DNA of 64,000 nucleotides from NCBI GenBank assembly GCA_016215315.1, contig JACRKG010000054.1, positions 1 to 64,000 on the forward strand, given 5' to 3'. Shown one piece after another: positions 1-64,000 of the stretch. Source of the stretch: Candidatus Woesearchaeota archaeon (GTDB taxonomy: Archaea; Nanobdellota; Nanobdellia; Woesearchaeales; ARS49). The notes below the pieces were generated by a model. The model saw only the letters and a list, made by a program, of their open reading frames with translations, did no database searches and had not been told where the DNA came from. A program made the translations under genes and the position numbers. How positions within the stretch are numbered: the stretch's first letter is position 1; each line of letters begins with the position of its first letter.

Positions 1-116
1 AGGTGGTTGTGCAGTTACTGTTGGATACAACGAGTTTGCAACTGTTGAGAAATATATTCAGAATCAAGAAGAGCATCATGCAGCTGCATAAAGGCCTCGC
101 AAGGATACCTCGACCT

Positions 117-713
117 TTAGGTCGGGGAGGAGGTCATTTTTGGCTTTTCATGTTTTTCAGAAACAAAATGTTTCTTGTGAGTATGAAGCGAAAATAATAA
201 TGACAAAAAGTACAAGACCAACATTCCTCCAGCTACAAAAAAAGAAATACTTGTGGTGTGTGATTCTTCATGGAAGAAAAATAACAGTGAAGGAAATAAC
301 AAAAATAACACAGCCAACAATAACATCGTTGAACTGACTTCTGCTTCATGCTTGTTAAGAACTAATTCTTTCTTATTAAAACCACCAACAATTACGGCAG
401 TACCAAAAACAAGAAGAGTATTGCCTAATATTGAACCTGTGAGTGATGCTTTAACAACTTCAATAAGCCCTTCTTTAAGAGCAAAAAAACCAATAATTAA
501 TTCAGCTAAGTTTCCTAAAGTGGCATTCATTAATCCACCAATAGTAGAAGAATAATAATTCGCCAATTCCTCCGTAGCATTACCTAGCAAATGAGATGCT
601 TTAACTAAAGTAAGAATGATGACAGTAAACAAAACAAAAAGAGGTGCATTAAGATAAGCAAGAACTAAAGTAATAACAAATAATACCACTGAAATTATAA
701 CTGAATTTCGCAT
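117..713 (-). CDS. Ca2+/cation:H+ antiporter (CaCA family), N-terminal half; possibly truncated or frameshifted
   Basis: 198-aa highly hydrophobic protein with about five predicted TM helices. It carries the CaCA alpha-repeat signature GNATE (LLGNATEELANYYSSTIGG) and ends in a His-rich loop (HTHKKHFVSEKHEKPK). The expected second alpha-repeat half is absent. A hydrophobic ORF continues in another frame towards the window start. Confidence 0.5.
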   Translation of the reverse strand: MRNSVIISVVLFVITLVLAYLNAPLFVLFTVIILTLVKASHLLGNATEELANYYSSTIGGLMNATLGNLAELIIGFFALKEGLIEVVKASLTGSILGNTLLVFGTAVIVGGFNKKELVLNKHEAEVSSTMLLLAVLFLLFPSLLFFFHEESHTTSISFFVAGGMLVLYFLSLLFSLHTHKKHFVSEKHEKPKMTSSPT

Positions 714-816
714 TTTGCTATAAAAGAAGTCTTTTAAATAAAAATGTTTTGTTTTCCCCCAGTAATATTTCGATACCTACTGATATCTCGCGTTGACAGT
801 CAGAATTAAAGATAAC

Positions 817-890
817 CGAGCCTGTGAGGATTTGAACCCCAATCAACCGGTCCGAAGCCGGACGCACTATCCAGGTTATGCTACAGGCCC
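817..890 (-). tRNA. tRNA-Arg (anticodon TCG), 74 nt, CCA not encoded
   Basis: Reverse complement folds as a cloverleaf: acceptor GGGCCTG/CAGGCTC (one G-U), D-stem GCAT/GTGC, anticodon stem TCCGG/CCGGT with loop CTTCGGA (T33, anticodon TCG, G37), T-arm TGGGG-TTCAAAT-CCTCA, discriminator G. Folded by hand only. Confidence 0.5.
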
Positions 891-1020
891 ACAAACAAAG
901 CTATATTTAGTTTACTTAAAAAACTTACGTGAAAAAGGTTTACAGCGGCCTTTTGCTTGCGCAAAACCCCGGGGAAAACAAGCGGGATGCGCACTGCTGT
1001 GCTTACCCGCAAAAGATTGA

Positions 1021-1080
1021 TGATTTGCAGTTTATGGTTTACAGGACTGTAAACTGCGAACCATAAACCGCAAACCTTTA
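1021..1080. repeat. Heptamer-periodic imperfect hairpin repeat element (TTTGCAG TTTATGG TTTACAG | CTGTAAA CTGCGAA CCATAAA CCGCAAA)
   Basis: The same unit vocabulary recurs at 3745-3800, 15787-15850, 21858-21935, 26848-26910 and 57222-57245. It lies 40 nt upstream of the 1120 gene start. Confidence 0.7.
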
Positions 1081-1119
1081 GTAAATATTATAAACTCATT
1101 TTGCTAGAAATGATATGTT

Positions 1120-1404
1120 ATGAGCGATAAACCAATTTTGCCTAAAGTAAGTGAAGGAATTGAAGGATCAATAAAGGCAGAATATTTAGGTAATGAAGAA
1201 AAATACGTTTCTGAACTAATTGAAAAAGTCAAAAAAGAAAATCCTATAATAATTAAGTTCTTAGGTGATTGCTTGTCTGGAATTTCAAAAGACAATGAAG
1301 AAGCAAAAAAAGCCATAATTTATTCCGGCTTATTTGTTTATAAACTACTAGAAAGCCAAGCGCAAGCGAATAAGTTAGAAGAAGATATATTAGGAAAAGA
1401 CTGA
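1120..1404 (+). CDS. hypothetical small acidic protein (94 aa)
   Basis: Complete ORF with ATG start and coding-like composition. No motif recognised. Confidence 0.45.
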   Translation: MSDKPILPKVSEGIEGSIKAEYLGNEEKYVSELIEKVKKENPIIIKFLGDCLSGISKDNEEAKKAIIYSGLFVYKLLESQAQANKLEEDILGKD

Positions 1405-1421
1405 CAATTCAAATTAATAAC

Positions 1422-2159
1422 ATGAAACTTCGACTTGAAAGAATAACTGATGTTGATGATCCTGCTTTGCTTCCTGTCAGTGTGTTTTTCAAAAAATGTT
1501 TTCCTAGAACTGGATATGACTTAAACATATTTAAAAAATTTTTAGAAAAATCAAGAAGAAAAAAGTATGAGCATAGTGATTGGTTTATGTTGTACCTGTA
1601 TGATTCAGAAAAAGAAAATTCTGACCACGTTCTAGGCTTGCTTTATGCATTTGCAATTATCAAAAAACCTGATGTAAATTTTGTCATGACTTATTATATC
1701 GCCACTAATCCAGATTCAAGGGGTAAAGGTTTGGGTAAATATTTATTCTTAGAAGCACAAAAACAATACTTTGATCCACAGGCTAGAAAGGCAGGTTTTG
1801 AAGGGATTTCAGGATATTTTGGGGAAATAGAAAAAGAAAAGGATGAGAATGATGCTGATTTTGATGCTAGAATTGAATTTTTCAGAAGATTGGGTTATAA
1901 AAAAATAGATTTAGATTATGTATTTCCAGATATAGGCAATAATTTTGATACTTGTTCAGATTACTCACTTATTTTCTTACCAACTGATAAAATAATCCAA
2001 AAAGAATTTATTGACAACACAACGCTCATTAATTTTCTTCAGGAATATTTCAGAGCAGGATATTCACAAAACAAACCAACCGAAACAAAAGAATTAATTC
2101 ATATAAAAGAACAAATGACTAGATGGGTTCGTTTATTGCCTCTTGAAGATAAAATCTAA
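1422..2159 (+). CDS. putative GNAT-family N-acetyltransferase
   Basis: 245-aa ORF. The segment NPDSRGKGLGKYLFLEA resembles GNAT motif A (R/Q-x-x-G-x-G/A, acetyl-CoA binding). It lies 18 nt downstream of the previous gene. Confidence 0.4.
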   Translation: MKLRLERITDVDDPALLPVSVFFKKCFPRTGYDLNIFKKFLEKSRRKKYEHSDWFMLYLYDSEKENSDHVLGLLYAFAIIKKPDVNFVMTYYIATNPDSRGKGLGKYLFLEAQKQYFDPQARKAGFEGISGYFGEIEKEKDENDADFDARIEFFRRLGYKKIDLDYVFPDIGNNFDTCSDYSLIFLPTDKIIQKEFIDNTTLINFLQEYFRAGYSQNKPTETKELIHIKEQMTRWVRLLPLEDKI

Positions 2160-2211
2160 AAATTGTCTTGTTCACAACATTTAAATTTTATTTGTTATTT
2201 ATATCTCATAT

Positions 2212-2601
2212 ATGATGTCAAAGGTTCAAAAACAAATTACTTCTTTGGAAAATCTTCTTGGGCAAGCAGTATTGGTTAAAACAACCGAGCCTTACCCTCA
2301 TAATTATTATGCTGGAGTTTTAGAACGATATGATGGCAAGATATTTGTTCTTTCTTTGTGGAGTAATAAAAATACTTGCAGTGATTATCATGAAGGACCC
2401 ACTATTTCGTTATCACCAACTCCTAACTTTGGAGGACTTAAATCAACACAGAGAAACAAACAGAAGCTCAGAAGAGAAAGAGATCCTATAACTGATTTGA
2501 TTTTATTGAAAGATAAAGTAGTTGGCGTTTATAGATTTACCAATGTCTTTGAAAGAGAAACCGACGGACGTTTTCAAAGATATAAAGGGTATGAAATTTA
2601 A
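2212..2601 (+). CDS. hypothetical protein (129 aa)
   Basis: Complete ORF. No recognisable motif. Confidence 0.4.
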   Translation: MMSKVQKQITSLENLLGQAVLVKTTEPYPHNYYAGVLERYDGKIFVLSLWSNKNTCSDYHEGPTISLSPTPNFGGLKSTQRNKQKLRRERDPITDLILLKDKVVGVYRFTNVFERETDGRFQRYKGYEI

Positions 2602-2624
2602 CTAAATTCTTTTTAGTTTTCTTA

Positions 2625-3641
2625 CTAAATCGGCAAATTATCAATCTCAACGTCTTCGAATACTGGGATTATCTCGGGTTGTCCCAGGCTGGGATGGAGA
2701 CTTCTCATTTCTATCAGTAAATCTTGTAATTCCCGTCTTGATTTTGTCCTAACATGGAATAATAAACTCCATCTTCCAAACAATTTGCTTAACTGTGTGA
2801 TTAATTTATGGTTTCTTGCGTAATTAAACAATTTCTTTTCCGCAAGCCTTCCATAACTAGTAAAATTAAACAATAACAAATAGGCATTGTAGCCCAATCT
2901 TTCACTTCTCAAAAACATTCTGTATCCACCAATAAAACCATTCTTTTCCAAATTACTAATTCTGTTCTGGACAGTTTTGTAACTAACATCACATTTATTT
3001 CCAATTTCTAAACTCGATTTCCTGCAATCATTTCTTAATTCTTTCAAAATCTTCCAATCTAATTCATCTAACTCAACAAGTCCTTTTTCTGAAAAATTTA
3101 TTTTTATTACATCGATGTTTTTTTCATCTAAAAATTTATGCCTAAAAAATTCATGATATGGAACATACAAAGCATCATAATCACTTAATGCTCCAGAAAA
3201 TCTTTCAAACAAGTCATCCAAGAATTTTTCGAATTCATCAAAATTCTTAACAAACAAAACAACAAATAAATCCCATTTGCTGCCAATCAATGCAACCCAA
3301 TAAACATTATCACGTTGCCTTAAATAATCAACAATTTCTTTTCTTTTTAATTCATCAACTCTACCAAAAGTAAACAAAAGACGATACTGGGAATAATTAA
3401 TTTTAGCAAAATTAAAAACGCTGCCGAAACCAGAAACAATATCTCTTTCAATTAATTTCTTAATTCTATAATCAACAACTTGTTGACTAAGCCTTATCTT
3501 CTTAGCAAGAGTTGTTGTAGGAATTCTAGGATCAGCATCTAATTCCTTCAAAATCTTCAAATCTTTAACGTCCAATTTTTTCACTTCGTGAAAAAATTGT
3601 GGTGATGCAGACAAATCTTCATCTTTTATTTCATTGCTCAT
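2625..3641 (-). CDS. tandem Lrp/AsnC-family transcriptional regulator (two HTH_AsnC + RAM-like halves)
   Basis: 338 aa, twice the usual Lrp length. Both halves have an N-terminal HTH segment (LKILKELDADPRIPTTTLAKKIRLSQQVVDYRIKKLIERDIV and WKILKELRNDCRKSSLEIGNKCDVSYKTVQNRISNLEKNGFI). Each is followed by a beta-alpha-beta region typical of the ligand-binding RAM domain. Confidence 0.7.
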   Translation of the reverse strand: MSNEIKDEDLSASPQFFHEVKKLDVKDLKILKELDADPRIPTTTLAKKIRLSQQVVDYRIKKLIERDIVSGFGSVFNFAKINYSQYRLLFTFGRVDELKRKEIVDYLRQRDNVYWVALIGSKWDLFVVLFVKNFDEFEKFLDDLFERFSGALSDYDALYVPYHEFFRHKFLDEKNIDVIKINFSEKGLVELDELDWKILKELRNDCRKSSLEIGNKCDVSYKTVQNRISNLEKNGFIGGYRMFLRSERLGYNAYLLLFNFTSYGRLAEKKLFNYARNHKLITQLSKLFGRWSLLFHVRTKSRRELQDLLIEMRSLHPSLGQPEIIPVFEDVEIDNLPI

Positions 3642-3744
3642 TTCTATAAAGAAAGAGCAAATGGTATATAAATATTTCTAATCTACAAAAATTTCTAAAG
3701 AAATTTTTAACTATTGGGCTATTTTATGATACTGAATCAGTTTG

Positions 3745-3800
3745 AGTTCAGAGTTTGTAAACCAAAAACTACAAACCCCGAACCATGAACTACTACGGAG
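3745..3800. repeat. Heptamer-periodic hairpin repeat element, variant copy
   Basis: Sequence is TTTGAG TTCAGAG TTTGTAA ACC ... CTACAAA CCCCGAA CCATGAA CTAC. It lies between the divergent Lrp and MVP genes and abuts the GGAGG Shine-Dalgarno at 3797-3801. Confidence 0.6.
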
Positions 3801-3810
3801 GCTTGATAAA

Positions 3811-5493
3811 ATGAGTTTAGAACAAATAACAAAAGAAAACAATGTCTTAAGACCTTTCAAAAAAGCAGTATATGCTTTTAGACCTGAGAAAGCATTTTTA
3901 GATGAAGAACAATATGCGCACATAGTAAATAAAAAAACAGGACAAACAATTCTTGTAGAAGGGCCTGCTGAAAGAGTTCTAAGATATGATGAAAGAATTG
4001 TGGGAGATATAGAACAAAAAATAATTTTAACAGAAAACGAATACGCAATAATATCAAACCCAATAAACAACCAAGGAAAAGTACTTTACGGAGAAAGAGA
4101 AGTGAGAAAAGGACCGCAAAAATTCTCATTACGACCGGGAGAAAAAATAGAAAAACAACCAACAAAAGAACATGTACTAACAAAATATGACGCGCTACTG
4201 GTAAAAGCAAGAGAAGACTTTGACAATCGCAAAGCAGGAGACAAATTTTTAGTAAAAGGTCCAACTAAATATGTACCATCAAAACATGAAGACGTTCTAG
4301 AAAGAATAACTGCAATTTCATTATCTGACACTGATGGAATTTATGTGCAAAACAATGACACTGGAGAAGTAAGTTTAGTAAAAGGTCCAACAGACTATTT
4401 CTTACAACCGAATGAGTCATTTTACGAAAAAGAAATAACAAAAGAAGAACTACAAGCATTAGGATTAGAAGCACAAGTGGGCAGAGATGGAGTAAGAGTT
4501 TTAACCAGACAAGCAGCAAACAAATCGTTCCTAGAAGACAGAACAAAAGCTTTAGTACTAGAATTAGAAGACAATGAAATAGTATTCCTTTACGACGGAA
4601 CAGATACACGAATTGAAAAAGGACCAAAAACAACATTCCTAGGACCTTACGAAAGACCAAAAGTACTAAACTTATCAGGCGGAAGACCAATACAACCAAA
4701 TGCACTGAAAGTAGCACTACTAAAATTAGGACCTGACTTTATTTACGACCAAATAAGCGTAAGAACAAAAGACAACGCACAACTATTACTAAACATAACT
4801 TACAAATGGAGATTCAAAACAGAAAATAACAACCACAAAAAACACTTCTCACTAGAAGACTTTGTAGGATACACGGCAGAAACATTATCCTCAGAAATAA
4901 GAGGTGTTGCAGCAAAATATGACTTTGAAGAATTTCATGCAAAAGCATTTGAATACATCAAAGGGCAAGTCTTTGGTCAAGGAAATTCAAAACTATTCGA
5001 TGAAAACAATCTGGAAATTTTTGGCATAGACATAACAGCAATAAACCCTAAAGACCCAAAAATAGCAGAAAAACTACACGACGCAATAAAAAACAACATG
5101 GACATTTATTGCAAAAAAATAACTCTCAAAGCAACACTAGAAAGCGAAAGACAAGAACTGGAAGGAAAAAAACAAATAGAAAAAGAAAGAGGCGAACTAA
5201 TAAAATCAACAAACGAAAACGACAGACTATTATCAACAGAACAAGCAAAGATTCAAGCAGAAGCAGAAAAAATCAGAGCAGAAAGCCAAGCAGCATCAAC
5301 AAAAATAGTTAATGACGCAGAAATCGAATCAGAAAAGAAAAGACTAAACACCGTAATAGGAGAATTAGGAGGATCAAAAGAATACTTAGCATTACAAAGG
5401 GCAAAAGCACTAGAAAACGTAGAAAAATTAATCGTGCCAGAAAACTCCAGAATACTAATAGGAAACAATGGAGGATTTAATGACGACAACTAG
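3811..5493 (+). CDS. major vault protein (MVP) homolog
   Basis: About five MVP-type ~50-aa repeats, e.g. [62 protein letters not shown]. They are followed by the MVP shoulder signature [32 protein letters not shown] and [31 protein letters not shown]. These match animal MVP [32 protein letters not shown] and [27 protein letters not shown]. A C-terminal coiled-coil (cap-helix-like) follows. Start chosen at ATG 3811, preceded by GGAGG with 9-nt spacing. The ORF track extends to 3742. Confidence 0.8.
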   Translation: [560 protein letters not shown]

Positions 5494-6166
5494 AATAGCA
5501 TTAATCGGTGCAATGCCTCAAGAAATAGAAGCATACAAAAAATTAGCCAACAATAATATCTATGTAGGTCTTGTAGGAATAAGCAAACCGATAGCAGCAC
5601 TAAACACAACAAAAATAATTCTGGATTCTAATCCAGATTTTTTAATTTTTACAGGAGTGGCAGGAGCAATAAGTGAAGAGTATAAACTAGGCGACTTAGT
5701 TATTGGAAGTTATGCGATCGATGCCGATCTAGACGTAACAGTGTGGAAAGAATCACCACAAGCACCAAAATACAAACGAGGAGAACAACCATTCACGAGA
5801 CAAAGAGTGTACACATCAGATCAAAGACTTGTCAATTTAGTTTTAGATTACAACAAAAACATAAAACAAGCATTTGTAGCAACAGGTTCTGCATTTTTAG
5901 ACCAAAAAAAGAAAACAGAATTCTTAGAAAAAATTAACCCACAACTATCAGAAACACTTGAAGGAAAACTAAAAACTCCTGACGTTTATGATATGGAAAC
6001 TTCAGCAGTTCTACAAGTAGCAAACCATTTCAATAAACCCGCAATAGTAATTCGCGCAATAAGCGATACATTAGAAGGAAACGCTCCGGAAGACTTTAAC
6101 AAATTCATTAATAACTCTGTTGAGCAGTATGTCGGATTAGTAAAGTATTTATTAAGACAATTATGA
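5468..6166 (+). CDS. mtnN: 5'-methylthioadenosine/S-adenosylhomocysteine nucleosidase (PNP/UDP phosphorylase family)
   Basis: N-terminal RIALIGAMPQEIE motif, FTGVAGA, DMETSAVLQVA and the C-terminal RAISD motif are characteristic of the MtnN/Pfs fold. Overlaps the MVP stop (5493) by 26 nt. An alternative start is ATG 5480. Confidence 0.75.
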   Translation: MEDLMTTTRIALIGAMPQEIEAYKKLANNNIYVGLVGISKPIAALNTTKIILDSNPDFLIFTGVAGAISEEYKLGDLVIGSYAIDADLDVTVWKESPQAPKYKRGEQPFTRQRVYTSDQRLVNLVLDYNKNIKQAFVATGSAFLDQKKKTEFLEKINPQLSETLEGKLKTPDVYDMETSAVLQVANHFNKPAIVIRAISDTLEGNAPEDFNKFINNSVEQYVGLVKYLLRQL

Positions 6167-6176
6167 GGATGATAAA

Positions 6177-6602
6177 ATGACTCAAAAATTTGAAGAAGAC
6201 ATTTATTTCAAAGATGAAGGTAAAACAATGGTTGCGTCAATCACTTACGAAAGAATTCAAACAAAACAAGAAGAAGAACTCTTAAGAGACTACTACCAAC
6301 AACGTTTTTTTGAAAGAACAGGCCGAAAAGTAATGCCTAAAAGGAAAGAAATAGAAGTAAAACCAAAAGCAGGAGAATCAATATCAGAAACAATATATTT
6401 TCAAGTAAGAGAAAACCAACCATTATACGCAGGAATTTATTTCTTACCACAAAAAGCACCTTATGTGATTCCTAAACTAATTGATTGCCTAAACAAGTTC
6501 AAACAAGAAGTAACATCTCACAAAGAAAATAAAGATTGGCCAATAGTAGATTACACAATAAAAGAATTAGAAAAAATAGTTAGAGAACAAGATGACGCAT
6601 GA
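6177..6602 (+). CDS. hypothetical protein (141 aa)
   Basis: Complete ORF, 10 nt after mtnN, same strand. Probably the same operon. Confidence 0.45.
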   Translation: MTQKFEEDIYFKDEGKTMVASITYERIQTKQEEELLRDYYQQRFFERTGRKVMPKRKEIEVKPKAGESISETIYFQVRENQPLYAGIYFLPQKAPYVIPKLIDCLNKFKQEVTSHKENKDWPIVDYTIKELEKIVREQDDA

Positions 6603-6867
6603 AATAAAAAGAGTCATAGATCCAAACAAAACACTAGAAGGAAGAATAAAGATAATTGGCGAAACAGAAGTTGCAAAAGCAATAGGCGCAGAACCAATGA
6701 CTCCCGAAGAATCTGCTGAATTCTTGAGAAAAACACAATACAATTACACAACTAAAGCAGATAATTATGCTAAGCCAACAACGGATAAAAATGAAAAACC
6801 AAATAACACAATCAAAGAATTCAATATGACTCCCTATCATCTTGGTGATCAACCAACGATTTTCTGA
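6592..6867 (+). CDS. hypothetical protein (91 aa)
   Basis: ORF overlapping the upstream stop by 11 nt (translational coupling). No motif. Confidence 0.35.
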   Translation: MTHEIKRVIDPNKTLEGRIKIIGETEVAKAIGAEPMTPEESAEFLRKTQYNYTTKADNYAKPTTDKNEKPNNTIKEFNMTPYHLGDQPTIF

Positions 6868-6928
6868 AAACAAAATCAAGTCAATAAAAAATCGAAGCCT
6901 TTAAATACTAAAACAGCACAATCTAATT

Positions 6929-7291
6929 TTGGTACGTTGTGGGCCTAAAATGAAAAGTCAAGTTATTATTAAAGAATTAGAAAAAGAAAATTTGTACTTA
7001 TTGCTAAAAGTAGGTATTGATAGCAATGAGAAAATAGTTCTTGTATCATTACCTTGTGAACATCACATAGACATACTTGAAAATTACACTAGTGGTCTGA
7101 AAAGAAGAGAAGCAAAATATGTCAATGTTGTGGGTGGAGGAATTTTTATTCTTGAAGAAGAAAACAAAAAAATAATTCATTACGCTAATGCAAGCAAGCA
7201 GTTTAAACACCTCAATTGTCCTTCTGAACCAGTTGAAGAACTACTCAAACAAAAATATCCTGGTTATTCTATAGAAACAATATTAGAGTAA
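6929..7291 (+). CDS. hypothetical protein (120 aa)
   Basis: Complete ORF with GTG start. No motif recognised. Confidence 0.4.
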   Translation: MVRCGPKMKSQVIIKELEKENLYLLLKVGIDSNEKIVLVSLPCEHHIDILENYTSGLKRREAKYVNVVGGGIFILEEENKKIIHYANASKQFKHLNCPSEPVEELLKQKYPGYSIETILE

Positions 7292-7356
7292 TAATTAAGT
7301 CACAAAATTAATTCTACGAAAACTTTAAAACTATCTCCATAAACCACAGCAATAAT

Positions 7357-7441
7357 GCCGCCGTGGCACAACCTGGTTAATGCGTAACCCTGGAAAGGTT
7401 ATTTCCGCAAGGATTTCCCGGTTCAAATCCGGGCGGCGGCG
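7357..7441 (+). tRNA. tRNA-Ser (anticodon GGA), 85 nt with long variable arm, CCA not encoded
   Basis: Acceptor GCCGCCG/CGGCGGC. Anticodon stem TAACC/GGTTA with loop CTGGAAA (anticodon GGA). Long variable arm TCC-GCAA-GGA. T-arm CCCGG-TTCAAAT-CCGGG. Discriminator G. A TATA-like TTTAAAAC lies about 30 nt upstream. Confidence 0.75.
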
Positions 7442-7599
7442 ATTTTTAGTTTATTTTTTACCGCTAAAGACTAATAGGTCTTAATTACCACATAATATCA
7501 ATTCATGTTAATTCTGGTTTACATAAAGGAATTTTTTTAGAAATATTTATATATGAGTTAACATAAAAGATGAATTTATGTTAATTGGTGTTAACTAAA

Positions 7600-8844
7600 A
7601 TGGAAAAAGAAATTATTGAAGCAATAGAAGAAACAAATAAGTGGTGGAAAGAAAAAACGACTATAGATTTCAAACCGCGAGAAGTGTATACACGGATAAA
7701 AACATTCTTTGCAACAAGACAAATACTGGCGCTTACTGGACTGCGAAGAGTAGGAAAGACAACAATAATGCTTAAATTTGCACACGAGTACATGCAAACG
7801 GAAAATTCAACAAATGTTTTCTACTTCTCTTTTGATGACTTTAAAGATATTAAAATAAAAAAAACAATTCAAACATACGCTAACTTTCTCAAAAAAGATA
7901 TTGCGAATGGAAAATACCTATTTCTCTTTGACGAAATACAGAAAGTAAAAGGATGGGAGGAGCAAATAAAAAGAATATATGATAATTATCCAAACATAAA
8001 AATTATTATTTCAGGCTCAGAATCTCTTTTTATAAGGAAAAAATCCCGAGAAAGCCTCGCTGGAAGAATTTATGAATTTTTCATCACTCCGTTGACGTTT
8101 AAGGAGTATCTTGTTTTCAAAAAAATACCTATGAATAATATCTTGCTTTATAAAAAAGAAATATTGAGCGCGTTCCAATCATATCTCGTAAATAATGGTT
8201 TTCCTGAGCTGGCAGAAGAGCAAAATAAGGAAATAATAAAGAAATACATCAAAGAAAATATTATAGAAAAAATAGTGTACAAAGATCTTCCACAAATCGT
8301 GTCTATAGAAGACCCAACTAGAATTGAAGATATCTATAAAATAATACTTCACGATCCTGGAGAAATAATAAATATAGAAAGAATGGCGCAGGACCTCAAC
8401 TGTACAAGACAAACAACAGCAAAGTATCTTTCCTATCTTGAAAAAGCATTTCTTATAAAAAAATTGTATAACTATTCAAAAAATGAAAGAAAGACTCAAA
8501 GAAAACTTAAAAAATACTATCCGACAATATTATTGCCTGAACTTTCAGAAAAGCAAGAATTAAAAGGAAAGATATTTGAAGCTAGCATGATACTTAATAT
8601 GAAAATAGAATATTTCTGGAGAGATAAGTACAAAAATGAAGTTGATGCAATACAAACAACTGGTGAAACTCTTCTTCCAATAGAAATAAAATATTCAGAA
8701 ACAAACCACAAACCGCTCAATCTGTTTATAAAAAAATTCAAAACAAAACAAGGAATTATACTTACATATGACACTACAAAAGAAAAAGACGAAAATTCAC
8801 CAATAAAAGTTGTACCGTTCTACGAATTCCTTTTGCAAGAATAG
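7600..8844 (+). CDS. archaeal AAA-superfamily ATPase (AAA_14 / DUF4143 type)
   Basis: Walker A LTGLRRVGKTT. Walker B LFLFDEIQKVKGWEE. A C-terminal DUF4143-like region is present. ATG at 7600 preferred over the TTG at 7585 shown in the ORF track. Confidence 0.75.
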   Translation: MEKEIIEAIEETNKWWKEKTTIDFKPREVYTRIKTFFATRQILALTGLRRVGKTTIMLKFAHEYMQTENSTNVFYFSFDDFKDIKIKKTIQTYANFLKKDIANGKYLFLFDEIQKVKGWEEQIKRIYDNYPNIKIIISGSESLFIRKKSRESLAGRIYEFFITPLTFKEYLVFKKIPMNNILLYKKEILSAFQSYLVNNGFPELAEEQNKEIIKKYIKENIIEKIVYKDLPQIVSIEDPTRIEDIYKIILHDPGEIINIERMAQDLNCTRQTTAKYLSYLEKAFLIKKLYNYSKNERKTQRKLKKYYPTILLPELSEKQELKGKIFEASMILNMKIEYFWRDKYKNEVDAIQTTGETLLPIEIKYSETNHKPLNLFIKKFKTKQGIILTYDTTKEKDENSPIKVVPFYEFLLQE

Positions 8845-8874
8845 TAAGATGGTGTGGTAATATTGAACTTTTTT

Positions 8875-9051
8875 TCAATTTTCCTGCATTTCTTTCGGTA
8901 ACAGAATTGGTATTCCTTCTCTTATTGGAAAAATAAACTTGCATTTATTGCATTGTAGTCCTGTTTTGTTCTTTGTATAACTTAAATCCCCTTTATCATC
9001 AGGGCAACAAATCATATCATAAAGCTCTTTTGATAATGGCTCATTTATCAT
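8875..9051 (-). CDS. Trm112/UPF0434-family small protein (58 aa), missed by the 60-aa ORF cutoff
   Basis: Manual translation gives MINEPLSKELYDMICCPDDKGDLSYTKNKTGLQCNKCKFIFPIREGIPILLPKEMQEN. The Trm112/YcaR signature is present: L-x-C-P-x-(C)-x-G-x-L ... L-x-C-x-x-C ... FPIREGIPILL. Confidence 0.7.
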   Translation of the reverse strand: MINEPLSKELYDMICCPDDKGDLSYTKNKTGLQCNKCKFIFPIREGIPILLPKEMQEN

Positions 9052-9116
9052 TATCTTGTAAAAATATAGTTATTTTAAAAAGTTTGTTAACCATTTCTAA
9101 AAACAATTAAGAACGT

Positions 9117-10046
9117 CTATCCTTCAACGTGTTTAACTTTTATTTCTCCTTTAACTGTGTTTGAGTAATCATAATCTATTGTTATGTCTATTGGTTTTTC
9201 GTAATCTCCTAAGTCTTCTAGTGTTTGAGTGCAACTAATTGCTTTCTTGTTCTCATAAAGTGTTACTGTTCCACCAGCGCTAGTTCCTGATAAATCATTT
9301 AGTCCAGTGCATCTTAATCCTGGAACACCACTATCGACTTTTACGTAAACTTTGTTTTGTTTTCTGTCTCCTTCACAATCACTATTCTTTTCGTATAAAC
9401 TTCCGTCTCCTACGTGTACTAAGTCGAAATAAATTCTTAGTTTATCTTTTCCTTGAACTGATTGCTTAACGTTTTGAACGTGAACTGTTCCTCCAGAATT
9501 CTGTACTGGTTTTACTTCTTCTAATGCACAAATGCCATTTTCTGCAGGAGTCAATAAGTTTTCTCTTACACACATTTTTGTTACTGCTTTTGTTTCGTAT
9601 AAATAACAAACCTCTGCAACCAATGGTAAACTTACAACATTGCCTTGTATTTGTGTTATATGATTTAGTTCTTTAAACTCAACAAATACTGGTTGACTAT
9701 CAATAATATCTCCACTTTCTAAAGTTCTCATTGCTTCTAATCCTTCTTCAGGATGTAATGATAATTGATCTTCACTTTTTCCAAACTGTTGTGGTTGAAC
9801 TCCTTTGAGTTTTACAGTTACTTTTTCTCTCTCAACTTTAGTCTCTCCATTATTCTTTAATTTTACAACAACATCAAAAGGATCATTACCACCGTCATTA
9901 ACTTCAGTTCTTAATTGATCAAATGTAGGAACTATTCCTTGAGTTCCTCCAATGAATGGCTTAATTTTTAGTTCAGTATTTTCTGAAGGAGTACAAGCTA
10001 CTATTAATAGTAACCCAATAATTAATAAAATACCTATTTTTTTCAT
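9117..10046 (-). CDS. secreted lipoprotein, paralog 1 of 3
   Basis: Signal peptide with a lipobox-like IVAC. Shares the block CY-x-Y-x-T-x-A ... C ... P ... C ... G ... V-x-NV with the next two genes. Confidence 0.6.
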   Translation of the reverse strand: MKKIGILLIIGLLLIVACTPSENTELKIKPFIGGTQGIVPTFDQLRTEVNDGGNDPFDVVVKLKNNGETKVEREKVTVKLKGVQPQQFGKSEDQLSLHPEEGLEAMRTLESGDIIDSQPVFVEFKELNHITQIQGNVVSLPLVAEVCYLYETKAVTKMCVRENLLTPAENGICALEEVKPVQNSGGTVHVQNVKQSVQGKDKLRIYFDLVHVGDGSLYEKNSDCEGDRKQNKVYVKVDSGVPGLRCTGLNDLSGTSAGGTVTLYENKKAISCTQTLEDLGDYEKPIDITIDYDYSNTVKGEIKVKHVEG

Positions 10047-10085
10047 GATCTAACATAAACTAATCAGTTACATATATAAAATTTT

Positions 10086-11009
10086 CTATGGTACGTGTAC
10101 TATTTCAACATCTCTGAATGCAGTTGTTCTGTATGCATAATCTAATTTTACTATTAATGGTCTTACTTGCTCGCTTCCTGCGTTCATTGTGTTTACTTCA
10201 CAATTAAAACTTGCACTTCCTCCTTGCAATCTTAAGAAGTTATTATTAATTAGTCCTTTGCATGTTGGTTTTATTGATTCAACACCAACAATAACATCAG
10301 TTACTTCAACAAAGTCTAATTCATTAAAATCAAGCTCTTTTTGTGCGTAAGGACTACATTGAGGCATTGCATCTCTTCTGAATACATCTCCACCACCAAC
10401 ATTACTTACACGAATAGTAAAAACAGTTTTACCTTTTCTTGCATCAACATTAACATTACCAACTGCAATAGGTCCACCTTGAGTTCCTAGACCAACACTT
10501 GCGGGAATACAAGCTTTCTTTTCAACACCCCTAGTAAATGGGTTGGGATCTATGCAAACAATTGTTTCAGCAATAGTTTGGTAGCCATAACAAGCTGTTG
10601 CTAACGTCTTAAAGGGATATTTTGATACAGATAATGGATTTATACTTAAAACAAATTCTACAAAGTCTCTGCTACTTGTTGTTGGCGTGTATGCTGTTTT
10701 TCCCTCGAGATTAGGAATTTGTTTTCCATTAAAAGCACCATCCAAAGGTTGAACAATATTATGATCGAAACCTGACAAGTATATTTTATCCAATTGTTTT
10801 CCTACAGAATAAGCGCCTAAATTTTGTACTTCAATTAATACGCTTGCTCTGCTTTCATCGTCATAAATCTTTAAAGGAGGCTGGTTTGTGACAAAATTAA
10901 TGTAAACTCCCTGACTTCCAGTACGAAAACTAGTAGGCTCTCCAGGCCCGGTTGTAGTACACGAAATAAATATAGCCAAAAAAAGCAGCAATAATATGAT
11001 TTTTCTCAT
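10086..11009 (-). CDS. secreted lipoprotein, paralog 2 of 3
   Basis: Signal peptide MRKIILLLLFLAIFISC. Conserved block ACYGYQTIAETIVCIDPNP. Confidence 0.6.
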   Translation of the reverse strand: MRKIILLLLFLAIFISCTTTGPGEPTSFRTGSQGVYINFVTNQPPLKIYDDESRASVLIEVQNLGAYSVGKQLDKIYLSGFDHNIVQPLDGAFNGKQIPNLEGKTAYTPTTSSRDFVEFVLSINPLSVSKYPFKTLATACYGYQTIAETIVCIDPNPFTRGVEKKACIPASVGLGTQGGPIAVGNVNVDARKGKTVFTIRVSNVGGGDVFRRDAMPQCSPYAQKELDFNELDFVEVTDVIVGVESIKPTCKGLINNNFLRLQGGSASFNCEVNTMNAGSEQVRPLIVKLDYAYRTTAFRDVEIVHVP

Positions 11010-11038
11010 TTTTTTATCCTTATTAGTCCTTCTCCTTT

Positions 11039-11938
11039 TTAATTTTTGCTTTCAATTCGTATTTTTTTAGTTATTGTTTGAGCATAACCATAACTTAATT
11101 TAACTGTTAATGGTGAATTATAACTTCCTTCAACACTAGGAATTATTCTTTGCAACTCACAAAACAACTCATCACTCCCATCTTTTAAATTTAATTTGTT
11201 TTTATTACAAACTAACTTTTCATCACTCAATGAAACTTCTACATCAATCACATTCTGCTGTTCTGTGGGAATACTTTTTCCAGTACAAAAATAATTTACG
11301 TAATCAGAACTTATTATTTCTCCCTTATCTAAATTTTTAATGGTGATGATATATTGAGGTCTTACCCCGTTTTTTTCAATAATCATCCTAGGAACGATAT
11401 TTGTTACACCTATGGGTGCTGCTTGGCCTGCACTGAATGATTGAGGATTTACCGTGCAAACCTTTTTTTCTTTACTAGAAGGATTTGAATCGATGCAAGT
11501 AATAATGTTTGCTTTTGTTTCATAAGGATAACACAAACTAAACGATAAAACACTATTAATTCCTTCCTGACTCCCAACACTTTTAGCTTTTCCTTCAACA
11601 ATTATTTGTGTTTGATCTCCGTAAGGTCTTTCTAAACTCTTACCTTTAAGATTTATCGTGTCTGTTTTCTTATCTACTTTAATGTATTGTTCTTCTATTC
11701 CTAAAGAATAAACTCCATTAACAACATTACTTGCTCCAGTATTTTCTACAAAAATTCTTATTGGAACAGCAGATTCCTCATAAACATAAGCTGGTGGTGC
11801 ATTATTATCAAAATAAAAATTCAATCCTTTGCTTCCCGTAAATTCGCTACCGCTAAAAATATCTGAAGTGCAAGAGAGAACAAATAAAAACAAAATCGTC
11901 AAAAAAACCGATTTTTTCGAAGAAAAAATCCTACTCAT
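11039..11938 (-). CDS. secreted lipoprotein, paralog 3 of 3
   Basis: Signal peptide with lipobox VLSC. Conserved block CYPYETKANIITCIDSNPS. Its start overlaps the upstream stop in ATGA. Confidence 0.6.
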   Translation of the reverse strand: MSRIFSSKKSVFLTILFLFVLSCTSDIFSGSEFTGSKGLNFYFDNNAPPAYVYEESAVPIRIFVENTGASNVVNGVYSLGIEEQYIKVDKKTDTINLKGKSLERPYGDQTQIIVEGKAKSVGSQEGINSVLSFSLCYPYETKANIITCIDSNPSSKEKKVCTVNPQSFSAGQAAPIGVTNIVPRMIIEKNGVRPQYIITIKNLDKGEIISSDYVNYFCTGKSIPTEQQNVIDVEVSLSDEKLVCNKNKLNLKDGSDELFCELQRIIPSVEGSYNSPLTVKLSYGYAQTITKKIRIESKN

Positions 11939-13473
11939 TTTTTCACCACAACTTGTGTTTTTTCGCTTAGTTCATAGTCATAAATGGTTGTTGTTTTGAA
12001 AAAATTTGTCGTATAAGGTTGATCTTTAAGTATTTCTTCTGCATCGCCTTCAACTCTTAAACTAAAAACAACTGGTTTTCCCTCTAAATTTTCTGGCAGA
12101 ACACCGAGTCCTTCACCAGTTATTTCATAAACTTTTTCCAAACTATCATCACAAAGATTTCTATCTTCTTGAGGTAAATCTAAGCAAGTAACTTTTTTAA
12201 TTATCCTTCCTTCACCCTGTAATCCTGAAATTCCAGTTACAGTAAATCCTTTTGGCATTACAAAGAACATTTCTTTTATTGTTTTTAATTGTCCAGACCA
12301 AATATTTGTTAATCCCACATCGAGTTTTAAACTAACTCTACTTTCATCAGCATCAAGACCAACTGGAGGACTTCCAATATCCATTGAAACTCTTAATGGC
12401 CCCGGTGTATAAACCGCAATAAAATCGCTGCTGAAAAAATTATAAACTTTTAAAGGATCTTTTCCTTGTCTTCTTAATTCAAAAAGAGTGTTTTGATTTA
12501 AGAAAAATCCTCTTAAATAAGAGAGAGTTTTGAAATTCTCAATGTTAACATTTAGTTTAATTTTATGACTCCCCAGTTCCAAATTCGGAAAATTACAATC
12601 AATTCTTTCATCAAATAAACGAACAACCTTCCAAGATTCTTTCAATGGATATAATTCTCCATCTATTTTATCGTCTGCTTTACAATCAATTTTTAGCGTA
12701 ACCTCATTATCAACAACATCTGCTTTAATTCTTCCCTCAATACTTACAGGCATTCCTTCAGTGAAAATACTGGTGGGTATTGGTTTTAGTTCTTCAACAA
12801 AAACTCCCACTTTTCGTTTATTCATTTCGTCAACTTTTGCTTTGTGAGGATCAATTGCGTACTCAATTCTTCCCCAAAAAACATCCCACATGAACGTAAA
12901 TTGGTCACCAACAAAATTCCAAGCATCACCTGCATTATCAACCATTACATCCCACACATACTCCATTGCTAAAGGAGGATAAACTCCCGGATAAATTGCA
13001 TTAAATCCTATCGCTTGAATGTCATTAAAAAAGAATAACGAAGTGGCAACTATCCAAAATAAGAACAAAACAAACCCAATCCACCTAGTATATCTCGATC
13101 TTTCTCCACCAAATACTATTCCTAAATAAATTGCCCATGCAGGACTGAAAGCGATAATTAATGCGACAAAAGCAACAGTTAGCTCATTAAAAGGCAAATA
13201 TTGAAAAAGACTATTTGCCATTGGAGCAATAAAAGAAATAAGACTGATTATTCCAAATTCTCTAATGTAATGACTCGAACTATGCCTTTCACTTTCATCA
13301 AGCAATAAAACTCTTGCTAAAAATATTAGTAATAAATAAACAAAAAGAAAAGGAAAATGTAAGGGAATTCCTCCCCTAATTCTTATTCTTATATCAAAAA
13401 GAAATATTACCAACCAAATTAGTATAAATAACCAAGCACTTCCTCTACCTGTATGTCTAGTACCATTCGCCAT
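11935..13473 (-). CDS. integral membrane protein with large extracytoplasmic domain
   Basis: 512 aa. The first ~200 residues contain about five hydrophobic helices. The remainder is hydrophilic and beta-rich. Confidence 0.55.
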   Translation of the reverse strand: MANGTRHTGRGSAWLFILIWLVIFLFDIRIRIRGGIPLHFPFLFVYLLLIFLARVLLLDESERHSSSHYIREFGIISLISFIAPMANSLFQYLPFNELTVAFVALIIAFSPAWAIYLGIVFGGERSRYTRWIGFVLFLFWIVATSLFFFNDIQAIGFNAIYPGVYPPLAMEYVWDVMVDNAGDAWNFVGDQFTFMWDVFWGRIEYAIDPHKAKVDEMNKRKVGVFVEELKPIPTSIFTEGMPVSIEGRIKADVVDNEVTLKIDCKADDKIDGELYPLKESWKVVRLFDERIDCNFPNLELGSHKIKLNVNIENFKTLSYLRGFFLNQNTLFELRRQGKDPLKVYNFFSSDFIAVYTPGPLRVSMDIGSPPVGLDADESRVSLKLDVGLTNIWSGQLKTIKEMFFVMPKGFTVTGISGLQGEGRIIKKVTCLDLPQEDRNLCDDSLEKVYEITGEGLGVLPENLEGKPVVFSLRVEGDAEEILKDQPYTTNFFKTTTIYDYELSEKTQVVVKK

Positions 13474-13477
13474 TTCA

Positions 13478-14671
13478 TCATTCTACTTTAATCCTTAACT
13501 CAACTACATCAACAGGTTCTACCGGAGTTACTTCAATGTAATTCTTTCCAGGCAATAATAAATCTTGAACATCGCTCAAAACCCACTCAAATTTGGTTTC
13601 TTTTTGATTTATGCTCTTAACTTGTCCGTTAATGTTAAGTTCTAATTCTTTTTGTTTTCCGTCATCAACAAAATCAAGCTGCAAAATAATCTTTTTGAAT
13701 TTATCAAGCAAAACATCCGAGTATAATTGATTATTAATATTGAAGTAAGCTAAGAAAGGCTTTGTTTCTTTCAGCTTCAACAACAATTGTGATTTGCTAA
13801 TATCATAAACTCCTTTAGTTCCTTCAAAGCTTAAAACATTTCTTCCTGTTTTCAAATAATCTTGATAAACGTTTAATTCTAATATATCATCGCATACTGG
13901 AACTGCAGAGTATAATTGTTTGCTATTCAAGGAAACAGTAAGATACCCTGTATTTTTTACATCACAACTAATAAAAAATCTTAATTTTCCTTCCTTCAAT
14001 TCTTGTAATTCTGATTCCTCTAAAGAAAAAGGATTATGACTTATTAGTGCTTCTTTTTCTTCAACAGTAGCAATAATTTTTAAATCACTAATTTGGTATT
14101 CTTGACTCTCAAAAAATCCTCCTTCAACATTAAAAGTCAACTGATTTTTTTCAGCATCCAACATTCCAGGATCAATACTTAATAAATTTGATTGCTGCGC
14201 TCTACCTCTAAAAATTTCGGCACCATTCAATCCGACAACTAAAATTCCATTCTTAGTTGGCGCTTGAAAGCTAATATGAACTTTTGTTAATCCTTCTTTA
14301 GGAACAGAAAAGGGAATTATTTTTCTTAATTCAGAAAACCAACCATGGTAGATTTGAAACGTGTTGACTTCTCGCAATAAAATATCTGGTTTAGTTTCAG
14401 TTAAAACAAAATTAGGAAAATCAATAGTTTTCTCATCATTATTTACAACACTCAAATGGCCAACATTTTCACGAAGCAAAAATTCTCCCACTAAAGGTTT
14501 AACACCAGAACTGCCAGGAGTTCCTCCTGAAGCATCCTCTCCTAACAACTCAATTCTTACATTTGGAGGTAAAAAAACTATGTAGAATATCAATAAAACT
14601 GTGATAAGCATTATTAGTGTTGCAGCACCAGCAGCATCACGTCTTTTACCTGAACTTTTCTCTTCACCCAT
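13478..14671 (-). CDS. membrane-anchored extracellular protein (first gene of the lipoprotein operon)
   Basis: 397 aa with a single N-terminal TM (ATLIMLITVLLIFYIVFLPP) followed by a hydrophilic domain. Lies 4 nt upstream of the next gene. Confidence 0.5.
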   Translation of the reverse strand: MGEEKSSGKRRDAAGAATLIMLITVLLIFYIVFLPPNVRIELLGEDASGGTPGSSGVKPLVGEFLLRENVGHLSVVNNDEKTIDFPNFVLTETKPDILLREVNTFQIYHGWFSELRKIIPFSVPKEGLTKVHISFQAPTKNGILVVGLNGAEIFRGRAQQSNLLSIDPGMLDAEKNQLTFNVEGGFFESQEYQISDLKIIATVEEKEALISHNPFSLEESELQELKEGKLRFFISCDVKNTGYLTVSLNSKQLYSAVPVCDDILELNVYQDYLKTGRNVLSFEGTKGVYDISKSQLLLKLKETKPFLAYFNINNQLYSDVLLDKFKKIILQLDFVDDGKQKELELNINGQVKSINQKETKFEWVLSDVQDLLLPGKNYIEVTPVEPVDVVELRIKVE

Positions 14672-14749
14672 TTTTTTAACCTTTTAATGAATAATTGACC
14701 AATAAATATATATAAATGTTTCTGATTTTTGTTTTAAAACAAAAATCAA

Positions 14750-15787
14750 ATGAAGTTAATCAAATCAGATAGAAAGAAAGGAATAGTAACTATAAAGCCA
14801 GAAAATACTGATGATTTATGGTCTTTAAGTGAATTAATAGAACCAAACGATTTAGTTAAAGGGAAAACTCAAAGAAAAATCAAAGTAAGCGACAAAGAAA
14901 CAATGAAAAAGATGCTTTTTCTATCGATTAATGTAGAACAAGTAGAATTCACAGAAAACGCATTAAGGATTAACGGTAAAACAACTGAAGACAATGAAGA
15001 CGTGGCAAAAGGAAGCTATCACTCATTTGAAGTAGAACCAGGAACAGTATTTACTGTAGAAAAAGAATGGCTAGACTACCAATGGGATAAATTAATAGAA
15101 TCATCACAAGAAAAACCATCAAAAATACTAATAATTGTATTCGACAGAGAAAGCGCAATATTTGCAAAACTAAAAAGACAAGGATACGAAATAGTTTTAT
15201 CATTACAAGGCGAAGTCGTTAAGAAAAGAGTTTCAGAAAAACCCAAACAAAACTTTTACCAACAAATAATTGCAAAAATAAAAGAATACGACGAGAAAAA
15301 CAATTACGAACACATAATTCTAGGAAGTCCATCATTCTGGAGAGAAGAATTAATGGATCAATTAAAAGATGACAAACTCAAACAAAAAATTGCACACGTC
15401 CAATGCTCAGGAGCAGACGAGCCGTCAATAAAAGAAGTACTAAAAAAAGGAGAACTAGAAAAAGTACTAAAACAAGACCGAATAAGCAAAGAGCTAAAAT
15501 TAGTGGAAGAATTATTCTTACAAATATCAAAAGAAGACTTAGCAGTTTACGGACTTAAAGACGTAAAAAAAGCAGTAGAACTAGGGGCAGTAAATACTTT
15601 ACTAATAACTGACGAATTAATAAAACAAAAAAGACAAAACCAAACATTCAACGAACTACAAGAATTAATGCGAGCAACAGAAAAAATGAAAGGAAATATC
15701 ACAATAATAAGCACAACACACGAAGGAGGAAAAAAACTACAATCCTTATCCGGAATAGCGGCAATCTTACGATATAAAGTGGGATAG
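14750..15787 (+). CDS. pelA: protein pelota homolog (aPelota/Dom34, mRNA surveillance)
   Basis: The N-terminal MKLIKSD...GIVTIKPENTDDLWSLSELIEPNDLV segment is typical of archaeal Pelota. Length 345 aa. An eRF1-like C-terminal region is present. Confidence 0.8.
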   Translation: MKLIKSDRKKGIVTIKPENTDDLWSLSELIEPNDLVKGKTQRKIKVSDKETMKKMLFLSINVEQVEFTENALRINGKTTEDNEDVAKGSYHSFEVEPGTVFTVEKEWLDYQWDKLIESSQEKPSKILIIVFDRESAIFAKLKRQGYEIVLSLQGEVVKKRVSEKPKQNFYQQIIAKIKEYDEKNNYEHIILGSPSFWREELMDQLKDDKLKQKIAHVQCSGADEPSIKEVLKKGELEKVLKQDRISKELKLVEELFLQISKEDLAVYGLKDVKKAVELGAVNTLLITDELIKQKRQNQTFNELQELMRATEKMKGNITIISTTHEGGKKLQSLSGIAAILRYKVG

Positions 15788-15850
15788 TTTGTAGTTTACA
15801 GTTTGTGGTTTACAGGACACGTACTATGAACTACAAACCATGAACTATAA
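15787..15850. repeat. Heptamer-periodic hairpin repeat element
   Basis: TTTGTAG TTTACAG TTTGTGG TTTACAGG ... ATGAACTACAAACCATGAACTATAAACC, immediately after the pelota stop. Confidence 0.7.
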
Positions 15851-15932
15851 ACCCAAATCAGAATTGCGGTTGGAATATTACGGGCGTCAAATGGGTGCTA
15901 AGTCTTGTGATGACTACTAAGTTTTTTGTTGT

Positions 15933-16034
15933 AAAAAATTGTCGCAACAATTTTTTTCCCTGTAAAAAATAATTTATCACAATACAAATCTTTAAATACA
16001 ACTAGTTATTACTCCTTAGTAAGCATCCAGTACT
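15933..16034. promoter_or_regulatory. Candidate operator/promoter region of the TrmB gene
   Basis: Perfect 10-bp inverted repeat AAAAAATTGT-cgca-ACAATTTTTT at 15933-15956. TATA-like TTTAAATA near 15991. TACT-N4-AGTA at 16010-16021 and a further TACT at 16031, resembling the TACT-N-AGTA operators of Thermococcales TrmB. SD-like GGGGGTG at 16113. Confidence 0.4.
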
Positions 16035-16126
16035 CTCAGGGGGTAAAAACAATGATCAAACCGAAAGATTTTAATATTAGCGTTATTATTCACTACCTAA
16101 CAGAAAAAAAAGGGGGTGTATATTAA

Positions 16127-16930
16127 ATGGTTGTAAAAGAAGAACTATTAGGAAAATTAAGAAGATACTTCGCACTAAACTTGTACGAAGTAAAAGTATG
16201 GACTGCACTGCTTTCTAGAGGAGTAGCAACAGCAGGAGAATTAAGCGACATTGCTAACGTTCCAAGAAGCAGAAGTTATGATGTTCTAGAAAGCTTAGAA
16301 AGAAAAGGTTTTGTAGTAATGAAACTAGGAAAACCAATCAAATACATCGCAGTTCCTCCACAAGAAGTTGTGGAAAGAGTAAAGAAAAACATGCTTGAAG
16401 AGGCAGATGAAAGAGTAAAAAGATTAGAGAAGTTAAAAAAAACAGATTTAATACAAGAATTAAATTCATTACACACAACAGGACTAAAATTAGTCGAACC
16501 AACAGATTTGGCTGGAAGTCTAAGAGGAAGACACAATCTTTACTCACACTTAGAGCTAAAAATGAGAGATGCAGAAAAAAGCGTAATACTAGCAACAACA
16601 GCAGAAGGATTAGTAAGAAAAGCGGACAGATTAAGACCTTTATTTGAAAGACTAAGCAAAAAAGGAGTAAAGGTTAGAATTGCAGCTCCAATAACAAAAC
16701 AATCAAGAGAACTAGCAAAATCACTAGGAAAATTTGCAGAAATAAGACACACAGACTCAAAAGCAAGATTCTGCGTAGTCGACGGAAAAGAACTAGTTTT
16801 CATGGTAATGGATGACAACGAAGTACACCCAACATACGACGTTGGAGTCTGGGTAAACACTCCATTCTTTGCACAAGCACTAGAAGGAATGTTCGACCAA
16901 TCCTGGAAAGCAATGAAACCAGTGAAGTAA
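16127..16930 (+). CDS. TrmB-family transcriptional regulator
   Basis: N-terminal winged HTH (LYEVKVWTALLSRGVATAGELSDIANVPRSRSYDVLESLERKGFV), then a coiled-coil and a C-terminal TrmB-type domain. 267 aa. Confidence 0.75.
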   Translation: MVVKEELLGKLRRYFALNLYEVKVWTALLSRGVATAGELSDIANVPRSRSYDVLESLERKGFVVMKLGKPIKYIAVPPQEVVERVKKNMLEEADERVKRLEKLKKTDLIQELNSLHTTGLKLVEPTDLAGSLRGRHNLYSHLELKMRDAEKSVILATTAEGLVRKADRLRPLFERLSKKGVKVRIAAPITKQSRELAKSLGKFAEIRHTDSKARFCVVDGKELVFMVMDDNEVHPTYDVGVWVNTPFFAQALEGMFDQSWKAMKPVK

Positions 16931-17000
16931 ATTCTTAATTTTTTTTTCTTTATTTGTTCTTTTATTTTTATTTTGTTTTCAACTTATTTTTTTATTCTAC
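16931..17000 (+). terminator. oligo-T tract (archaeal intrinsic-terminator-like)
   Basis: TTTTTTTTTCTTTATTTGTTCTTTTATTTTTATTTTGTTTT immediately after the TrmB stop. Confidence 0.45.
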
Positions 17001-17176
17001 TAATTTTAAATTTTCTCAGTTCCAGCCGCCAACACTTTCCGTGCACGTTGAGTTATTTAATTCTCTGGCGGCATAGACAAATGATAAAAAATCTAAGAGT
17101 TATTTATTTGCACTTGAAAAAAAACAATCAATAAAGCAAAAACCTTTTAATAACCAACTATTTTTATGGCATAATT

Positions 17177-18679
17177 ATGACTAACAATTCCGAACTCATC
17201 TCAAGCTTGCATCCTTTAGAAAGAAAACTATTACCTCACTTAAAAAAATACTCTTTATTTGAAGATTTAGTAAAAAATTCAGGAATGCAAGAAGTAGAAG
17301 TAATGAGAGCACTACAATGGCTGCAAAGCAAAAACGTTCTAGAAATAAAAACAGAAAGCGAAACAATAGTCTTACTAGACATTAACGGAGAAACATACAA
17401 AAAAGAAGGACTACCAGAAAGAAGACTCATAAAAGCACTGCACGAAGGAGAACTAACACTAAAACAAATAGAACAAAAAACAAAACTATCACAAAACGAA
17501 TTAAGTTCCTGCTTAGGAACGTTAAGAAAAAAAAACTTAATAGAAATAAGAAAAGAACAAGAAATGACCTTGAAATTAACAGAAGCGGGAAAACATTACG
17601 TCTTAAACGAACACTTCCCAGAAGAACATTTACTAAAACGAGAATTTCCATTAAAATTATCTGAATTAAACCAAGAAGAAAAACAAATATTAGAAGAACT
17701 CAAAAGAAAAAGAATTCTATTAGTTGAAGAAAAAAAGAAGAAAACAGCAGAACTAACCAGTCTAGGAAAATCATTACTAAAAGAAGAAATAAAACAAGAC
17801 GTAATAGATTCATTAACTCCAGAAATAATAAAAAAACAAGAATGGAAAAATAAAAATTTTAGAAAATATGATCTCAAAGCAACAGTACCAAAAATCAATG
17901 CAGGAAAACTACAACATTACAAAAAATTTCTTGATGATGTAAGAACAAAATTCACAACACTAGGATTCGAAGAAATGACAGGACCATTAGTAGAATCAGA
18001 CTTTTGGGATATGGATGCGCTATTCATGCCACAAGACCATTCAGCAAGAGACATACACGAAGCATACTACATTAAAGAACCAAAAACAGCAGAAATCGAC
18101 AAGAAAATATTGGAAAGAGTAAAAGCAGCTCACGAAAAAGGCTGGGGATACAAGTTCTCAATAGAAAAAACACAACAAACTTTACTGAGAACACAAACAA
18201 CAGCTTGCAGTTCAAGAAAACTAGCAAGCCCAGACCTAAAAATTCCAGGAAAATATTTTGCAATTGCAAGAAATTTCAGATATGATGTGATAGATGCAAC
18301 ACATCTTCCCGATTTTCACCAAGTAGAAGGAATAGTAGTAGAAGAAGGACTCACACTAAAACACTTATTTGGATTACTAAAAATGTTCGCAAAAGAATTC
18401 GCAGAAACAGAAGAAATAAAATTAGTCCCAGGATATTTTCCATTCACAGAACCAAGTGTAGAATTATTCGCAAAACACCCACAATTAGGGTGGGTAGAAT
18501 TAGGCGGAGCAGGAATATTTAGACCTGAAGTAGTAGAACCACTAACAGGAAAAAAAATAAGCGTAATTGCATGGGGCCTAGGAGTAGACCGATTAGGAAT
18601 GTTCAAACTAGGAATAAAAGATATAAGAAGCCTATTCAGCCAAAACATAGAAGAACTAAGAGAAAGCAAAATAGTATAA
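17177..18679 (+). CDS. pheS: phenylalanine--tRNA ligase alpha subunit, archaeal type
   Basis: 500 aa. N-terminal winged-helix repeats are followed by class II aaRS catalytic-core motifs (FRPEVVEPLTGKK..., GLGVDRLGMF). The beta-subunit gene follows 1 nt later. Confidence 0.85.
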   Translation: MTNNSELISSLHPLERKLLPHLKKYSLFEDLVKNSGMQEVEVMRALQWLQSKNVLEIKTESETIVLLDINGETYKKEGLPERRLIKALHEGELTLKQIEQKTKLSQNELSSCLGTLRKKNLIEIRKEQEMTLKLTEAGKHYVLNEHFPEEHLLKREFPLKLSELNQEEKQILEELKRKRILLVEEKKKKTAELTSLGKSLLKEEIKQDVIDSLTPEIIKKQEWKNKNFRKYDLKATVPKINAGKLQHYKKFLDDVRTKFTTLGFEEMTGPLVESDFWDMDALFMPQDHSARDIHEAYYIKEPKTAEIDKKILERVKAAHEKGWGYKFSIEKTQQTLLRTQTTACSSRKLASPDLKIPGKYFAIARNFRYDVIDATHLPDFHQVEGIVVEEGLTLKHLFGLLKMFAKEFAETEEIKLVPGYFPFTEPSVELFAKHPQLGWVELGGAGIFRPEVVEPLTGKKISVIAWGLGVDRLGMFKLGIKDIRSLFSQNIEELRESKIV

Positions 18680-18680
18680 A

Positions 18681-20312
18681 ATGCCAACAATACAATTTAA
18701 ACTACAAGAACTGAACAATTTGTTAGACAAAAAAATAAATTTAGCACAACTAAAAGAATTACTCATTCAAGCAAAAGCAGAATATGACGGAGAGCAAGAA
18801 GAAAAAATAAACATAAAATTCAACGACACAAACCAGCCATACTTGTGGGGTGTTGAAGGGTTGTCCAGACTTCTCAAAGGACTTCAAGGAACACAAAAAG
18901 GACTTCCAGTCATCAAAGTAAAAAAATCAAACGCAGAAGTAAAAGTAGACAATAGCGTAAAAAAAATAAGACCATTCATAGTATCCTTCTTAGCAAAAGG
19001 AAAAAAGATCGACGAAGATCTATTACTACAATTAATTCAATTACAAGAAAAATTAAGCGAAAACTACGGAAGAAAAAGAGCAAAAATAGCAATAGGAATT
19101 TATCCATCAAAAAAAATCAGTTTTCCAGTAACATACAAAGCAGCAAACCCAGAAACAAAATTCACACCATTAGACTTCAACAAAGAACTATCACTAAAAC
19201 AAATCTTAGAAGAACACCCAAAAGGAAAAGAATACGCACACATCCTAAAAAACTTTGACAAATACCCAATACTGGTTGATAGCACAGGAAAAGTCTTATC
19301 TTTCCCCCCAATAATAAATTCAGAAACAACAGGAAAAGTAACACCCGGAGAAGAAGAATTATTTTTCGAAGCAACAGGAACAGACCAAAAATCACTCAAT
19401 TTGGTCTGCAACATATTTGCATACGCACTAAACGATCAAGGATTCTCAATAGAACAAGTAAAAACCGACGGAGAATTAACACCAGAACTAAAAACAACAA
19501 AAACAAAAATAACAAAAGAACAAGTAAAAGAATTATTGGGCTTAGATTTATCCGAAAAAGAAATAAAAACATTACTAGAAAAAATGGGCTACAATTATTC
19601 TAGTGGAATCATAGAGATTCCTTCATATAGAACTGACATAATGAACACAGTAGACATTATAGAAGACATAGCAATAGCTTACGGATACGAAAACATACCA
19701 TCAGAACCACTAAAAACACAAACAATAGGAAAAACACTTCCAATCACAAAATTCATCAACAATATAAGACAATTAATGGTTGGCTTAGGGTATCAAGAAA
19801 CATTCTCAGCAGTACTAAACAACAAAAACAATCTCTACGAAAAAATGAACACTCAAGACTTTGGAACAATAGAAATAAAAGACTACATGAGCGAAACATA
19901 CTCAGTAATAAGAAGCTGGATGCTACCAATATTAATGGAAGTACTCTCAAAAAATCAACACAATTCATATCCACAAAAAATATTTGAACAAGGACTAACA
20001 TCAACTCTGAAAAACGGAAAAGCATCAGATCAAGAAAAAATATCTTTCGCAACAGCACATACAAAATCAGATTTCACAGAAGTAAAACAAGCAATAGACT
20101 TAATATTCAGACTATTACAAATCGATTACTCAATAGAAGAAACAAAACACACAAGCTTCATTCAAGGAAGAACAGCAAAAATAATAGTGCATGATAAAGA
20201 AATAGGAATTTTAGGTGAAATACACCCACAAACACTACAAAATTGGCAAATAGAAATGCCCGTAGTTGCGTGTGAAATAAACTTAACAGAACTTTTTGAA
20301 CTAGGAGAGTAA
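18681..20312 (+). CDS. pheT: phenylalanine--tRNA ligase beta subunit, archaeal type
   Basis: 543 aa. B3/4 and B5 regions are present, and the length is typical of archaeal PheT. Tight pairing with pheS. Confidence 0.85.
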   Translation: MPTIQFKLQELNNLLDKKINLAQLKELLIQAKAEYDGEQEEKINIKFNDTNQPYLWGVEGLSRLLKGLQGTQKGLPVIKVKKSNAEVKVDNSVKKIRPFIVSFLAKGKKIDEDLLLQLIQLQEKLSENYGRKRAKIAIGIYPSKKISFPVTYKAANPETKFTPLDFNKELSLKQILEEHPKGKEYAHILKNFDKYPILVDSTGKVLSFPPIINSETTGKVTPGEEELFFEATGTDQKSLNLVCNIFAYALNDQGFSIEQVKTDGELTPELKTTKTKITKEQVKELLGLDLSEKEIKTLLEKMGYNYSSGIIEIPSYRTDIMNTVDIIEDIAIAYGYENIPSEPLKTQTIGKTLPITKFINNIRQLMVGLGYQETFSAVLNNKNNLYEKMNTQDFGTIEIKDYMSETYSVIRSWMLPILMEVLSKNQHNSYPQKIFEQGLTSTLKNGKASDQEKISFATAHTKSDFTEVKQAIDLIFRLLQIDYSIEETKHTSFIQGRTAKIIVHDKEIGILGEIHPQTLQNWQIEMPVVACEINLTELFELGE

Positions 20313-20340
20313 ACCTAATCTTAATCGGGGAAAATATTTA

Positions 20341-21117
20341 ATGAAAAAAGTAATAAACGCACTATTAGTATCTACAGTACTAACAACTTCTGTTTATGCA
20401 AATGAATTAGAATTTGTTCCGCCCATTCATGAAGTAGCACGACAAGTAAGACAAAAAGAAGAACGAGAAAAATATCAAGAAATATTTAAAAGTCTTCCAA
20501 ATAATTTAGACGAAAAAATAAAAACGCCAGAACAACCCGAAAAAGATCCCGTAGACCAAATATTAAGAAATCTATTAATCGTTATAGGCATACAAGCAGA
20601 CTCATTCTTATCGGACGTTGCAGTAAGAGAACTAAGAAAAAAATTAATAAAAGAAGCAGACTCGAGAGGAAACTATTTGAACGAAATCAGTCTAAAAATA
20701 GACCGACAACAACCACAAGTAATAGACCCAAAAAAAGGTACTGAAATAAGAGAAATCAAAGGAATAGAATATAATTACATAAGCGGAGTAGGAATCTCAT
20801 TCAGACCATCACAAAACTCAGCATTTGAAACAAAACTAAGAGGGAGCGTAGACCCATTAGATTTAGAAATCAATCCAAAAATAAAAACAGAACTAAAAAT
20901 AAACAATTACTTAGAAATTTATGGAGAAATAGAAAGAAAATTCAAACCAAATGAAACGGGCGAAAGAAAATACGAATACGGTTTTACTTTCAATGTACTT
21001 AATTTTTTCAACAGAAACAACAAAACACCAGAACAAACATATGTTCCAGCAACTGCAAAAAGTGTACTGGAAGAAGCAAAACGCAATTATGACAACAAGA
21101 AAAAAACAAAGTCATAG
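20341..21117 (+). CDS. secreted hypothetical protein
   Basis: N-terminal signal peptide MKKVINALLVSTVLTTSVYA. 258 aa, hydrophilic. Confidence 0.5.
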   Translation: MKKVINALLVSTVLTTSVYANELEFVPPIHEVARQVRQKEEREKYQEIFKSLPNNLDEKIKTPEQPEKDPVDQILRNLLIVIGIQADSFLSDVAVRELRKKLIKEADSRGNYLNEISLKIDRQQPQVIDPKKGTEIREIKGIEYNYISGVGISFRPSQNSAFETKLRGSVDPLDLEINPKIKTELKINNYLEIYGEIERKFKPNETGERKYEYGFTFNVLNFFNRNNKTPEQTYVPATAKSVLEEAKRNYDNKKKTKS

Positions 21118-21180
21118 ATTTCTTCAAAACAATACTTTTTTAAACAAAGAAAACCAAACTGTAAACTAAAAGAGGAAAGC

Positions 21181-21855
21181 TTGAAAATAAACCAACCAAT
21201 AATTGTAATATTATCAATCGCAATTCTATTAATAATGCTAACCTTGTTCAACACAATAACAGGAAAACAAGTTCAAGAAGGAGAAGAATACAGAGGAAGA
21301 TGGTATCCGCCAGTTGAAAGTCCATTAGAAGGAATACCGGAAGGAACAAGATATGACTTACCTGAAGAATGCCCAATAAACGTCAACGAACTACCAGAAG
21401 GTGTAGGTGTTGGACCATCACTAGGACCAATAGATGTGTACATGAAAAAATCGCTAGAAGTACCAACAGAACAAGTAGTAGATCCTGATACTGATGGAGA
21501 TGGTCTAACAGGCAAAGAAGAATTAATTATAGGTACAGACCCGAATAATTACGATACAGACGGAGATTCCTGGTCTGATGGTGTGGAATATTTTTACGGA
21601 GGAGATCCTTTAGATAAAAAAATAGTTCCTCAAGATTCTGACAATGATGATTTACCAGATAAGCAAGAAAAATACTTAGGCACAGATCCAAACAATTATG
21701 ATACGGACAATGATGGATATTCTGATGCAAAAGAACTCAGAGAAGGAACAGACCCTTTAGATCCAGAAAGTCCAAAGTTCAAAGAGATTAGAGGACAACC
21801 TCTTCCGAGAGAATACCAAAAAGAATTTGATAACGGAGAAATACAAGCAGGATGA
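21181..21855 (+). CDS. membrane-anchored Ca2+-binding repeat protein (thrombospondin type-3-like D-x-D-x-D-G repeats)
   Basis: N-terminal TM anchor. Repeated [52 protein letters not shown] and DPLDPE motifs typical of TSP3/OmpA-like calcium-binding loops. Confidence 0.6.
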
Positions 21856-21857
21856 AA

Positions 21858-21935
21858 TAGTTTACAGTTTGAAGTTTGCAGGGTTATCTTCAGATATCAG
21901 TTACTGTAAACTGTGAACCGCAAACTGTAAACCAA
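21858..21935. repeat. Heptamer-periodic hairpin repeat element
   Basis: TTTACAG TTTGAAG TTTGCAG GG - 20-nt loop - CTGTAAA CTGTGAA CCGCAAA CTGTAAA CC. Confidence 0.7.
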
Positions 21936-22024
21936 TTTTGAGTCATTATCGGTAGTTGAATAACAAAAAATCCTTCTAAGTACATAAATATTTATAAACA
22001 AAAACACCTTAAATCAAATAAAAA

Positions 22025-25000
22025 ATGAGGATGAAGCAAGAACACCTAGTTTTATTAATAATTTTATTAGTTGGAATAATATCAATTTCTGTTTCAACAC
22101 AATTCACAGGACTAGCAACACAACAAGCAAAAAAAGCAGACATGCAACCGGGACTTGTTGCTTACAAATTCTACGAACAAGAAGAAATAACATTCTCACC
22201 ATACGAATGTCCATTTGATTTTGAACTAACAACAAAAGATGAAGATATTTATTCGTCACCAATAACTGGAAGGGCAGTAAATACGCCTTCAACTGTGCCA
22301 GTATTTTATCCTGCTCCGAATAATAACAATTACAATGGACCTATACCACAACAACCTAGAATGGGCATAGCCTGCTGTTACAATGATCCATCTTTTAATG
22401 GTGTTGTTGTAAGTGAATCCTTGATAGATATGAGTAAAAAAAACAATCAATGCAGTTCTGGCACAATGTGGGGTTATGATGTTGATGATGGCTGTACATA
22501 TAAAAATGGACAATATTATGCAGTATCATTTTCTTGTGTAGATAGTGAATTTTCTTGGGCAACAGAATCAACATATTCTCAATATATTAAACGAGTCGAA
22601 ACATCTTGCGGATCACAAGCAAACAGTTGCAGTAATGGAGCATGTGTATCAACTACAGTCGGACCAGGAGGTAAATGCACTTCACAATCACAATGTCCTA
22701 CAGGATATATTTGTGGTAACATGGGTGTAGGAGGAGGAACTTGCGTACCCTTCTCACTTGGTCAACCAACTCCACCAACACCAACAACACCTCCACCAGC
22801 ATTAGATTGTGGACAACCAACTTGTCATGATCCAACAGAAAAAAGAAATTACAATCCCACAACAGGCGTTGCAGCATGCAATTGTAATTGGAATAGATGC
22901 GGGAACAACGTTTGTGAATTAGGAGAAAGCAATTCTAACTGTCAACCTGACTGTTTTCAATTTAGTTCAGGCGCTTCAAATCTAAACAGAGCTCACTGCG
23001 GAGATGGTTTTGGTTTAGTTAATACAAACGAATATTGTGATTGGCAACAAAATAGTTACAAGCCAACAACCTTTACATACATCTCAGAACATCCGGGTGT
23101 AGTAAATCAAAATCTTCTACCAAATAGAGGACAAGCAATATCTTGCGCAACTTTAGGTTATCAATACGGAACTCCCGGTTGTGATTTTGATTGTTTGATT
23201 AATACTGGAACTTGTACGAACACTCCCCCCCAAATTTGTGGGGATGGTATTTGTAACAGCAAAATAGGTGAAGATAGTTTTTCTTGTTCTAATGATTGTT
23301 CTCCTGCAAGTTGTATCTCTTTCCGTGAAAACGATGAAGTAAAACCCACTGATTTACAAGGAAGAATGCACAAATTTAAAGTAAATATCATTGATAAAAT
23401 ATCAAAAACAGTCACAACAACATATGATAGCACTCCACTAATTTTAAGCCGGAATCAACATTTAATCACAACACCATACGATATTTTTTTTGAACTACTA
23501 GGTGAAGATAATACTGGGCTCTACGCGAGAGTTTGTTTAACAGAACCAGCACCAATAGGAGGAACGTGCACGACAAATGCTGGATGTCAAACAGGACTAG
23601 TATGCACAAGCAATGTTTGTTCATTGCCAGGACTAAATCAACAATGCAATCCAACTGTTGGTTGTGCAGGAAATTTATTATGCCAAAATAATATTTGTAC
23701 AAATCCACAACAACCAATAGGAGGATCCTGTACAACTAACTCAAACTGTCAAACAGGACTAGTTTGTACTAATAATGTTTGTTCATTACCAGGACTTAAT
23801 CAGCCATGCTATCAAGGAACTTGTCAACAAGGATATACTTGTAATTCAAATGTTTGCACAATACCTAATCAAGGACAACCATGCACTACAACAATCGGTT
23901 GCTCAGGAAATTTATTATGCCAAAATAATATTTGCACTCAACCAGCACCAGTAATAAATTGCAACAATAACAATATTTGTGACGCAAATGAAGACGCAAC
24001 AAACTGCCCAAGCGATTGCGATTTAGGAACATTATCAACTTTTTGTACAACGTCAAGTTCAGGAATACAATTATTATCCTTAGGACAAACAATAACATTC
24101 ACAGATTCACAAGGGCTTTCTCACACTATAGAACTAATTTCAATAGCCACAACAACAAAAACAGCAATAATAAAATACGACGGAACAACAATGAGTTTAA
24201 ACTTAAAACAACACTCAACTACATCAACATATGATATTTTACTTGCACTAATTGGCTCAAACGCTCAAGGAAATTATGCAAGAATTTGCGCAAACATTCC
24301 AGTAACACAATCCATAATAGGTTGCTCACACACATTCACTAACGCAGTAATTTATTTCTGGGATGGAATCATAGGAAGTAAGTCTTCAGGACAACCAACA
24401 GGCACAGATACATATGTTATTGTAAGTTATAATGGTCCTGATTGGGACAAGTACCCAGACCAAAAAGGAGTTAAGTGGTCAATTCAAGGAAAAGAATTTC
24501 CTGCAGATCCTACTATGAATGTAGGCTGGACTCCACAACCACCAGGAGCTATACCCACATCTAGAACAATGACCGTAAAACTAACAGGACTACAACCAGG
24601 ACAAGCAAACTTAGAATTACAAAGCGATGCAGGAGCTTTTTGCAGAACAAAACAAGTATTAATTCCAACACCAACAGCTCCGCCACCACCACTAACTTGC
24701 GCAGATGTATTTACTCTACACAGTGTTGAAACAGCTTTCTTTGAACAAGGACAAAGAGTACAAAACAATGCAGTTAAAGGACCAGACTCACAAGTACAAG
24801 TTAAGTTAGCTGGAATAAATTTAGGCTACACAGTAAATGATTTCAAATTTACAGTTGACGGAAATCCTTCAGGAAGAATAACAGAAGTAACAGAAGATGC
24901 AGGATATACATACATTAAAAGCGACATAACATTCACTCAAACACCAACACTTGTATCAGTAACAGATTCTCAAGGAATCAAATGCAGTCAAGACATACCA

Positions 25001-26113
25001 ATAGCATGGACTCAAAGAGTTGCACCAGCATTATGCGGCAATGGACAATTAGATCCTGGAGAATTGTGCGACAAAGGAGCAGCAAACAGTAACAACCCTG
25101 ACGCTGAATGTAGAACAGATTGCAGACCAAGAAGATGCATGGACTTAATATGCGATGCAAACAGCGGAGAAACAAAAGACACCTGCCCGAGAGATTGCGC
25201 ACCATACTGCGACCAAACAACACCTTGCGCAGACCCTGCACAAACATGCATAACAACATTCAACAGATGCATAACACCTTGCAAGCAAGACCAAATAATG
25301 GGCAACGACTTAATATGCAGAGATAGAACAACAGTAACTCAGAAAAAACCAGAAGCAGCAAAAGCACCAGAAAGAAAATATGAACAACGCACATTTGAAG
25401 AAATAATAACTTACTGCCCAGAATTATTCCAAATACCTGCAAACAAACAATTCAAAATAAAATTCAAAACACCAACAGACCCAAGAGTTCCAGAAAAACT
25501 AAGAAGACTAATCGATCCAAAACTACCACTAGTAGTAACGTGCAGCGGAGTAACAAACGTTGCAGAAGTAATAAAAGTTCCAGGAAATGTTTATGAAAAC
25601 ACATTCACGCTGGCAGTACCACCTACATCCTGCACATTCAGAGTACTAAAAGATAAAGTAGCAGCATACGTCTCACCAGAATACTCAGAAATATCTACAA
25701 GAACAACAAGTGCGGAAGAAATCAAAGAAATAAGAGACACAGAACCACCAGAACAAATAACACAACCAACATCACAACCAATACCACAACAACCAACAAC
25801 AGAAAGACCATCAAGCATACCAACACCACCACTAGCACAAGAAACACCGTCAACAACAGAACAACCATCAATAGAAAGACCAACTACAGTTCAAGAACCT
25901 ATAAAAATAATCGGCACTCCATCATCAGGAAAAACAATCAAAATAAAAATAACGAGCACATCACAAGAACCAGAAATAGTTGTAAACTTATTAAGCGACG
26001 CATCAAGATATCCAAAACTAATCACTGCAAAATTCAAGAAAAAAATAAACACAGAACTAAATGAATACGAAGCAGAAATAACACCATACAAAAAAGAGGC
26101 AGATCTAAAATGA
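22025..26113 (+). CDS. large secreted/surface cysteine-rich repeat protein (1362 aa)
   Basis: Signal/anchor at the N-terminus. Four tandem ~40-aa Cys modules (GGTCTTNAGCQTGLVCTSNVCSLPGLNQQCN...). A myxo-type Cys-rich repeat (CGNGQLDPGELCDKGAANSNNPDAECRTDC). Pro/Thr-rich low-complexity stalk near the C-terminus. Confidence 0.65.
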   Translation: MRMKQEHLVLLIILLVGIISISVSTQFTGLATQQAKKADMQPGLVAYKFYEQEEITFSPYECPFDFELTTKDEDIYSSPITGRAVNTPSTVPVFYPAPNNNNYNGPIPQQPRMGIACCYNDPSFNGVVVSESLIDMSKKNNQCSSGTMWGYDVDDGCTYKNGQYYAVSFSCVDSEFSWATESTYSQYIKRVETSCGSQANSCSNGACVSTTVGPGGKCTSQSQCPTGYICGNMGVGGGTCVPFSLGQPTPPTPTTPPPALDCGQPTCHDPTEKRNYNPTTGVAACNCNWNRCGNNVCELGESNSNCQPDCFQFSSGASNLNRAHCGDGFGLVNTNEYCDWQQNSYKPTTFTYISEHPGVVNQNLLPNRGQAISCATLGYQYGTPGCDFDCLINTGTCTNTPPQICGDGICNSKIGEDSFSCSNDCSPASCISFRENDEVKPTDLQGRMHKFKVNIIDKISKTVTTTYDSTPLILSRNQHLITTPYDIFFELLGEDNTGLYARVCLTEPAPIGGTCTTNAGCQTGLVCTSNVCSLPGLNQQCNPTVGCAGNLLCQNNICTNPQQPIGGSCTTNSNCQTGLVCTNNVCSLPGLNQPCYQGTCQQGYTCNSNVCTIPNQGQPCTTTIGCSGNLLCQNNICTQPAPVINCNNNNICDANEDATNCPSDCDLGTLSTFCTTSSSGIQLLSLGQTITFTDSQGLSHTIELISIATTTKTAIIKYDGTTMSLNLKQHSTTSTYDILLALIGSNAQGNYARICANIPVTQSIIGCSHTFTNAVIYFWDGIIGSKSSGQPTGTDTYVIVSYNGPDWDKYPDQKGVKWSIQGKEFPADPTMNVGWTPQPPGAIPTSRTMTVKLTGLQPGQANLELQSDAGAFCRTKQVLIPTPTAPPPPLTCADVFTLHSVETAFFEQGQRVQNNAVKGPDSQVQVKLAGINLGYTVNDFKFTVDGNPSGRITEVTEDAGYTYIKSDITFTQTPTLVSVTDSQGIKCSQDIPIAWTQRVAPALCGNGQLDPGELCDKGAANSNNPDAECRTDCRPRRCMDLICDANSGETKDTCPRDCAPYCDQTTPCADPAQTCITTFNRCITPCKQDQIMGNDLICRDRTTVTQKKPEAAKAPERKYEQRTFEEIITYCPELFQIPANKQFKIKFKTPTDPRVPEKLRRLIDPKLPLVVTCSGVTNVAEVIKVPGNVYENTFTLAVPPTSCTFRVLKDKVAAYVSPEYSEISTRTTSAEEIKEIRDTEPPEQITQPTSQPIPQQPTTERPSSIPTPPLAQETPSTTEQPSIERPTTVQEPIKIIGTPSSGKTIKIKITSTSQEPEIVVNLLSDASRYPKLITAKFKKKINTELNEYEAEITPYKKEADLK

Positions 26114-26346
26114 AAACATTTTTTTCGAAGAAAAAAATAATATTTTTAATTTTCGTAATTTTATTACTGATCTTAGTCGGATGCAAAAAAGAAGACTCAG
26201 AACTACAAAAATTAAAAGAATTACAAAAACAAAAAGAAACACCAACAACAAAACAAATAGCAGAAAAACCAAACCCAATAAAAGTAAACGAAAAACTAGT
26301 AGTAGTTGACGGTGAAGGAAGACAGTTGGAAGTAAAAGTGGAATAA
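26110..26346 (+). CDS. small lipoprotein (78 aa)
   Basis: Start overlaps the upstream stop in ATGA. Signal peptide with lipobox LVGC. Confidence 0.5.
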   Translation: MKTFFSKKKIIFLIFVILLLILVGCKKEDSELQKLKELQKQKETPTTKQIAEKPNPIKVNEKLVVVDGEGRQLEVKVE

Positions 26347-26788
26347 TTCTTAGGTATTACGATACCAGGATGTTTATAAACACTTAGGTATTCTGATACC
26401 GAAACATTTAAAGACTAATATCGTTTAAATCATAACAATTTTGTCATTTTGTTGATACTAAAGTAGTATACTTTACTATCAACTATTCAAATTTTTCTAT
26501 TCAAAGAAAACGAAATTACTCCTTTAGAGATAAAATATCAAGAAAAAATATCCTGCAATTCCAATACACCAATTATTGGCGTTGCTGAATTAGTTTGCAC
26601 GTAAAAGACTTATCAGTATCATCTCTAGCTTGGCTGGACAAATTGTTCGGCTGCCAAAAAAGAACAAAAATAAGCAAGCAAATAAGTCTGGCAGCCGCTA
26701 GGGGAAAATTTTCCTTGAAAACGATAAAATAGGTGAAAATAATTCTTAAAAACGCTTAACCTTCTTTTCGACGGTGCAGAACAGCAAT

Positions 26789-26797
26789 ATTTATAAA
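26789..26797 (+). promoter_or_regulatory. candidate TATA box for the giant-gene operon
   Basis: ATTTATAAA lies about 130 nt upstream of the 26919/26931 start. The hairpin repeat element at 26848-26910 would then lie in the 5'UTR. Confidence 0.3.
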
Positions 26798-26847
26798 CAA
26801 AAACTCCTAAAAACAGTTATAAAAGGGTGTTTAAGGGATTTAACGGG

Positions 26848-26910
26848 TTTACAGTTTGTAGTTTGCAGTTTATAGTCCCGTAAACCGTAAACTTTGAACT
26901 GCAAACTAAA
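26848..26910. repeat. Heptamer-periodic hairpin repeat element (best copy)
   Basis: TTTACAG TTTGTAG TTTGCAG TTTATAG - tcccg - TAAACCG TAAACTT TGAACTG CAAACTA. Ends 9 nt before the giant gene start. Confidence 0.7.
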
Positions 26911-26918
26911 AAGAGAGG

Positions 26919-29900
26919 GTGTATGATGTAGTGAACAAAAGAGTGATAGCATTGTTCGTAATAGTATTATTTCTAAACATCACATTAGTTTCAGCACTAC
27001 CAGTTTGGCTTGAATGGATGCTAAAACTACCGAGCATAACTGGAAAACAAGTATTTCAGCAACAAACTTGTCCTTCTGGTTATTCTCCAGTTAAAGATAA
27101 CAACCAATTGATTTATGCGGCAAACTGCCAAACAACTGACTCAGGAATAATGGGCAATTTATACTTAGGAAATAATCCTCAGTTGTATACTCCCGAAGGA
27201 TTTGTACTGGCAGGACTAGTAGATTTTGCATGCACCCCTGAAATAACAGAAAGAACTGAAACAATTTGCGGTCCATTTGTAGGAAATTCAGAAATGGGAG
27301 AACCATTGTCTTTAGTATGTCAAAAATCAATTTCTTGTGAAACAACACAACAACCACCAACGACTCCACCAGTAGAAACCCCACCAACAACAGATCAACC
27401 GATACAACCCTGTTCAGGAGTAGAATGTCCTGCAGGAAAAATACTTAACACAGGAACTTGCTCTTGTGAATGTGCTTTGACAAATGCAATATGTAAACAA
27501 AACTTAAACAATAATGATGCATATGCAGATCTAACAGCTTGCTCTTGCAAAATAAATGAAACACCTCCCCAAACATCAGAAAATTTATGCCCTTCGGGAG
27601 GAACTGTTGAAGCACTTGCAGATACTTGCGAAAAATATGGAAGTTGCCCAACACCACAAATAGCTTGCGGAGTAAAATTTACGGGTTATGGATCATCAAC
27701 AGCATTTGAATGGGGACCTCAATGTTTAGATAAAACAAAAATAACTTATTATTGCGGAGCAACAAACAACGAAGGAAAAACAGCAATCTGCCAATTAGAA
27801 AACGCATGTGGAAACAACGAAATTTGCATTCAACAACCACAAGAAAATCCAACAAATGTTTATTGTAGTGCTCCAGAAAGTGCTTGTCCTCTAGAACCAG
27901 GAGCAGAAGAACCTTGTCAAGAAAAAAACAAAGCAATAAGTATTCAATTTCCGCCAGGTTCTGAAGTCTTAGACAAACCTTACTGTGATAACTTATGCCA
28001 ATTATCTTATTGTTATCAAACGAGCGATAAAAAAATTACAATAGCAAAATCTCCTGGAAAAGAGGAACAGTCAAGAGAAAATGGTAAAGCATATGATGAT
28101 TCTGGCAAAGAAACAGGAACAGATACAGAAACTTGTTATACTTGTTCATTCTATTCATCGGGAGACTTCCAACCAATTGCTTGCCCAATATCTGAAGTAG
28201 CTTGCAATAATAACAATGTAGCGCAATTAGGAGAAGAATGTGACGGAACAGACTTAAAACAAAAAAATTGCAAAGACTTTACTCAAAGCACAATACTGCA
28301 ACCTTTCGACGGAGGAAAACTAAAATGTGACACCGCTTGCGATTACAACACAAATGAATGCTATGTTTGCGGCGATGGATCAATTGACGGACCAGAACAA
28401 TGTGACATCAATGAAGCGGGACAAGAATTTGGTTGCGATCCAGGATGGTTCTGCGGAGTACAATCAGGGTTAAGATGTCAATGCATTCCTCCAATTATTG
28501 AATCAACAAAAGAATCCTGTCAAAAAGCAGGAGTATCCACGACATTAATCAAAAAAGATCCACCACTAGCTTACACATATACTGATGGAATCAAACCATC
28601 ACTTGAAGAAGCATTCAATCAAGCACTACTAGAAACAACAGGCACACTAAAATCAGAAGGAATAGAACTAACAAATCCATCAACAGACTTTGAAAATATT
28701 TGTTTTAAATGCAACATAGAAGGAGAAGCACAAACGGGTGACGATGTAAGTAGAAAAGTATTCGCTGATTATTGTGCACCAGTAGAAAAAGTAAACCTAA
28801 AAACAGCATGCATCCAAGAAGCAAACGGAGTAACATTCCAACAAAAACAAAACGAAGATGTAAAAGAAGAAACAAAATATCCAAACAAAGCAAGACCAGA
28901 AATAACAAAGAAAGAAGGAAGAAAATTAAGCTCGCCAAAAAAATTCAGCAATCAAGAATTCTCTCAATCACTCAATATTCCAACTTCAGAAGTTTCTAGT
29001 GTAGACTTAAACAATGTCTGTTGGGCTTGCGGAATACCAGACACAAGTTACAGTTTACTGGGAGGAAAATTTTCAACGTCAGGTCAACAAGGAGTAACTT
29101 CACAAGCATCATTAGTTCCTGTGAGAATTGATTGTCCAATAATAGAAAAAGCTGAAACGAATTGCTGTATTAGAAAAGATGATGAAGGAAAAATTGTAGA
29201 ACGTGCTTTAGTTGAGGGTAAATGTCCAGAAAAATTACCAATAAAAGATCCAACTGGAGAAGCTTGCAAAATTATTGAAAAAGGAAAACAAGTTTGTTGT
29301 CTAGTTCCTCCTGTTCCTGAAAAGAATATTCCAGAAAATTATGTTTGGAAAGAAAACTCGTGTGGAGAACTAAAAGAATTCCCAGAACAATATTGTAATC
29401 CAATTAAAAGATTAGCTTGTGAGATATGTCCTTCTTGTGATAATGCAATAGGAGGTTTACCTCAAGGAACTCCATCACAAAGCTTGCTTTTAGCAGATCC
29501 TAAAGGAATCATTGGAGAAGGTGATGAAGAACAAAAACAACCCAAATGCGGTGACGGAGTAAGAAATGGAAAAGAAGATTTTGATCCAGGAATGGCAGTT
29601 GTTAATGCAAGAAAAGAATCAGAAAACGGAGCAAGAACTCAAACAATTTGTCCAGTACAAGAAGGATCAACAGGTTCTCTAGTAACAAACCAATGGGATG
29701 ATCACTGCAAAAAAATAGGTTTAGGAACACAATTCAACATTAACACGTGCAAATGCGAAGGCACAACAGAGCTATCAACATCACAATCACAACAACAAAT
29801 TAAAACAAATTGTGAAGTTTACAAACCATCAACAGAAAAAACAGAATTACCACAACTAGAATTACTAAAAAAAGAATATATTAGTTTTGCTCCAGAAAAA

Positions 29901-32900
29901 CAAATAGAACAAATCCCGAGCATACAAAGCACGATATTAATACAAAAAGACTATGTGCTAAGCAGTGATGGCCGCTTCAAAAAAGAAAAAACTCTCGAAC
30001 AAATAGAAGAAACATCCAAAAATATAAAACCAATAACAGGAAAGTTCATAATAACTGGATTCCAAACAGCAGAAATAACAACACCTAAATTAATCAAAAC
30101 AATAGACAACGTTGACGGAAGCAAAACTTTAGAATTCAGCGATGGATCAAAAAAAGTTCTGACAGAAACTTATTCCAAAAACGACCTAGGACAATTAGTT
30201 AGAGATCACTTTACAAAAACAGTAATAACAAAAGAAGGCAAAACAATACAAAGAAAACAATTAATTAACGGCGAAATAGAAGAAACATATCCGGACAAAA
30301 CAGTAATAAGGTACAAATTAACTCCAGATAAAAAATCACAAGTAACATTCCAACAATTTACTAATGATAAAGGAAAAACAGTAAAGTTAAGCTATGAATA
30401 CCTTCCTGACAGCACAAGAAAAAGAATAAGCGACACTGATAGCAGTTCTGCAATCCAAGAACCATTCATTAACGAAAAAGGAGAACAGGAATGGAGAAAC
30501 AAAAAAGAAACCGATGCATTTGGCAGAACATTCTCTTACGACTACAAAAAAACCAAAATCAATGGAGAAGAAAAAGAAGTAACCTTAGTAAAAAATGAAG
30601 CAGGACTAATAGTAGAAGCATTTTATGATGAACAAGTTCAAAGAATTAATGTTGACTGCGAAGAAAAAGAAAAATTAAATTGCAAAAAACCAGAAGAAAG
30701 CAATTACGAAAAAACAGATTTGGGCGGCGGATTATTACAATTCAAGAAAAAAATTCAAGAAGGAGAAAAACAACACGAATACACATGCAAACTAACCAGC
30801 ACAAAAATATTCTCACAACCAGAATGCTTAATGACTTATGAAAAAACACAATTAGATGACGGAACAATAAAAGAAAGCATATACGAATACCAAGGCGACA
30901 GCACTTACAAAATAATAGACAAAAAAGATCCAAGAGACGTCTCAGTCATAAAATACGTTGATGGAAAGCCAAAAACATTAATGGCAACATCAATAGATGA
31001 AGAAGGAAACGCAGTAGGTTACTATGTGAAAGAGCAACAAGATGGTTCTCAAGAACTAGATTTCTTTGACGGAAGAACAAGAAAATTAAGCAAAACAAGA
31101 GAAACAACTTCATTCACAAATGAATTTGGCGATGAAACATTCTTATTAGGAAAAAATAAAGAAGGAAAAGAACAATTCAAACAAGTAAGTAGTGATGGAA
31201 AAACAACAATCTATTATGAAGAAGACAGTCAAGATGCTGAAGGAAAAACAAAATATTTCACATCAAGAACAGAAATAAAAACAGAAAAAGGAACAGAAGT
31301 AATAAGCAGAGAAAAAACAAAAGACGGCCTAATTAAAGAAACACGAGCGGATTCGACTGGCGCTGTAACAATTTTATTCTTCAAAGAAGGAGAATCAGAT
31401 CCTAAAAAATATCAAACAATAGACGAATGCGGAATAGACTCAGGAATAATAGAAACAACAAAAGATCAAGAAAAACCAGAAACAATGACGCAACCTTGTG
31501 AAACTGAAGAAGTGCAATCTCAAGTTGATTTCACAAAACTAAGTGATACAGAAAAAGACAATTATTGCAAAGATAGGAAATCAAAAGATCAACAAAAAAA
31601 TGAAGAATCAAAAAAGGCAAAAGAGCTAAAAGATATATGTGTTTACGAGCTAAAAAATAACAATTACCGAATAAATGAAATAGATAAAAAAGATGGAAGC
31701 AAAGAAAAATATGAATACTTCAATTATGAAAGTAATGAATTAACAAAAATAGAATACACTGGCGGGCCAAGAGATGGAACTTATTTAATTCTGGCAAACG
31801 CAGAAGATGTCAAAAACGAAAAAGGAGAAACAGTCAATGACAAATATGGATCACCAAAAAAATTACAAGTAGTGCTAGAGTCAAAATCACTGATTGATGG
31901 ACAACCAAAAATATATTGCACAGCAAACTTAGCGGACGGAAGCAAACTACAAGTAGAAAAAGGTAAAGGAATCATAAGCCAATACTCTTACTTAAACCCA
32001 GAAACAGAAAAAACACTCAAAAATCTAGGACTAATAGAAGAAACAATAATAGAAGAAACACTAATAGAAAAAACACTAATAGAAGAAACACCCAAAAAAG
32101 GTCCAGCATCATTCACAACAAAAACTCAAGTAATAACACAAGAAAAAACAACTACTACAACAAGAGAACCACTAACTAACGGAAATATTTTAGTGAGAGC
32201 AGTTGATGACGATTTAAGAAACTCGAATTTTGCTCATCTACTTTACGAAAAATACTTCAACAAAGAATGTGTAGGTACTGAAGTAATAAAAGAAGAGCAA
32301 AAATCAGAAGAAACAGAGCAACCAAAAATAAGTCTGAGCGCAGGAAGAAATCAAGCATCACAAAGCTCACAAAAAATAGCGCAAACACTATTAGGCGGAG
32401 GAAAACCAACAGGCCCAGTTAATCTAGGAGATGTATTAGGAACACAAAATCCAGTTTCTTGCGTAGCAAACACACTCAAAAGTTTAAGCGAAGATAAAAC
32501 AGAAACTCCAGAACCAAAATTCTTATACCAAATAATCAAGCCACAAAAAGAAGAAGACTTAGTATTAAGACAAGCATTTGAAGTAAATGGAGAAGAACAA
32601 ATCACTGATTATGTTTACCCAGAACAAAAAAAGAAAACTAGCTACACGAGAGTAAATGTTAAAGAAAAAACGTGGACTCAATTTAATGAAAAAGATGAAG
32701 CTCAAGAATTCTTATCAAAAACAGAACAAGGATACCAATTAACATCTTACGGAGATTACGGCGGACTAACTAAATTATGCGAGAAATTGGACGAAAAACA
32801 ATACCAAAATCCTCTAGCAGAAAAAGTAGACATGACACCAATACAATTATGTAAAGAACAACCAGAACTTTGCTTAGCAGGAAGTTGTCCAGAAACATAC

Positions 32901-35900
32901 GAATCAGTATGCGGTAAAGATGGAATAACCTACAAAAATGAATGCTTAGCAAAAATAGCAAAAGCAGATATTGAAAGAAAAGGAGAATGTCAATGTCAAG
33001 ACTTAAAAAAATTAAAACCAGGAACAGAAGTAGTATGCGAAGACCAAAAGCCAAGAACAACATGTACAACAGATCAAGACTGTAATTCAGAAGGAACAAA
33101 AACATGCGGTAACGGAAAAGAATACTATGAAAAAACATGCAAAGAAGACAAAGAAGGAAATAAATTCTGCATTCCAAATCCAAACTTAGCAACAATCTGC
33201 ACCAACGCAGAATGTCCTCCAGTCCAAACAAGCAATAATTGTCCAACAGGAACGCTATCAAAAGAAATACGTTACGAAAATGGCTGTTTCGCAGGAACAC
33301 AATGCATAAGCCCAGGACAACCACCAATAATTCCAGACTCCAAACAATGTCCTCAAGTAGCAATACCAACACCAATAACGGGATACAGAATAATTCCAAA
33401 ATTTGACAATCAAGGCTGCCTAGTAAACGCAGACATGATTGGAGAAGAACAAATAACAGGAATGGCATCTGAAGAATTAGCAGAACTACAAAACATAAAA
33501 TTACCAACAAAAGAAACAGACAAAGAAAAAACTGCAGAAGCATCATTAGAAAAGCCAAGTGAAGAACTTAATGGAGTGAAAGACAGAGAAATAGGAGATG
33601 GTTGCAACCAAATAAGTATTTGTGACAATGGCGAAATATATCATCCATACTTGAAAAAAGAAAATAGTTGCATTCAAAACCCATTAACAATATGCAATTC
33701 ACCGATTGCAACATACAAAACAAACTTAGTCAAATCTTGCAATGACAAAGATAAAGACGGAAGATGTGATATCAACAATGACAACAAAGAAGATGCAATC
33801 ATAATCAGAAGAAGCAATGATGTTATAGAAACAGTGGAAATAAATTTTGGAAGCAAAGATAACGACTTTGATAATGACGGAATACCCGACTGGTTAGACA
33901 TAGACAAATACGGTACTGGAAAAGCATTCACTAAACCAACATATTCTTTAGACTCACCTCCAGAAGACAGAGATAATGACAAAAATAAAGATGTAGTAGA
34001 ACTTTTATTGGCAAGCCAATTATTCGAAGCAGGACAAGGATACAATTTTGAACAAGACAAAAACAACGACTTAATAACCGACAAAGAAGAAAATTCATTC
34101 AGCTCAATAAAAAACACACTAACAAGTTTTGCAGAACTAATACCCGGATACCTAATAATAAAAGCACCATTTACATTATCAACAAACTTAAAATTCACTC
34201 CAACAAGCATAACTGGAAGAATAATAAATGGAATAACAGGATTCTTTGTTGCACCACCAAATAACGGAGGAACAGGCAAACTCGCTCAATCACAACTAAT
34301 AGGCGGAGTGTGGATGGCAAACATAGAACATGCACCTCAACCATATGATTACATAATGAATGTTTATGACAACTTCAACAAAGTAAAACAACCAAACTTT
34401 GAAGCATTCAAAAAATACCAAAAAGAATACGTAGACAACATAATAGGAAATTTGAACGTAGACTTAGTTTGTGACAAAGATGGCTACAAATCATTCTTGG
34501 AAACACAAAAAAATAGCATAGTTGAACAAGTAATGGCTTCAGTAGAAGCAGTAAAAAAATCATTTGAAGACGCAGAAAAATTCTTAGACAGCGACTTAGA
34601 CATAGCATACGACAAACTAGCAGGAATCAATCCCGTTGAAGACTTAAAAAACAAACTAGAAAACTTCCAAGAAAATTATGAAAAAGCAAAACAAGAATTT
34701 GAACAAACAGGCGAAGCATACACAGGATCAAAAAATAATTTTAAAGAAATAAAAAACAAAATTAGCGATAAATTACAAGAATCAAACGAAGGAAGAAAGT
34801 TTATACATGCAATGGAACAATCAGAACTGAACGAAGTAGACACAGAAAAAACATTCACTAGTGAACAAACAGCACTAAGATTAGCACAAAATAATTATAA
34901 CCAAATAAGTCAATCAGTGGCAGCATGCAATCAAGCAAGAAAAGAGGGGCAAGGAAGTTCTTCCTGCGAAGCATTAGTCAACAAATTAAATCAAGCCACT
35001 ACTAGCTTGAACGCTGCAGAAAGACAATTAAGCGCATCACAAAAACGCGCACAAGGAGCATACCAACCACAAAGCCAAGAAAACTTACAAGCAGCATTCG
35101 ACAAACTACCTCAAAAGATCAAAGACCAATTCGGAAATACTTTTGCTAATTTTATGAGTGCAAGCACTCAAAACTTAAAAGCCACAATAGACTACATAAA
35201 CACCCAAAACTTTGGAAACTTCTGGTTTGGAAGCACAAAATTCAAACCAGAATTTGTAAGCTCAGCAGATCTACTTTCAAAAGGAACTCTAGAACAAGTT
35301 GCAACAACTAACCGAGATAGAATAGTTGAAAAAAACATAAAGGCAGAACTAATAAACCAAAGATTAGATGACACGCCAGAAAATAGAGCATCATTAAGAA
35401 AAATTGTAGAAAACAGTGAATGGTATGAAGAGATAACTAATGAAGTTGAAAACGCAAAACAAATACAACAAAAAGTTCAGAAAGGAGAAAAATTAACAAA
35501 AGAAGAACAAGACTTCGTTCAAAAAACAGCAAAAGAAGAAAACACAAGAACAAAAGAAGAAATCAACAAGAAAAAACAAGAAGTATTCGAAAAAAGAAAA
35601 GAAGAATTCTCTAAAGCACAAGAAAAATTAGACAAAATACAAAAATTTGATTTCCAAAAAGAAACCAACAACTTATACCAAGAAATAACTTCAGACTATC
35701 CAAGAAAAGTAAGCGATTTGATTGAAGGATTAGAAGATATCAGAACAAGAGCTCAAGAAATAATAAACAACAAAGAAAGTTGCCCTGCAGAAAATAAAGA
35801 CGCAATGAACCAACTACTAGCTCTTCTAGATTCAATGATTGACAGTATGGAGCGCAAAAAATCGGACTTATACGAATTCATAGACAAACACATTGAAGGA

Positions 35901-38900
35901 AAAGACAAAAATGCACCAACAGATCCAGCAGAAAGAGAAAAATTATTCCCTGCTGAAGCACTAAACGCACAAAACGAAAAACTCAAACAATACCAAGACA
36001 ACGCAAACAATCCTCAAGCAACAAACTTCCAAAAAGAACAATGGAATAATTTAGCACAACAAGAAAAACAATCATTTGCTTCAATATATTTCAAACTAGC
36101 CGCTGACAGAATGATCATAGATGCAATCTTTGAACAAATACAAATGCTCCAAGTAGAACCATTAACAAAACTAGCACAAATGCTAGAACAAAAAATGGAA
36201 TGCTGCACACAAAGTTACCAACCAATGAAAGGAACAACACTACCTAAACAAGAAAAAATAATAGAAAAACCCAAAGACAAAGAATTACCAAAAGCACCAG
36301 ACACAACAGGAGCATTAGCACTAACACTAGAATCAATACAATGCCAAACAAACTTAGTAACAGGAATGCAAACTACATCAACCACAAAAAGAACTCAAGA
36401 TGATACTGAAAACCCTCCACCAGAACTACCAACACCAATAGAATGCCCATACTGCACGTGCAATAATTACATTCAGAAAGCAGCATTCAAAAAAGGACAA
36501 GCAACACAAACAAGCTTCGGACCAACACTTGACGAACCTCAAACACCAAAAGAACCACCATTAGATCCTGGCAGCGTATCTAATGGGGCATCATCAAGAC
36601 CAACTGAACCACCAACGTTACAAAACATAGCTGCAATACTAAAACCAGGAACAACAGTAGCACAACCAACAACAGAAAGACCGGCATCAATACCACCTCC
36701 AACATCAATAACTCCAAAACCACAAGAAATAGTTAAACCAATAATCAATCCATGTGTAGACAAGTTCAAATTAAAAGAAGCATCACTTGAAGGAGTTCAA
36801 AAATTTGAAGATCAAAAATTAAAAAAAGCCGCAAAAGAACAAAACACTTGCTGGAAAGAATTCGGCGATGATTACAAAGGCGAAGGCATACAAAAATGGA
36901 AAGAAAACGCAGTCCAAGCAATAAATGAAAAACTAAAGAGCAAAGGATTAAGCATAGATAAACTAGGATCAGATGCAGAAAGTACTGGTGGAATCAAAAT
37001 TTATTACGGAGGAAGTGAAGTCACACCAGACGAACAAGGAAACATACCAGGAACATTCTACAACAGTGAAGAAATACAAAAACTAAGAGAAGAACAAATA
37101 CAAGAAAGAATGCAGTCACAAACAGAAAAAATAAGAGACTGCCACGTAAAAACAGAAGCAGCAGCGCAAGTAGCAAAAGATGTTGTAGGCCAAGATTACA
37201 ATGCACAAGCAGTAGAGAAAAAAGACGGAACATTCCAAGTACAAATAACATCAAGAGATGGAACAAACGGGTTCTTAGACGAAAACGGCAACGCAATATT
37301 CCAAACACCTGAAGGATCAGCAGTAAAAATAGGAGATAAATACGTTCCATTAAACAAAGCACAAGATGGAAAAATGTACACTCTTGACGAAAATGGAAAC
37401 TTACAAGCATACAATGTTGATGAAAAACTTGGTGATGAAGAAAAACAAAAACTAAGCGGATGCTTCAATCTCAACGCAATAGGCCTAAACTATCAAGCAG
37501 ACTTTAATGACTTACTTGCTAAAGGAAAAATAGACGAAGCAATAAAAGCAAAAATCAACCAAGGAATGATGAATGCAAGACTTAATGCATTACTAGGAGA
37601 CATAACTGCAGGAATCAATTCATTAATGGATTCACTCAAAGCAATAGCACAAGTACTAAAAGATCAAGGACTAATAAATGAAGAATTATTTGATATGATT
37701 AATAAATTAAGTGCGGATAATTTAGACAACCTAAAAACAGCTTTAGAACAATTAGGCGACAAAATAGAAGACAAAACAATATTTGAAGAATTCAAAAAAA
37801 CATTCGACTCACTACTAGCATCAAAAACACTACAAGAAGCAAACCAATTACTAGAAAAACAAAAAGGAATGAAACCATGCACAGAACAAAAAACACCAGA
37901 CTGCGCAACAAAAGAAGAATACCAAAAAATAGCTGAAGACCTAAAAAAATTAGTAGAAGAAGACAAATTCTTCAACAAAGAAGAAGCAATGCCTGAAAAC
38001 TACAAAAAATTCTTACAAGGACTTCTTGTTCAATCAATATTCGGAAGCGAAGGAGTTCCAGGCTTAATCGATGCGATGAGAACGGAAATTATTGAAGGAA
38101 TAAAAAATACCTCTCCACTAACTGAACTTGGAAAATCGTTATACACCAATTTAGAGCTAGAAAAAGCATACCAAGAAATATTAAACAAATACGGAAATTA
38201 TTTGAGCGATGAAGCAAAAGATGGCTTAACTAAATCAAGAGATTATTACGCAAGCGAAGCAGAATATGCAGGAATAAGACTTGAAAGACAATCAGAATAC
38301 ACATCACTAAAAGAAGAAAAAGACCTATCTCTAGGAGAAAGACAATTCTCAAACATAAACGAACAAAGAAGAACTGAATTATTAACAAAAGGCGAACAAA
38401 TAACTTCAAGAGTTGAAGCCAACTTCGCAAGACAAAAAGCATACTCTGACTTGAAAACAGTTCTAAGTGAATGGGTTAGAGGAATGGAAAGAAAAGGAAG
38501 CTTCATGGATTACAGTTTAAAATTAGGAGAAATAAGAAAAGCAATAGAAACTTATGGCGGATCAAGCAAAGAAAAATTATTATCAACACTTGACCAAGTT
38601 AACTCAAAACTAGCATCAGGAAGTGAAGCAGAACTAACCACAGGAATTCTAGACATAATGAACTCCTTAACAGAAACAAATAATTTACCATCCAACAGAA
38701 TTACTGACGAAGAAATACAATCCTTAGGAGTAATAAATAAATTAACAGCTTCAGGAAAAGATGTTCATTTAGCAGACCAAAAAGGAAACATACTAAGCAA
38801 TGACTTAGAAGGAAGCCACCAAAGCATACAATCAAGAGAAAAAGTTCAAGAACAATCACAATTATACAAAATTTTGGTTGCAGGAAAATACCAACAAGCA

Positions 38901-41900
38901 GCCGAACAAGGAGATTGGGAAGGACTAACTAAATGGCATAATGAATTATCTGACGCAAATTACTTCCAAGAAATGAATAATAAACAATTAACAATATTAC
39001 AATTAGAACAAAAAATGCACAATACACAATCAGCAGGAAAACCAGGATGGGGAGAATGGTTATTCACATCAGGAGATAAGCTAAGAGAAAAATATTCAGA
39101 TTATTATAATCCAACACCAAGAGAAGAAACAATAAAAGGTTTAGGTAATGAAATAGAAAAACAAACAATACTAAGAGATGTAACTTATGAAATGAGAAAC
39201 ATGGATGATGAGCACAGAAAAGATCATTTAGATTATCTTGGAAAAAGAACTGAAGAAATATTAAAAGAACAAGGAGAAATAAAAACAAAAGCACAAGAAG
39301 CAAGAGGCGGATTTTTCTGGGGACTTATATCTAGCGCAGGTTCTGCTGTAGGCTTAACAACAGCTCCAAGCGTTCTAGAAGATCAAGCAAAAAATGCTGC
39401 TCTCGAAACAAGCCTAATGGAAGGAAGGCTAGAAGCAGTAGGTTCACTAATGAAAAATTATAATCCTCAAGGATATAATGAATTCAAACGAGAACTAGAA
39501 ATAAAAGCATTAAGCGCTCCAAAAAGTGCAGGATTCATGAAAGAATTCAGTCCTGAAAGAGCAAAAGTATACTCAGAATTAGGAGAAACTTACTTGAAAA
39601 CATTAACAAACTTAGAAACACAAGAAGCAGGAAACAAAGCAATAAATGAAGCTGTTTCAATAGCAGCAAAACAAGGAAAAACATTAACACAACAAGAACT
39701 AGATCAAGCATACTATGGTGGAGCAAGCAAAGCACTCAGTGATATTGGCCAAAAAATAAGAATGAACTCCGCAGAAATGTACAGTTCAACAAAAAGCTAC
39801 AACATTAAAGATGAAATAGAAAAGAATACTGCATCCACACTACAATTTTTAGGATCATATGCATCACAATACACAACAGAATTAAGAAAACTAAGCAATG
39901 AAGGGCTAACAACAAATGATGACTTACTAAAAATACAAAATAATATATTATCAACGATGAGTTCACTAGGAGGAATAAGCGAAATAAACAGAAAAGCATT
40001 CTTAGACTTAAACACGATGCAAGTATTAGGAACAAAAGTTCCAAGACTAGGACTAATGTCACCAGGAGGACTAGTAAGATACTGGAAAGAAGGAGTCTCT
40101 GGACTAGACAATATTGGCCAAACAGAAGTATACAATTTAGGAAACGTACAAGATGCACTATTAAGAGCAACAGCAGGAACAGCAGATAAATCAAACATAA
40201 ACATTCTCAAGAATGCAGGAATAAATTATGAAAAAGGAAAAATATTCCTAACACAAGATTCTCTAAATAAATTCAACAACAATGTAGTGCAATCCAAAGG
40301 AATAAACGATTTCAACTCATACGACATGAACCGCGTAAGCCAAATGTTTGGATTTGTAGAAATGATAAAAACAGCAGCATCATTCGCAGTAGGAGGAGTT
40401 GCAACTAAATTCGTTAACGAAGCAGTTACAGGAATAAAAACAGCCAACACAGCAAGATACTTCACAACAGCAGAAAAACTAAACAGGTACGTAAAATATG
40501 GAGAAGGATTAGAAGACTTAACACAATTACAAAGAATAGGACTAAAAGTTTCAAACGAAGCAATAAAAATAGGAGGGTTTGCAGGAGAAGCAACAGCATT
40601 CCCAATCGGAATGGCCGCAGGAAGCGACGCAGTAGGATATGTAGCAACAAGATTTGAAGATAAACTGGGGGGAACACCAGAAGGAAGAAGCTACACTCCA
40701 GCAATGGACGCATTCATGAAAAATCCGGGCGAAGCAATACTAAACTCTGCAGCAATGCTAGGAACATTCAAAGGTTTAGGAAAATTAGGAGTTGCAGCAC
40801 AAGAATATGCACAATCAAAAATAGTAAGAAATGCACTAGAAACAGAATTAGGATCACAAACAGCAAAACAATTACTTCCAGGAGTAATGAACAGATTAAG
40901 AACTGGAGAAGCAATACCGGAATTCTTGAAAGGAGCAGAAAACGTAGGAACAGCACTAACAATGACAAAAGCAATACCAATAGCATTTGAAATAGCAGGA
41001 ATGGTAGGACTAGAATCACTAGAAAACAATTACGCAGGAAACAGCGTTCCATTCTATGAAACACTACTAAGAGCAGGATTCACAACAACAATGATGCACG
41101 GAGCAGCACACATACCATCAAAAGATGCAAATCAAGGAATAAAAGCAAGCAATTTCGTAAGAGACGTAAGCTCAGCAAGAACAGTACGAGATCAAGCATA
41201 CGATTCATTACAAAAACTTGCAGGAGTAGAACCATCAGCAAGAAAACCATTTGAAGCAACTGCAGGAAGAGAATACATAGACCCATTAAAACAATACAAA
41301 CCAGAAGAATTAGACAACTTACAAGCAGACCAATTAAGACAATACCAAGAAGGAATGAACGAAGTAATAAAATATGAACAATTAGCAAACCAAGCAAGCA
41401 CTCCTGCAGAAAAAGAAGCAATGAGAACAGCCGCAGAAAATGCAAGAACACAAGCAACAGATATGATGGGAAGAGCAGAAGCAACAAGGAAATTAGCAGA
41501 AACAATGAGAGAAACACAACAAGAAGGAAAACTAAAAACACCACAACCAGTGCCTGAAGCAAAACAACCAACATCACAAGAAGCGCAAAAATTATTGAAA
41601 GACATTATCACGCCAGATATGAGAAAAGAACTACTACAAAGAATACAACAAGAACAATTAATCCAAGACGTAATAAACAATCCTGCAAGAGTAACAGAAC
41701 AAAGAATACTAGAAGAAGGATTAGCAAGAACCCCACAAGAAGCACAAAAATTATTGAAGGACTTAATTAAACAAGGTAAAAAAGCAAGACTAACAAACAA
41801 CGAATATGAATTAGCAAGAGCAGATAACAATTTAGGAAATGAAAGATACAAATTAGAAGTTGAGGCACAAAAATTACAAGAAAAATACAAAAACGGAGAA

Positions 41901-42563
41901 TTAACAACAAGCGATTATTCTAGATTATTAGACTTACAAAGAAATTATCATTTAGCAGAAGAACAATTCTACAAACAAGCATCAAGAGATAAAACAGGAA
42001 CAGAAAAAGCTCATTTGGATATTAAAGCAAATGAAGCAGCACAAAGAGCTTCAGACACAAAAATAGACATAGAAGCACTACAAAGAACAAGCCAAGCAAT
42101 AGGAATACCTCAAATAAAAGACGATAAAAAAGATGCACTATCATTAGAAGCAATAAAAGCAATAAAGAATTCACTGGACTTTTTAGACTTACAAATACTA
42201 AACAAAGGAAGAATTGTCAGCATGGATGTTTCCGCACTAAAAGAAATGAGCGACGCAACAAAAGAAAAAATAAGCTCTGGAGAACAAAAACTGTTAGCAG
42301 AAAATGGATTCAAATCACTAGCAGAAAAAGCAAGCGCATTAAGAAAAGAAGCAGAAGAAATGAGGACAAAAGCAACTAGTGAAAATGGTAAAATTATTGA
42401 TTTAGCACTATCAAGAAGTGCAATGGAATTAGACCAAAGAGCCAGTCAATTAGAACAAATGGCAAGAAATGAAAGAAGCACAGAAAGTCTAGAACAAGAA
42501 AGAACCCAATTAGAACAAGAAAGAGCAAGATTACAAAAAGAGATGGAAGCATGCGTAGGATAA
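26919..42563 (+). CDS. giant secreted protein (5214 aa): Cys-rich N-terminal region, Kazal domain, TSP3-like Ca-binding motifs, ~2800-aa helical/coiled-coil C-terminal region
   Basis: Single uninterrupted ORF starting at GTG 26919 (or GTG 26931) with a signal peptide. Myxo-type Cys repeats (CGDGSIDGPEQCD). Kazal signature CPETYESVCGKDGITYKNECLAKIAKADIERKGEC at about 32885-32992. D-x-D-x-DG clusters at about 33735-33910. Long E/K/Q-rich helical region with Gly/Ala-rich amphipathic stretches at about 39300-41100. Confidence 0.8.
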   Translation: MYDVVNKRVIALFVIVLFLNITLVSALPVWLEWMLKLPSITGKQVFQQQTCPSGYSPVKDNNQLIYAANCQTTDSGIMGNLYLGNNPQLYTPEGFVLAGLVDFACTPEITERTETICGPFVGNSEMGEPLSLVCQKSISCETTQQPPTTPPVETPPTTDQPIQPCSGVECPAGKILNTGTCSCECALTNAICKQNLNNNDAYADLTACSCKINETPPQTSENLCPSGGTVEALADTCEKYGSCPTPQIACGVKFTGYGSSTAFEWGPQCLDKTKITYYCGATNNEGKTAICQLENACGNNEICIQQPQENPTNVYCSAPESACPLEPGAEEPCQEKNKAISIQFPPGSEVLDKPYCDNLCQLSYCYQTSDKKITIAKSPGKEEQSRENGKAYDDSGKETGTDTETCYTCSFYSSGDFQPIACPISEVACNNNNVAQLGEECDGTDLKQKNCKDFTQSTILQPFDGGKLKCDTACDYNTNECYVCGDGSIDGPEQCDINEAGQEFGCDPGWFCGVQSGLRCQCIPPIIESTKESCQKAGVSTTLIKKDPPLAYTYTDGIKPSLEEAFNQALLETTGTLKSEGIELTNPSTDFENICFKCNIEGEAQTGDDVSRKVFADYCAPVEKVNLKTACIQEANGVTFQQKQNEDVKEETKYPNKARPEITKKEGRKLSSPKKFSNQEFSQSLNIPTSEVSSVDLNNVCWACGIPDTSYSLLGGKFSTSGQQGVTSQASLVPVRIDCPIIEKAETNCCIRKDDEGKIVERALVEGKCPEKLPIKDPTGEACKIIEKGKQVCCLVPPVPEKNIPENYVWKENSCGELKEFPEQYCNPIKRLACEICPSCDNAIGGLPQGTPSQSLLLADPKGIIGEGDEEQKQPKCGDGVRNGKEDFDPGMAVVNARKESENGARTQTICPVQEGSTGSLVTNQWDDHCKKIGLGTQFNINTCKCEGTTELSTSQSQQQIKTNCEVYKPSTEKTELPQLELLKKEYISFAPEKQIEQIPSIQSTILIQKDYVLSSDGRFKKEKTLEQIEETSKNIKPITGKFIITGFQTAEITTPKLIKTIDNVDGSKTLEFSDGSKKVLTETYSKNDLGQLVRDHFTKTVITKEGKTIQRKQLINGEIEETYPDKTVIRYKLTPDKKSQVTFQQFTNDKGKTVKLSYEYLPDSTRKRISDTDSSSAIQEPFINEKGEQEWRNKKETDAFGRTFSYDYKKTKINGEEKEVTLVKNEAGLIVEAFYDEQVQRINVDCEEKEKLNCKKPEESNYEKTDLGGGLLQFKKKIQEGEKQHEYTCKLTSTKIFSQPECLMTYEKTQLDDGTIKESIYEYQGDSTYKIIDKKDPRDVSVIKYVDGKPKTLMATSIDEEGNAVGYYVKEQQDGSQELDFFDGRTRKLSKTRETTSFTNEFGDETFLLGKNKEGKEQFKQVSSDGKTTIYYEEDSQDAEGKTKYFTSRTEIKTEKGTEVISREKTKDGLIKETRADSTGAVTILFFKEGESDPKKYQTIDECGIDSGIIETTKDQEKPETMTQPCETEEVQSQVDFTKLSDTEKDNYCKDRKSKDQQKNEESKKAKELKDICVYELKNNNYRINEIDKKDGSKEKYEYFNYESNELTKIEYTGGPRDGTYLILANAEDVKNEKGETVNDKYGSPKKLQVVLESKSLIDGQPKIYCTANLADGSKLQVEKGKGIISQYSYLNPETEKTLKNLGLIEETIIEETLIEKTLIEETPKKGPASFTTKTQVITQEKTTTTTREPLTNGNILVRAVDDDLRNSNFAHLLYEKYFNKECVGTEVIKEEQKSEETEQPKISLSAGRNQASQSSQKIAQTLLGGGKPTGPVNLGDVLGTQNPVSCVANTLKSLSEDKTETPEPKFLYQIIKPQKEEDLVLRQAFEVNGEEQITDYVYPEQKKKTSYTRVNVKEKTWTQFNEKDEAQEFLSKTEQGYQLTSYGDYGGLTKLCEKLDEKQYQNPLAEKVDMTPIQLCKEQPELCLAGSCPETYESVCGKDGITYKNECLAKIAKADIERKGECQCQDLKKLKPGTEVVCEDQKPRTTCTTDQDCNSEGTKTCGNGKEYYEKTCKEDKEGNKFCIPNPNLATICTNAECPPVQTSNNCPTGTLSKEIRYENGCFAGTQCISPGQPPIIPDSKQCPQVAIPTPITGYRIIPKFDNQGCLVNADMIGEEQITGMASEELAELQNIKLPTKETDKEKTAEASLEKPSEELNGVKDREIGDGCNQISICDNGEIYHPYLKKENSCIQNPLTICNSPIATYKTNLVKSCNDKDKDGRCDINNDNKEDAIIIRRSNDVIETVEINFGSKDNDFDNDGIPDWLDIDKYGTGKAFTKPTYSLDSPPEDRDNDKNKDVVELLLASQLFEAGQGYNFEQDKNNDLITDKEENSFSSIKNTLTSFAELIPGYLIIKAPFTLSTNLKFTPTSITGRIINGITGFFVAPPNNGGTGKLAQSQLIGGVWMANIEHAPQPYDYIMNVYDNFNKVKQPNFEAFKKYQKEYVDNIIGNLNVDLVCDKDGYKSFLETQKNSIVEQVMASVEAVKKSFEDAEKFLDSDLDIAYDKLAGINPVEDLKNKLENFQENYEKAKQEFEQTGEAYTGSKNNFKEIKNKISDKLQESNEGRKFIHAMEQSELNEVDTEKTFTSEQTALRLAQNNYNQISQSVAACNQARKEGQGSSSCEALVNKLNQATTSLNAAERQLSASQKRAQGAYQPQSQENLQAAFDKLPQKIKDQFGNTFANFMSASTQNLKATIDYINTQNFGNFWFGSTKFKPEFVSSADLLSKGTLEQVATTNRDRIVEKNIKAELINQRLDDTPENRASLRKIVENSEWYEEITNEVENAKQIQQKVQKGEKLTKEEQDFVQKTAKEENTRTKEEINKKKQEVFEKRKEEFSKAQEKLDKIQKFDFQKETNNLYQEITSDYPRKVSDLIEGLEDIRTRAQEIINNKESCPAENKDAMNQLLALLDSMIDSMERKKSDLYEFIDKHIEGKDKNAPTDPAEREKLFPAEALNAQNEKLKQYQDNANNPQATNFQKEQWNNLAQQEKQSFASIYFKLAADRMIIDAIFEQIQMLQVEPLTKLAQMLEQKMECCTQSYQPMKGTTLPKQEKIIEKPKDKELPKAPDTTGALALTLESIQCQTNLVTGMQTTSTTKRTQDDTENPPPELPTPIECPYCTCNNYIQKAAFKKGQATQTSFGPTLDEPQTPKEPPLDPGSVSNGASSRPTEPPTLQNIAAILKPGTTVAQPTTERPASIPPPTSITPKPQEIVKPIINPCVDKFKLKEASLEGVQKFEDQKLKKAAKEQNTCWKEFGDDYKGEGIQKWKENAVQAINEKLKSKGLSIDKLGSDAESTGGIKIYYGGSEVTPDEQGNIPGTFYNSEEIQKLREEQIQERMQSQTEKIRDCHVKTEAAAQVAKDVVGQDYNAQAVEKKDGTFQVQITSRDGTNGFLDENGNAIFQTPEGSAVKIGDKYVPLNKAQDGKMYTLDENGNLQAYNVDEKLGDEEKQKLSGCFNLNAIGLNYQADFNDLLAKGKIDEAIKAKINQGMMNARLNALLGDITAGINSLMDSLKAIAQVLKDQGLINEELFDMINKLSADNLDNLKTALEQLGDKIEDKTIFEEFKKTFDSLLASKTLQEANQLLEKQKGMKPCTEQKTPDCATKEEYQKIAEDLKKLVEEDKFFNKEEAMPENYKKFLQGLLVQSIFGSEGVPGLIDAMRTEIIEGIKNTSPLTELGKSLYTNLELEKAYQEILNKYGNYLSDEAKDGLTKSRDYYASEAEYAGIRLERQSEYTSLKEEKDLSLGERQFSNINEQRRTELLTKGEQITSRVEANFARQKAYSDLKTVLSEWVRGMERKGSFMDYSLKLGEIRKAIETYGGSSKEKLLSTLDQVNSKLASGSEAELTTGILDIMNSLTETNNLPSNRITDEEIQSLGVINKLTASGKDVHLADQKGNILSNDLEGSHQSIQSREKVQEQSQLYKILVAGKYQQAAEQGDWEGLTKWHNELSDANYFQEMNNKQLTILQLEQKMHNTQSAGKPGWGEWLFTSGDKLREKYSDYYNPTPREETIKGLGNEIEKQTILRDVTYEMRNMDDEHRKDHLDYLGKRTEEILKEQGEIKTKAQEARGGFFWGLISSAGSAVGLTTAPSVLEDQAKNAALETSLMEGRLEAVGSLMKNYNPQGYNEFKRELEIKALSAPKSAGFMKEFSPERAKVYSELGETYLKTLTNLETQEAGNKAINEAVSIAAKQGKTLTQQELDQAYYGGASKALSDIGQKIRMNSAEMYSSTKSYNIKDEIEKNTASTLQFLGSYASQYTTELRKLSNEGLTTNDDLLKIQNNILSTMSSLGGISEINRKAFLDLNTMQVLGTKVPRLGLMSPGGLVRYWKEGVSGLDNIGQTEVYNLGNVQDALLRATAGTADKSNINILKNAGINYEKGKIFLTQDSLNKFNNNVVQSKGINDFNSYDMNRVSQMFGFVEMIKTAASFAVGGVATKFVNEAVTGIKTANTARYFTTAEKLNRYVKYGEGLEDLTQLQRIGLKVSNEAIKIGGFAGEATAFPIGMAAGSDAVGYVATRFEDKLGGTPEGRSYTPAMDAFMKNPGEAILNSAAMLGTFKGLGKLGVAAQEYAQSKIVRNALETELGSQTAKQLLPGVMNRLRTGEAIPEFLKGAENVGTALTMTKAIPIAFEIAGMVGLESLENNYAGNSVPFYETLLRAGFTTTMMHGAAHIPSKDANQGIKASNFVRDVSSARTVRDQAYDSLQKLAGVEPSARKPFEATAGREYIDPLKQYKPEELDNLQADQLRQYQEGMNEVIKYEQLANQASTPAEKEAMRTAAENARTQATDMMGRAEATRKLAETMRETQQEGKLKTPQPVPEAKQPTSQEAQKLLKDIITPDMRKELLQRIQQEQLIQDVINNPARVTEQRILEEGLARTPQEAQKLLKDLIKQGKKARLTNNEYELARADNNLGNERYKLEVEAQKLQEKYKNGELTTSDYSRLLDLQRNYHLAEEQFYKQASRDKTGTEKAHLDIKANEAAQRASDTKIDIEALQRTSQAIGIPQIKDDKKDALSLEAIKAIKNSLDFLDLQILNKGRIVSMDVSALKEMSDATKEKISSGEQKLLAENGFKSLAEKASALRKEAEEMRTKATSENGKIIDLALSRSAMELDQRASQLEQMARNERSTESLEQERTQLEQERARLQKEMEACVG

Positions 42564-45500
42564 ACGAACTAAAAAAAGTAGTAATACTATTTTTTGTACT
42601 TTTAATTAGTTTACAAATCATTGCAGCACAAGCATGCTATCCACAACAAGAACTACAAAAAGTCAACGAAAGAATAGAAGAAATAAAAACAGCACTAGAA
42701 GCATCACGAAATGCAGAAAATGCAAGAACAGCAGAACACGAAGCATACAGAAAAACAGAAAAATCATTTGAAGACGCACTAAATTTAGTACAAGACAAAT
42801 ATGATGCAGGAGAAATAACACCAGAACAGTATTCTGCACTGAAAAAAGTCTACGAAAACGAAGTAGCAAAACTAAGAAAAGCAAGACAATTAAGTATTTT
42901 ACAACTAGAAAATGTAGGCTCAGGAGCTAAAATAAGTCAAGAAGTACAAAAATTAGAAACAAACAGAAGAAAACAATTAAGCCAAGTAGAAAGAAAACTT
43001 TCAGATCTTGAATACCAATTAAGAAGCGGAGGAAAAAGCGAATCTGAAGTAAGCGGAACATTAGCAACTGAAAGACAAAAATTACTACAAGAATTATCAG
43101 ACCAGCTAGGAACATCAAGAGAACAACTAAACAAAGAATACAATCTTAACGAAATCCAAAAACTAGAAAGAGAAATAAACCAATTAGAAATAGCAAATAA
43201 CGAAATAAAATCAGATACCCGATTCAAACAATTCTTTGAAAGCATAGAAAGCGTAAAAGAAACTTATAGAGTCAATCAAAATTCAGAAGCAAGAATGCAA
43301 GCAAGAGAAGACTTAGCAAAAAAATTAAGACAAGACCCAGAATTATCAAACAAAATTGATGGAGCAGAAGTAAAATATCGAGACATAAGACAAAAAGCAA
43401 AAGAACTAGTTGCTGATATGAACGACAAAGCGGCAATAAAACAAAAAATAAAAGAACTAGCTAAAAAAACAGCAGAAACTCCTTCCGACGTACAATCATG
43501 GAAAGACTTATCACTACTAAAAAAACACTTACAAAATTTAGAATTAGGAAACTACAACAAACTATCGAGCTTAAGAACAGAATTAGGAGCAGCACAAGAA
43601 AGACTAACAAAACTACCTCAAGATTCTGCAGAATACAAAGCAGTAGAAACAGAATACAACAGGATTCTAGACGAAATAAGCGATATATCAAATGAATCCT
43701 ACTTAGAAACAGGAGACAAAACATTAAACGATTTGTTAGAATTAGTGATGAGACAATGGGAATACGCCAAAACATCAGAACAAAACCAATACACATTCAA
43801 CATTAGAGGAAAACAATTAAGTGAAGCATTATTAGAATTCGCCAGAAATTTGAAGCCTGGTAAGGCTTCAGCAATAGAATTCGCACTAGGTGGAGGAAAA
43901 ACAAGCACAGTAGCTCCAGTAATCGCAGAAATATCAAGACTACTAACAGGAAGAAAAGCATTAATAGAATTACCAGATGGAAAAAGCACAGATGCATACA
44001 ATGAAATAGGAAGGGCGCTAACAAGACAAGGAAGAAGAGTTGTAGTAATAAGAAACACAGAAAAACCACTAGAAATTTTAGCGCAAATAAAAGATGCAGA
44101 CGTAGTTCTCGTAGAATTCAGCACTAGAGGATTCATAGAAGCAATGGCCAGGTCAACAAAAATAAGCCCGACACTACGAGAAGCTTACAGAGAACTACAA
44201 TTAGAACTAGTAAAAGACAGAACACATATACAAGACGAAGCACACCAAGGAACAGACATAGGAAACAGATACACATTAAGCGGTGGAGAAGGAGAAGAAA
44301 TAGGCAAACCATTACAAAACGATGCAAAACTAATAGGAGACACACTAGTAGAATTGGGATTCGTTAAAAAAGGATTCGTGGACAGAAGTGTATTATCGAC
44401 AACAGCAGTCTTTAAAGGAATATTCATGCAAGCAAGAGGAGCACTATTTGAAGAAACAGCACTAAAAAAAATATCAGAAAAACTAGCAGAAAAACTAAAA
44501 CAAGAAGGTTTCAGCCAAGAAAACTTAGGAGAAAAAATAAATGACTACTTCAAAAACAAAGAAAAAAGCAAATACTCAAATGAATTCTCAACAGAACAAC
44601 AAACAAGAATGAAAGATTTACTAGAACAAATCAACAATTTCGCAGAAGCAATGAACAAAAAACCAAACAGTGAGTATCAACCAGATAAATTAGGAAGAAA
44701 AATAGGCCTAGCAAAAAACGGAAACCCTGCATTCAATCAACAAGTAAGCAATCCAAAACTAGCACTAGCAGTTGAGTATGTTGGAAGTACATACTTTGAC
44801 AAACCAACAAATTTCGGATCAGTAAAAACAAGCGGAGGAACAATATCCTCATCCTGGCTAGCAAACCAATATTTATTATTAAAAAATAGCGGAACATACT
44901 TAGGAATGTCAGGAACAATGGGAAAACAATTACAATCCCTCGTTAGCGCACTAAAAATAGAAACGAAATCAAACTCACAAATGAACGACTTAATCTTTGG
45001 AAGACAAAATGCACAAGGAGAATACGAAGGAGGACTATTAAGAGAAGCAACAGGAACAAAAACACTAAATGAAGCACTAGATATTTCAATAAAAGAAATT
45101 CAAAAAGGAAAAGAAGGAATGTTCGGCAAGAGCAAAGGACAAGATGCAAATGGAAATTTAGTAATGGTAGTACCTCACGAAGGAACAACAGCTGGAGAAA
45201 TAATAAGCAAACTAATAAAATCAGGAATCAAAAAAACATTCATAGAAAAAAACGGAGAAAACTTCATTCTAAAAGATAGTAATGGAAACAAATTAAGAGA
45301 TATAAATTCAAAAGAAGCAGCCACATTAATGAATAATGGAAAAGATATAATTCTAGTAATGGGAGAAGCAGCAACAACAGGAACAGACGTAAAACTAAAC
45401 AAAAACATACCATTTGTTAACTTCGCAAGCTCAACAAACATAGCAGACACAATAATGCAAGGAGTAAAAAGAGCGGGAAGACTAGCAGGAACAAACGCAG

Positions 45501-48500
45501 CAGAACACCCTGACACTTACATGTTCATATCAGGAAAAGAAGTAAAAACAGGAAAATTAACAATTAAAGAAGTAAAAGAAGTATGGGATAAAAACCAAAA
45601 TCATGAATCAAAAAACAGCCTATATGATTATGTAAGCGCAATAGTTGAATTTCACTACGAAAAATTATTTGTAGACATACTATACCAAGAAGGACTAAAT
45701 CCGGAACTAGCAAGAATAGCACAAGAACTAAACGAAGCATTCACGAGCAAAGGAAGAACAGAACAAAACTTAAACACAGAACACGGAGTAAGCTCAGTAG
45801 AACAAACATTAACAGGAAAAGTAAAAGGCAACACAGAATTCTTCAAAAAAATACTAAATGGAGAAGAAATAATACTAGAAGGCGAATACACTGAAACGGG
45901 AGAACCAAAAAAAATAACTTCACAAGACGTACGCAAATTCAGAGATAGTTTAGACTCAGAATTCAAAAAAAGACTAGAAGACTTATCCGAAGAACCAACA
46001 AAGAAATTTGAATTTGGTGAAGGAAAAGAATCAGAAAAACAACCACTACTAGAAGAAACACTAGACGGACTAATAGGCTTATTAAGTCAAACAATACCAA
46101 AAGAAGCTCTGCCAGAATTTGCTCCAGGAAAACTAAGCGACACATTTATAGTGAAAGAATTAACTGAAAACAGACACAATTCAGAACAATTATTATCCCA
46201 AATGGAAGGAGAATTAGGATCATTAACAAGACAAAATGATGAAGTAACCTCAAGAATAAACGAATATAAAAATGGAGTAAATGGTGTTGTTCAAGAATTA
46301 CAAAACAATGACTTAATAACAATAAGAGGAGGGATACAAGCAGGAACTTACACAGTAAACAAAGACGAAGACGAAAATGTTTGGTTACTAAACGCAAAAG
46401 GAGAAATAATCTCGGCACAAACAGCACTAATGATTGACTCAGCACTAAAAACAAGCGATGAAATAAAAATAACGAGATCACAACAAGAAATATTAAGTCA
46501 AGAGTTGCAAGAAGCAAACGAAAACCTAGAAACAGTAATCCAAGCACAAAATGAATACAACAAATTAATCGCTGAAAAAGAAAGATTAGAACAAGAAATA
46601 TTCAACATAAACAACATAGAAGCCACAAATCAAGCAGCAGAAGCATTATACAAAATATTCAAAGAAAAAGGACTAGAAAATCTAATATTAAACCAAGCAG
46701 ACCTACTAAACTACTTATCATCAATACCTCAAGAAGAAAGAGATGCAATAATAAACACAGGAAAAGACTTAACATTAAATAAAAACCAAATAGATAAAAT
46801 AACAGAGAAATTTTCGAAGAAAATTTCTCAAGGAGAATTACTGAAAAGACAAAACAACGAACAAATAACAACAGACACAACAAAATACAGAGACCAAATC
46901 AAAAAATACACAACACAAATAAAAACAATCAATCAAGAACTACTAAACACATTGCGTTTATCACTTGCAGGAATATCACAAACACAACTTCCAACATTAG
47001 CAGGAACAGAAACAACATCCGCATATGAATTAATCGATCTTGCAATAAAAGAATTAGAAAAAACAAACCTAGAAGAATTAGTGAGCAAATTAGAAACAAC
47101 TGAAGGCTTCGAACTCACACAAGAACAAATAATATTACTAACAGAATTACAAAACCAAATACAAACAAACACTAAAAACTTAGAATTAACCCTCTCAATA
47201 CTAAACGAATTATTAACACAAGACATAACTAGCGAACAAAGAGAACAATTATCAAAAACATACAATAAAGCAGCACAATCACTAAAACAATTCCGTGAAT
47301 TAGAAAGCCAAACAAGTGCAACAAGAACACAAATTAATTTAGACTTAGGAATAGAAGCACTAACGCAAGAAGAACTAGAATCAAAAATAAAAGAAAAACA
47401 ATCAGAAATAGAAACAGCACAAAACTCAATAAAAGAATTCTCACAACTAGCACAAGAAGCAAAAACAAAAGGAGATGAAGGAGCAGTAAAAGCATACGAA
47501 GATGCAATAAAAGACAGACAACAAGAAATAACAAAACTAGAAAAAGAAATAGCACAACTAAAAACAAAACTAGAAATTTCTGCGGAAATTTCAACAACAA
47601 AAGAAATTCCTCCAGCAACAGAACTCCCTGCAATAATTGAACCAATATCATCAAGAGAACAAATCCCACTACCAGAACATGAAGAACTCAAACCCGAAAC
47701 AGGCTCAGCTGAAAGAGCAAGAAAAGCAAGAGAACAATTAACACAAAAAATAGACCAAATAATCAAAGGCATGCCAGTTCCAGTATATGCATTCAACCAA
47801 CCATTAGAAAGTGCATGGGGTGGAGACCTAATAAGGATATCATCTCCAAAATCGGGTGTTGTGAGAGTTCTACACTTAGACGCCACAGGTCATGGATCTC
47901 AAGGAGCTAAACACAAAACAGGATTAGCATTAGCAATACAAAGGCTAGAGACTGGAGCAACAGGCGAACTAAAACAAGACTTAGAGATGTACTTGAGAGC
48001 ATTACAAGAAGAAATCAACACAATAAAAGAAGAATTTAAAGAACAAGGTTTGAGTGCAGAAGAACTAAAAGATTATGATCCTTTAGGAACATTTGCAGTA
48101 TATGATTATAACACTGAAACGGGCGAAGTAATTTATTCAACGGGAGGAGAAGAGAGAAACTTCTTCCAATATACTGAAGGAAAAGTAGGAGCAGCACTCA
48201 AATCTAGGGGAGAAAAATTAGGTGAAGCGGGAATTAAAACAGATACTACAAACATGAAGCCAGGAGATGTATTTGTAATAGTTAGTGATGGAGTCACAGA
48301 CATGTTCAAAGATGGAGCAAAGAGATTACAAAAAGCTCTAGGAAAAGATAAATTTGACCAATTAGGAATAAAAGATTTGAAACAAATAATTGAAGAAAAC
48401 GCAGGCAAATCAGAAGGAGAAATCAAACAAGCAATAATGAGTGAGTATAATAGAATAAAAGGATTCTTGGCACCTGTAATAACTGAATTAAAAGAACAAG

Positions 48501-51500
48501 AAAAAACAAAATCCTTATCCCAATTAGAAGCAGATCAAAAAGAGGCAGAAACATTAAGAGAAACAATAAATGTTATTGAAGGTTTGTTTGATGACGTAAG
48601 CATAGTAGTAATGAAAGCTAAAACGGCAGAAGTATCTGCGCTAAATATAGAAGATTCATTCTTTACTGATGCGGTGGATGAATCTATTGCTAAGGGGGAA
48701 ATACCTGACGCATTGCCTGGTGTGCGCGATGAAGATGATAAAGATAATTTAAGAAGTGTTATTGCGTCTGGCGAAGTTTCAGTTAAAAAATTATATAAAG
48801 AGTTACATTCCAGAATAAGCACCGACCCCAAATTAAGTAATGAAGAGAAACAAAAACGTTTAGCTGCGCTTAATGTTGTTTTCAGAACAACCGTAACCTG
48901 GCTAGTTGCTCAGGATGAAGCAGATCTAGAACTTCCTTATGTTGCTCATGATGCTAAACACTCTAGAACTACTTCAACAGATATGTCTAAGATTGTTAGA
49001 GCCTCTCCAGAACTTAGAGTTGAATTAGAAAAACAATATGGCCCATATTATGCAGAACTAGTTACTTTGTTAGGATTCTTGCATGATGTTGGTTACGCAA
49101 CACTCGAAGAAGGAGAACATAAATCTATCCATGCACCTAGAGGAGGTGAAATGGTTGAAAATTTCTTGAGAAGTCAAATAGCTGCTTCATTCGGTTTAAG
49201 CGAAAAAGCTGTTAGTGATTTTGTTGATGCAATAACTTATCATGGTTCTGATAAGAAAGGAAAAGATTACAAAGCGGCAAGTTTGACAGAAAATCCTTTA
49301 CTATTACTGATGCGTTTATCAGATAACCTTGACATAACAGAAAATAGATTAAGAGCTTGGCAAAGAGATCAATTCTTTATGAGAGCAGTATACAAGCTCT
49401 GGGATGATGAAGAAATAAAAGGTTATGAAGCAAAAATAGCCGGATTAAGAAAAGAATTATCCCGAACAGAAGTTAAAAAAGATATTGATGAACATAATGA
49501 ACAAATCGATGCATTAATTGAAAAGATCAATGAACGAGTTAAAAAGATCAATGAAGAGTCAGTCAATGTTATTACTGGTGTTCGCAACTTATTACAAAAA
49601 TTACATGATGAAAGATCTACTGAATGGTATCAACAAGCAGATGAAAATACTAAAATAATTTTATCAAAAAGCGCGCTTATGAAAGGACTAGGAGAAATTC
49701 TAAAAGATAGAAAACTCGAGAAAAACCAACTTGGAACAATTTTGACCCTTTTGAAGAAGTATGCTTTAAATGATGCAAAATTAAGTGACAGTCTCAGTAT
49801 GTTCGGAAACATTATCGAGGCAATTCCTAAAATGAATTATGAATCATTCCCACACTTCATAGGAGCACTTGTAATAAAAGGCGTTAATTACCAAGTTAAA
49901 AATGGCGAAATGATTGTTAGTGTTGATATTGATCCAGAAGCTGAACGTCTTGGAGAACAATTATTAGGTAAAGAAAACGTTCTGGTTGGCGAATATCAAG
50001 TTGCGAGAACAGTTCTTGCAGTATCCTCATTATTCTTTGAAGAAGGAATCGATGAAATTAAAGGACCAACTGAAAGAGGAATTAAAATAGAAATTAAAAA
50101 AATTAAAGAATCAAAAGAAAAAATCAAAGAACTCAAAGAAATAGAAGAAATACAAGAAGGTATTGGAGCTACAAAAATAATTATGCCCGAAACAGAAAAA
50201 CCAATTCTAGAAGAAGAAATCGGAATCCCCGCAGAAATAACTCTTGAAGAAAGAATCACTGAACGTATAGAAACTGATTGTGAAGGTGGAGGAAGCGTAC
50301 ATTGCTCATTCAATTACGAGAAAACGGGTGTATCAATTGATTTATTGAATCAACACGTAATGAATGAGAAAAATAAACAAGAAATAATCAAAGCTGCAAC
50401 TACGGTTGTAGAATGGGCAGCAGGAGTTTATAATTTCAAAAAAGAAAAACCCGAAGAAGCGTGGATTAAAGAAGTAACATTCGAAGGAACTGTTGTAAAA
50501 ATAGTAATAAACGTAGAACAAAAAAATGCAGAGTCAATAAAAGAAACACTTCAAGCCAGGTTAGCTTCAGAAAAATTATGGGACGCATTAGTCAGAACGC
50601 CTAATCTTGTAGTATACACAAATATTGCAACTAGAGAAGAAATAATAAAAAACATAGAATTCCAACTAGAAAAAGCAGTACTTGAAGAGAAAGTCGAAGA
50701 AAAAATTTCAAGAATCACAATTCCAAAAGAAGAAGTACACAATCTTGAAAGTATACTAGAAAAAATCGGAGTAACACTTCCAGAATTAGTGGACAGAAAA
50801 AAACCAGTAGGCTACCAAATCAAAGGAGCAACAAAATTAGGACAAGGAAGATTTGGAATTGCTTGGTTAGTAAACTTAGATGGGAAACAACAAGTAATAA
50901 AAATATTAGATATAGAAGACGAAGGAGCATTATCAAGTTTGAGCAGTGAAACACTAGAAGGAGTCTTAGCTAATTATGACTTTGTTCAAGAAGAGTACTT
51001 GATCACGCGACAAGTCAAAGGAGACTCACGCTTTATTCAAACAAATGGAATAGTTCGCGGAGAACAAGAATTAATAGATTTAGGTAATAAATTTATTTCA
51101 GAAAGTGAAGAATTATCAAAACTTTTTGAAGACAAAAATGCGCTACGAGAAAAACTCAAAAACCGAGAAATATCGGCAAAAGATGTAAGCAAACAACAAA
51201 AACAAGCAGAATTTTTCAAGAAAAAAGGAGAATACTTAATAAATTTAGCAAAACAAGGCAGCGGTTTCATAGCAACAATTTCAGATTATTACGAAGGCGA
51301 AGACTTTGATGCAATGAGAAAATCACAAAAAACAATATCTAGAAAACAATTCTCTGAATTAAAAAGATTCCTCACACAAGCATTGAATGATTTACACAAT
51401 GGAAAAACGTTAGACCGCTTGTTAATAACTCACGGAGATACAAAACCCGCAAATGTCATGTTATTAAAAAATGGAAAATTCCTAATCTTAGACTTTGGAG

Positions 51501-52105
51501 TAGCAAAATTACACAAACCAGAAAAACAACAAAATCCAATAGAAAAAGATGACTTAAGAAAAGGAGTTTTCTTAGATAATGTAAGATATTATGAAACAAC
51601 GAACAGAGCAAGAACAATGCAAGACTTCTCAGAAGTTTCAGATCAAGAATTTGAGCAATGGTATTTAGGAGAACTAACAGAATTATTAAAAGGATTTAAA
51701 GAAGTAAATGTAGAACATGACTTCCTCGAAACAGAAGTAGGAAAATTCAAACAAGATTACAAAAAATTAATTGAAACAATAAAACAAAACACAATAGAAA
51801 CTTTCAAAAATAAAGCAATCAAAGAAGGCAGACTAACTCTAGAACAACATGAAGAATTACTGAGAAAAGCACAACAATCACTAGAACAACATGAAGAATT
51901 ACTGAGAAAAGCACAACAATCACTAGAACAAATCCCACTACCAGAACATGAAGAACTCAGACCAGAAAAAGAACTACCTGCTGAGGTCCTTACACCTGCA
52001 GAAGTACTAATGAATGAATTAACAAAAGCAGAAAGCAAACCATCAATAGGATATCCCGATATTGAAGATATAGTGATACAAGAAGGAGTAGACGTATGCA
52101 GTTAA
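42551..52105 (+). CDS. giant secreted multi-enzyme protein (3184 aa): SF2 helicase-like ATPase core + PP2C/SpoIIE phosphatase + HD phosphohydrolase + Hanks-type Ser/Thr kinase
   Basis: Overlaps the upstream stop by 13 nt. Signal peptide. SF2 motifs: I ALGGGKTS, II DEAH (IQDEAHQG), III SGT, VI QGVKRAGRLAG, at about 43850-45500. PP2C: DATGHG and SDGVTD at about 47750-48480. HD: HDVGY ... H ... H ... D at about 48900-49350. Kinase: LGQGRFG, VIKIL, HGDTKPANV, DFGVAK at about 50800-51620. Confidence 0.8.
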   Translation: MRRINELKKVVILFFVLLISLQIIAAQACYPQQELQKVNERIEEIKTALEASRNAENARTAEHEAYRKTEKSFEDALNLVQDKYDAGEITPEQYSALKKVYENEVAKLRKARQLSILQLENVGSGAKISQEVQKLETNRRKQLSQVERKLSDLEYQLRSGGKSESEVSGTLATERQKLLQELSDQLGTSREQLNKEYNLNEIQKLEREINQLEIANNEIKSDTRFKQFFESIESVKETYRVNQNSEARMQAREDLAKKLRQDPELSNKIDGAEVKYRDIRQKAKELVADMNDKAAIKQKIKELAKKTAETPSDVQSWKDLSLLKKHLQNLELGNYNKLSSLRTELGAAQERLTKLPQDSAEYKAVETEYNRILDEISDISNESYLETGDKTLNDLLELVMRQWEYAKTSEQNQYTFNIRGKQLSEALLEFARNLKPGKASAIEFALGGGKTSTVAPVIAEISRLLTGRKALIELPDGKSTDAYNEIGRALTRQGRRVVVIRNTEKPLEILAQIKDADVVLVEFSTRGFIEAMARSTKISPTLREAYRELQLELVKDRTHIQDEAHQGTDIGNRYTLSGGEGEEIGKPLQNDAKLIGDTLVELGFVKKGFVDRSVLSTTAVFKGIFMQARGALFEETALKKISEKLAEKLKQEGFSQENLGEKINDYFKNKEKSKYSNEFSTEQQTRMKDLLEQINNFAEAMNKKPNSEYQPDKLGRKIGLAKNGNPAFNQQVSNPKLALAVEYVGSTYFDKPTNFGSVKTSGGTISSSWLANQYLLLKNSGTYLGMSGTMGKQLQSLVSALKIETKSNSQMNDLIFGRQNAQGEYEGGLLREATGTKTLNEALDISIKEIQKGKEGMFGKSKGQDANGNLVMVVPHEGTTAGEIISKLIKSGIKKTFIEKNGENFILKDSNGNKLRDINSKEAATLMNNGKDIILVMGEAATTGTDVKLNKNIPFVNFASSTNIADTIMQGVKRAGRLAGTNAAEHPDTYMFISGKEVKTGKLTIKEVKEVWDKNQNHESKNSLYDYVSAIVEFHYEKLFVDILYQEGLNPELARIAQELNEAFTSKGRTEQNLNTEHGVSSVEQTLTGKVKGNTEFFKKILNGEEIILEGEYTETGEPKKITSQDVRKFRDSLDSEFKKRLEDLSEEPTKKFEFGEGKESEKQPLLEETLDGLIGLLSQTIPKEALPEFAPGKLSDTFIVKELTENRHNSEQLLSQMEGELGSLTRQNDEVTSRINEYKNGVNGVVQELQNNDLITIRGGIQAGTYTVNKDEDENVWLLNAKGEIISAQTALMIDSALKTSDEIKITRSQQEILSQELQEANENLETVIQAQNEYNKLIAEKERLEQEIFNINNIEATNQAAEALYKIFKEKGLENLILNQADLLNYLSSIPQEERDAIINTGKDLTLNKNQIDKITEKFSKKISQGELLKRQNNEQITTDTTKYRDQIKKYTTQIKTINQELLNTLRLSLAGISQTQLPTLAGTETTSAYELIDLAIKELEKTNLEELVSKLETTEGFELTQEQIILLTELQNQIQTNTKNLELTLSILNELLTQDITSEQREQLSKTYNKAAQSLKQFRELESQTSATRTQINLDLGIEALTQEELESKIKEKQSEIETAQNSIKEFSQLAQEAKTKGDEGAVKAYEDAIKDRQQEITKLEKEIAQLKTKLEISAEISTTKEIPPATELPAIIEPISSREQIPLPEHEELKPETGSAERARKAREQLTQKIDQIIKGMPVPVYAFNQPLESAWGGDLIRISSPKSGVVRVLHLDATGHGSQGAKHKTGLALAIQRLETGATGELKQDLEMYLRALQEEINTIKEEFKEQGLSAEELKDYDPLGTFAVYDYNTETGEVIYSTGGEERNFFQYTEGKVGAALKSRGEKLGEAGIKTDTTNMKPGDVFVIVSDGVTDMFKDGAKRLQKALGKDKFDQLGIKDLKQIIEENAGKSEGEIKQAIMSEYNRIKGFLAPVITELKEQEKTKSLSQLEADQKEAETLRETINVIEGLFDDVSIVVMKAKTAEVSALNIEDSFFTDAVDESIAKGEIPDALPGVRDEDDKDNLRSVIASGEVSVKKLYKELHSRISTDPKLSNEEKQKRLAALNVVFRTTVTWLVAQDEADLELPYVAHDAKHSRTTSTDMSKIVRASPELRVELEKQYGPYYAELVTLLGFLHDVGYATLEEGEHKSIHAPRGGEMVENFLRSQIAASFGLSEKAVSDFVDAITYHGSDKKGKDYKAASLTENPLLLLMRLSDNLDITENRLRAWQRDQFFMRAVYKLWDDEEIKGYEAKIAGLRKELSRTEVKKDIDEHNEQIDALIEKINERVKKINEESVNVITGVRNLLQKLHDERSTEWYQQADENTKIILSKSALMKGLGEILKDRKLEKNQLGTILTLLKKYALNDAKLSDSLSMFGNIIEAIPKMNYESFPHFIGALVIKGVNYQVKNGEMIVSVDIDPEAERLGEQLLGKENVLVGEYQVARTVLAVSSLFFEEGIDEIKGPTERGIKIEIKKIKESKEKIKELKEIEEIQEGIGATKIIMPETEKPILEEEIGIPAEITLEERITERIETDCEGGGSVHCSFNYEKTGVSIDLLNQHVMNEKNKQEIIKAATTVVEWAAGVYNFKKEKPEEAWIKEVTFEGTVVKIVINVEQKNAESIKETLQARLASEKLWDALVRTPNLVVYTNIATREEIIKNIEFQLEKAVLEEKVEEKISRITIPKEEVHNLESILEKIGVTLPELVDRKKPVGYQIKGATKLGQGRFGIAWLVNLDGKQQVIKILDIEDEGALSSLSSETLEGVLANYDFVQEEYLITRQVKGDSRFIQTNGIVRGEQELIDLGNKFISESEELSKLFEDKNALREKLKNREISAKDVSKQQKQAEFFKKKGEYLINLAKQGSGFIATISDYYEGEDFDAMRKSQKTISRKQFSELKRFLTQALNDLHNGKTLDRLLITHGDTKPANVMLLKNGKFLILDFGVAKLHKPEKQQNPIEKDDLRKGVFLDNVRYYETTNRARTMQDFSEVSDQEFEQWYLGELTELLKGFKEVNVEHDFLETEVGKFKQDYKKLIETIKQNTIETFKNKAIKEGRLTLEQHEELLRKAQQSLEQHEELLRKAQQSLEQIPLPEHEELRPEKELPAEVLTPAEVLMNELTKAESKPSIGYPDIEDIVIQEGVDVCS

Positions 52106-55100
52106 AAAAGATAATAATAACAATACTCGCAATTTTGATAATATTACAAGTAGTTGTAGCTGCAAGAACGGCTTGTGAAAGATACACTGATGACGAATTT
52201 TTTGTAAAACAAAAATTAGAAGAAAAAGGACTGCCTACAACAAAAGCGCTAATAAATCTAGTCCAAACAGCCGTAAGCTTTAGAGTTGACGAACAAAGAA
52301 ATACTCCTTGGTTAGAAAGAATAAAAAAATATTTCGGGAAGTTAGTAACAAAACAAGAAAAAACACTTGATGATGTAATATTAGAAACAGACCAAAAATT
52401 AAGAATCGGCGACGATTCATTTATTAAAGCAAGAACAAAATTCAAACAATCACTTTCAAAACTAGCACCAGAAAAACCAAGAACATTCTCAGAACACCAA
52501 TTTACAGATTTAGTATTAATAGAAGAAGTTAATAAAGAAGGAAAAACAATTCCTGTAGAAAAAAAAGTTGCAAACTTCCAAAAACCGGGAGTGTATAAAG
52601 CAAAAACTGAAGATAAAACATACATAATAAAAGTATACGAATCAGAAACACAAGCTGCACAAGACAAAAAAAGTTTAACAGTACTAAAACAAATAGAAGG
52701 AATTCCGCTAATTAACGATTTCGTGAGAGACCAAGATAATGCAAAAATAGGACTAGTAATAGAAGATCTTCCTTCAATTTCAGAATCAGAAACACAAGAC
52801 ATTAAAGGAGAATTCTTTGAAAAATTAGAAAAATTATTTTTAGACTTATCACTAAAAAACAAATACACCCCAAAAAACATTTTGGGAATACCAATCAAAG
52901 TCAAAAACGGAAGACCATATCTTAACCCATTCGATCTAAACAAAGGAGACTTAAATGAAGAATTTTTACAAAAAAGGCTTGACTCACTAAAAAAAGCAAT
53001 CATTCGTTTTGGAACACACAAATTAAGCAATGAAGGAACATTTTATTTGAACAATAGAATCAGTGTGGAAGGAATAAAAGAAATACCCGCAGAAAACATA
53101 CAAGTACTAGACAAGATAGGAGAAGGAGCTCACGGAATAGTATTCAAAGTTCTGATAGAAGAAAAACTTCACGTAATTAAGTTATTCAAGCAAGATCCTT
53201 ACTTAACAGAAACAGAATTAATCAACAATATTCTTGAAGAATATGACAAAGCCAAAATAATCCAAGGACTAGACTTAGGGCCAGAAATTGCAGGATTAAC
53301 AATAATAAACGGAATTCCTGCACTAGTAATTGAGTATGTTGATTCAATAGACCCACAAACTGCATCTTACGATGAACTAAAAGAAATAGTTAATGAAGAA
53401 ACACTAAAAGAATACCAGGACGCGATTCCTGCAAAACTAAATAAAGAAGGATACTTCATGACTGATTACCAAGGAGGAATTCTAAAAGAAGACCAATTTA
53501 TTAATGGCAAATTAAGAAAAAAAGGAGAAGTACTAATTTTAGATGCAGCAAGTTTAGAAAAAATAATTCCACAAGTAACAACAGAAGAAGATCTAGAATT
53601 AATGAAAGAATCAGCCAACATAGAAAATTTAATGAGCACAAAAGAAAAAACAAAGAATATTAATGGCATATTAGAAACTTTTGTTAAGGAATCTAAAGAA
53701 AAAGTAGCTTCGGTAAAAAACAACGAAAAGTCCTTAGACTCTTTGCTTGAATTACGAGGAACTTATTCAGAATTACCTGAAGAAGGAATAGACTCTCTTG
53801 AAAGAATGCTAGGTGATGGAATTAAAAAACCTTTAAGCCAATTAAAACCCGGGAAAATATTAAGAATTTCAAGTGCATCAACAAGCATTGATCTAAAAAA
53901 CTTAAATGATAGAAGCGGAGGTCATGCAAAAGCAGACTTAGTAAAAAACTACGGCGCATTTAGACCACTAAATGAATTCTTAAAAACGGTATTAGGATAC
54001 ACAAGAACTGGTGCTTTCCAAAAAACACTAATGGCAGTAAAATCAGAAGAAACAGAAACCACACGAGGAAGACCGTATAGAATCTATGAAGGATATGGCT
54101 ACAAAGTTACCGTTTATGAAGCCAAAGAAGATGGAGAATTGATAAACAAATTAAACGAAAAATTTGAAGAAATAAAAAAAAGAAAAGTAACAACGGACGG
54201 AGGAGAAATTGAAGTGGGGGACGTTCTAAGCGCAGTACTAAAAGAATATTTTGTAAAAATAGAAGGAAAAGTTCCTGAAAATGTTCTAGATCAAATAAGC
54301 ATGGACGTTTACAAAACTTTAACGGTGGCCAGACATTACCAAACATTAAAAAATGAAAAAGTGGGTTCTTACACTGATGAAGAAATAGATAATTACGTAA
54401 TAGAAAAACATGAAGAATATAAAACAGCAGATGAAACAAGAAAGAAAGAAATAGAGGATGAATTAGCAGAATTATTTGATAGTTTCCCACTAACAGAAGA
54501 CGGGAGCATAATGTCTGTAGAACAAACAAAAGAAGAATTAAATAAATTAATCAAACAAATAGAAGACGAAACAACATTATTAAAAATCGCAGAAGGAGAA
54601 AAAAGAAGTGAATTACTCATTAGCTTATCAAGAGAAATAATAAAACTAACCGAGCTTGAAAGAACGATACGAAGAAAATCAACTGGACACCCAAAATTCC
54701 CAACAAAAGCAACAGGAAAAGCATTTGCAGCAACAATAGACAATGACGCAGAATATATAATAAGATATTCTCCTGTTCTTGGAGGAGTAACGGGAATTAA
54801 AGGATACTATGCATCTACAGATGTTCACGATGTTGGAAAAGAAAACACAAATCAAAACAAAATAGAAATAATTGAAAACTTATTAAGCAAACCACAAATA
54901 AATAAAGAAGATATTCTCAAAACAAGAAGAATGATTGGTAAAGAAAGAGACAAACAAATCGGAGGAGTTTATCTGCTATTAATAGGACATCCCGAAGTTC
55001 TAACCAAAGAATTTTTCACAGATAACAGCAAATTCACTTCAGAAATGCTCAAAAAATTAAATAATTTCCTAAATTCAAATCAATGGAACTCAAGAGAAAT

Positions 55101-55899
55101 AAATGACCTCAAACCAGCACTTTCAGAAACAATTAGCTTATTAAATAAATACCAAGAAGGAGAAGACGTTTTAGACGATTTAAACTCACAAAGAAGAATA
55201 GTTGCTGAAAAATTAAGTCTATTATTCACCCACTTAATGCGCGCAGTAGCTACAGGAGGAGACGAAGGCTTAGAAATACAACAAGAAAACGAATACACTG
55301 TACTAAGAAACTTTTTAATAGGAATGTTAACTAACAAAAAAGTAATACCTGGAACAGGAATGGTAAAACTAGGCCTTGAAGGCGTAGAAGCAAACAACTT
55401 AGATAGTGCTAAAACAAGAAGCAAAGGAGCATCACTAGTTACTAAAATAATAAAAGTATTCGAAGAAGACTACGCAGAAAAATACGGCTACACGTACGGA
55501 GAAAGACTGGGAAAAGATAACGAAAAACTTTATGAAGAAGTAAGTGACAAAGTAATTAATTATTTCACGAGCGAAGTGGATTATTTAGTTAAACAAATAG
55601 AATCAGCAACAAGCATTACAGACTTAAACAAAAACGATCAAAAGAGACTGCAAAAATTATTACCTCAGCTCAATAATTTAGACGTCTGGGGTTATGCGCT
55701 AGGAATAAAAATCAATTCATTAATAGATTTGAGAAATAAACTAAGCCAAGCAATAGAAAGAAAAGGATGGAGTTCAAACTTAGGCTTAGATACAGACCAA
55801 TTAGAAGAAGCAGTAATAAGTGAAGATGAAGATTTGTTCCCCGAACTAATTGATGCAAGAGGGATTGAGATTTCTGGCGCAGAAGAAATATGCAAATAA
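52096..55899 (+). CDS. giant secreted protein (1267 aa) with kinase-like (possibly pseudokinase) domain
   Basis: Overlaps the upstream stop by 10 nt. Signal peptide. Glycine loop plus beta3 Lys: IGEGAHGIVFKV and VIKLF at about 53100-53190. A second N-lobe-like segment KPGVYKAKTEDKTYIIKVYE. No clear HRD/DFG was seen. Confidence 0.65.
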   Translation: MQLKKIIITILAILIILQVVVAARTACERYTDDEFFVKQKLEEKGLPTTKALINLVQTAVSFRVDEQRNTPWLERIKKYFGKLVTKQEKTLDDVILETDQKLRIGDDSFIKARTKFKQSLSKLAPEKPRTFSEHQFTDLVLIEEVNKEGKTIPVEKKVANFQKPGVYKAKTEDKTYIIKVYESETQAAQDKKSLTVLKQIEGIPLINDFVRDQDNAKIGLVIEDLPSISESETQDIKGEFFEKLEKLFLDLSLKNKYTPKNILGIPIKVKNGRPYLNPFDLNKGDLNEEFLQKRLDSLKKAIIRFGTHKLSNEGTFYLNNRISVEGIKEIPAENIQVLDKIGEGAHGIVFKVLIEEKLHVIKLFKQDPYLTETELINNILEEYDKAKIIQGLDLGPEIAGLTIINGIPALVIEYVDSIDPQTASYDELKEIVNEETLKEYQDAIPAKLNKEGYFMTDYQGGILKEDQFINGKLRKKGEVLILDAASLEKIIPQVTTEEDLELMKESANIENLMSTKEKTKNINGILETFVKESKEKVASVKNNEKSLDSLLELRGTYSELPEEGIDSLERMLGDGIKKPLSQLKPGKILRISSASTSIDLKNLNDRSGGHAKADLVKNYGAFRPLNEFLKTVLGYTRTGAFQKTLMAVKSEETETTRGRPYRIYEGYGYKVTVYEAKEDGELINKLNEKFEEIKKRKVTTDGGEIEVGDVLSAVLKEYFVKIEGKVPENVLDQISMDVYKTLTVARHYQTLKNEKVGSYTDEEIDNYVIEKHEEYKTADETRKKEIEDELAELFDSFPLTEDGSIMSVEQTKEELNKLIKQIEDETTLLKIAEGEKRSELLISLSREIIKLTELERTIRRKSTGHPKFPTKATGKAFAATIDNDAEYIIRYSPVLGGVTGIKGYYASTDVHDVGKENTNQNKIEIIENLLSKPQINKEDILKTRRMIGKERDKQIGGVYLLLIGHPEVLTKEFFTDNSKFTSEMLKKLNNFLNSNQWNSREINDLKPALSETISLLNKYQEGEDVLDDLNSQRRIVAEKLSLLFTHLMRAVATGGDEGLEIQQENEYTVLRNFLIGMLTNKKVIPGTGMVKLGLEGVEANNLDSAKTRSKGASLVTKIIKVFEEDYAEKYGYTYGERLGKDNEKLYEEVSDKVINYFTSEVDYLVKQIESATSITDLNKNDQKRLQKLLPQLNNLDVWGYALGIKINSLIDLRNKLSQAIERKGWSSNLGLDTDQLEEAVISEDEDLFPELIDARGIEISGAEEICK

Positions 55900-57042
55900 T
55901 CAGTTAACAAAAAAGGGAACATCTGCAAACTTAAGAAAAAAAGGATTGCCAGAATTCTTTGCAGAACTAAGCTCATTCAAATAACACGTTTCTGTTTTTC
56001 CAAGCATTTCTCTTCTCGATTGATTTTTTAATCCGTACTTTTTATACCATTCACTTGTTTGCAAGTATTTATCATAATCAACATCTAAAACTTTTTTTTC
56101 TTTTTCATTCAATCCTTTCAAAAAGTCTTCATACTTTCTTTCTCTGCAAACATCCTGTTCTGAATTTTTCCATAATGGTCCTTTCCAAATCTTACTGTAA
56201 ACACCCTGCAAAGCAAACCTTAAAGCATCATTAAATAAATCTCTCTCAAAATTAAAAGTTCTTATAGAATTATAAAAAAAAGGCGCTTCGATATCTTGAT
56301 TGTTGTAAGTTTTAAATTTTCTTCTTTTTTCATTCTTTAAAAGAATTTCTGCAATATTTTGTAAGTGAAAGAAAATTTGTAATTCCTCCTCAAAACTGTC
56401 GCTATCAATACTTGCCAAATTGACAAAATATTCGCTCAAAGATTTAAGAGAAGGATTTGATCCTGTGATAAACGGAATAACTCTTTGCTCAAAACAATCA
56501 GCAACACTACTAAATTCTCCATCATTCTCCATAACAAGCTCTAAAACAAAATCCCCTGCATTATCTCTTGCATTTTCTAAAAAAACTTTTCTTATTCTGT
56601 AAACGCTAAAATTTCTAGACAAATCCCCAACATTAATTCCTGCCGCAGCACAAGCAGAATTCAACTTAGCACTCATACCAACCCCCGTTTCTTTAATGAC
56701 TAATTTTCTTTTATCATAAAGCTTAAGCATTCTGTGAAGCAAAAAATGAGAAGCTCTACTAATTTCTTTTGCTGGTGTTACGTCATCCAAATTTTTTGCT
56801 AAAAGCATTAAAGGAAGATAAACTCCCTCATAACCCATGCCCACTTCACTACAATCACCGAAAACTGCTGAAGGAGCTATAACAAACTCTTTTTTACTAT
56901 TAGAATCAAAACCAAAATTTCTAACTTCCAACTGCTTAGTTAAAACCTCAAGAGTGGGTTTATCACAATCAATACAGTAACTAGTATTATTAACCGCAAA
57001 CTGTTCCATAAAAGGTTTACGAAGTAAACCTTTAAAAAACAA
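55900..57042 (-). CDS. hypothetical protein (380 aa), unassigned; faint GHMP-kinase-like Gly/Ser-rich segment
   Basis: Complete ORF convergent with the giant operon. The segment IKETGVGMSAKLNSACAAAGINVGD weakly resembles a GHMP P-loop. Assignment not secure. Confidence 0.35.
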   Translation of the reverse strand: MFFKGLLRKPFMEQFAVNNTSYCIDCDKPTLEVLTKQLEVRNFGFDSNSKKEFVIAPSAVFGDCSEVGMGYEGVYLPLMLLAKNLDDVTPAKEISRASHFLLHRMLKLYDKRKLVIKETGVGMSAKLNSACAAAGINVGDLSRNFSVYRIRKVFLENARDNAGDFVLELVMENDGEFSSVADCFEQRVIPFITGSNPSLKSLSEYFVNLASIDSDSFEEELQIFFHLQNIAEILLKNEKRRKFKTYNNQDIEAPFFYNSIRTFNFERDLFNDALRFALQGVYSKIWKGPLWKNSEQDVCRERKYEDFLKGLNEKEKKVLDVDYDKYLQTSEWYKKYGLKNQSRREMLGKTETCYLNELSSAKNSGNPFFLKFADVPFFVN

Positions 57043-57255
57043 ATTGGCGAATACTAATAATATAAGAAATATTTTCTATTTGTTCTGACACAAAATCAAG
57101 ATGTATTTAAATAAGATCGATATTACTAAAGTCGTTCTTAGTTATTTTGAATATCTTTCGGTTTTTAATCCGCACATTTATTGATTAAATTCGGCTTATG
57201 ATACGATAGTTGCTACTTCTAGTTTGCAGTTTGAAGTGAATATACCAATTCTGTT

Positions 57256-57289
57256 CATTACTAATGCACACTATTGTTCATTAGTAATG
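57256..57289. promoter_or_regulatory. twin 11-bp palindromes CATTA-N-TAATG (candidate operator) upstream of the fourth giant gene
   Basis: CATTACTAATG at 57256-57266 and CATTAGTAATG at 57279-57289, 23 bp centre to centre, 120-155 nt upstream of the 57411 start. Confidence 0.4.
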
Positions 57290-57410
57290 AAAACTATTAT
57301 TTTTACTATGTGGAAACAATTCTTCTTTTCCGACGAAAAAAACAGGAAGATTTATAAAGAAAAACATTACAAAACACTTGAAAAATAGAATAAAAAACGA
57401 GGGGTTATTA

Positions 57411-60400
57411 TTGAGTAAAAAGCTACTGTTAATACTAGTAGTACTAGTTCTAGTTCCAACACTAATTCATGCACAAGGATTCAGTAAGGGATACTGTGTA
57501 GTGAATCCAGATTTTAGTGATTTAAGAAATACTTTAAGCGATGAAAACATCAAAAATGCTTTAGCTAAAGCATCATTGGAAAAACAAACCACCATAGAAA
57601 TAACCGACGCAAGAGTGATACATCAAAGAACTTTAGCAGTACAAAGCATTCTTAACCAAGAAAAAACTCCAAACATGCTTTTTGAGGATTTAGAAACAGA
57701 TCAAAAACTCAAATTGGGTATTAAAAGTTTGATAGAACAAATCTCGAATTATCCTCTTGAAAATTCTGTTTGGAAAACTATTGGAGAAAGACTCTATGAA
57801 TTAAACCAAAGAGATTCTAACACCATTGAAAAATTCAAGTCTTGGATGAGTGAACTAAAAAGCAAAATAGAAGGTTTCTGGCCTTTTGGAAAAGACGCAG
57901 CAAGAACACAACTAAGTAATTTAGAAAAAATATTGGAAGCTTACGAAAAAAAAGAAAGAATTGAAGACTTAAAAAATGGTGTTTTCAAAGAAAAAGAACT
58001 AAAAGGAAAAATCAATCAAGCAGTATACAAAGAATACAATTTTGAAAAAGCAAGAAGAATAATATCAGAATACAAAGGAAAAGTGAAAGATGAATTTCTT
58101 GAAGAAATGCTTAAAACTTTAGATAAAGTAGAAGTGGGATTCTTTGATTTACCAAGAGCTTTGTTATTCTTTGGTGAGCAACAAAAAGATTTTAACAGCG
58201 TCATTCTAGAAGGTGAAGGAATGACTGTTGGTCGTTTAGCAAACAACAATTTAGTATTTAGCGATAATTTTGTTTCAGGAAAACACGCGAGATTGTTTTT
58301 AAAAGATGGCAAAACACACATTACTGATTTAGGATCTACCAACGGAGTTTATGTAAAGAAAACAGGAACACAAGAATTTGAAAGAATAAATTCAAACACG
58401 CCAATAGAACTAAACGATGGCGACGAAGTAAGCATTACGCCTTTAAAAAATGGAATTATTTTCAAAATAAACACATTTCATCTCAAATTAAACGAACTAC
58501 TAAAACAAAACGATATTGAAGGAGCAAAAAAATTAATCAATGATGAACTAGAAAAAGGACAAATAAACACGGAAAGCCTATCCAGATTCTTTGCAAAAAT
58601 AACAGGAAAAGAAAAAGCATTACCGGAAGAAGAAATAAAACCTGAAAAGAGGATTACTCCTGTAGTAATACAAAAAGTTCCTGCATCGCCTTTAGATCAT
58701 GACAATAAATGGGCTTCTTTAGTTGGAATAATACCAGGACTAACTGAAGAATTAGAGCGAGACTTTAAGTTTGGAGGAATGATAAACGAGTGGGGTAAAG
58801 GAGAGTACAAACACGAAAAGTCAACAGAAGGCGGAGGAACTATGGAGCTCACCCCCGCAAGTGAAGAAGAATACAAAACATTCCAAGAATGGAAAAAATA
58901 CAATTATCTGCCCGAACTCTCTCTTTCTGAAGCTAGAGAAGAATTAAGAAAACTAAAAGCGCTATTAAGTAAGCACGAGATAACTCTGGAATTCACAGAA
59001 AATCTTGAAGATTTTGAAACTAATGAAAAATCAGTAATTCACTTATCATCAAAAATAAAAAGAATAAGACAATTACTAGAATTACTTCCAGACTCAATTT
59101 TAGACTTAGGCACACTAGAAAGAATAACTCTTGGAGGGTATGAAGGAGTTGGAGGCGCAAAAGGAAGCGCATTCAATTCACAATACAAAGAACTTCAAAT
59201 ACTACAATTCGCATTATCTGGACCAGAAAGAAACTTAGACGCATTAGTATTACACGAATCGGGACATGCTTTGGCAGTTTCTTTAACACAAAAAGAACGT
59301 GATGAATTAAGACAATTACGAGAAAAAATATCTCAATCAGATTTTTTCACTTTTGATTATGGTCTAGGAAAAGAAGAAAGAGCTGGAAGAATGAGTGATT
59401 CATTAAACGAATTCCTTGCAGAATCATTCATGCACTACACATTACAAGGAGAACAATTAAGAAAACATATTGAGAATTTAGAAAAAACAAAACCGAGTGC
59501 AGGAAAAGCATACAGCGAATTATATAATTTCTTAAAACAAAAGTTCGATGGAAAAGAATATGGGGTCAAAAAAGTAGCAGTACCACGGATAAAAACAAAA
59601 GCAGACTGCCAACCAACAAGAAGCGCAGGATGCGTTTTATCAAATGTTTTAAATCCAACAAAAACAGCAGGAGAGCTCGAAAATTTTGTTAAAGAATTCG
59701 GTATTGAAGAAGGAAAAACAACTCCTCTTGAAGTAGAACCAAAAATAATAATAACCCCCGAAACACAAAACTTACCACAAGAAGAACAAATAGGAACAAT
59801 AGAATTCACTGCAAATGTTCCGAGTGAGAAAGCAGATGAGTTCGAAATATTTGTAATTAAAAAAATTTCTGAGGAAAAAATTCTAATTCCTCCAGAGCAA
59901 AGAACTGAAGTAAAAGAATTTGAATTTGTCAAAGCCGGAGCAGTTTTGGAACCTGTTGAAGGAGTTATTGCATTAGACGCGGGTAACAAACAAGTGCCTG
60001 GGGTAATAGACCATCATCATATTATTGGGAGTGAAAGAGCAGCAACTGGAACAGTACTGGATAATCCTCAACTAATAATTGATTGGCACAACAAAAAGCC
60101 AATCACTAAATTAACTTCTCACGAAAACCCCGACTTTGATTCAATAACATCCACTTACTTAGCAAAATACTTCTTACAACACGGAGAATTTCCAGAAGGA
60201 GCAGAAGTATTGGCTGCATATGTTGACTTAGTTGATTTCGGAAGATTGCCTAAAGCACAAAATATGGAAAACACTCCTTATGGAGTCATGACTGGCATAC
60301 TATTTGCTTATAGAGGATATTTTGATCCAGCACAGAAAAAATTTATACCAAACAACGATAAAAGACTAGAAAAAGGAATGGAATTCATAGACTTCTTACT

Positions 60401-63400
60401 GAAAAGAATCCAAGAATTAAAACTAATCAATTTAGCAGACGAATATCAAGCATCAAAAATATTTGAAAACACAGAATTAAATGATGACATAAAAAAATCT
60501 AAAGATTACATAAAACAAGACCAAGAAAGCTTCAAACAAGACTTTGAACGTGCCAGAAAAGAAAAAATAATTCTTAAAAAAGAAACTGGGCAAACAATAA
60601 CTACTAATTTTGTATTTTTAGAAAACCCCGAAAGCGCGTTATTCAAAGAATACTTTAGAGGCTTAGGATACTCTGTGATGAATATTTATTTCTCAAAACA
60701 AGATCCAACAAAGCCAGATTCACCAAACATAAGAAGATTTGTGATAAGCACAGACCCTGAAACAAAACTACAACTAAAAGGATTGGGAGAAATAATAGAC
60801 AAAGCAGAACAAAAAGCAAGAGAAGAATTAATTAAAGAATTAGAAAAAATAAAGTTTTTCGAAGAAAAACTTGAGAAAGCAAAAGAAGCCTTAGGCAGCG
60901 CAGTAGAAACTTCTTTTAACTCATTAATTAAAGATAAAACATTAACAGAACAAGAAAAAATCAATTTACTAATACAATTAATAGCAAGAGCTGGAGAACC
61001 AAGACCGGGCTACACAAATGCAGATCCATGGTATGACGGAAGAGGCCACAGTTACACAATAATAGACACACCAAGAACAGGCACAGCAATAAGCAAAGAA
61101 CAAATGGATCAAATACTTAGCGAATACAGTAACAAAAATAAAGAAGAAAAACCAGAAGTTCCAGTACCAGTAAACTGCCAAGGAGGACATAGCGTTGATT
61201 GCAGTTTAGACCTGAGTTCTTTCAAAATTGACATATCAAAATTAGTTGAAGACAAAGTCTTCAGAGACGCAATTGAAATTTTTGCTTCCAGCAAAGATTA
61301 CCCCTTAGAAGAACCTTACAAAACACACTTAAGAGAATTAAATGCAGAAGGAAACAACTTAGTAGTTATACTAAACGTTCCTTCAGAACTAAAAGATAAA
61401 GTCGCTAGCGACTTTAAAGAAGCAATAAGGTTAGGACTATTTGATCCATTCCTCAAACCAGAAATAAAATCAGAAATAAATTTCAAAGGATACATAGAAT
61501 TAATGAAAAGGTACAGAAACTTATTTTCAGATGATTACTTGTACACTACAAGACTAAAAAACTTAAAAGAAAAAGGAGAAACCACACAATTGCAAATTTG
61601 GCAAAATTTGCAGGGAAAAAGAAAACTAGACGAATTACAAAAATTAAGAACGCGATTCCTAAAATATTTACTAAAAGAAGAAAATGAAAATTCTAACAAA
61701 ATAGCAGAATTATTCTATGTTGCATTAGGATATGGCGTGAATGTTGATCCTGAACTAGCAGAACTATTCTTACAATCACTAAAAGATGCAGGCGTTAGCC
61801 TGCAACAAAAACAATTAATACAAAAACTACTAAATCACAGACTAAGAGAAGAAAGAGAATATTATCAACTACCTCCAGAACAAAAATTAATTCTAATAGA
61901 ACTAAGAAATCAAGTACAAGAGTTAGAAACACAAAAAGAAACACCATCAACATTATCTCCTGAAGAATACATCTTAAGCATAGGACTAGAACAATTGCTT
62001 GAACCTAAAATAGTTGATGTTTATCATGAACGCTTCCGTAAAATATTTTTTGACGATGAAGAATACAACCAATTACTAGGTGAAATCAAAAATTTAGTTG
62101 AGAAAAAAGAACAACTAGACATATCATGGTCACAACTGCTACCGCTCATAGAAAATATTCTAGCAGGCAGAGGAAACACTTTAACAATAGTTGATCAAAA
62201 AACAAAAGAACAAAGAGAACTAACATCACAAGACTTAACAGATGAAGAAACACTAAAAGCAATATCAGAAGGAAAAATAAGAATCAACGGAAAAATATTT
62301 GATCAATACGTTGCAGATGTAAGAGAAAAACTCAGCAAAGAAGAAGCTGACAAAATAAATCAAGTAGGGAAAACGGAGTTCTCTCAAGAACAAATAAGAT
62401 TCAGACTAGAAATAAGAAGAAGACTATACGAATTAAAAAACAAACTCGACCTGATAAGAACATTATCTGAATTCATAGATAATAATTCTCCGCACAGATT
62501 ATTATACAATATTGAAGAAGAAAGATATTCTCAAATCGAAAGAAAATATGAAGAACTAAAAAACAGACTATTGACAAAAGCATTCGAGTTCCTATTACAC
62601 GAATCTTTTGATAGAAAATTACTAAAACTAAACAATTTAGAACTCAAAAGTTCTTTAATCAATTGGTTCAAAGATGAAATCAAACAAACATACAAAGAAT
62701 TTTATGACGACAAAGAAAAACAAGAATTCACCAACAGAATAACCGACCAAGAAATACAAACAATAAACAGAATAGAACAAGTAAGACAAAAAGGATATTA
62801 CGAAACAACAGAACAAGCCTTAGGTGATAAAACAGCAAGACTGCAATTCGGAAAAATTAGCTTGCCAATACCTTTGATTAGATTGTCTGTAGCTAGAGAA
62901 ACACTAATTCAACACAGAGTAGAAACTGACTCATTCATTGAGGACCAAAACGAAGTTTTAGCAAGACTCGATTCACTAAGAACACTTCTAGGAATAGAAA
63001 GAAAAGCAGACTGCGAAGGAGTGGCAAGCGCTTATTGTTACAGAAGAACAACGAAAGCACTAACAACAGAACAACTTCTAACTGCAAAAGAAAAAGCAAA
63101 AGAAGGCATGGACGAATTAGTGAGCGAAGGAAAATTATCCCAAGATGACAAAGAAGCAAGCGAATGGGTTGACGAACCAGAACAATACGGAACACTACTA
63201 AAACTAGTATTTAATGTCAAGAAGAATAAAGCAAAAGTAGTTCAAGAAAAAGAAGAAATATCTCCTGAGCAAAAATTCAAAAATCCGACAAGCAAAGCAG
63301 TCTTTAAAGAGCTTCAAGACTATATAGAAAAATTATTTGCAGACAAGAAAGTAATAACTGTTAATGGAGAAGAATTATCCAAAGAAACAGTGTTATCTAG

Positions 63401-64000
63401 AACAATAAAAGCATTGCTCGATCTAGAATCTGAACCTTTACCAACTAAAGTAGAAAATTACAATGTCAATTCAATCCCTAAACTGCCAGGTCTAAGGAAT
63501 TTGTACATTGAAGCGAGCTTAGAAGTTAGCAAAGAATCCTTGCGTCAAGAACTAGAAAAACTCAATGAACGAATAGAAAAACAACAAGGTCTCCTTGGCC
63601 AAATGCAAGAATTTCACGGAGGCTTCTTCAAATCCATCCTTTATTTCTTCACAGGAAAACCTCAAGAACTTGTTAAAGCAACTAAGAGTCTAGAAGATCT
63701 AAGAAATTTCAGAAAAGTGCAGGAAGCAGGATTGAGCGCATTTGAAAAAGAACTGGAGAAATTAAAAGCAGTGAGTGCAGAGAAACAGCAGGTTTCTCCA
63801 TGCAGTTCCTGCACAACAACAGTTGCAGGCTGGGCTGTTAAGAGTAGTAATAAAGATTCAGCTTTCAAGATTAGTTTTGAAAAAAGAAAAGGCTGGATTT
63901 ATTTAGGAATTGCTCATTATGATCAAGTATTTGATAAAGAAAATGAAGTTAGGTTAAAGAGTTATATTTTTGCCAGCGGAGCACCGCCTGAAGAAGTAGA
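57411..64000 (+). CDS. giant secreted protein, partial (>2190 aa, runs off window): FHA domain + HExxH zincin-like motif + coiled-coil
   Basis: No + strand stop from 57291 to the window end; only short minus-strand ORFs overlap it. TTG start at 57411 (or 57378). Signal peptide SKKLLLILVVLVLVPTLIHA. FHA signature GMTVGRLANNNLVFSDNFVSGKHARLFLKDGKTHITDLGSTNGVYVK at about 58190-58480. LHESGHALAV (HExxH) at 59262-59279 with a downstream Glu. Confidence 0.7.
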   Translation, partial: MSKKLLLILVVLVLVPTLIHAQGFSKGYCVVNPDFSDLRNTLSDENIKNALAKASLEKQTTIEITDARVIHQRTLAVQSILNQEKTPNMLFEDLETDQKLKLGIKSLIEQISNYPLENSVWKTIGERLYELNQRDSNTIEKFKSWMSELKSKIEGFWPFGKDAARTQLSNLEKILEAYEKKERIEDLKNGVFKEKELKGKINQAVYKEYNFEKARRIISEYKGKVKDEFLEEMLKTLDKVEVGFFDLPRALLFFGEQQKDFNSVILEGEGMTVGRLANNNLVFSDNFVSGKHARLFLKDGKTHITDLGSTNGVYVKKTGTQEFERINSNTPIELNDGDEVSITPLKNGIIFKINTFHLKLNELLKQNDIEGAKKLINDELEKGQINTESLSRFFAKITGKEKALPEEEIKPEKRITPVVIQKVPASPLDHDNKWASLVGIIPGLTEELERDFKFGGMINEWGKGEYKHEKSTEGGGTMELTPASEEEYKTFQEWKKYNYLPELSLSEAREELRKLKALLSKHEITLEFTENLEDFETNEKSVIHLSSKIKRIRQLLELLPDSILDLGTLERITLGGYEGVGGAKGSAFNSQYKELQILQFALSGPERNLDALVLHESGHALAVSLTQKERDELRQLREKISQSDFFTFDYGLGKEERAGRMSDSLNEFLAESFMHYTLQGEQLRKHIENLEKTKPSAGKAYSELYNFLKQKFDGKEYGVKKVAVPRIKTKADCQPTRSAGCVLSNVLNPTKTAGELENFVKEFGIEEGKTTPLEVEPKIIITPETQNLPQEEQIGTIEFTANVPSEKADEFEIFVIKKISEEKILIPPEQRTEVKEFEFVKAGAVLEPVEGVIALDAGNKQVPGVIDHHHIIGSERAATGTVLDNPQLIIDWHNKKPITKLTSHENPDFDSITSTYLAKYFLQHGEFPEGAEVLAAYVDLVDFGRLPKAQNMENTPYGVMTGILFAYRGYFDPAQKKFIPNNDKRLEKGMEFIDFLLKRIQELKLINLADEYQASKIFENTELNDDIKKSKDYIKQDQESFKQDFERARKEKIILKKETGQTITTNFVFLENPESALFKEYFRGLGYSVMNIYFSKQDPTKPDSPNIRRFVISTDPETKLQLKGLGEIIDKAEQKAREELIKELEKIKFFEEKLEKAKEALGSAVETSFNSLIKDKTLTEQEKINLLIQLIARAGEPRPGYTNADPWYDGRGHSYTIIDTPRTGTAISKEQMDQILSEYSNKNKEEKPEVPVPVNCQGGHSVDCSLDLSSFKIDISKLVEDKVFRDAIEIFASSKDYPLEEPYKTHLRELNAEGNNLVVILNVPSELKDKVASDFKEAIRLGLFDPFLKPEIKSEINFKGYIELMKRYRNLFSDDYLYTTRLKNLKEKGETTQLQIWQNLQGKRKLDELQKLRTRFLKYLLKEENENSNKIAELFYVALGYGVNVDPELAELFLQSLKDAGVSLQQKQLIQKLLNHRLREEREYYQLPPEQKLILIELRNQVQELETQKETPSTLSPEEYILSIGLEQLLEPKIVDVYHERFRKIFFDDEEYNQLLGEIKNLVEKKEQLDISWSQLLPLIENILAGRGNTLTIVDQKTKEQRELTSQDLTDEETLKAISEGKIRINGKIFDQYVADVREKLSKEEADKINQVGKTEFSQEQIRFRLEIRRRLYELKNKLDLIRTLSEFIDNNSPHRLLYNIEEERYSQIERKYEELKNRLLTKAFEFLLHESFDRKLLKLNNLELKSSLINWFKDEIKQTYKEFYDDKEKQEFTNRITDQEIQTINRIEQVRQKGYYETTEQALGDKTARLQFGKISLPIPLIRLSVARETLIQHRVETDSFIEDQNEVLARLDSLRTLLGIERKADCEGVASAYCYRRTTKALTTEQLLTAKEKAKEGMDELVSEGKLSQDDKEASEWVDEPEQYGTLLKLVFNVKKNKAKVVQEKEEISPEQKFKNPTSKAVFKELQDYIEKLFADKKVITVNGEELSKETVLSRTIKALLDLESEPLPTKVENYNVNSIPKLPGLRNLYIEASLEVSKESLRQELEKLNERIEKQQGLLGQMQEFHGGFFKSILYFFTGKPQELVKATKSLEDLRNFRKVQEAGLSAFEKELEKLKAVSAEKQQVSPCSSCTTTVAGWAVKSSNKDSAFKISFEKRKGWIYLGIAHYDQVFDKENEVRLKSYIFASGAPPEEV

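Follow-up and report, generated by a model that had tools for sequence, protein, structure and literature searches.

The gene described here lies in a window of 64,000 nucleotides (the whole stretch of DNA that was analysed) from a member of Candidatus Woesearchaeota, and codes for a giant protein of 5,214 aa (Table 1). An earlier note, made from the letters of the DNA, had read the region as a single open frame of this length, and the reading was borne out: the frame is uninterrupted over 15.6 kb, its codon-position composition shows a strong bias of the coding type, with an A share of 0.61 at the third position and a G share of 0.32 at the first, and the same ORF is recorded at NCBI as MBI5066506.1 (Candidatus Woesearchaeota; locus tag HZA97_09840), where a GTG start at 26931, four codons downstream, gives a product of 5,210 aa. 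Since 5,214 codons free of stops in a genome of 33% GC, the codon-position bias and the NCBI entry all speak for it, the ORF is a genuine gene. A TATA-box-like element upstream of the start is a candidate archaeal promoter for the operon that the gene opens. No hairpin stood out in the 5' leader (z = -0.6), an Rfam scan of the region upstream gave no match, and the ORFs antisense to the gene encode L/F/S-rich mirror products with zero Pfam matches.

Table 1. Features of the giant gene, its product and its operon partners (nucleotide positions in the window)
Feature	Residues	Nucleotides	Strand	Basis or remark
TATA-box-like ATATTTATAAACA		26787..26799	+	~120 nt upstream of the giant start
Giant ORF	5,214 aa	26919..42563	+	uninterrupted; codon-position composition
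Signal peptide or anchor	1-27	26919..26999	+	NKR, hydrophobic core VIALFVIVLFLNITLVSAL, possible cleavage after VSA
Cys-rich N-terminal region	51-965	27069..29813	+	69 Cys; Pro/Thr linker at ~aa 140-165
Single CGDGSIDGPEQCD motif	484-496	28368-28406	+	inside the Cys-rich N-terminal region
Cys-poor, K/E/T/D-rich region	1000-1950	29916..32768	+	many DG/NG-turn, beta-hairpin-like repeats
Kazal-like domain	1978-2026	32850..32996	+	Pfam HMM and PDB matches
Second Cys-rich block	2026-2283	32994..33767	+	Cys clustering
Two DxDxDG motifs	2276 and 2316	33744..33905	+	motif search
First charged helix-prone block	2480-3090	34356..36188	+	composition; holds the only SAH-like E/K stretch (aa 2869-2906)
Cys/Pro/Thr-rich linker	3095-3320	36201..36878	+	breaks up the "helical tail"
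Second helix-prone block	3560-4100	37596..39218	+	C-x7-C loop at aa 3654-3662
Gly/Ala-rich, moderately hydrophobic alpha-type block	4100-4760	39216..41198	+	sole long block with positive FoldIndex
Charged helix-prone C-terminal tail	4761-5214	41199..42560	+	QEAQKLLKD at nt 41577-41603 and 41736-41762
g3184, operon partner with signal peptide	3,184 aa	42551..52105	+	SpoIIE/PP2C, HD, protein-kinase core
g1267, operon partner with signal peptide	1,267 aa	52096..55899	+	stop/start overlap

By its stop and start overlaps (13 nt between the giant and g3184, 10 nt between g3184 and g1267), the gene is predicted to be the first of an overlapping three-gene operon, giant-g3184-g1267. In g3184 the SpoIIE/PP2C domain was mapped to aa 1769-1967, the HD domain scored under the Pfam cut-off with the HD motif present, and the catalytic core of a Ser/Thr-type protein kinase carries both HGDxKPxN and DFG. 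The operon is included in an island of about 40 kb made up of five consecutive giant signal-peptide proteins, and an FHA domain was found in an exported giant further downstream. The archaeal (DPANN) context of the window is given by an eRF1/Pelota-family protein, TrmB and archaeal-type PheRS alpha and beta, the nearest relatives of the PheRS-beta being found in Nanoarchaeota, Woesearchaeota and Pacearchaeota at no more than 43% identity.

When the island proteins were compared with each other by BLASTP and phmmer, only weak matches and no paralogous cassettes were obtained. g3184 has a C-x7-C module of about 90 aa in common with the downstream giant: the leave-one-out profile scored 24.2 bits, and the highest of 300 shuffles reached 6.0; its sharing by the 5,214-aa giant was dropped, as a comparable profile did no better than shuffled controls. 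In the giant, g3184 and g1267 the last Cys is two or three residues away from the C-terminal end, and a Cys directly behind the signal peptide is seen in g3184, g1267 and the next giant. A disulfide daisy-chain was considered and down-weighted, because the C-terminal Cys are most simply a by-product of overlapping starts: all three are encoded by a TGC that overlaps an ATG in the same register (in the giant TGC 42552-42554, which overlaps the ATG of g3184), two of these ATGs being the starts of the next genes and the third belonging to a relic 5-codon ORF at 55890.

Modular build of the giant protein

The description of the giant as a modular exported protein is supported by its N-terminal signal, its Cys clusters and a Kazal domain. 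The N-terminal hydrophobic core is preceded by positive charges and has a KD value of 2.82 and a Hessa dG of -2.8; by hydropathy and additive Hessa dG this signal or anchor is the only membrane-competent segment of the protein. If the giant stays anchored, the Cys-rich part would be proximal to the cell and the C-terminal part distal, the reverse of the earlier proposal of a receptor-binding head at the N terminus, which was not supported. Scans with Pfam, NCBIfam and PHROG profiles brought up no domain of the adhesion, lectin or receptor-binding kind.

The 124 Cys of the protein are unevenly spread, with 27 in aa 1954-2283, none in aa 3663-5211 and the largest share in the N-terminal region, which is as Cys-rich as had been proposed. 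The "myxo-type repeats" ascribed to this region fared less well. One clear CGDGxxDGPEQCD is present, the only other copy is a degenerate CGDG at aa 877, and neither TIGR02232 nor any Pfam Cys-repeat family matched the whole giant or its fragments at E <= 10 in NCBIfam or Pfam, where a Myxococcus-type Cys-rich repeat would be recognised by an HMM match and by tandem CGxGxxxxxExCDDGN. In the Cys-poor region that follows, a 15-nt unit is repeated four times in tandem at 32030-32091 (LIEET in translation), and the only HMM match, to Tcp10_C (G-box), is sub-threshold at 23.1 bits against a cut-off of 36.

Near residue 2000 the earlier note had placed a canonical Kazal signature. A Kazal-type inhibitor domain (PF00050/PF07648) would be expected to reach the HMM gathering score, to have six Cys spaced C2-x7-C3-x10-C4-x2/3-C5...C6 with disulfides 1-5, 2-4 and 3-6, and to combine the Kazal fold of a short helix and a small beta-sheet with inhibitory activity. 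The core motif C-x7-C-G-x-D-G-x-T-Y-x-N-x-C, which the giant has in common with Kazal inhibitors (PF00050) such as PSTI (1tgs_I) and leech LDTI (1an1_I), is present as C1990-x7-C1998-G-K-D-G-I-T-Y-K-N-E-C2009. Kazal_1 of Pfam scores 24.5 bits over aa 1978-2020 against a gathering score of 21, and Kazal chains in PDB are hit with E values from 9e-4 to 3.5e-2 in alignments that span C2 to C6, with the C2-C3 (x7) and C3-C4 (x10) spacings kept and C6 present as C2024. What did not stand is the word canonical: the fifth Cys (C4+3/4) is missing from the helix, which reads LAKIAK there, an extra Cys lies two residues past C6, and Kazal_2 is marginally short of its cut-off (21.8 against 22.8). Cys 2026 and Cys 1978/1985 could act as substitutes for the missing C5. 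The P1 residue predicted by position is Glu1992, and the giant further differs from the known inhibitors in holding a single copy inside a 5,214-aa archaeal protein. An AF2 single-sequence model of aa 1950-2130 reached a pLDDT of 51 overall and less than 50 across the Kazal part, and a Foldseek search of PDB with it gave nothing at E below 1. We consider the predicted Kazal-like domain to be genuine. Kazal folds in archaea have been reported solely as rare DPANN singletons (PMC13607799).

Further along, small beta-hairpin modules were modelled at aa 2049-2130 (AF2 single-sequence, pLDDT ~70-77), and the DxDxDG clusters expected after the Kazal domain were indeed found, two in number. The second of them, DNDFDNDGIPDWLD, is thrombospondin type 3 repeat-like by motif alone, as the TSP3_bac HMM had no match in the giant despite this motif; a neighbouring protein of 224 aa does match TSP3_bac.

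The remainder of the protein had been described as a helical tail of about 2800 aa. This description does not hold, as the longest stretch free of Pro and GG is 175 aa and the blocks are interrupted both by the Cys/Pro/Thr-rich linker and by beta-like DG-turn stretches at aa 3330-3520. A coiled-coil fibre or long helical stalk would be marked by long unbroken heptad periodicity; in the giant a crude heptad score did no better than in a shuffle (3.5% of residues flagged, compared to 2.5%), and only one SAH-like (single-alpha-helix-like) stretch of 38 aa was seen. The protease-resistant stalk proposed in the earlier note was likewise not supported. The repeated QEAQKLLKD is present twice as had been noticed, at aa 4887 and 4940, with 37 of 51 surrounding nucleotides identical.

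Both Gly/Ala-rich stretches that had been quoted as reminiscent of membrane-interacting translocator segments are there as well (aa 4129-4150 and 4550-4576), inside the Gly/Ala-rich block. Their likeness to membrane segments was not upheld: the additive Hessa dG of +4.5 to +8.6 kcal/mol is the same as in shuffles, the best internal window of the giant (+4.5 kcal/mol) equals the mean best window of 200 shuffles, and the window counts below 6, 8 and 10 kcal/mol are those expected from shuffling. The hydropathy of aa 4100-4750 is of an ordinary globular type, the only such block in the giant. Outside the signal peptide, five of the six windows of lowest polarity fall within aa 4131-4730; GxxxG is not enriched in the block, and the excess of [GA]xxx[GA]xxx[GA] is weak to marginal (12 against 5.6 expected, P ~0.02). 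In an AF2 single-sequence model, aa 4090-4800 come out as helical with a pLDDT of 40, a score at which helix and disorder are not separable.

Searches for relatives gave little. Exhaustive HMMER with the C-terminal 1,200 aa against 1.84 billion representative proteins returned the self match only, and in word-indexed searches aa 4050-4800, 2380-4050 and 1040-1720 drew no match, not even the query's own entry, which is a weak negative since low-complexity words probably saturated the list of 8,000 candidates. Pattern scans of genomes and metagenomes with the giant and g3184 found no relatives, the 34 PheRS-beta loci of related organisms showed neither an adjacent giant ORF nor synteny, and a viral origin received no PHROG match and no tblastn match in 50,697 phage records. 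By sequence comparison, then, the giant is without detectable relatives.

Loss of N-x-S/T sequons

The mature giant contains 2 N-x-S/T sequons where 41.3 are expected (Poisson 1e-15). The loss extends along the whole chain, with 1 against 22 expected in the C-terminal half (6e-9), none against 6.1 in the Gly/Ala-rich block, and 0 or 1 in each of eight segments into which the protein was cut. Control motifs (the reverse motif, D/Q-x-S/T and N-x-A/G) occur at expectation, as do sequons in the pooled cytoplasmic proteins of the window (24 against 19.9). Since the depletion covers the full length while these controls and cytoplasmic proteins are unaffected, the entire chain appears to be extracytoplasmic. 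In the four neighbouring giant signal-peptide proteins sequons are likewise nearly absent, and the small lipoprotein-like ORFs of the window have none against about 10 expected, so that the loss is a general trait of the exported proteins of this organism and not the mark of a special role of the giant. Secreted ORFs of relatives have no such depletion (155 against 112 expected). From the near-total loss we infer that the giant would be exposed over its full length to the N-glycosylation machinery or another sequon-reading agent, and that staying unglycosylated is probably under selection in the exported proteins here.

Proposed role and its alternatives

We propose that the giant is an exported, orphan, modular protein of Woesearchaeota (DPANN) that most likely serves as a surface tether or host-contact scaffold and acts together with co-encoded exported enzymes, a reading to which we assign a probability of about one half. 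The protein would thereby probably be part of the host-contact machinery of the cell, episymbiosis being assumed from the lineage. Export would take place by the N-terminal Sec-type signal peptide, which may be cleaved or retained as the sole membrane anchor. From this end the chain would run through Cys-rich modules of disulfide type (about 900 aa), charged beta-hairpin-like repeats (about 950 aa), the Kazal-like inhibitor module with the small disulfide modules and the two Ca-type DxDxDG motifs behind it, and about 2,700 aa of helix-prone blocks with Pro/Thr/Cys linkers between them and a 650-aa Gly/Ala-rich block of globular hydropathy inside. The disulfide and Kazal modules may provide stability and local protease control close to the cell, with the C-terminal part projecting outward and acting jointly with the co-encoded exported enzymes.

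Giant proteins have been proposed to mediate host contact in Nanohaloarchaeota, where they are known as SPEARE proteins (Hamm et al. 2019, PMC6642349). Like the giant they are very long (~3,300-8,500 aa), belong to DPANN, are modular and mostly extracytoplasmic and occupy a considerable part of a small genome, and their variable adhesion-type parts are also counted as common ground. SPEARE proteins alone have a serine protease, laminin-G, a BC-toxin-like shell, and a C-terminal transmembrane segment with a type III restriction-enzyme region behind it in the cytoplasm, whereas in the giant no SPEARE-defining domain (Pfam, NCBIfam) and no C-terminal transmembrane segment was found, the sole hydrophobic anchor is N-terminal and the whole chain is apparently outside the cell. 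The giant is thus analogous to the SPEARE giants and not a member of them. Halomucin, cited in PMC6642349, is also a giant exported, repetitive or modular prokaryotic surface protein; it bears no sequence relationship to the giant, and halomucin-type proteins are glycosylated and sugar-binding whereas the giant is purged of N-glycosylation sites. CPR and Omnitrophota also have giant surface proteins of this kind, again unrelated to the giant in sequence.

The giant might instead belong to the cell's own surface, as a scaffold of matrix, sheath or S-layer-associated type, with no direct host contact and with the Kazal module protecting the envelope. The entirely extracytoplasmic, highly charged chain with its disulfide modules and Ca-type motifs would suit such a scaffold, as would the neighbouring gene with bacterial TSP3 Ca-binding repeats and the failure to find a recognisable adhesion domain. 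We nevertheless hold this reading to be unlikely. N-glycosylation sites are usually plentiful in the envelope proteins of archaea, and in the secreted ORFs of relatives sequons are in excess where the giant has nearly none; a lineage normally conserves its envelope proteins, and the giant has no detectable relative; and its operon is shared with signalling-enzyme giants.

Quite unlikely, in our estimate, is a translocator or fusogen, in which the N-terminal modules would dock on the host and aa 4100-4760 would insert post-translationally and open a path for the kinase/phosphatase and FHA giants. The partners speak for it, since they depend on ATP and phosphoprotein substrates, both confined to the interior of cells, and yet they carry signal peptides and are free of sequons, and a pore would more easily let through chains that bear no glycans. 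The least polar windows are gathered in the Gly/Ala-rich block with its weak [GA]xxx[GA]xxx[GA] excess, and the composition of GGFFWGLISSAGSAVGLTTAP is one that we take to resemble viral fusion peptides and translocator hairpins. Long helix-prone regions and Gly/Ala-rich, moderately hydrophobic segments are indeed shared with T3SS translocators, alpha-pore-forming toxins and phage tape-measure proteins. A pore-former or translocator would, however, be recognised by one or more membrane-spanning hydrophobic hairpins together with a family HMM, and the giant has no match to pore-former, translocator or tape-measure families (Pfam, PHROGs, PDB). No window reaches translocon-type hydrophobicity, the segments being no more hydrophobic than chance for their composition; GxxxG shows no enrichment in a block of ordinary globular hydropathy, and the AF2 model of this part is uninformative.

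The predicted kinase, PP2C, HD and FHA domains would make sense solely inside a cell. A more far-reaching version, that the whole 40-kb island is a host-manipulation apparatus whose exported proteins were purged of N-glycosylation sites in order to remain free of glycans, and in which the giant docks on the host, its Gly/Ala domain breaches or fuses the host membrane, and the PP2C/HD/kinase and FHA proteins enter the host cytoplasm and rewire phospho-signalling, is in our view a long shot.

A polymorphic-toxin-like protein, with a long delivery stalk and a fast-evolving C-terminal toxic domain, would account for the orphan and probably fast-evolving C-terminal region, and the beta-hairpin repeats in mid-protein loosely recall YD/RHS repeats. 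We rate this as very improbable, as RHS/YD repeat HMMs had no match, no toxin domain is recognisable, paralogous cassettes were not found, and the place of a small immunity-type gene downstream is taken by an exported protein of 3,184 aa. That the ORF is an annotation or assembly artefact, or a decaying non-functional frame, as a singleton without homologues might suggest, is scarcely credible in view of the long stop-free frame in an AT-rich genome, the codon-position bias that fits coding, the purging of one specific tripeptide pattern along the full length, the translational-coupling overlaps with the following genes, and a Logan contig that is an independent assembly of part of the neighbouring region.

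Few molecules have been put forward for the attachment of DPANN archaea to their hosts and for the exploitation of these hosts, and the candidates, such as SPEARE, are likewise giant and exported. To these the present locus adds a sequence-orphan protein of 5,214 aa with a Kazal-like module, a rarity among archaea, and its operon linkage to exported giants with catalytically plausible kinase, PP2C and HD domains, with an FHA giant nearby. If the host-manipulation reading were true, bacterial effector delivery would have its archaeal counterpart in the island, with sequence orphans as the parts. Furthermore, about 95% of the expected N-x-S/T sites are lost in the exported proteins, a signature that, if genome-wide, could serve as a cheap reporter of membrane topology and would be evidence that exported proteins free of N-glycans are a necessity for this organism, offering a testable handle on the surface biology of the symbiont.

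Sequon depletion in exported proteins

The giant, a predicted exported protein of 5,214 aa, carries three N-glycosylation sequons (N-x-S/T, x not P) against the 42 expected from its composition, one of them inside the signal peptide. The deficit extends along the chain, with 0 or 1 sequon in each of eight segments, 1 against 22 expected in the C-terminal half (6e-9) and 0 against 6.1 in the Gly/Ala block. Counts for other proteins are given in the table, the exception being a 258-aa signal-peptide-like ORF that lies outside the depleted ranges. The control patterns S/T-x-N, D-x-S/T, Q-x-S/T and N-x-A/G were all at expectation and, taken together with the counts, demonstrate that the purge is specific to the sequon, to exported proteins and to the source organism. 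No published description of such a purge was found in the literature searched. From these counts we infer that the entire giant, including what the earlier note called a helical tail, is probably extracytoplasmic, and that staying unglycosylated may be under selection.

Features of the window and sequon counts (observed/expected)
Feature	Position	Strand	Description	Sequons
Major vault protein (MVP) homologue	3742-5493	+	Vault repeats and MVP shoulder/SPFH domain, E 3e-28	
120-aa Janus/Ocnus-family protein	6929-7291	+	PF05005, 29 bits against a cut-off of 23	
Three tandem paralogous ORFs, ~300 aa each	9117-11938	-	Lipobox-like signals IVAC, FISC, VLSC	zero observed
258-aa ORF	20341-21117		Signal-peptide-like	2/1.9
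224-aa ORF	21181-21855			
1,362-aa ORF (upstream giant)	22025-26113	+	Signal peptide, 80 Cys (5.9%); sole match sub-threshold DUF7107	0/16
78-aa ORF	26110-26346		Lipobox LVGC	
Spacer features (33-nt units and G+C-rich stem)	26349-26415, 26648-26697		Palindrome, then TATA-like box	
Giant	26919-42563	+	5,214 codons	2/41.3 in mature chain (Poisson 1e-15)
3,184-aa operon partner	42551-52105	+	Signalling enzyme domains	1/20
42-nt tandem repeat	51839-51931		2.2 copies	
1,267-aa operon partner	52096-55899	+		0/7.3
TGC/ATG overlaps	42549-42556, 52094-52101, 55888-55907		Gene junctions	
Opposite-strand gene	55900-57042	-		
Next giant	57387-63998	+	>2,200 aa, past window end	1/11.7
Signal-peptide/lipobox ORFs (five giants and several small ORFs)	9117-14671 (-), 21181-26346 (+), 26919-63998 (+)			about 5/about 109
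Small lipobox or signal-peptide ORFs, pooled				0/about 10
Ten cytoplasmic proteins, pooled				24/19.9
Secreted ORFs, 33 loci of relatives				155/112

Operon partners and possible host contact

Since the stop of the giant overlaps the start of the 3,184-aa partner by 13 nt, and the stop of the latter overlaps the start of the 1,267-aa partner by 10 nt, the three genes form one operon, and a TATA-like box lies ~120 nt upstream of the giant. Classical N-in/C-out signal peptides were found in all three products, in the 1,362-aa ORF and in the next giant downstream. The 3,184-aa protein contains a SpoIIE/PP2C domain (E 2e-9; GGD, DATGHG and SDG motifs), an HD motif whose Pfam match is under the cut-off, and a Ser/Thr-type protein-kinase catalytic core (E 8e-9; HGDxKPxN and DFG); the catalytic motifs of all three are intact, and there are only 4 Cys in 3,184 aa. 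An exported giant composed of signalling enzymes is unusual. In the next giant, aa 280-350 match an FHA domain (E 7e-15). A ~90-aa C-x7-C module, marked by a D/N-C-[EQ]-G-x-x-S-x-x-C loop, is present there in three copies and once in the 3,184-aa protein (aa 2574-2665); a leave-one-out profile of the module scored 24.2 bits, whereas 300 shuffles reached 6.0 at most, and the profile did not detect the giant itself.

As exported kinase, phosphatase and FHA domains are functionally sensible only inside a cell, they provide the main hint that the island of exported giants acts on a host. The giant, linked in an operon to these exported enzyme giants, combines an N-terminal export signal, disulfide-type modules, a Kazal-like domain and a sequon purge of the full chain, and may well serve as a surface or host-contact scaffold. 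That it forms a matrix of the organism's own envelope seems rather unlikely.

A Cys is found 2-3 residues before the C terminus of the giant and of both partners, and immediately after the signal peptide of both partners. An end-to-end disulfide linkage in gene order was considered and down-weighted, because in 3/3 cases the C-terminal Cys is a TGC overlapping an ATG (xxA TGC) in the same register, at the penultimate or antepenultimate codon, and this constraint accounts for the Cys without a function. Two of the three overlapped ATGs start the following gene, and the third belongs to a relic five-codon ORF (MQIIS and a stop) at 55890 that resembles the start of the 1,267-aa gene, suggesting that a downstream gene was lost or that the opposite-strand gene was inserted.

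Several smaller features were also recorded. The C-terminal region of the 3,184-aa protein holds a perfect 42-nt tandem repeat, probably a recent duplication, that encodes HEELLRKAQQSLEQ twice. The stop of the 1,362-aa gene overlaps the start of the 78-aa lipobox ORF. In the 570-nt spacer 5' of the giant a 33-nt unit occurs twice, with a TATA-like box placed after a GGTAT-N4-ATACC palindrome in both copies, and these may be operator/promoter pairs; the spacer also has a 9-bp G+C-rich stem (CGGCTGCCA/TGGCAGCCG). The fold of 26560-26730 gave z = -1.9, and no Rfam match was found in the spacer.

Modules and C-terminal half of the giant

The Cys-rich N-terminal part described from the first reading was borne out (69 Cys in aa 51-965, another 27 in aa 1954-2283, and a Cys-free stretch from aa 3663 to 5211), as were the DxDxDG clusters (aa 2276 and 2316) and the QEAQKLLKD repeat (aa 4887 and 4940). 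The myxo-type repeats came down to a single clear motif (aa 484-496) and one degenerate copy, with zero HMM support even among fragments at E <= 10. The Kazal module is a Kazal member by HMM score (Kazal_1, 24.5 bits against a cut-off of 21, aa 1978-2020; Kazal_2 slightly under its cut-off), and PSTI, LDTI and other solved Kazal inhibitors align with it at E ~1e-3. Its spacing had been called canonical; it does agree with C2-x7-C3 and C3-x10-C4, but the helix lacks the fifth Cys and an additional Cys stands after C6, so that the Cys pattern is a variant one. By its position in the LDTI/PSTI alignment, Glu1992 is the predicted P1. Among archaea, Kazal folds have been described as rare singletons in DPANN (PMC13607799). 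A [PST]-I-T-G-[KR] motif recurs in the giant (aa 38-43, 1037-1042, 2429-2434), the 224-aa ORF (aa 24-29) and the 1,362-aa ORF (aa 78-83); the copy at aa 38-43 of the giant and that of the 224-aa ORF lie just past the N-terminal hydrophobic segment, the remaining copies being internal, and large ORFs in relatives have F/V-T-G motifs of a like kind after their signal peptides.

The C-terminal half is not the one long helix that had been proposed, being interrupted at aa 3095-3320 by a linker rich in Cys, Pro and Thr and at aa 3330-3520 by beta-like stretches with DG turns. Its longest Pro/GG-free run is 175 aa, a single 38-aa stretch resembles a single alpha-helix, and a crude heptad score was not above shuffle; AF2 without an alignment gave helices for aa 4090-4800 at pLDDT 40.

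Both Gly/Ala stretches exist that the earlier note likened to membrane-interacting segments of translocator or pore proteins. On the additive Hessa scale, only the N-terminal signal/anchor is translocon-insertable, at -2.8 kcal/mol; among internal windows the best value is +4.5 kcal/mol, for GFFWGLISSAGSAVGLTTA, equal to the mean best window of 200 shuffles; counts of windows <6, <8 and <10 kcal/mol likewise match shuffles. Of the six internal windows that are least polar, five do cluster in aa 4131-4730, a real clustering, and this region is the sole long block with a positive FoldIndex; GxxxG is not enriched and [GA]xxx[GA]xxx[GA] only marginally. The simplest reading of the block is an ordinary globular alpha-type domain of ~650 aa. 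The sequon purge along the chain argues against topologies with cytoplasmic loops. No measurement in the analysis supports a Gly/Ala domain that becomes membrane-active post-translationally; a membrane-active translocator is considered unlikely. For a scaffold with an uncleaved signal peptide, the Cys-rich and Kazal part would be cell-proximal and the helix-prone C-terminal part with its globular block distal, the reverse of the head-and-stalk picture first drawn.

Gene, relatives and known systems

The gene is real, being stop-free from a GTG at 26919 to a stop ending at 42563 with a strongly coding-like codon-position composition (A = 0.61 at position 3, G = 0.32 at position 1) in a window of ~33% G+C, and with antisense ORFs that are Leu/Phe/Ser-rich mirror products without Pfam matches; an artefact is very unlikely. 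The public record, MBI5066506.1 ([quoted passage not shown]), takes the in-frame GTG 26931 as its start (5,210 aa), is encoded on a 142.5-kb contig and is the sole member of its 90% cluster. Archaeal neighbours include an eRF1/Pelota-family protein, TrmB and archaeal-type PheRS alpha and beta. Among 185,579 species genomes the nearest PheRS-beta proteins share only 37-43% identity and come from Nanoarchaeota, Woesearchaeota and Pacearchaeota, and the lineage is therefore poorly sampled. The Janus/Ocnus match is unusual in an archaeon, as we take PF05005 to be a mostly eukaryotic phosphohistidine-phosphatase family. The three tandem paralogues have 7 Cys each at conserved positions and no Pfam match. 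MVP-like proteins of archaea, DPANN included, have been described (PMC13607799).

When the C-terminal 1,200 aa were searched exhaustively with HMMER against 1.84 billion cluster representatives, the giant itself was the sole match. Word-indexed searches with three other regions (8,000 candidates) gave no match and are weak negatives for a low-complexity protein, because they also missed its own entry, which the exhaustive search found. Neither species genomes nor metagenomes yielded related loci, and the searches gave no phage similarity, no solved-structure match other than Kazal and no giant ORF beside PheRS in relatives.

Of the known systems, the SPEARE giants of Nanohaloarchaeota (PMC6642349) come nearest, being alike in organism type, size class and proposed role. 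The SPEARE-defining domains and C-terminal transmembrane-plus-nuclease arrangement are absent, so the giant is not a SPEARE member. A polymorphic-toxin-like protein is very improbable. The giant belongs, as a variant, with the giant exported proteins of episymbiotic archaea. Taken by itself it is an orphan without explanation; neither the sequon purge nor the exported signalling-enzyme partners had been expected, and both open the way to concrete experiments.

Follow-up and report, generated by a model that had tools for sequence, protein, structure and literature searches.

The window analysed here is a 64-kb stretch of DNA, and the open reading frame at 42551..52105 (+) within it is a true gene belonging to a DPANN archaeon of the Woesearchaeota. 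The gene begins with ATG and runs through 3184 codons in one uninterrupted frame, for which the composition (GC ~33%, ~7.5% stops among random codons) gives a chance probability of P ~ e^-247. NCBI lists the identical protein, encoded by a contig of 142 kb, under the name 'SpoIIE family protein phosphatase [Candidatus Woesearchaeota archaeon]'. The gene is the middle one of a conserved, translationally coupled operon, overlapping the gene for a 5214-aa protein by 13 nt and the gene for a 1267-aa protein by 10 nt, and the order of giant gene, ATPase-PP2C gene and gene resembling that of the 1267-aa protein is kept in GCA_053533315.1. Its neighbours are listed here, with P0005 denoting the closest relative of the 3184-aa protein.

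26919..42563, +: upstream partner gene, adhesin-like, 5214 aa, with signal peptide; a homologue lies upstream of P0005
52096..55899, +: partner gene on the downstream side; its 1267-aa product has a signal peptide and G-loop/Lys motifs like those of kinases
57291..64000, +: further giant open reading frame of at least 2236 aa, running past the end of the window; its product starts with a signal peptide, and 58224-58436 encode an FHA domain

The N-terminal 3660 aa of the upstream partner are Cys-rich (124 Cys) and include a Kazal-like module, as is typical of extracellular proteins, which supports export; further along come a Gly/Ala-rich amphipathic region (~aa 4480-4720) and then a Cys-free helical tail. 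The C-terminal 800 aa of the downstream partner are conserved, with 41% identity (E 1.8e-174) to the product of the gene that follows P0005, the FHA domain of the fourth protein is recognised by Pfam at E 6.9e-15, and giant genes at related loci repeatedly encode kinase domains. Neither type VI nor other known secretion genes were found at the locus. Elsewhere, the window encodes an eRF1-family (three-domain) protein, TrmB, the alpha and beta subunits of PheRS, and AsnC, which, like the name given by NCBI, support the assignment to a DPANN archaeon.

The features of the 3184-aa chain follow from the N-terminus to a short Cys-ended tail.

42551..42634, +: predicted Sec-type signal peptide, aa 1-28, reading MRRINELKK, VVILFFVLLISLQIIAA, then AQA directly before C
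42635..43762, +: helical or coiled-coil-like spacer from Cys29 on, aa 29-404 (classed from composition; co-linear with P0005)
43763..45730, +: SecA-like two-RecA (SF2-type) ATPase module, aa 405-1060, with motifs I, II, III, V-like and VI
43883-43906, +: Walker A, ALGGGKTS, aa 445-452
44234-44245, +: motif II, DEAH, aa 562-565
44906-44917, +: motif III, MSGT, aa 786-789
45362-45388, +: V-like motif, GEAATTGTD
45458-45481, +: motif VI, QGVKRAGR, aa 970-977
45731..47740, +: second long helical spacer, aa 1061-1730 (from composition; co-linear with P0005)
47650..47702, +: 53-nt direct repeat, left copy, which codes for ..REQIPLPEHEELKPE..
47783..48625, +: SpoIIE/RsbU-type PP2C phosphatase, aa ~1745-2025 (Pfam PF07228)
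48923..49345, +: probable HD metal-dependent phosphohydrolase, aa ~2125-2265, with an H..HD..H..H..D signature
50276..50626, +: small conserved domain, aa 2576-2692, with the only internal Cys pair (C2577, C2585), found by BLASTP
50798..51550, +: eukaryotic-type protein-kinase-like catalytic core, non-RD, aa ~2750-3000 (Pfam Pkinase)
51832-51915, +: 42-nt tandem duplication just upstream of the right 53-nt copy
51919..51971, +: 53-nt direct repeat, right copy, which codes for ..LEQIPLPEHEELRPE..
52097..52099, +: Cys3183, the penultimate residue; its codon, TGC, shares bases with the ATG that opens the following gene

An earlier sequence-only reading had described a single polypeptide with a helicase-like ATPase, PP2C, HD and kinase, in this order, behind a signal-like N-terminus. 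The observation of a 3184-aa multi-enzyme chain is confirmed, and all motifs listed in that reading lie at the expected places. The N-terminus has the charge and hydropathy of a Sec signal peptide: R2, R3, K8 and K9 precede the sole hydrophobic segment of the protein (aa 10-28, KD 2.58), AQA and C follow it, and the net charge is +3 before the segment and about 0 after it. With a corrected start, the orthologue shows the same build (MRSINTKTGTRIFIILLIIIIMSTSAIAQV followed by C); it lacks a twin arginine, so that Tat export is unlikely. As signal-peptide-like N-termini are found in all four giant open reading frames of the window, we infer with reason that the protein would be exported via Sec, and the signal peptide together with this context would reasonably place the enzymes outside the cytoplasm or deliver them elsewhere. 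The chain has only 4 Cys compared with 0.49% in the ordinary proteins of the window (P about 5e-4), although this depletion is only about four-fold against an already Cys-poor proteome. The first spacer contains 26-34% E+K+Q and nearly no Gly or Pro, while the Pfam scan gave no significant match in the second.

The SF2 motifs of the ATPase are co-linear with a two-RecA fold, and the helicase-like assignment thus stands in general terms; more precisely, the module is SecA-like. An SNF2-like identity was rejected, as the SecA-style insertion (~220 residues between motifs II and III), the GMSGT form of motif III and the GxxGTD form of motif V point to SecA, to which an SGGE stretch past motif II can be added. 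SecA and SecA2 topped the fold comparison by both methods with the longest aligned length, followed closely by XPD, DinG and RIG-I-type helicases. The motor is too divergent to be matched by Pfam SecA_DEAD, and hhalign aligned it with a real SecA_DEAD domain. The family is very rare: an exhaustive HMMER search of 1.84 billion representatives returned seven relatives, and the six with a named source, nearly all of them giant proteins or fragments thereof, come from Woesearchaeota, Patescibacteria (Woesebacteria) and Omnitrophota (P0008), ultra-small organisms that are thought to attach to other cells. One member, P0007 (7844 aa), also bears a SecA_DEAD domain recognisable by Pfam, while P0002 is one large chain of 5752 aa that opens with a signal peptide and an N-terminal part containing Cys and has the family module further on, at 4029-4730; a BLAST comparison of P0002 with the 5214-aa partner gave no similarity.

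Among the remaining enzymes, the phosphatase is the clearest (PF07228, E 2.4e-9, 37.8 bits, cut-off 25), with all of its metal-binding Asp motifs present (GGD 1757-1759, DATGHG 1777-1782, SDGVTD 1912-1917, DD 2013-2014). With its counterpart in P0005, whose own match spans profile positions 3-191 of 192, it shares 70% identity, compared with ~28% over the remaining protein, which implies strong purifying selection on the enzyme. The HD module is a probable HD metal-dependent hydrolase of generic type: the signature is present, with HDVGY at aa 2178-2182, and the Pfam HD score of 21.4 bits falls just under the cut-off of 22 (E 3.3e-4, with a 200-aa segment scanned alone). It is not of the HD-GYP class. 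Its relative P0009 keeps all signature residues and weakly matches Cas3_HD (0.0045) and HD (0.12). The kinase core exceeds its Pfam cut-off (E 7.9e-9, 35.7 bits, cut-off 31.7) and retains the catalytic residues of a non-RD kinase, as had been proposed: the G-loop (GQGRFG 2764-2769), the beta3 Lys (K2784 in VIKIL 2782-2786), HGDTKPANV (2961-2969) and DFGVAK (2981-2986). The match covers only profile positions 73-153 of 263, ending just past DFG, the N-lobe/hinge carries an insertion of ~100 aa, and neither an APE motif nor a canonical C-lobe is recognisable in the core, so that protein-kinase activity is not assured. Its two lobes can be aligned co-linearly with BMPR1B and NEK1, and weak matches to Bud32 and APH were also obtained.

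P0005 is co-linear with our protein through the PP2C and the Cys-pair domain (its residues 2105-2214, BLASTP, E 3.7e-13) and contains neither the HD block nor the kinase. Both parts therefore look like exchangeable cargo. The copies of the 53-nt repeat (91% identical, 4269 nt apart) flank the PP2C-HD-kinase block.

The conserved cluster of giant secreted proteins probably handles host-cell contact. In detail, we favour, with somewhat less than even confidence, a reading in which the gene set encodes a host-contact apparatus of an episymbiotic cell, equipped with a translocation motor and a phospho-threonine switch. The Cys-rich 5214-aa partner would bind the host surface, and the nearly Cys-free enzyme chain would act where ATP exists, in the host cytoplasm or in a cytoplasmic bridge joining both cells. 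There, the SecA-like motor might spend ATP on threading a polypeptide through a channel, be it its own chain, the partner chain or a host protein. Kinase, PP2C and FHA could form a reversible phospho-threonine switch over assembly or be aimed at host proteins, with the HD and kinase parts as exchangeable cargo. We identified no translocon or pore-forming element able to take a 3000-aa chain into another cell. [quoted passage not shown]

The same predictions favour a less likely alternative, put forward in just this form by the describers of the SecA-like giant bacterial proteins, that the module stands in for the SecA missing from archaea and exports its own N-terminal part or the 5214-aa partner via SecYE-beta (bioRxiv 10.1101/2023.11.21.568195). 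ATPase, PP2C, HD and kinase would then sit on the cell's own cytoplasmic membrane face, anchored by the N-terminal hydrophobic segment, and regulate the apparatus from inside. The producer's cytoplasm makes the best biochemical sense for ATP-dependent enzymes, and in P0002 the ATPase is preceded by amphipathic stretches, rich in Gly and Ala, that might insert into a membrane, as judged by eye and below the hydropathy threshold. However, the charge distribution and the AxA site predict an N-in/C-out topology or cleavage, leaving the enzymes outside; the hydropathy scan found no second segment of transmembrane hydrophobicity in the archaeal family members; and the ATPase begins only ~400 residues past the signal peptide, which leaves just a short part of the protein itself for export.

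It is improbable that the protein is a nucleic-acid machine, in which an SF2 helicase or translocase and an HD nuclease take up or degrade host DNA or RNA under regulation by kinase and phosphatase, resembling Cas3, which pairs an HD domain with an SF2 helicase, or the part of SPEARE that is akin to restriction enzymes (PMC6642349). The SPEARE precedent, the close scores of the helicases and the Cas3_HD match of P0009, the best among its weak matches, speak for it, but the fold ranking and the SecA-specific features of the motor oppose it, as do the lack of Cys for an XPD-type FeS domain, the position of the HD module ~1100 residues from the motor with PP2C in between, its absence from the closest relative, and the PADLOC result, where the kinase core was the sole match in the protein. 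Least probable is a mainly structural surface fibre, with helical spacers (~40% of the chain) as extracellular tether and enzyme-like modules that are decayed or merely binding, since despite the absence of ATP outside cells and the unrecognisable kinase C-lobe, the catalytic residues of all four enzyme modules are present and the PP2C is under purifying selection.

MARTX and polymorphic toxins place variable C-terminal enzymatic cargo after a conserved N-terminal delivery part. The present chain is likewise Cys-poor, and the C-terminal cargo behind its putative delivery part differs between close relatives, but it lacks RTX repeats, an autoprocessing protease and known toxin domains. Bacterial threonine-phosphorylation modules of Hanks kinase, PP2C and FHA occur, for example, in type VI secretion (PpkA-PppA-Fha1) and in mycobacteria (PknB-PstP-FhaA/B). 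Here, too, the three occur in one locus tied to a putative secretion or surface apparatus, but as parts of giant exported proteins, with kinase and phosphatase in one chain and a PP2C of the SpoIIE/RsbU type.

SecA and SecA2 are the best structural match to the motor: motifs I, II, III, V and VI are co-linear, and II and III are separated by a large insertion at the site of the preprotein cross-linking domain of SecA. SecA is a mainly bacterial protein (PMC6123708), and our module differs from it in showing no HMM-level similarity, in that neither a helical scaffold nor a wing or two-helix finger could be detected, and in lying behind a signal peptide instead of being a free cytosolic protein. 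The SPEARE proteins of Nanohaloarchaeota are expressed giants of 3300-8500 aa for which a role in host contact has been proposed (Hamm et al. 2019, PMC6642349). They combine an adhesion part with a conserved part that resembles an ATPase and is labelled 'type III restriction enzyme', an SF2 type, and they include adjacent genes of 4057 and 3315 aa, one of which encodes a membrane segment at the N-terminus. Our locus shares with them the DPANN origin, the ATPase-like part and the adjacent giant genes. Domains of the laminin-G, serine-protease or restriction-enzyme type were not detected at it, SPEARE proteins have not been described with PP2C or kinase domains (PMC6642349), and the named sources of the seven ATPase relatives differ from the nanohaloarchaeal ones of SPEARE.

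The 3184-aa protein belongs with a group of giant proteins that West-Roberts et al. recently described from Omnitrophota and Actinobacteria (bioRxiv 10.1101/2023.11.21.568195). In these, the SecA DEAD and preprotein-binding domains are divergent, scaffold and wing are missing, and Ser/Thr phosphatases as well as GGDEF domains are also found. Like the Omnitrophota 'Archaeovorin' and 'Dockerin-type' proteins and the actinobacterial giants, it has a SecA-like motor inside a very long, poorly annotated protein, with no scaffold or wing, a Ser/Thr phosphatase domain and adhesin-like neighbours, in an organism thought to be ultra-small and dependent on other cells. The bacterial giants exceed 30,000 aa and have many transmembrane helices, whereas here, in an archaeal genome, a chain of 3184 aa has one hydrophobic segment and the proteins are divided over an operon, each with its own signal peptide. 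The combination of PP2C, HD and kinase has not been reported. Most of the protein's meaning comes from a context that the earlier reading missed, namely a DPANN archaeon, a conserved operon of giant exported proteins, an FHA partner and the precedent of divergent SecA-like giants.

The gene o3184, which encodes the multi-enzyme protein under study, occupies positions 42551-52105 (+) as one open frame of 3184 codons with an ATG start. At the window's G+C content of ~33%, ~7.5% of random codons are computed to be stops, so that a frame of this length would arise by chance with a probability of ~e^-247 by our own calculation. The sequence-only reading had described a single polypeptide combining an SF2 ATPase, a PP2C phosphatase, an HD domain and a Ser/Thr kinase behind a signal peptide. 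Reading the sequence bore out the frame as well as every motif that had been listed, in the same order:

Enzyme motifs of o3184 (gene on the + strand; motif search, residue numbers of the protein)
aa 445-452, ATPase Walker A, ALGGGKTS
aa 562-565, ATPase motif II, DEAH
aa 786-789, ATPase motif III, MSGT
aa 970-977, ATPase motif VI, QGVKRAGR
aa 1777-1782, PP2C, DATGHG
aa 1912-1917, PP2C, SDGVTD
aa 2178-2182, HD, HDVGY
aa 2764-2769, kinase, GQGRFG
aa 2782-2786, kinase, VIKIL
aa 2961-2969, kinase, HGDTKPANV
aa 2981-2986, kinase, DFGVAK

NCBI holds an identical protein on a 142-kb contig as [quoted passage not shown], a public name that conceals ~90% of what o3184 is. The window is archaeal and chromosomal, and its genes include an eRF1-family (three-domain) protein, TrmB, AsnC, both PheRS subunits (alpha and beta) and two tRNAs. 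Word-indexed homologue searches returned only o3184 itself for the whole protein and zero matches for the ATPase alignment, with coiled-coil words probably swamping the candidate list. The combination of PP2C, HD, kinase and ATPase was seen in no other retrieved sequence.

The ATPase module spans aa 405-1060, behind the signal peptide. It is not recognized by Pfam, NCBIfam or PDB sequence searches, and PDB sequence and profile searches with it as query gave chance matches only. When 1.84 billion representative proteins were searched exhaustively with HMMER, only seven relatives came up, and in the alignment of all eight modules G-K-T and D-E are invariant while motifs III, V (GxxGT[DN]) and VI (Q..R..R) are conserved. 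The assignment to SF2 made from the sequence holds, with two tandem RecA-like lobes carrying motifs I (GxGKT), II (DExx), III, V and VI (Q..R..R) in co-linear order. SecA-style details are found in a “SGGE” stretch directly after motif II and in GMSGT as motif III. SecA carries its preprotein cross-linking domain in NBD1 between motifs II and III, and o3184 has an insertion of ~220 aa between the same motifs (aa 566-785), which by eye ends in a SecA-like stretch (NQQxS..ALAxExVG ... GMSGT) and in which SecA_PP_bind finds no match. Foldseek alignments of the ATPase model to SecA extend over ~700 columns, with parts of the insertion of low confidence; a single-sequence AlphaFold prediction was uninformative (pLDDT 38). 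The relative P0007 (7844 aa, from NCBI/Logan) contains the divergent family ATPase at aa 1552-2111 together with C-terminal SecA_DEAD, PPXD and P-loop_SecA domains that Pfam recognizes, as well as kinase-like and GGDEF-like stretches seen by eye. Its C-terminus matches SecA_DEAD at 1.3e-25 in the same scan in which aa 400-1100 of o3184 showed no match to SecA_DEAD (PF07517) or P-loop_SecA at E<=10, and hhalign aligned the ATPase profile weakly with this SecA_DEAD domain of P0007 (E 4.8e-4, probability 32%). From the conserved motifs, the SecA-style details and the profile match to SecA_DEAD, we take the module to be a two-RecA motor of SF2 type, with SecA as its nearest known kin. It is SecA-like in fold but fails the SecA sequence models, and it is not assigned to the SecA family. 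As for the helical scaffold, wing and two-helix finger of SecA, SecA_SW (scaffold/wing) has no match in o3184, and the ATPase model, which ends at aa 1060, continues past NBD2 with only ~55 helical residues. Neither is it a free cytosolic motor of bacterial SecYEG, being embedded in an archaeal protein of 3184 aa behind a signal peptide.

The PP2C module matches Pfam SpoIIE (PF07228) with 37.8 bits (cut-off 25, E 2.4e-9). Its counterpart in the closest relative, P0005, is 70% identical and covers positions 3-191 of the 192 in this profile (E 3.9e-9). The Asp residues expected to bind metal in this family are present in GGD (aa 1757-1759), DATGHG (aa 1777-1782), SDG (aa 1912-1914) and DD (aa 2013-2014), motifs that are all identical in P0005. 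PDB sequence and profile searches with the PP2C module gave chance matches only, and searching GTDB genomes with the PP2C alignment, using poor search patterns, revealed no related loci.

The kinase exceeds the cut-off of Pfam Pkinase (PF00069; 35.7 bits vs. 31.7, E 7.9e-9) and possesses the catalytic residues GQGRFG, K2784, H2961-G-D2963, K2965, N2968 and D2981-FG. Both lobes align co-linearly to BMPR1B and NEK1, and because G-loop, beta3 Lys, HGD..K..N and DFG all align to these two kinases, it was right to call this a non-RD kinase with the catalytic loop HGD..K..N. It is nevertheless atypical: ~100 residues are inserted between N-lobe and hinge, the Pkinase profile match stops at position 153 of 263, just past DFG, no APE motif was seen by eye in the 150 residues after DFG, and o3184 has no recognizable activation segment ending in APE or alphaF-alphaI C-lobe. 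Weak matches to the small kinases Bud32 and APH fit a kinase whose C-lobe is reduced or unusual. Among JGI metagenomes, the kinase query retrieved only ordinary kinases of 650-800 aa. An anti-phage defence system was rejected, as the only PADLOC matches are those of the kinase core (aa 2912-2992) to PD-T4-6 models.

For the HD module, the evidence is borderline: PF01966 (cut-off 22) scored 21.4 bits with E 3.3e-4 on an isolated 200-aa segment and 14.7 bits on the whole of o3184. The sole relative found for this segment, P0009, shares 35% identity and conserves five positions of the H...HD...H...H...D metal-ligand signature (HS, HD, HGSD, SDNLD), and the middle His (IHAPRGG in o3184) is not aligned to a His; scanned by itself, P0009 has weak matches to HD and Cas3_HD. 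PDB sequence and profile searches gave nothing beyond chance, and HD-GYP does not apply, as no GYP motif was found by eye in the segment. We regard the module as a probable HD phosphohydrolase domain. The earlier interpretation is supported in part and sharpened, standing for the frame, the motif order and the catalytic residues of ATPase, PP2C and kinase, with the ATPase now placed next to SecA.

The sole hydrophobic segment of o3184 lies at aa 10-28, with four positive charges before and AQA/C after it, a build that matches a Sec signal peptide or an N-in signal anchor. The annotated start of P0005 is truncated; extending the frame upstream yields MRSINTKTGTRIFIILLIIIIMSTSAIAQV/C, the same build as in o3184, and the corrected start overlaps the stop of the gene upstream. 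Although o3184 starts with MRR, a Tat signal was rejected, as what follows RR misfits the motif and the hydrophobic region is highly so; moreover, a twin arginine is missing from the orthologue P0005, which makes Tat export unlikely. Likewise, Cys29 was rejected as a lipobox cysteine because real lipoproteins of the window carry IVAC, FISC or VLSC boxes, compared to AAQA/C in o3184.

With 4 Cys in 3184 aa, o3184 is poor in cysteine compared to ordinary window proteins (0.49%, P ~5e-4). A Cys at the mature N-terminus and one within the last 1-4 residues were found in all archaeal members and partners inspected, namely C29 and C3183 in o3184, C27 and C1266 in its downstream partner o1267, C5212 in its upstream partner o5214, C10 and the final residue in P0005, the final residue in the ATPase relative P0002, and also in the neighbours of P0005 at its locus in GCA_053533315.1.

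Codons of terminal cysteines in the window
42554-42556 (+), C5212 of o5214
42635-42637 (+), C29 of o3184
52097-52099 (+), C3183 of o3184
52174-52176 (+), C27 of o1267
55891-55893 (+), C1266 of o1267

At three of four junctions, the C-terminal TGC codon shares bases with the NTG start codon of the gene that follows, and at the fourth (from a 5970-aa gene to P0005) the ATG lies in another register, one away, with no TGC overlap. Start-codon overlap could explain the C-terminal Cys as a by-product. This explanation is weakened by the final operon genes, o1267, the 2149-aa gene downstream of P0005 and P0002, which all end in Cys with no gene after them. One possibility is that the terminal cysteines mediate a head-to-tail disulfide linkage.

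Comparison of o3184 with P0005 separates a common part from a variable one. The two are co-linear over aa 26-2035, from the signal peptide through PP2C, and align again at aa 2576-2692, a small domain with the sole internal Cys pair. P0005 possesses neither the HD block (~aa 2036-2575 of o3184) nor the kinase C-terminus and has a different, unannotated C-terminus instead. Since they are absent from P0005, HD and kinase look like exchangeable cargo on a conserved chassis that runs from the signal peptide over a first spacer, the SecA-like motor and a second spacer to PP2C. The PP2C-to-kinase block is flanked by a 53-nt direct repeat (47650-47702 and 51919-51971, 91% identical) encoding EQIPLPEHEEL(K/R)PE, and a 42-nt tandem duplication (51832-51915) lies just before the right copy. 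The 53-nt repeat could have been left behind by recombination during cassette exchange, or it could be a linker or processing site that occurs twice.

o3184 shares 13 nt with the end of o5214 (26919-42563, +) and 10 nt with the start of o1267 (52096-55899, +), so that the operon is translationally coupled. o5214 looks like an extracellular adhesin, judged by its signal peptide, 124 Cys (123 of them in the first 3662 residues), a Kazal-like module and a helical tail with the single Cys C5212 three residues from the end. o1267 has a signal peptide, two kinase-like G-loop/Lys motifs (~aa 165 and ~aa 340) and a Pfam match to FTA2 kinase-like under the cut-off (E 2.7e-5). PDB profile search with its C-terminal domain gave chance matches only, and a GGDEF/palm-like stretch seen by eye in o1267 (“IDLKNLNDRSGGHAKADLV”) was discarded, as neither Pfam nor PDB profile search supported it. 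Further downstream, an ORF at 57291-64000 (+) of at least 2236 aa, which extends past the window, carries a signal peptide and an FHA domain (58224-58436, Pfam E 6.9e-15); together with the kinase and PP2C of o3184, it completes a phospho-threonine toolkit in one locus. The gene order is conserved in GCA_053533315.1 (5970-aa gene, P0005, 2149-aa gene), where both flanking genes are homologues of their counterparts in the window.

P0002 (5752 aa) opens with a signal peptide and an N-terminal part that contains Cys, and has the family ATPase further on in the chain (aa 4029-4730), so that in this genome the motor is built into one large exported protein. BLAST detected no similarity between o5214 and P0002. 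Besides FG-GAP and beta-helix proteins, the P0002 locus (L004) includes a second giant gene, a 5099-aa neighbour of P0002 with a protein-kinase domain (L004 31581-37259; E 6.4e-7 for the domain). A free-standing kinase (378 aa) and a SIR2 gene lie between the two. The C-terminal cargo of P0002 (L004 24098-27256) weakly matches the HopA1 type III effector family, under the cut-off (E 0.0024).

Just upstream of the giant-gene operon of the window, a 1362-aa signal-peptide protein with 80 Cys (22025-26113, +; 5.9% Cys, weak DUF7107 match) may belong to the same surface apparatus. Between 26000 and 56000, the coding strand of the giant genes is very strongly biased to A over T (AT skew 0.4-0.48) because their helical spacers are rich in Lys, Glu, Gln and Asn. 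Elsewhere in the window, a 583-aa protein (3742-5493, +) displays major-vault-protein domains (MVP_shoulder E 2.9e-28, Vault repeats, Band_7), which is unusual for a DPANN archaeon. Three tandem paralogous ORFs of ~300 aa each (9117-11938, -) have lipoprotein-type signals (IVAC, FISC, VLSC), 7 Cys and no Pfam match, and they are followed by two more unannotated membrane-anchored ORFs (11935-14671).

Three modules of o3184 depend on ATP or on phosphorylated substrates, although the chain has the build of an exported protein, is poor in cysteine and has an adhesin-like partner. Observed here are the anatomy, the intact catalytic signatures, the signal-peptide-like N-termini, the conserved and translationally coupled operon, the exchangeable cargo and the co-encoded FHA domain. 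As to the mechanism, we infer that these proteins form a host-contact apparatus, a reading that we favour tentatively and with a little less than even confidence. The chain with the enzymes would be active inside the host cytoplasm or a cytoplasmic bridge, using its SecA-like motor to thread polypeptide, with kinase, PP2C and FHA as a reversible phospho-threonine switch. The main rival, which we consider somewhat unlikely, is self-export in which the enzymes would stay inside the producing cell, at the cytoplasmic side of its membrane. This idea has been published for giant proteins with SecA-like domains, but the charge distribution around the hydrophobic segment of o3184 and its AxA site both argue against it. 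A nucleic-acid helicase coupled to an HD nuclease is improbable, given that SecA ranks first in fold searches, that o3184 has no FeS domain and that HD is missing from the closest relative P0005. A purely structural role is about as improbable, being hard to square with strongly conserved catalytic residues.

The host-contact reading can be extended to an exported, self-contained machine that enters the host or bridges into it, although we view this further version as rather doubtful. A SecA-like motor, acquired across the domain boundary by an organism from a domain not known to have SecA, would thread polypeptides between the two cells, the kinase/PP2C/FHA circuit on giant chains would toggle the connection or rewire host signalling, and the conserved cysteines at the mature N-terminus and extreme C-terminus would join the operon products head to tail, through disulfide bonds, into a chain of ~9700 residues. 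If true, no archaeal system for cell-to-cell translocation or effector delivery with a motor of its own would have been described before. To our knowledge, very few molecular candidates exist for how DPANN archaea attach to, open and take material from their hosts, and a motor of protein-translocase type is not expected in archaea. The locus offers a concrete, testable candidate for DPANN host interaction, a conserved operon of giant exported proteins that unites a translocase-type motor with a phospho-threonine toolkit of kinase, PP2C and FHA.

Named members of the ATPase family belong to Woesearchaeota, Woesebacteria/Patescibacteria and Omnitrophota; of the seven relatives from the exhaustive search, none has a nanohaloarchaeal name, and two are without source name. 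The occurrence of one rare ATPase family in all three groups suggests that ultra-small symbionts have exchanged it horizontally and use it in a common mechanism. SecA is mainly bacterial (PMC6123708). In Omnitrophota and Actinobacteria, most giant proteins were reported to contain divergent SecA DEAD and preprotein-binding domains that lack scaffold and wing, often along with Ser/Thr phosphatase and GGDEF domains, and the SecA-like domain was proposed to help export the giant protein itself (West-Roberts et al., bioRxiv 10.1101/2023.11.21.568195). The SPEARE giant proteins of Nanohaloarchaeota, which are expressed, combine adhesion parts with a conserved SF2-like part and were proposed to function in host contact (Hamm et al., PMC6642349). 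Unlike SPEARE, none of o3184, o5214 and o1267 has laminin-G/adhesion, serine protease or type III restriction-enzyme domains in Pfam. o3184 is closest to the class of West-Roberts et al.; it has a divergent SecA-like domain, and its ATPase family also occurs in Omnitrophota and CPR bacteria. However, those giants have many transmembrane regions, while o3184 has one hydrophobic segment, is much shorter (3184 aa) and is archaeal. The theme of a giant protein with a divergent SecA-like domain, so far bacterial, hence crosses the domain boundary: giant proteins with SecA-like motors were recently described in ultra-small symbionts, and what is new in o3184 is that it is archaeal and carries kinase, PP2C and HD cargo next to an FHA partner.

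Follow-up and report, generated by a model that had tools for sequence, protein, structure and literature searches.

The gene analysed here, G4, was read from position 57411 to 64000 (+), the end of the window (the whole stretch of DNA that was analysed, 64,000 nucleotides), as 2,196 codons without a stop. Its start codon is TTG (57411-57413), with a GAGGGG Shine-Dalgarno sequence (57399-57404) at a spacing of six nucleotides. The full-length protein is NCBI MBI5066510.1 (P0001 in our numbering; Candidatus Woesearchaeota, 6,862 aa), which has the identical start. The window holds about one third of it (N-terminal), and the 4,666 residues downstream of the window end include two HExGH domains, a kinase-like domain and HEAT repeats, in line with an earlier sequence-only reading that the protein continues past the window. 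Archaeal markers are present within the window, and a Logan assembly, made independently, matches window positions 51930-60476 at 100% identity. The archaeal source, the 6,862-aa length, the DHH-like module and the cysteine-loop junction architecture are absent from the earlier reading. About 115-160 nt 5' of the start, inside the divergent intergenic region 57010-57410, lies a 23-nt tandem repeat that is a candidate operator, judged by its sequence. Features are listed in the table.

Table. Features of G4 and its upstream region within the window.
Feature	Residues	Position	Strand	Basis
Tandem 23-nt repeat, CATTA(C/G)TAATG palindrome per copy		57247..57298	.	repeat search and sequence
Shine-Dalgarno GAGGGG and TTG start		57399..57413	+	sequence; start matches MBI5066510.1
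Predicted Sec-type signal peptide: n-region MSKK, h-region L5-I19, c-region HA|QG	1-21	57411..57473	+	
Cys29, just after signal peptide	29	57495..57497	+	sole unpaired Cys in whole G4
N-terminal region	30-255	57498..58175	+	no Pfam/NCBIfam match
FHA domain, predicted phosphothreonine-peptide reader	262-345	58194..58445	+	PF00498, NF049868, 5a8i, motif residues
Lethal-factor/MtfA/PPEP-like gluzincin domain (putative)	415-731	58653..59603	+	new sequence family
HESGH: two zinc-binding His and catalytic Glu, by analogy	615-619	59253..59267	+	conservation, model helix 192-210
NEFLAE: Glu helix	666-671	59406..59423	+	conservation, model
Junction module 1: C733-x7-C741 loop and ~90-aa domain		59607..59900	+	
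DHH-superfamily-like phosphoesterase module (predicted)	836-1250	59916..61160	+	homologues, alignment A3, PDB profile search
Junction module 2: C1256-x7-C1264 loop (NCQGGHSVDCS) and ~80-aa domain		61176..61445	+	BLASTP, alignment
Module, function undefined	1346-1860	61446..62990	+	no family match
Junction module 3: C1868-x7-C1876 loop and ~75-aa domain		63012..63260	+	BLASTP, alignment
Segment between junction module 3 and SPCSSC module	1951-2127	63261..63791	+	no Pfam match
SPCSSC (C-x2-C) module, start only, cut by window end		63792..64000	+	sequence

G4 closes a run of five consecutive giants (G0-G4) bearing signal peptides. Both G0 and G1 are rich in Cys and adhesin-like, with Cys-rich repeats in G0 and Kazal in G1, and TSP3 repeats were found in the ORF at 21181-21855. 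These extracellular-type domains in the cluster partners (Kazal, TSP3, Cys-rich repeats) count toward export of G4. G2 carries SpoIIE/PP2C, HD and Pkinase domains behind its signal peptide, and G3 is kinase-like, also with a signal peptide, in agreement with the earlier placing of a kinase giant, predicted to be exported, next to G4. Two relatives were compared. P0003, predicted to be exported, unites HD, kinase, PP2C, zincin and FHA within a single chain, and P0002 combines Pkinase-FHA-Pkinase with the DHH-like module. Between G4 and P0002 this module reaches 89% identity, compared with 27-37% for the other modules they share, which suggests that modules are exchangeable between relatives.

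The signal peptide was called by inspection and a hydropathy scan. It reads MSKK-LLLILVVLVLVPTLI-HA|QG, with a positive n-region, a hydrophobic h-region (L5-I19, where 10-15 residues are expected) and small -3/-1 residues at the predicted cleavage site, and looks like a Sec signal peptide, as the sequence-only reading had proposed. Residues 5-23 are the sole 19-aa stretch in all 6,862 aa with a Kyte-Doolittle mean >=1.6 and clear TM strength. The same N-terminal design was found in G0-G3, P0002 and P0003; candidate cleavage sites with small -3/-1 residues in the giants are HA|QG, AA|QA and AA|RT. The Lys-Lys n-region and the near-neutral flank past the helix predict an N-in/C-out topology. Twenty-two of the 23 Cys of G4 lie <=9 residues from a partner (random mean 1.3; matched in 0 of 200,000 shuffles), a pattern of short-range pairing as is typical where proteins are adapted to an oxidising compartment. 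A lone early Cys, as at position 29 of G4, was also seen in G2 (C29), G3 (C27), P0002 (C24) and P0003 (C47, its only Cys). From the export-type N-terminus and the cysteine architecture we infer that G4 is exported. The window showed no translocation device.

The FHA domain proposed earlier was borne out by PF00498, which scored 55.7 bits (gathering cut-off 20.7; E=6.7e-15) over aa 272-342 and covered profile positions 2-66 of 67, and by NF049868 FhaB (E=3.8e-15). The phosphothreonine-binding residues are all kept (VGR 273-275, SGKH 289-292, STNG 309-312) and align with those of the closest solved relative in the PDB, archaeal ArnA (5a8i). The domain is probably a phosphothreonine reader, ligand binding being predicted from these residues. 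FHA and zincin adjoin in two proteins only, G4 and P0003, with the order swapped in P0003; the adjacency is absent from bacterial giants carrying the zincin. The N-terminal region before the FHA domain weakly resembles that of G3 (G3 84-110 against G4 80-108, 48% identity, E=0.9).

The HExxH...E arrangement, earlier described as gluzincin-like, has its motif residues conserved: H615, E616, G618 and H619 are invariant in 14/14 homologous sequences, as are E667 and E671, which lie 48-52 residues past H619. The chance expectation for HExxH in 2,196 aa is ~0.04. In the structure model the motif occupies helix 192-210, preceded by beta-strand 180-183, and the invariant Glu residues fall in helix 251-264. 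A coiled-coil location of HExxH, which would have spoken against the assignment, was not seen; the motif belongs to the active-site helix of a zincin fold, lethal-factor/MtfA-like and modelled with confidence, and the invariant Glu helix lies downstream. As modelled, aa 415-731 is a putative zinc protease of the anthrax-lethal-factor/MtfA/Pro-Pro-endopeptidase fold, with HExGH and an EFxAE Glu helix. By analogy with lethal factor, whose EFFAE motif we take to be the counterpart of NEFLAE, the third zinc ligand is probably E667. A catalytic, transition-state Tyr belongs to lethal factor (Tyr728, upstream of the Glu helix) and to PPEP; the zincin family of G4 has no conserved Tyr 7 residues before E667 and a near-invariant Arg 10 upstream (R243, A1 numbering).

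Solved relatives of the zincin include PPEP-2 and PPEP-3. These are secreted endopeptidases, and their substrates are surface proteins. G4 had no match to the ATLF (PF07737) or Peptidase_M90 HMMs at E<=10, nor the zincin to Pfam peptidase models, and among 14 family members one reached ATLF at a non-significant E=0.072 and none hit Peptidase_M90. The zincin was therefore filed as a shared fold but a separate sequence family. Since only 143-187 of 321 residues align, an additional N-terminal subdomain, some 110-130 aa long, is present in the zincin. The family occurs embedded in archaeal and bacterial giants or as standalone ~300-aa proteins. Full-length G4 has three HExGH domains, two of them beyond the window; the relationship of copies 2 and 3 with copy 1 is weak (hhalign probability 28%), and neither adjoins a loop.

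Residues 836-1250 form a predicted DHH-like phosphoesterase with IDHHH at 866, HENPDFD at 904 and DPWYDGRG at 1205, a ~70-aa coiled-coil insertion and hundreds of homologues. Pfam DHH (PF01368) scored below threshold in G4 (16.8 vs 28.1 bits; homologues 15.8-25 bits). A PDB profile search gave the DHH family member 9r7o (E=0.0025, the match spanning motif I only). H-x-x-P-D-x-D, the DHH tripeptide and further Asp residues are invariant in the family (alignment A3), with the DHH 38 residues before motif I (aa 904-910), the reverse of the canonical order. Elsewhere the family is fused to TPR and a nucleotide cyclase, or to TCAD9/APH-like domains. For the zincin as for the DHH-like module, most standalone homologues are without signal peptides, which makes the modules cytoplasmic in origin; a cytoplasmic role would fit too.

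The enzyme modules of G4 are separated by C-x7-C junction modules, three of them in the window. Junction modules 2 and 3 match G2 2566-2671 (BLASTP E=0.002) and G2 2576-2665 (BLASTP E=0.019), respectively. Across G1, G2, G4 and P0002 at least nine lie at module borders. The P0002 gene stops exactly behind a C-x7-C loop, and the next ORF opens with junction-domain sequence. The junction loops (6-7 residues) have no conserved cleavage-site motif in the alignment. Residues 1346-1860 had no match in Pfam, NCBIfam, PDB or PADLOC. Full G4 has the SPCSSC module again at aa 3511 and 4144.

The signal peptides and the kinase and PP2C domains of the neighbours, the kinase-like module of G4 and the fusion in P0003 indicate that the modules belong together. 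DPANN archaea, to which the Woesearchaeota belong, are mostly host-dependent symbionts. Our reading, with a probability of about 0.45, is that G4 is a Sec-exported modular protein and that the giants work at or inside the host cell, where they form an array of signalling enzymes of cytoplasmic type. Co-exported kinases would set phosphothreonine marks, the FHA domain would dock the neighbouring zincin onto these marks, and the protease would cut the phospho-marked targets; alternatively, the zincin would process the giants themselves at junctions. The DHH-like module would hydrolyse a nucleotide or phosphoester. The phospho-relay that was suggested earlier, extracytoplasmic or within a target cell, may operate in this way. 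An exported phospho-signalling kit is plausible, though not proven, with export, catalysis and target being what we infer, and G4 is probably part of a kit for manipulating its presumed target, the host. Kinases, PP2C and FHA require ATP and a cytoplasm, which counts against the host array, as do the failure to find a translocation device in the window, the lack of a Pfam peptidase match for the zincin, the standalone homologues that mostly lack signal peptides and the limitation of FHA-zincin adjacency to two proteins. No immunity gene for the G4 modules was identified.

The same export-type N-terminus and cysteine architecture are consistent with a surface-tethered scavenging array at the cell exterior or contact zone, digesting peptides and nucleotides that the archaeon would be unable to make, with FHA and kinase-like modules as binding or scaffold domains and not a phospho-relay. 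Zincin, DHH-like and HD (G2, P0003) modules are hydrolases, and the PPEP-2/PPEP-3 relatives are secreted and act on surface substrates. Omnitrophota giants have been proposed to bear extracellular enzyme arrays (bioRxiv 10.1101/2023.11.21.568195). Scavenging is nevertheless rather unlikely, as kinase, PP2C and FHA are conserved and co-linked in relatives, which is hard to explain without ATP, and the FHA domain retains all its phosphothreonine-binding residues. Self-processing of the giant and its neighbours by zincins at or near the Cys-loop junctions, setting single enzyme modules free as is done by the MARTX cysteine protease domain or, in polymorphic toxins, by releasing peptidases, would suit the number of HExGH domains in full G4, the junction modules at module borders and the split at the loop of P0002, and the first zincin terminates ~2 residues ahead of the C733-x7-C741 loop. 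The loops, however, share no cleavage-site motif, the second and third HExGH copies are weakly related to the first and away from loops, and standalone and bacterial members of the zincin family are without such junctions; we regard it as unlikely. Quite improbable is a cytoplasmic membrane-tethered scaffold with an uncleaved N-terminal anchor, serving a kinase/PP2C/FHA circuit of the cell itself. All enzyme modules are of cytoplasmic type, with standalone homologues mostly lacking signal peptides, and ArnA, the top solved FHA relative, is a cytoplasmic archaeal regulator, but the predicted topology is N-in/C-out, the -3/-1 site resembles a cleavage site, nearly all cysteines are in short local pairs, and the matching N-terminus is found on Cys-rich G0 and Kazal-bearing G1.

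The zincin has its fold in common with lethal factor and PPEP (MEROPS M34, ATLF PF07737) and MtfA (M90), and differs in the added N-terminal subdomain and in having Gly as the invariant fourth residue of the motif (HExGH). The DHH-like module shares motif I, which matches DHH profiles, with the DHH superfamily (NrnA, GdpP/Pde, family II pyrophosphatase; PF01368), whereas a C-terminal signature, DPWYDGR..H.YTIID.P..GT, replaces DHHA1/GGGH; the family is unnamed. MARTX and polymorphic toxins (PMC3482391) resemble the putatively exported G4 in having one long exported chain with serial unrelated enzyme modules, and in modules that can be swapped among relatives. G4 is archaeal, with an N-terminal Sec-type signal, and carries signalling enzymes, not recognised toxins. 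RTX/glycine-rich repeats, CPD, Rhs, HINT or another known trafficking or release domain were not found by Pfam in the 6,862 aa; of the features of MARTX (RTX repeats, CPD, type I secretion signal), Pfam gave none in G4.

Among other ultra-small or predatory prokaryotes, giant exported proteins of Nanohaloarchaeota (SPEARE; PMC10266531) and Omnitrophota (Archaeovorins; bioRxiv 10.1101/2023.11.21.568195) have been implicated in host contact. Both are like G4 in exceeding 5,000 aa, being led by a signal peptide or TM segment and having host-dependent producers. SPEARE-type giants carry Ig/fibronectin-like arrays and a VirB4/TraG ATPase (PMC10266531), for which there was no Pfam match in G4. The domains of Archaeovorins include glycosyl transferases, methylases and NUDIX (bioRxiv 10.1101/2023.11.21.568195); like G4, these giants combine HEAT repeats with numerous enzyme domains of cytoplasmic type. 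As described, neither has FHA, kinase, PP2C, lethal-factor-like zincin or DHH-like modules or Cys-loop junctions. Ser/Thr kinase-PP2C-FHA triads of archaea and bacteria (for instance Sulfolobus ArnA/ArnC/PP2A, mycobacterial GarA/OdhI) share the three domain types with the giants, and the G4 FHA domain aligns best with ArnA and GarA/OdhI. The triads are small separate proteins of the cytoplasm, whereas in the giants these domains are led by a signal peptide and joined to a putative protease and predicted phosphoesterases.

The reading frame of G4, the last of five consecutive giant proteins (G0-G4) running from 22025 to beyond 64000 and all opening with a signal-peptide-like N-terminus, continued from 57411 for 2,196 codons without a stop up to the window end. 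HMMER, run exhaustively against 1.84 billion representatives, retrieved the complete protein as P0001 (NCBI MBI5066510.1; 6,862 aa, 100% identity), carried on a 142.5-kb contig; the protein extends past the window, as the sequence-only reading had proposed. Public annotation of this record names the FHA domain alone. An independent Logan assembly (SRR12113407) was identical to window positions 51930-60476; the window end had no exact DNA match in the genome and metagenome contig sets searched. Word-index homology searches with the whole 2,196 aa and with the zincin alignment were empty despite the homologues found by HMMER, which was taken as a limit of the index on K/E-rich sequence. Archaeal markers in the window (GC content ~33%) were Pelota (eRF1 domains 1-3), archaeal-type PheRS alpha and beta, TrmB and Lrp/AsnC regulators. 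No family match was obtained for G4 residues 30-255 and 1346-1860 in Pfam, NCBIfam, PDB or PADLOC, and PADLOC gave no matches. Beyond the window G4 carries HEAT repeats. The heptapeptide WFWQKWF occurs in two exact copies in P0001, also outside the window (aa 4296-4302 and 6814-6820), the second ~45 residues from the C-terminus.

Coordinates of the features are collected in the table. The tandem repeat lies within a 400-bp divergent intergenic region and may bind a regulator. Neither PheRS-alpha nor the 369-aa minus-strand ORF in its longer, 380-aa form with a TTG start was on record. This ORF was rejected as a conserved partner: the one that follows P0003 (a relative on locus L005) is similarly placed but not homologous to the one that follows G3.

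Features of the G4 locus, its neighbours and related loci.
Feature	Position	Strand	Remarks
TTG start of G4	window 57411-57413	+	GAGGGG six nt upstream
Candidate regulator binding site	window 57247-57298		upstream of G4; two tandem 23-nt copies (TGTTCATTAC/GTAATG...), palindrome in each
ORF without family match, 369 aa	window 55900-57009	-	stop-to-stop; between G3 and the G4 promoter region
Junction modules in G4	window 59607-59900, 61176-61445, 63012-63260		
Junction module in G2	aa 2577-2670 (window ~50279-50560)		
Junction module in G1	aa 1247-1255		
Terminal cysteines, G1	C5212/5214; window 26919-42563		
Terminal cysteines, G2 and G3	G2 C29 + C3183/3184, G3 C27 + C1266/1267; window 42551-55899		
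Terminal cysteine, G4	C29 only; window 57495-57497		
Terminal-cysteine sites, locus L005	L005 2541-20008		
Bacterial ORFs >2,400 aa	L009 3-10118, L010 3-7331, L014 1-8127		HExGH zincin + RelA/SpoT nucleotide pyrophosphokinase domain

The signal peptide, FHA domain and HExxH motif noticed by the sequence-only reading were all confirmed. The N-terminus of G4 (MSKK-LLLILVVLVLVPTLI-HA|QG) holds the sole strongly hydrophobic 19-mer in 6,862 aa (2.36 against 1.63 for the next best in a hydropathy scan), an export-type leader, and the same scan found a single N-terminal hydrophobic segment in each of G0-G3, in P0003 and in P0002, a relative on locus L006. A lipobox at the N-terminal cysteine of the giants was rejected (distance from h-region to Cys 2 to ~17 residues, positions -3 to -1 not lipobox-like), as was a type IV pilin-like (class III) signal peptide, there being no G/A/S before the h-region. 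The FHA domain was matched by PF00498 at aa 272-342 with 55.7 bits (cut-off 20.7; E=6.7e-15) and by NCBIfam FhaB (E=3.8e-15); its GR, SxxH and TNG residues are kept, and among solved structures the best relative was ArnA, an FHA protein of Sulfolobus.

Behind the FHA domain, HESGH (aa 615-619) and NEFLAE (aa 666-671) lie in a domain of aa 415-731, here called the zincin; the chance expectation of HExxH in 2,196 aa is ~0.04. Some homologues are standalone proteins (about 280-400 aa); the others are modules in the giants P0003 (3,335 aa, 46% identity), P0074 (3,634 aa) and P0077 (6,510 aa, two copies), and none has a Pfam family. H615, E616, G618, H619, E667 and E671 were invariant in a 14-sequence alignment. 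AlphaFold2 with this alignment gave a model with pLDDT 86.6 and pTM 0.86, the only usable one (single-sequence prediction of aa 431-750 reached pLDDT 37), in which HExGH falls in helix 192-210 with a strand just upstream and both glutamates fall in helix 251-264. In one comparison with solved structures other gluzincins followed the leading matches, and Foldseek likewise placed anthrax lethal factor and PPEP-3 on top (probability 0.98-0.99). Because the modelled fold is thus that of a zincin, the motif does not sit in a bare coiled coil, the contrary case that the sequence-only reading had raised, and the HExxH...E gluzincin-like arrangement stands. Single-sequence PDB searches with the zincin and DHH-like segments gave no significant match, and its sequence does not place the zincin in Pfam ATLF or M90; likened by fold and motif to lethal factor, PPEP and MtfA, it is filed as a new sequence family with the M34/M90 fold. 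At the sensitivity of the search used, it is rare (5 loci in 185,579 GTDB species genomes, 6 in JGI metagenomes). Several of these loci lie within bacterial ORFs >2,400 aa in which a RelA/SpoT domain occurs as well. Those on loci L009, L010 and L014 (Deltaproteobacteria, 'STL-UBA1' and others) form another uncharacterised set of giant multi-enzyme proteins. Two more HExGH domains were found in G4 beyond the window (aa 2805 and 4457), 35% identical to each other and weakly related to the first copy.

Residues ~836-1250 of G4 belong to a large unnamed, DHH-like family, which accounts for most matches listed among the 749 obtained at E<1e-3 with HMMER and is marked by the invariant motifs LDVGN..PG.IDHH, TH..PD.D, ID.G and DPWYDGR..H.YTIID.P..GT. 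Pfam DHH matched the module below threshold, at motif I; the family profile reached solved DHH phosphoesterases at E=0.0025, and NCBIfam gave weak matches to Mn-dependent pyrophosphatase. As the DxD motif comes after the invariant DHH, the module is possibly permuted relative to DHH phosphoesterases. Elsewhere the family is fused to TPR and adenylate/guanylate cyclase, or to TCAD9 ('ternary complex associated domain 9')/APH-like kinase domains (P0005, P0006, P0029, P0034, P0019); these fusions hint at a nucleotide-related activity and a role in nucleotide signalling or conflict systems. The module is 89% identical between G4 aa 822-1249 (window 59874-61157) and P0002 aa 1592-2019, against 27-37% for the other modules common to both, a disparity that, judged on sequence, implies a recent exchange of the module between these Woesearchaeota giants.

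G4 contains 23 cysteines, C29 and 11 short-range pairs (three C-x7-C, two C-x6-C, one C-x4-C and five C-x2-C). A partner within <=9 residues was found for 22 of the 23, against a random mean of 1.3, and none of 200,000 shuffles reached 22. The C-x6/7-C loop, with consensus (D/K)-C-x-x-G-S-x-x-C, opens a module of ~80-100 aa that matches no known families. Copies of this module sit at domain borders in G4 (five of them) and likewise in G2, G1 and P0002. BLASTP among the giants showed no paralogy with SEG masking; unmasked, these junction modules alone appeared. The P0002 gene ends directly behind a CGPGSFAC loop, and junction-domain sequence opens the ORF that follows (L006 11571-11623); the gene is either truly divided at a module border or interrupted in assembly or sequencing. 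SPCxxC was rejected as a deaminase zinc motif, having no H/C-A-E motif upstream.

Cysteines at the termini follow a pattern of their own. Every giant shows at least one of two features, a lone Cys just behind the signal peptide and a Cys 1-3 residues from the C-terminus. G2 and G3 have one after the signal peptide and one 1-2 residues from the C-terminus and are otherwise Cys-free, apart from the loop in G2. On L005, an independent relative from an unrelated sample, a Cys-rich G1-like protein ends ...GVCAS and the only Cys of P0003 is C47, just past the signal peptide. The genes of these two overlap by 13 nt (L005 10001-10013), as do those of G1 and G2 (window 42551-42563), and this equality suggests translational coupling; G2 and G3 overlap by 10 nt (window 52096-52105). 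The cysteine architecture fits proteins shaped for oxidising, extracytoplasmic life, and the terminal pattern, recurring on L005, suggests the hypothesis that giants are linked tail to head by disulfides, for which the pairs would be G1 C5212-G2 C29, G2 C3183-G3 C27 and G3 C1266-G4 C29. An extension of this, which we consider unlikely, is an AB-toxin-like assembly of >16,000 residues in which G1, Cys-rich and adhesin-like, would serve for binding, G2, G3 and G4, which have almost no Cys, would hang from it as enzyme carriers, and reduction in the host cytoplasm would free kinases, PP2C, the FHA-guided zincin and phosphoesterases. If true, it would give a DPANN archaeon a new route for delivering eukaryote-like signalling effectors into another archaeon. 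The terminal-cysteine pattern is directly testable.

Of the neighbouring giants, G0 is Cys-rich and so is G1 in its N-terminal half. A Kazal domain was found in G1, and immediately upstream of the two a TSP3-repeat protein is encoded. Besides an HD-like region, G2 holds SpoIIE/PP2C (37.8 bits) and Pkinase (35.7 bits); G3 has a kinase-type glycine loop, and G4 a kinase-like domain around aa 4800-4900, beyond the window. P0003 is led by a signal peptide and joins HD, Pkinase, PP2C_2, zincin and FHA in a single chain. In it FHA (2861-2957) comes directly after the zincin (2537-2828), the same pair as in G4 in reversed order. P0002, from Woesearchaeota with a Crystal Geyser-type MAG accession, has Pkinase-FHA-Pkinase besides the DHH-like module. 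The window also encodes a 583-aa protein (3742-5493, +) with strong matches to major vault protein (MVP) domains, MVP_shoulder (E=3e-28) and Vault, Vault_3 and Vault_4 repeats; to our knowledge, archaea seldom have homologues of MVP.

Kinase, PP2C, FHA and zincin thus co-occur repeatedly, with the set of catalytic and ligand-binding residues intact. The sequence-only reading had taken the exported FHA giant beside a kinase giant as support for a phospho-relay outside the cytoplasm or inside a target cell; this is partly supported, the co-occurrence being borne out and the relay step being conjectural. The giants would be exported. Since kinases and phosphatases depend on a cytoplasm, the most likely place of action would be at or in a host cell, where the FHA domain would direct the neighbouring zincin to phosphothreonine-marked proteins. 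An extracellular scavenging array would share the export leaders and the cysteine architecture; set beside the cytoplasm that kinases need, it appears improbable, if the least so of the alternatives. That the zincins are self-processing proteases cutting at the junctions would fit the modules at domain borders; standalone members of the family have no such junctions, and we doubt this reading slightly more. A cytoplasmic, membrane-tethered scaffold would suit the cytoplasmic type of the enzyme modules; weighed against the export-type N-terminus and the short-range pairing of the cysteines, it is the least probable.

DPANN archaea cannot live alone, and their hold on and control of hosts are largely unexplained so far. 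Here ~54 kb, a large share of a small genome, is given to five giants with export-type N-termini, which together carry adhesin-like Cys-rich parts, kinases, a PP2C phosphatase, an FHA reader, lethal-factor-like zinc proteases and phosphoesterases. Should the five reach a host cell, they would form the first candidate effector array of an archaeon to combine phospho-signalling with a lethal-factor-like protease. The analysis defines three groups absent from Pfam so far: the ~300-aa HExGH...EFxAE gluzincins, standalone or in bacterial and archaeal giants; the DHH-like family with its DPWYDGR signature; and the C-x6/7-C junction module.

No description of the Woesearchaeota giants was found in the literature searched, and the cysteine-junction and terminal-cysteine architecture is undescribed. 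In overall design G4 is similar to MARTX and polymorphic toxins (PMC3482391), and also to exported giants from Nanohaloarchaeota (PMC10266531) and Omnitrophota (bioRxiv 10.1101/2023.11.21.568195); the defining domains of each are absent from it. Exported giant multi-enzyme proteins are a known kind; the lethal-factor-like gluzincin family is new.
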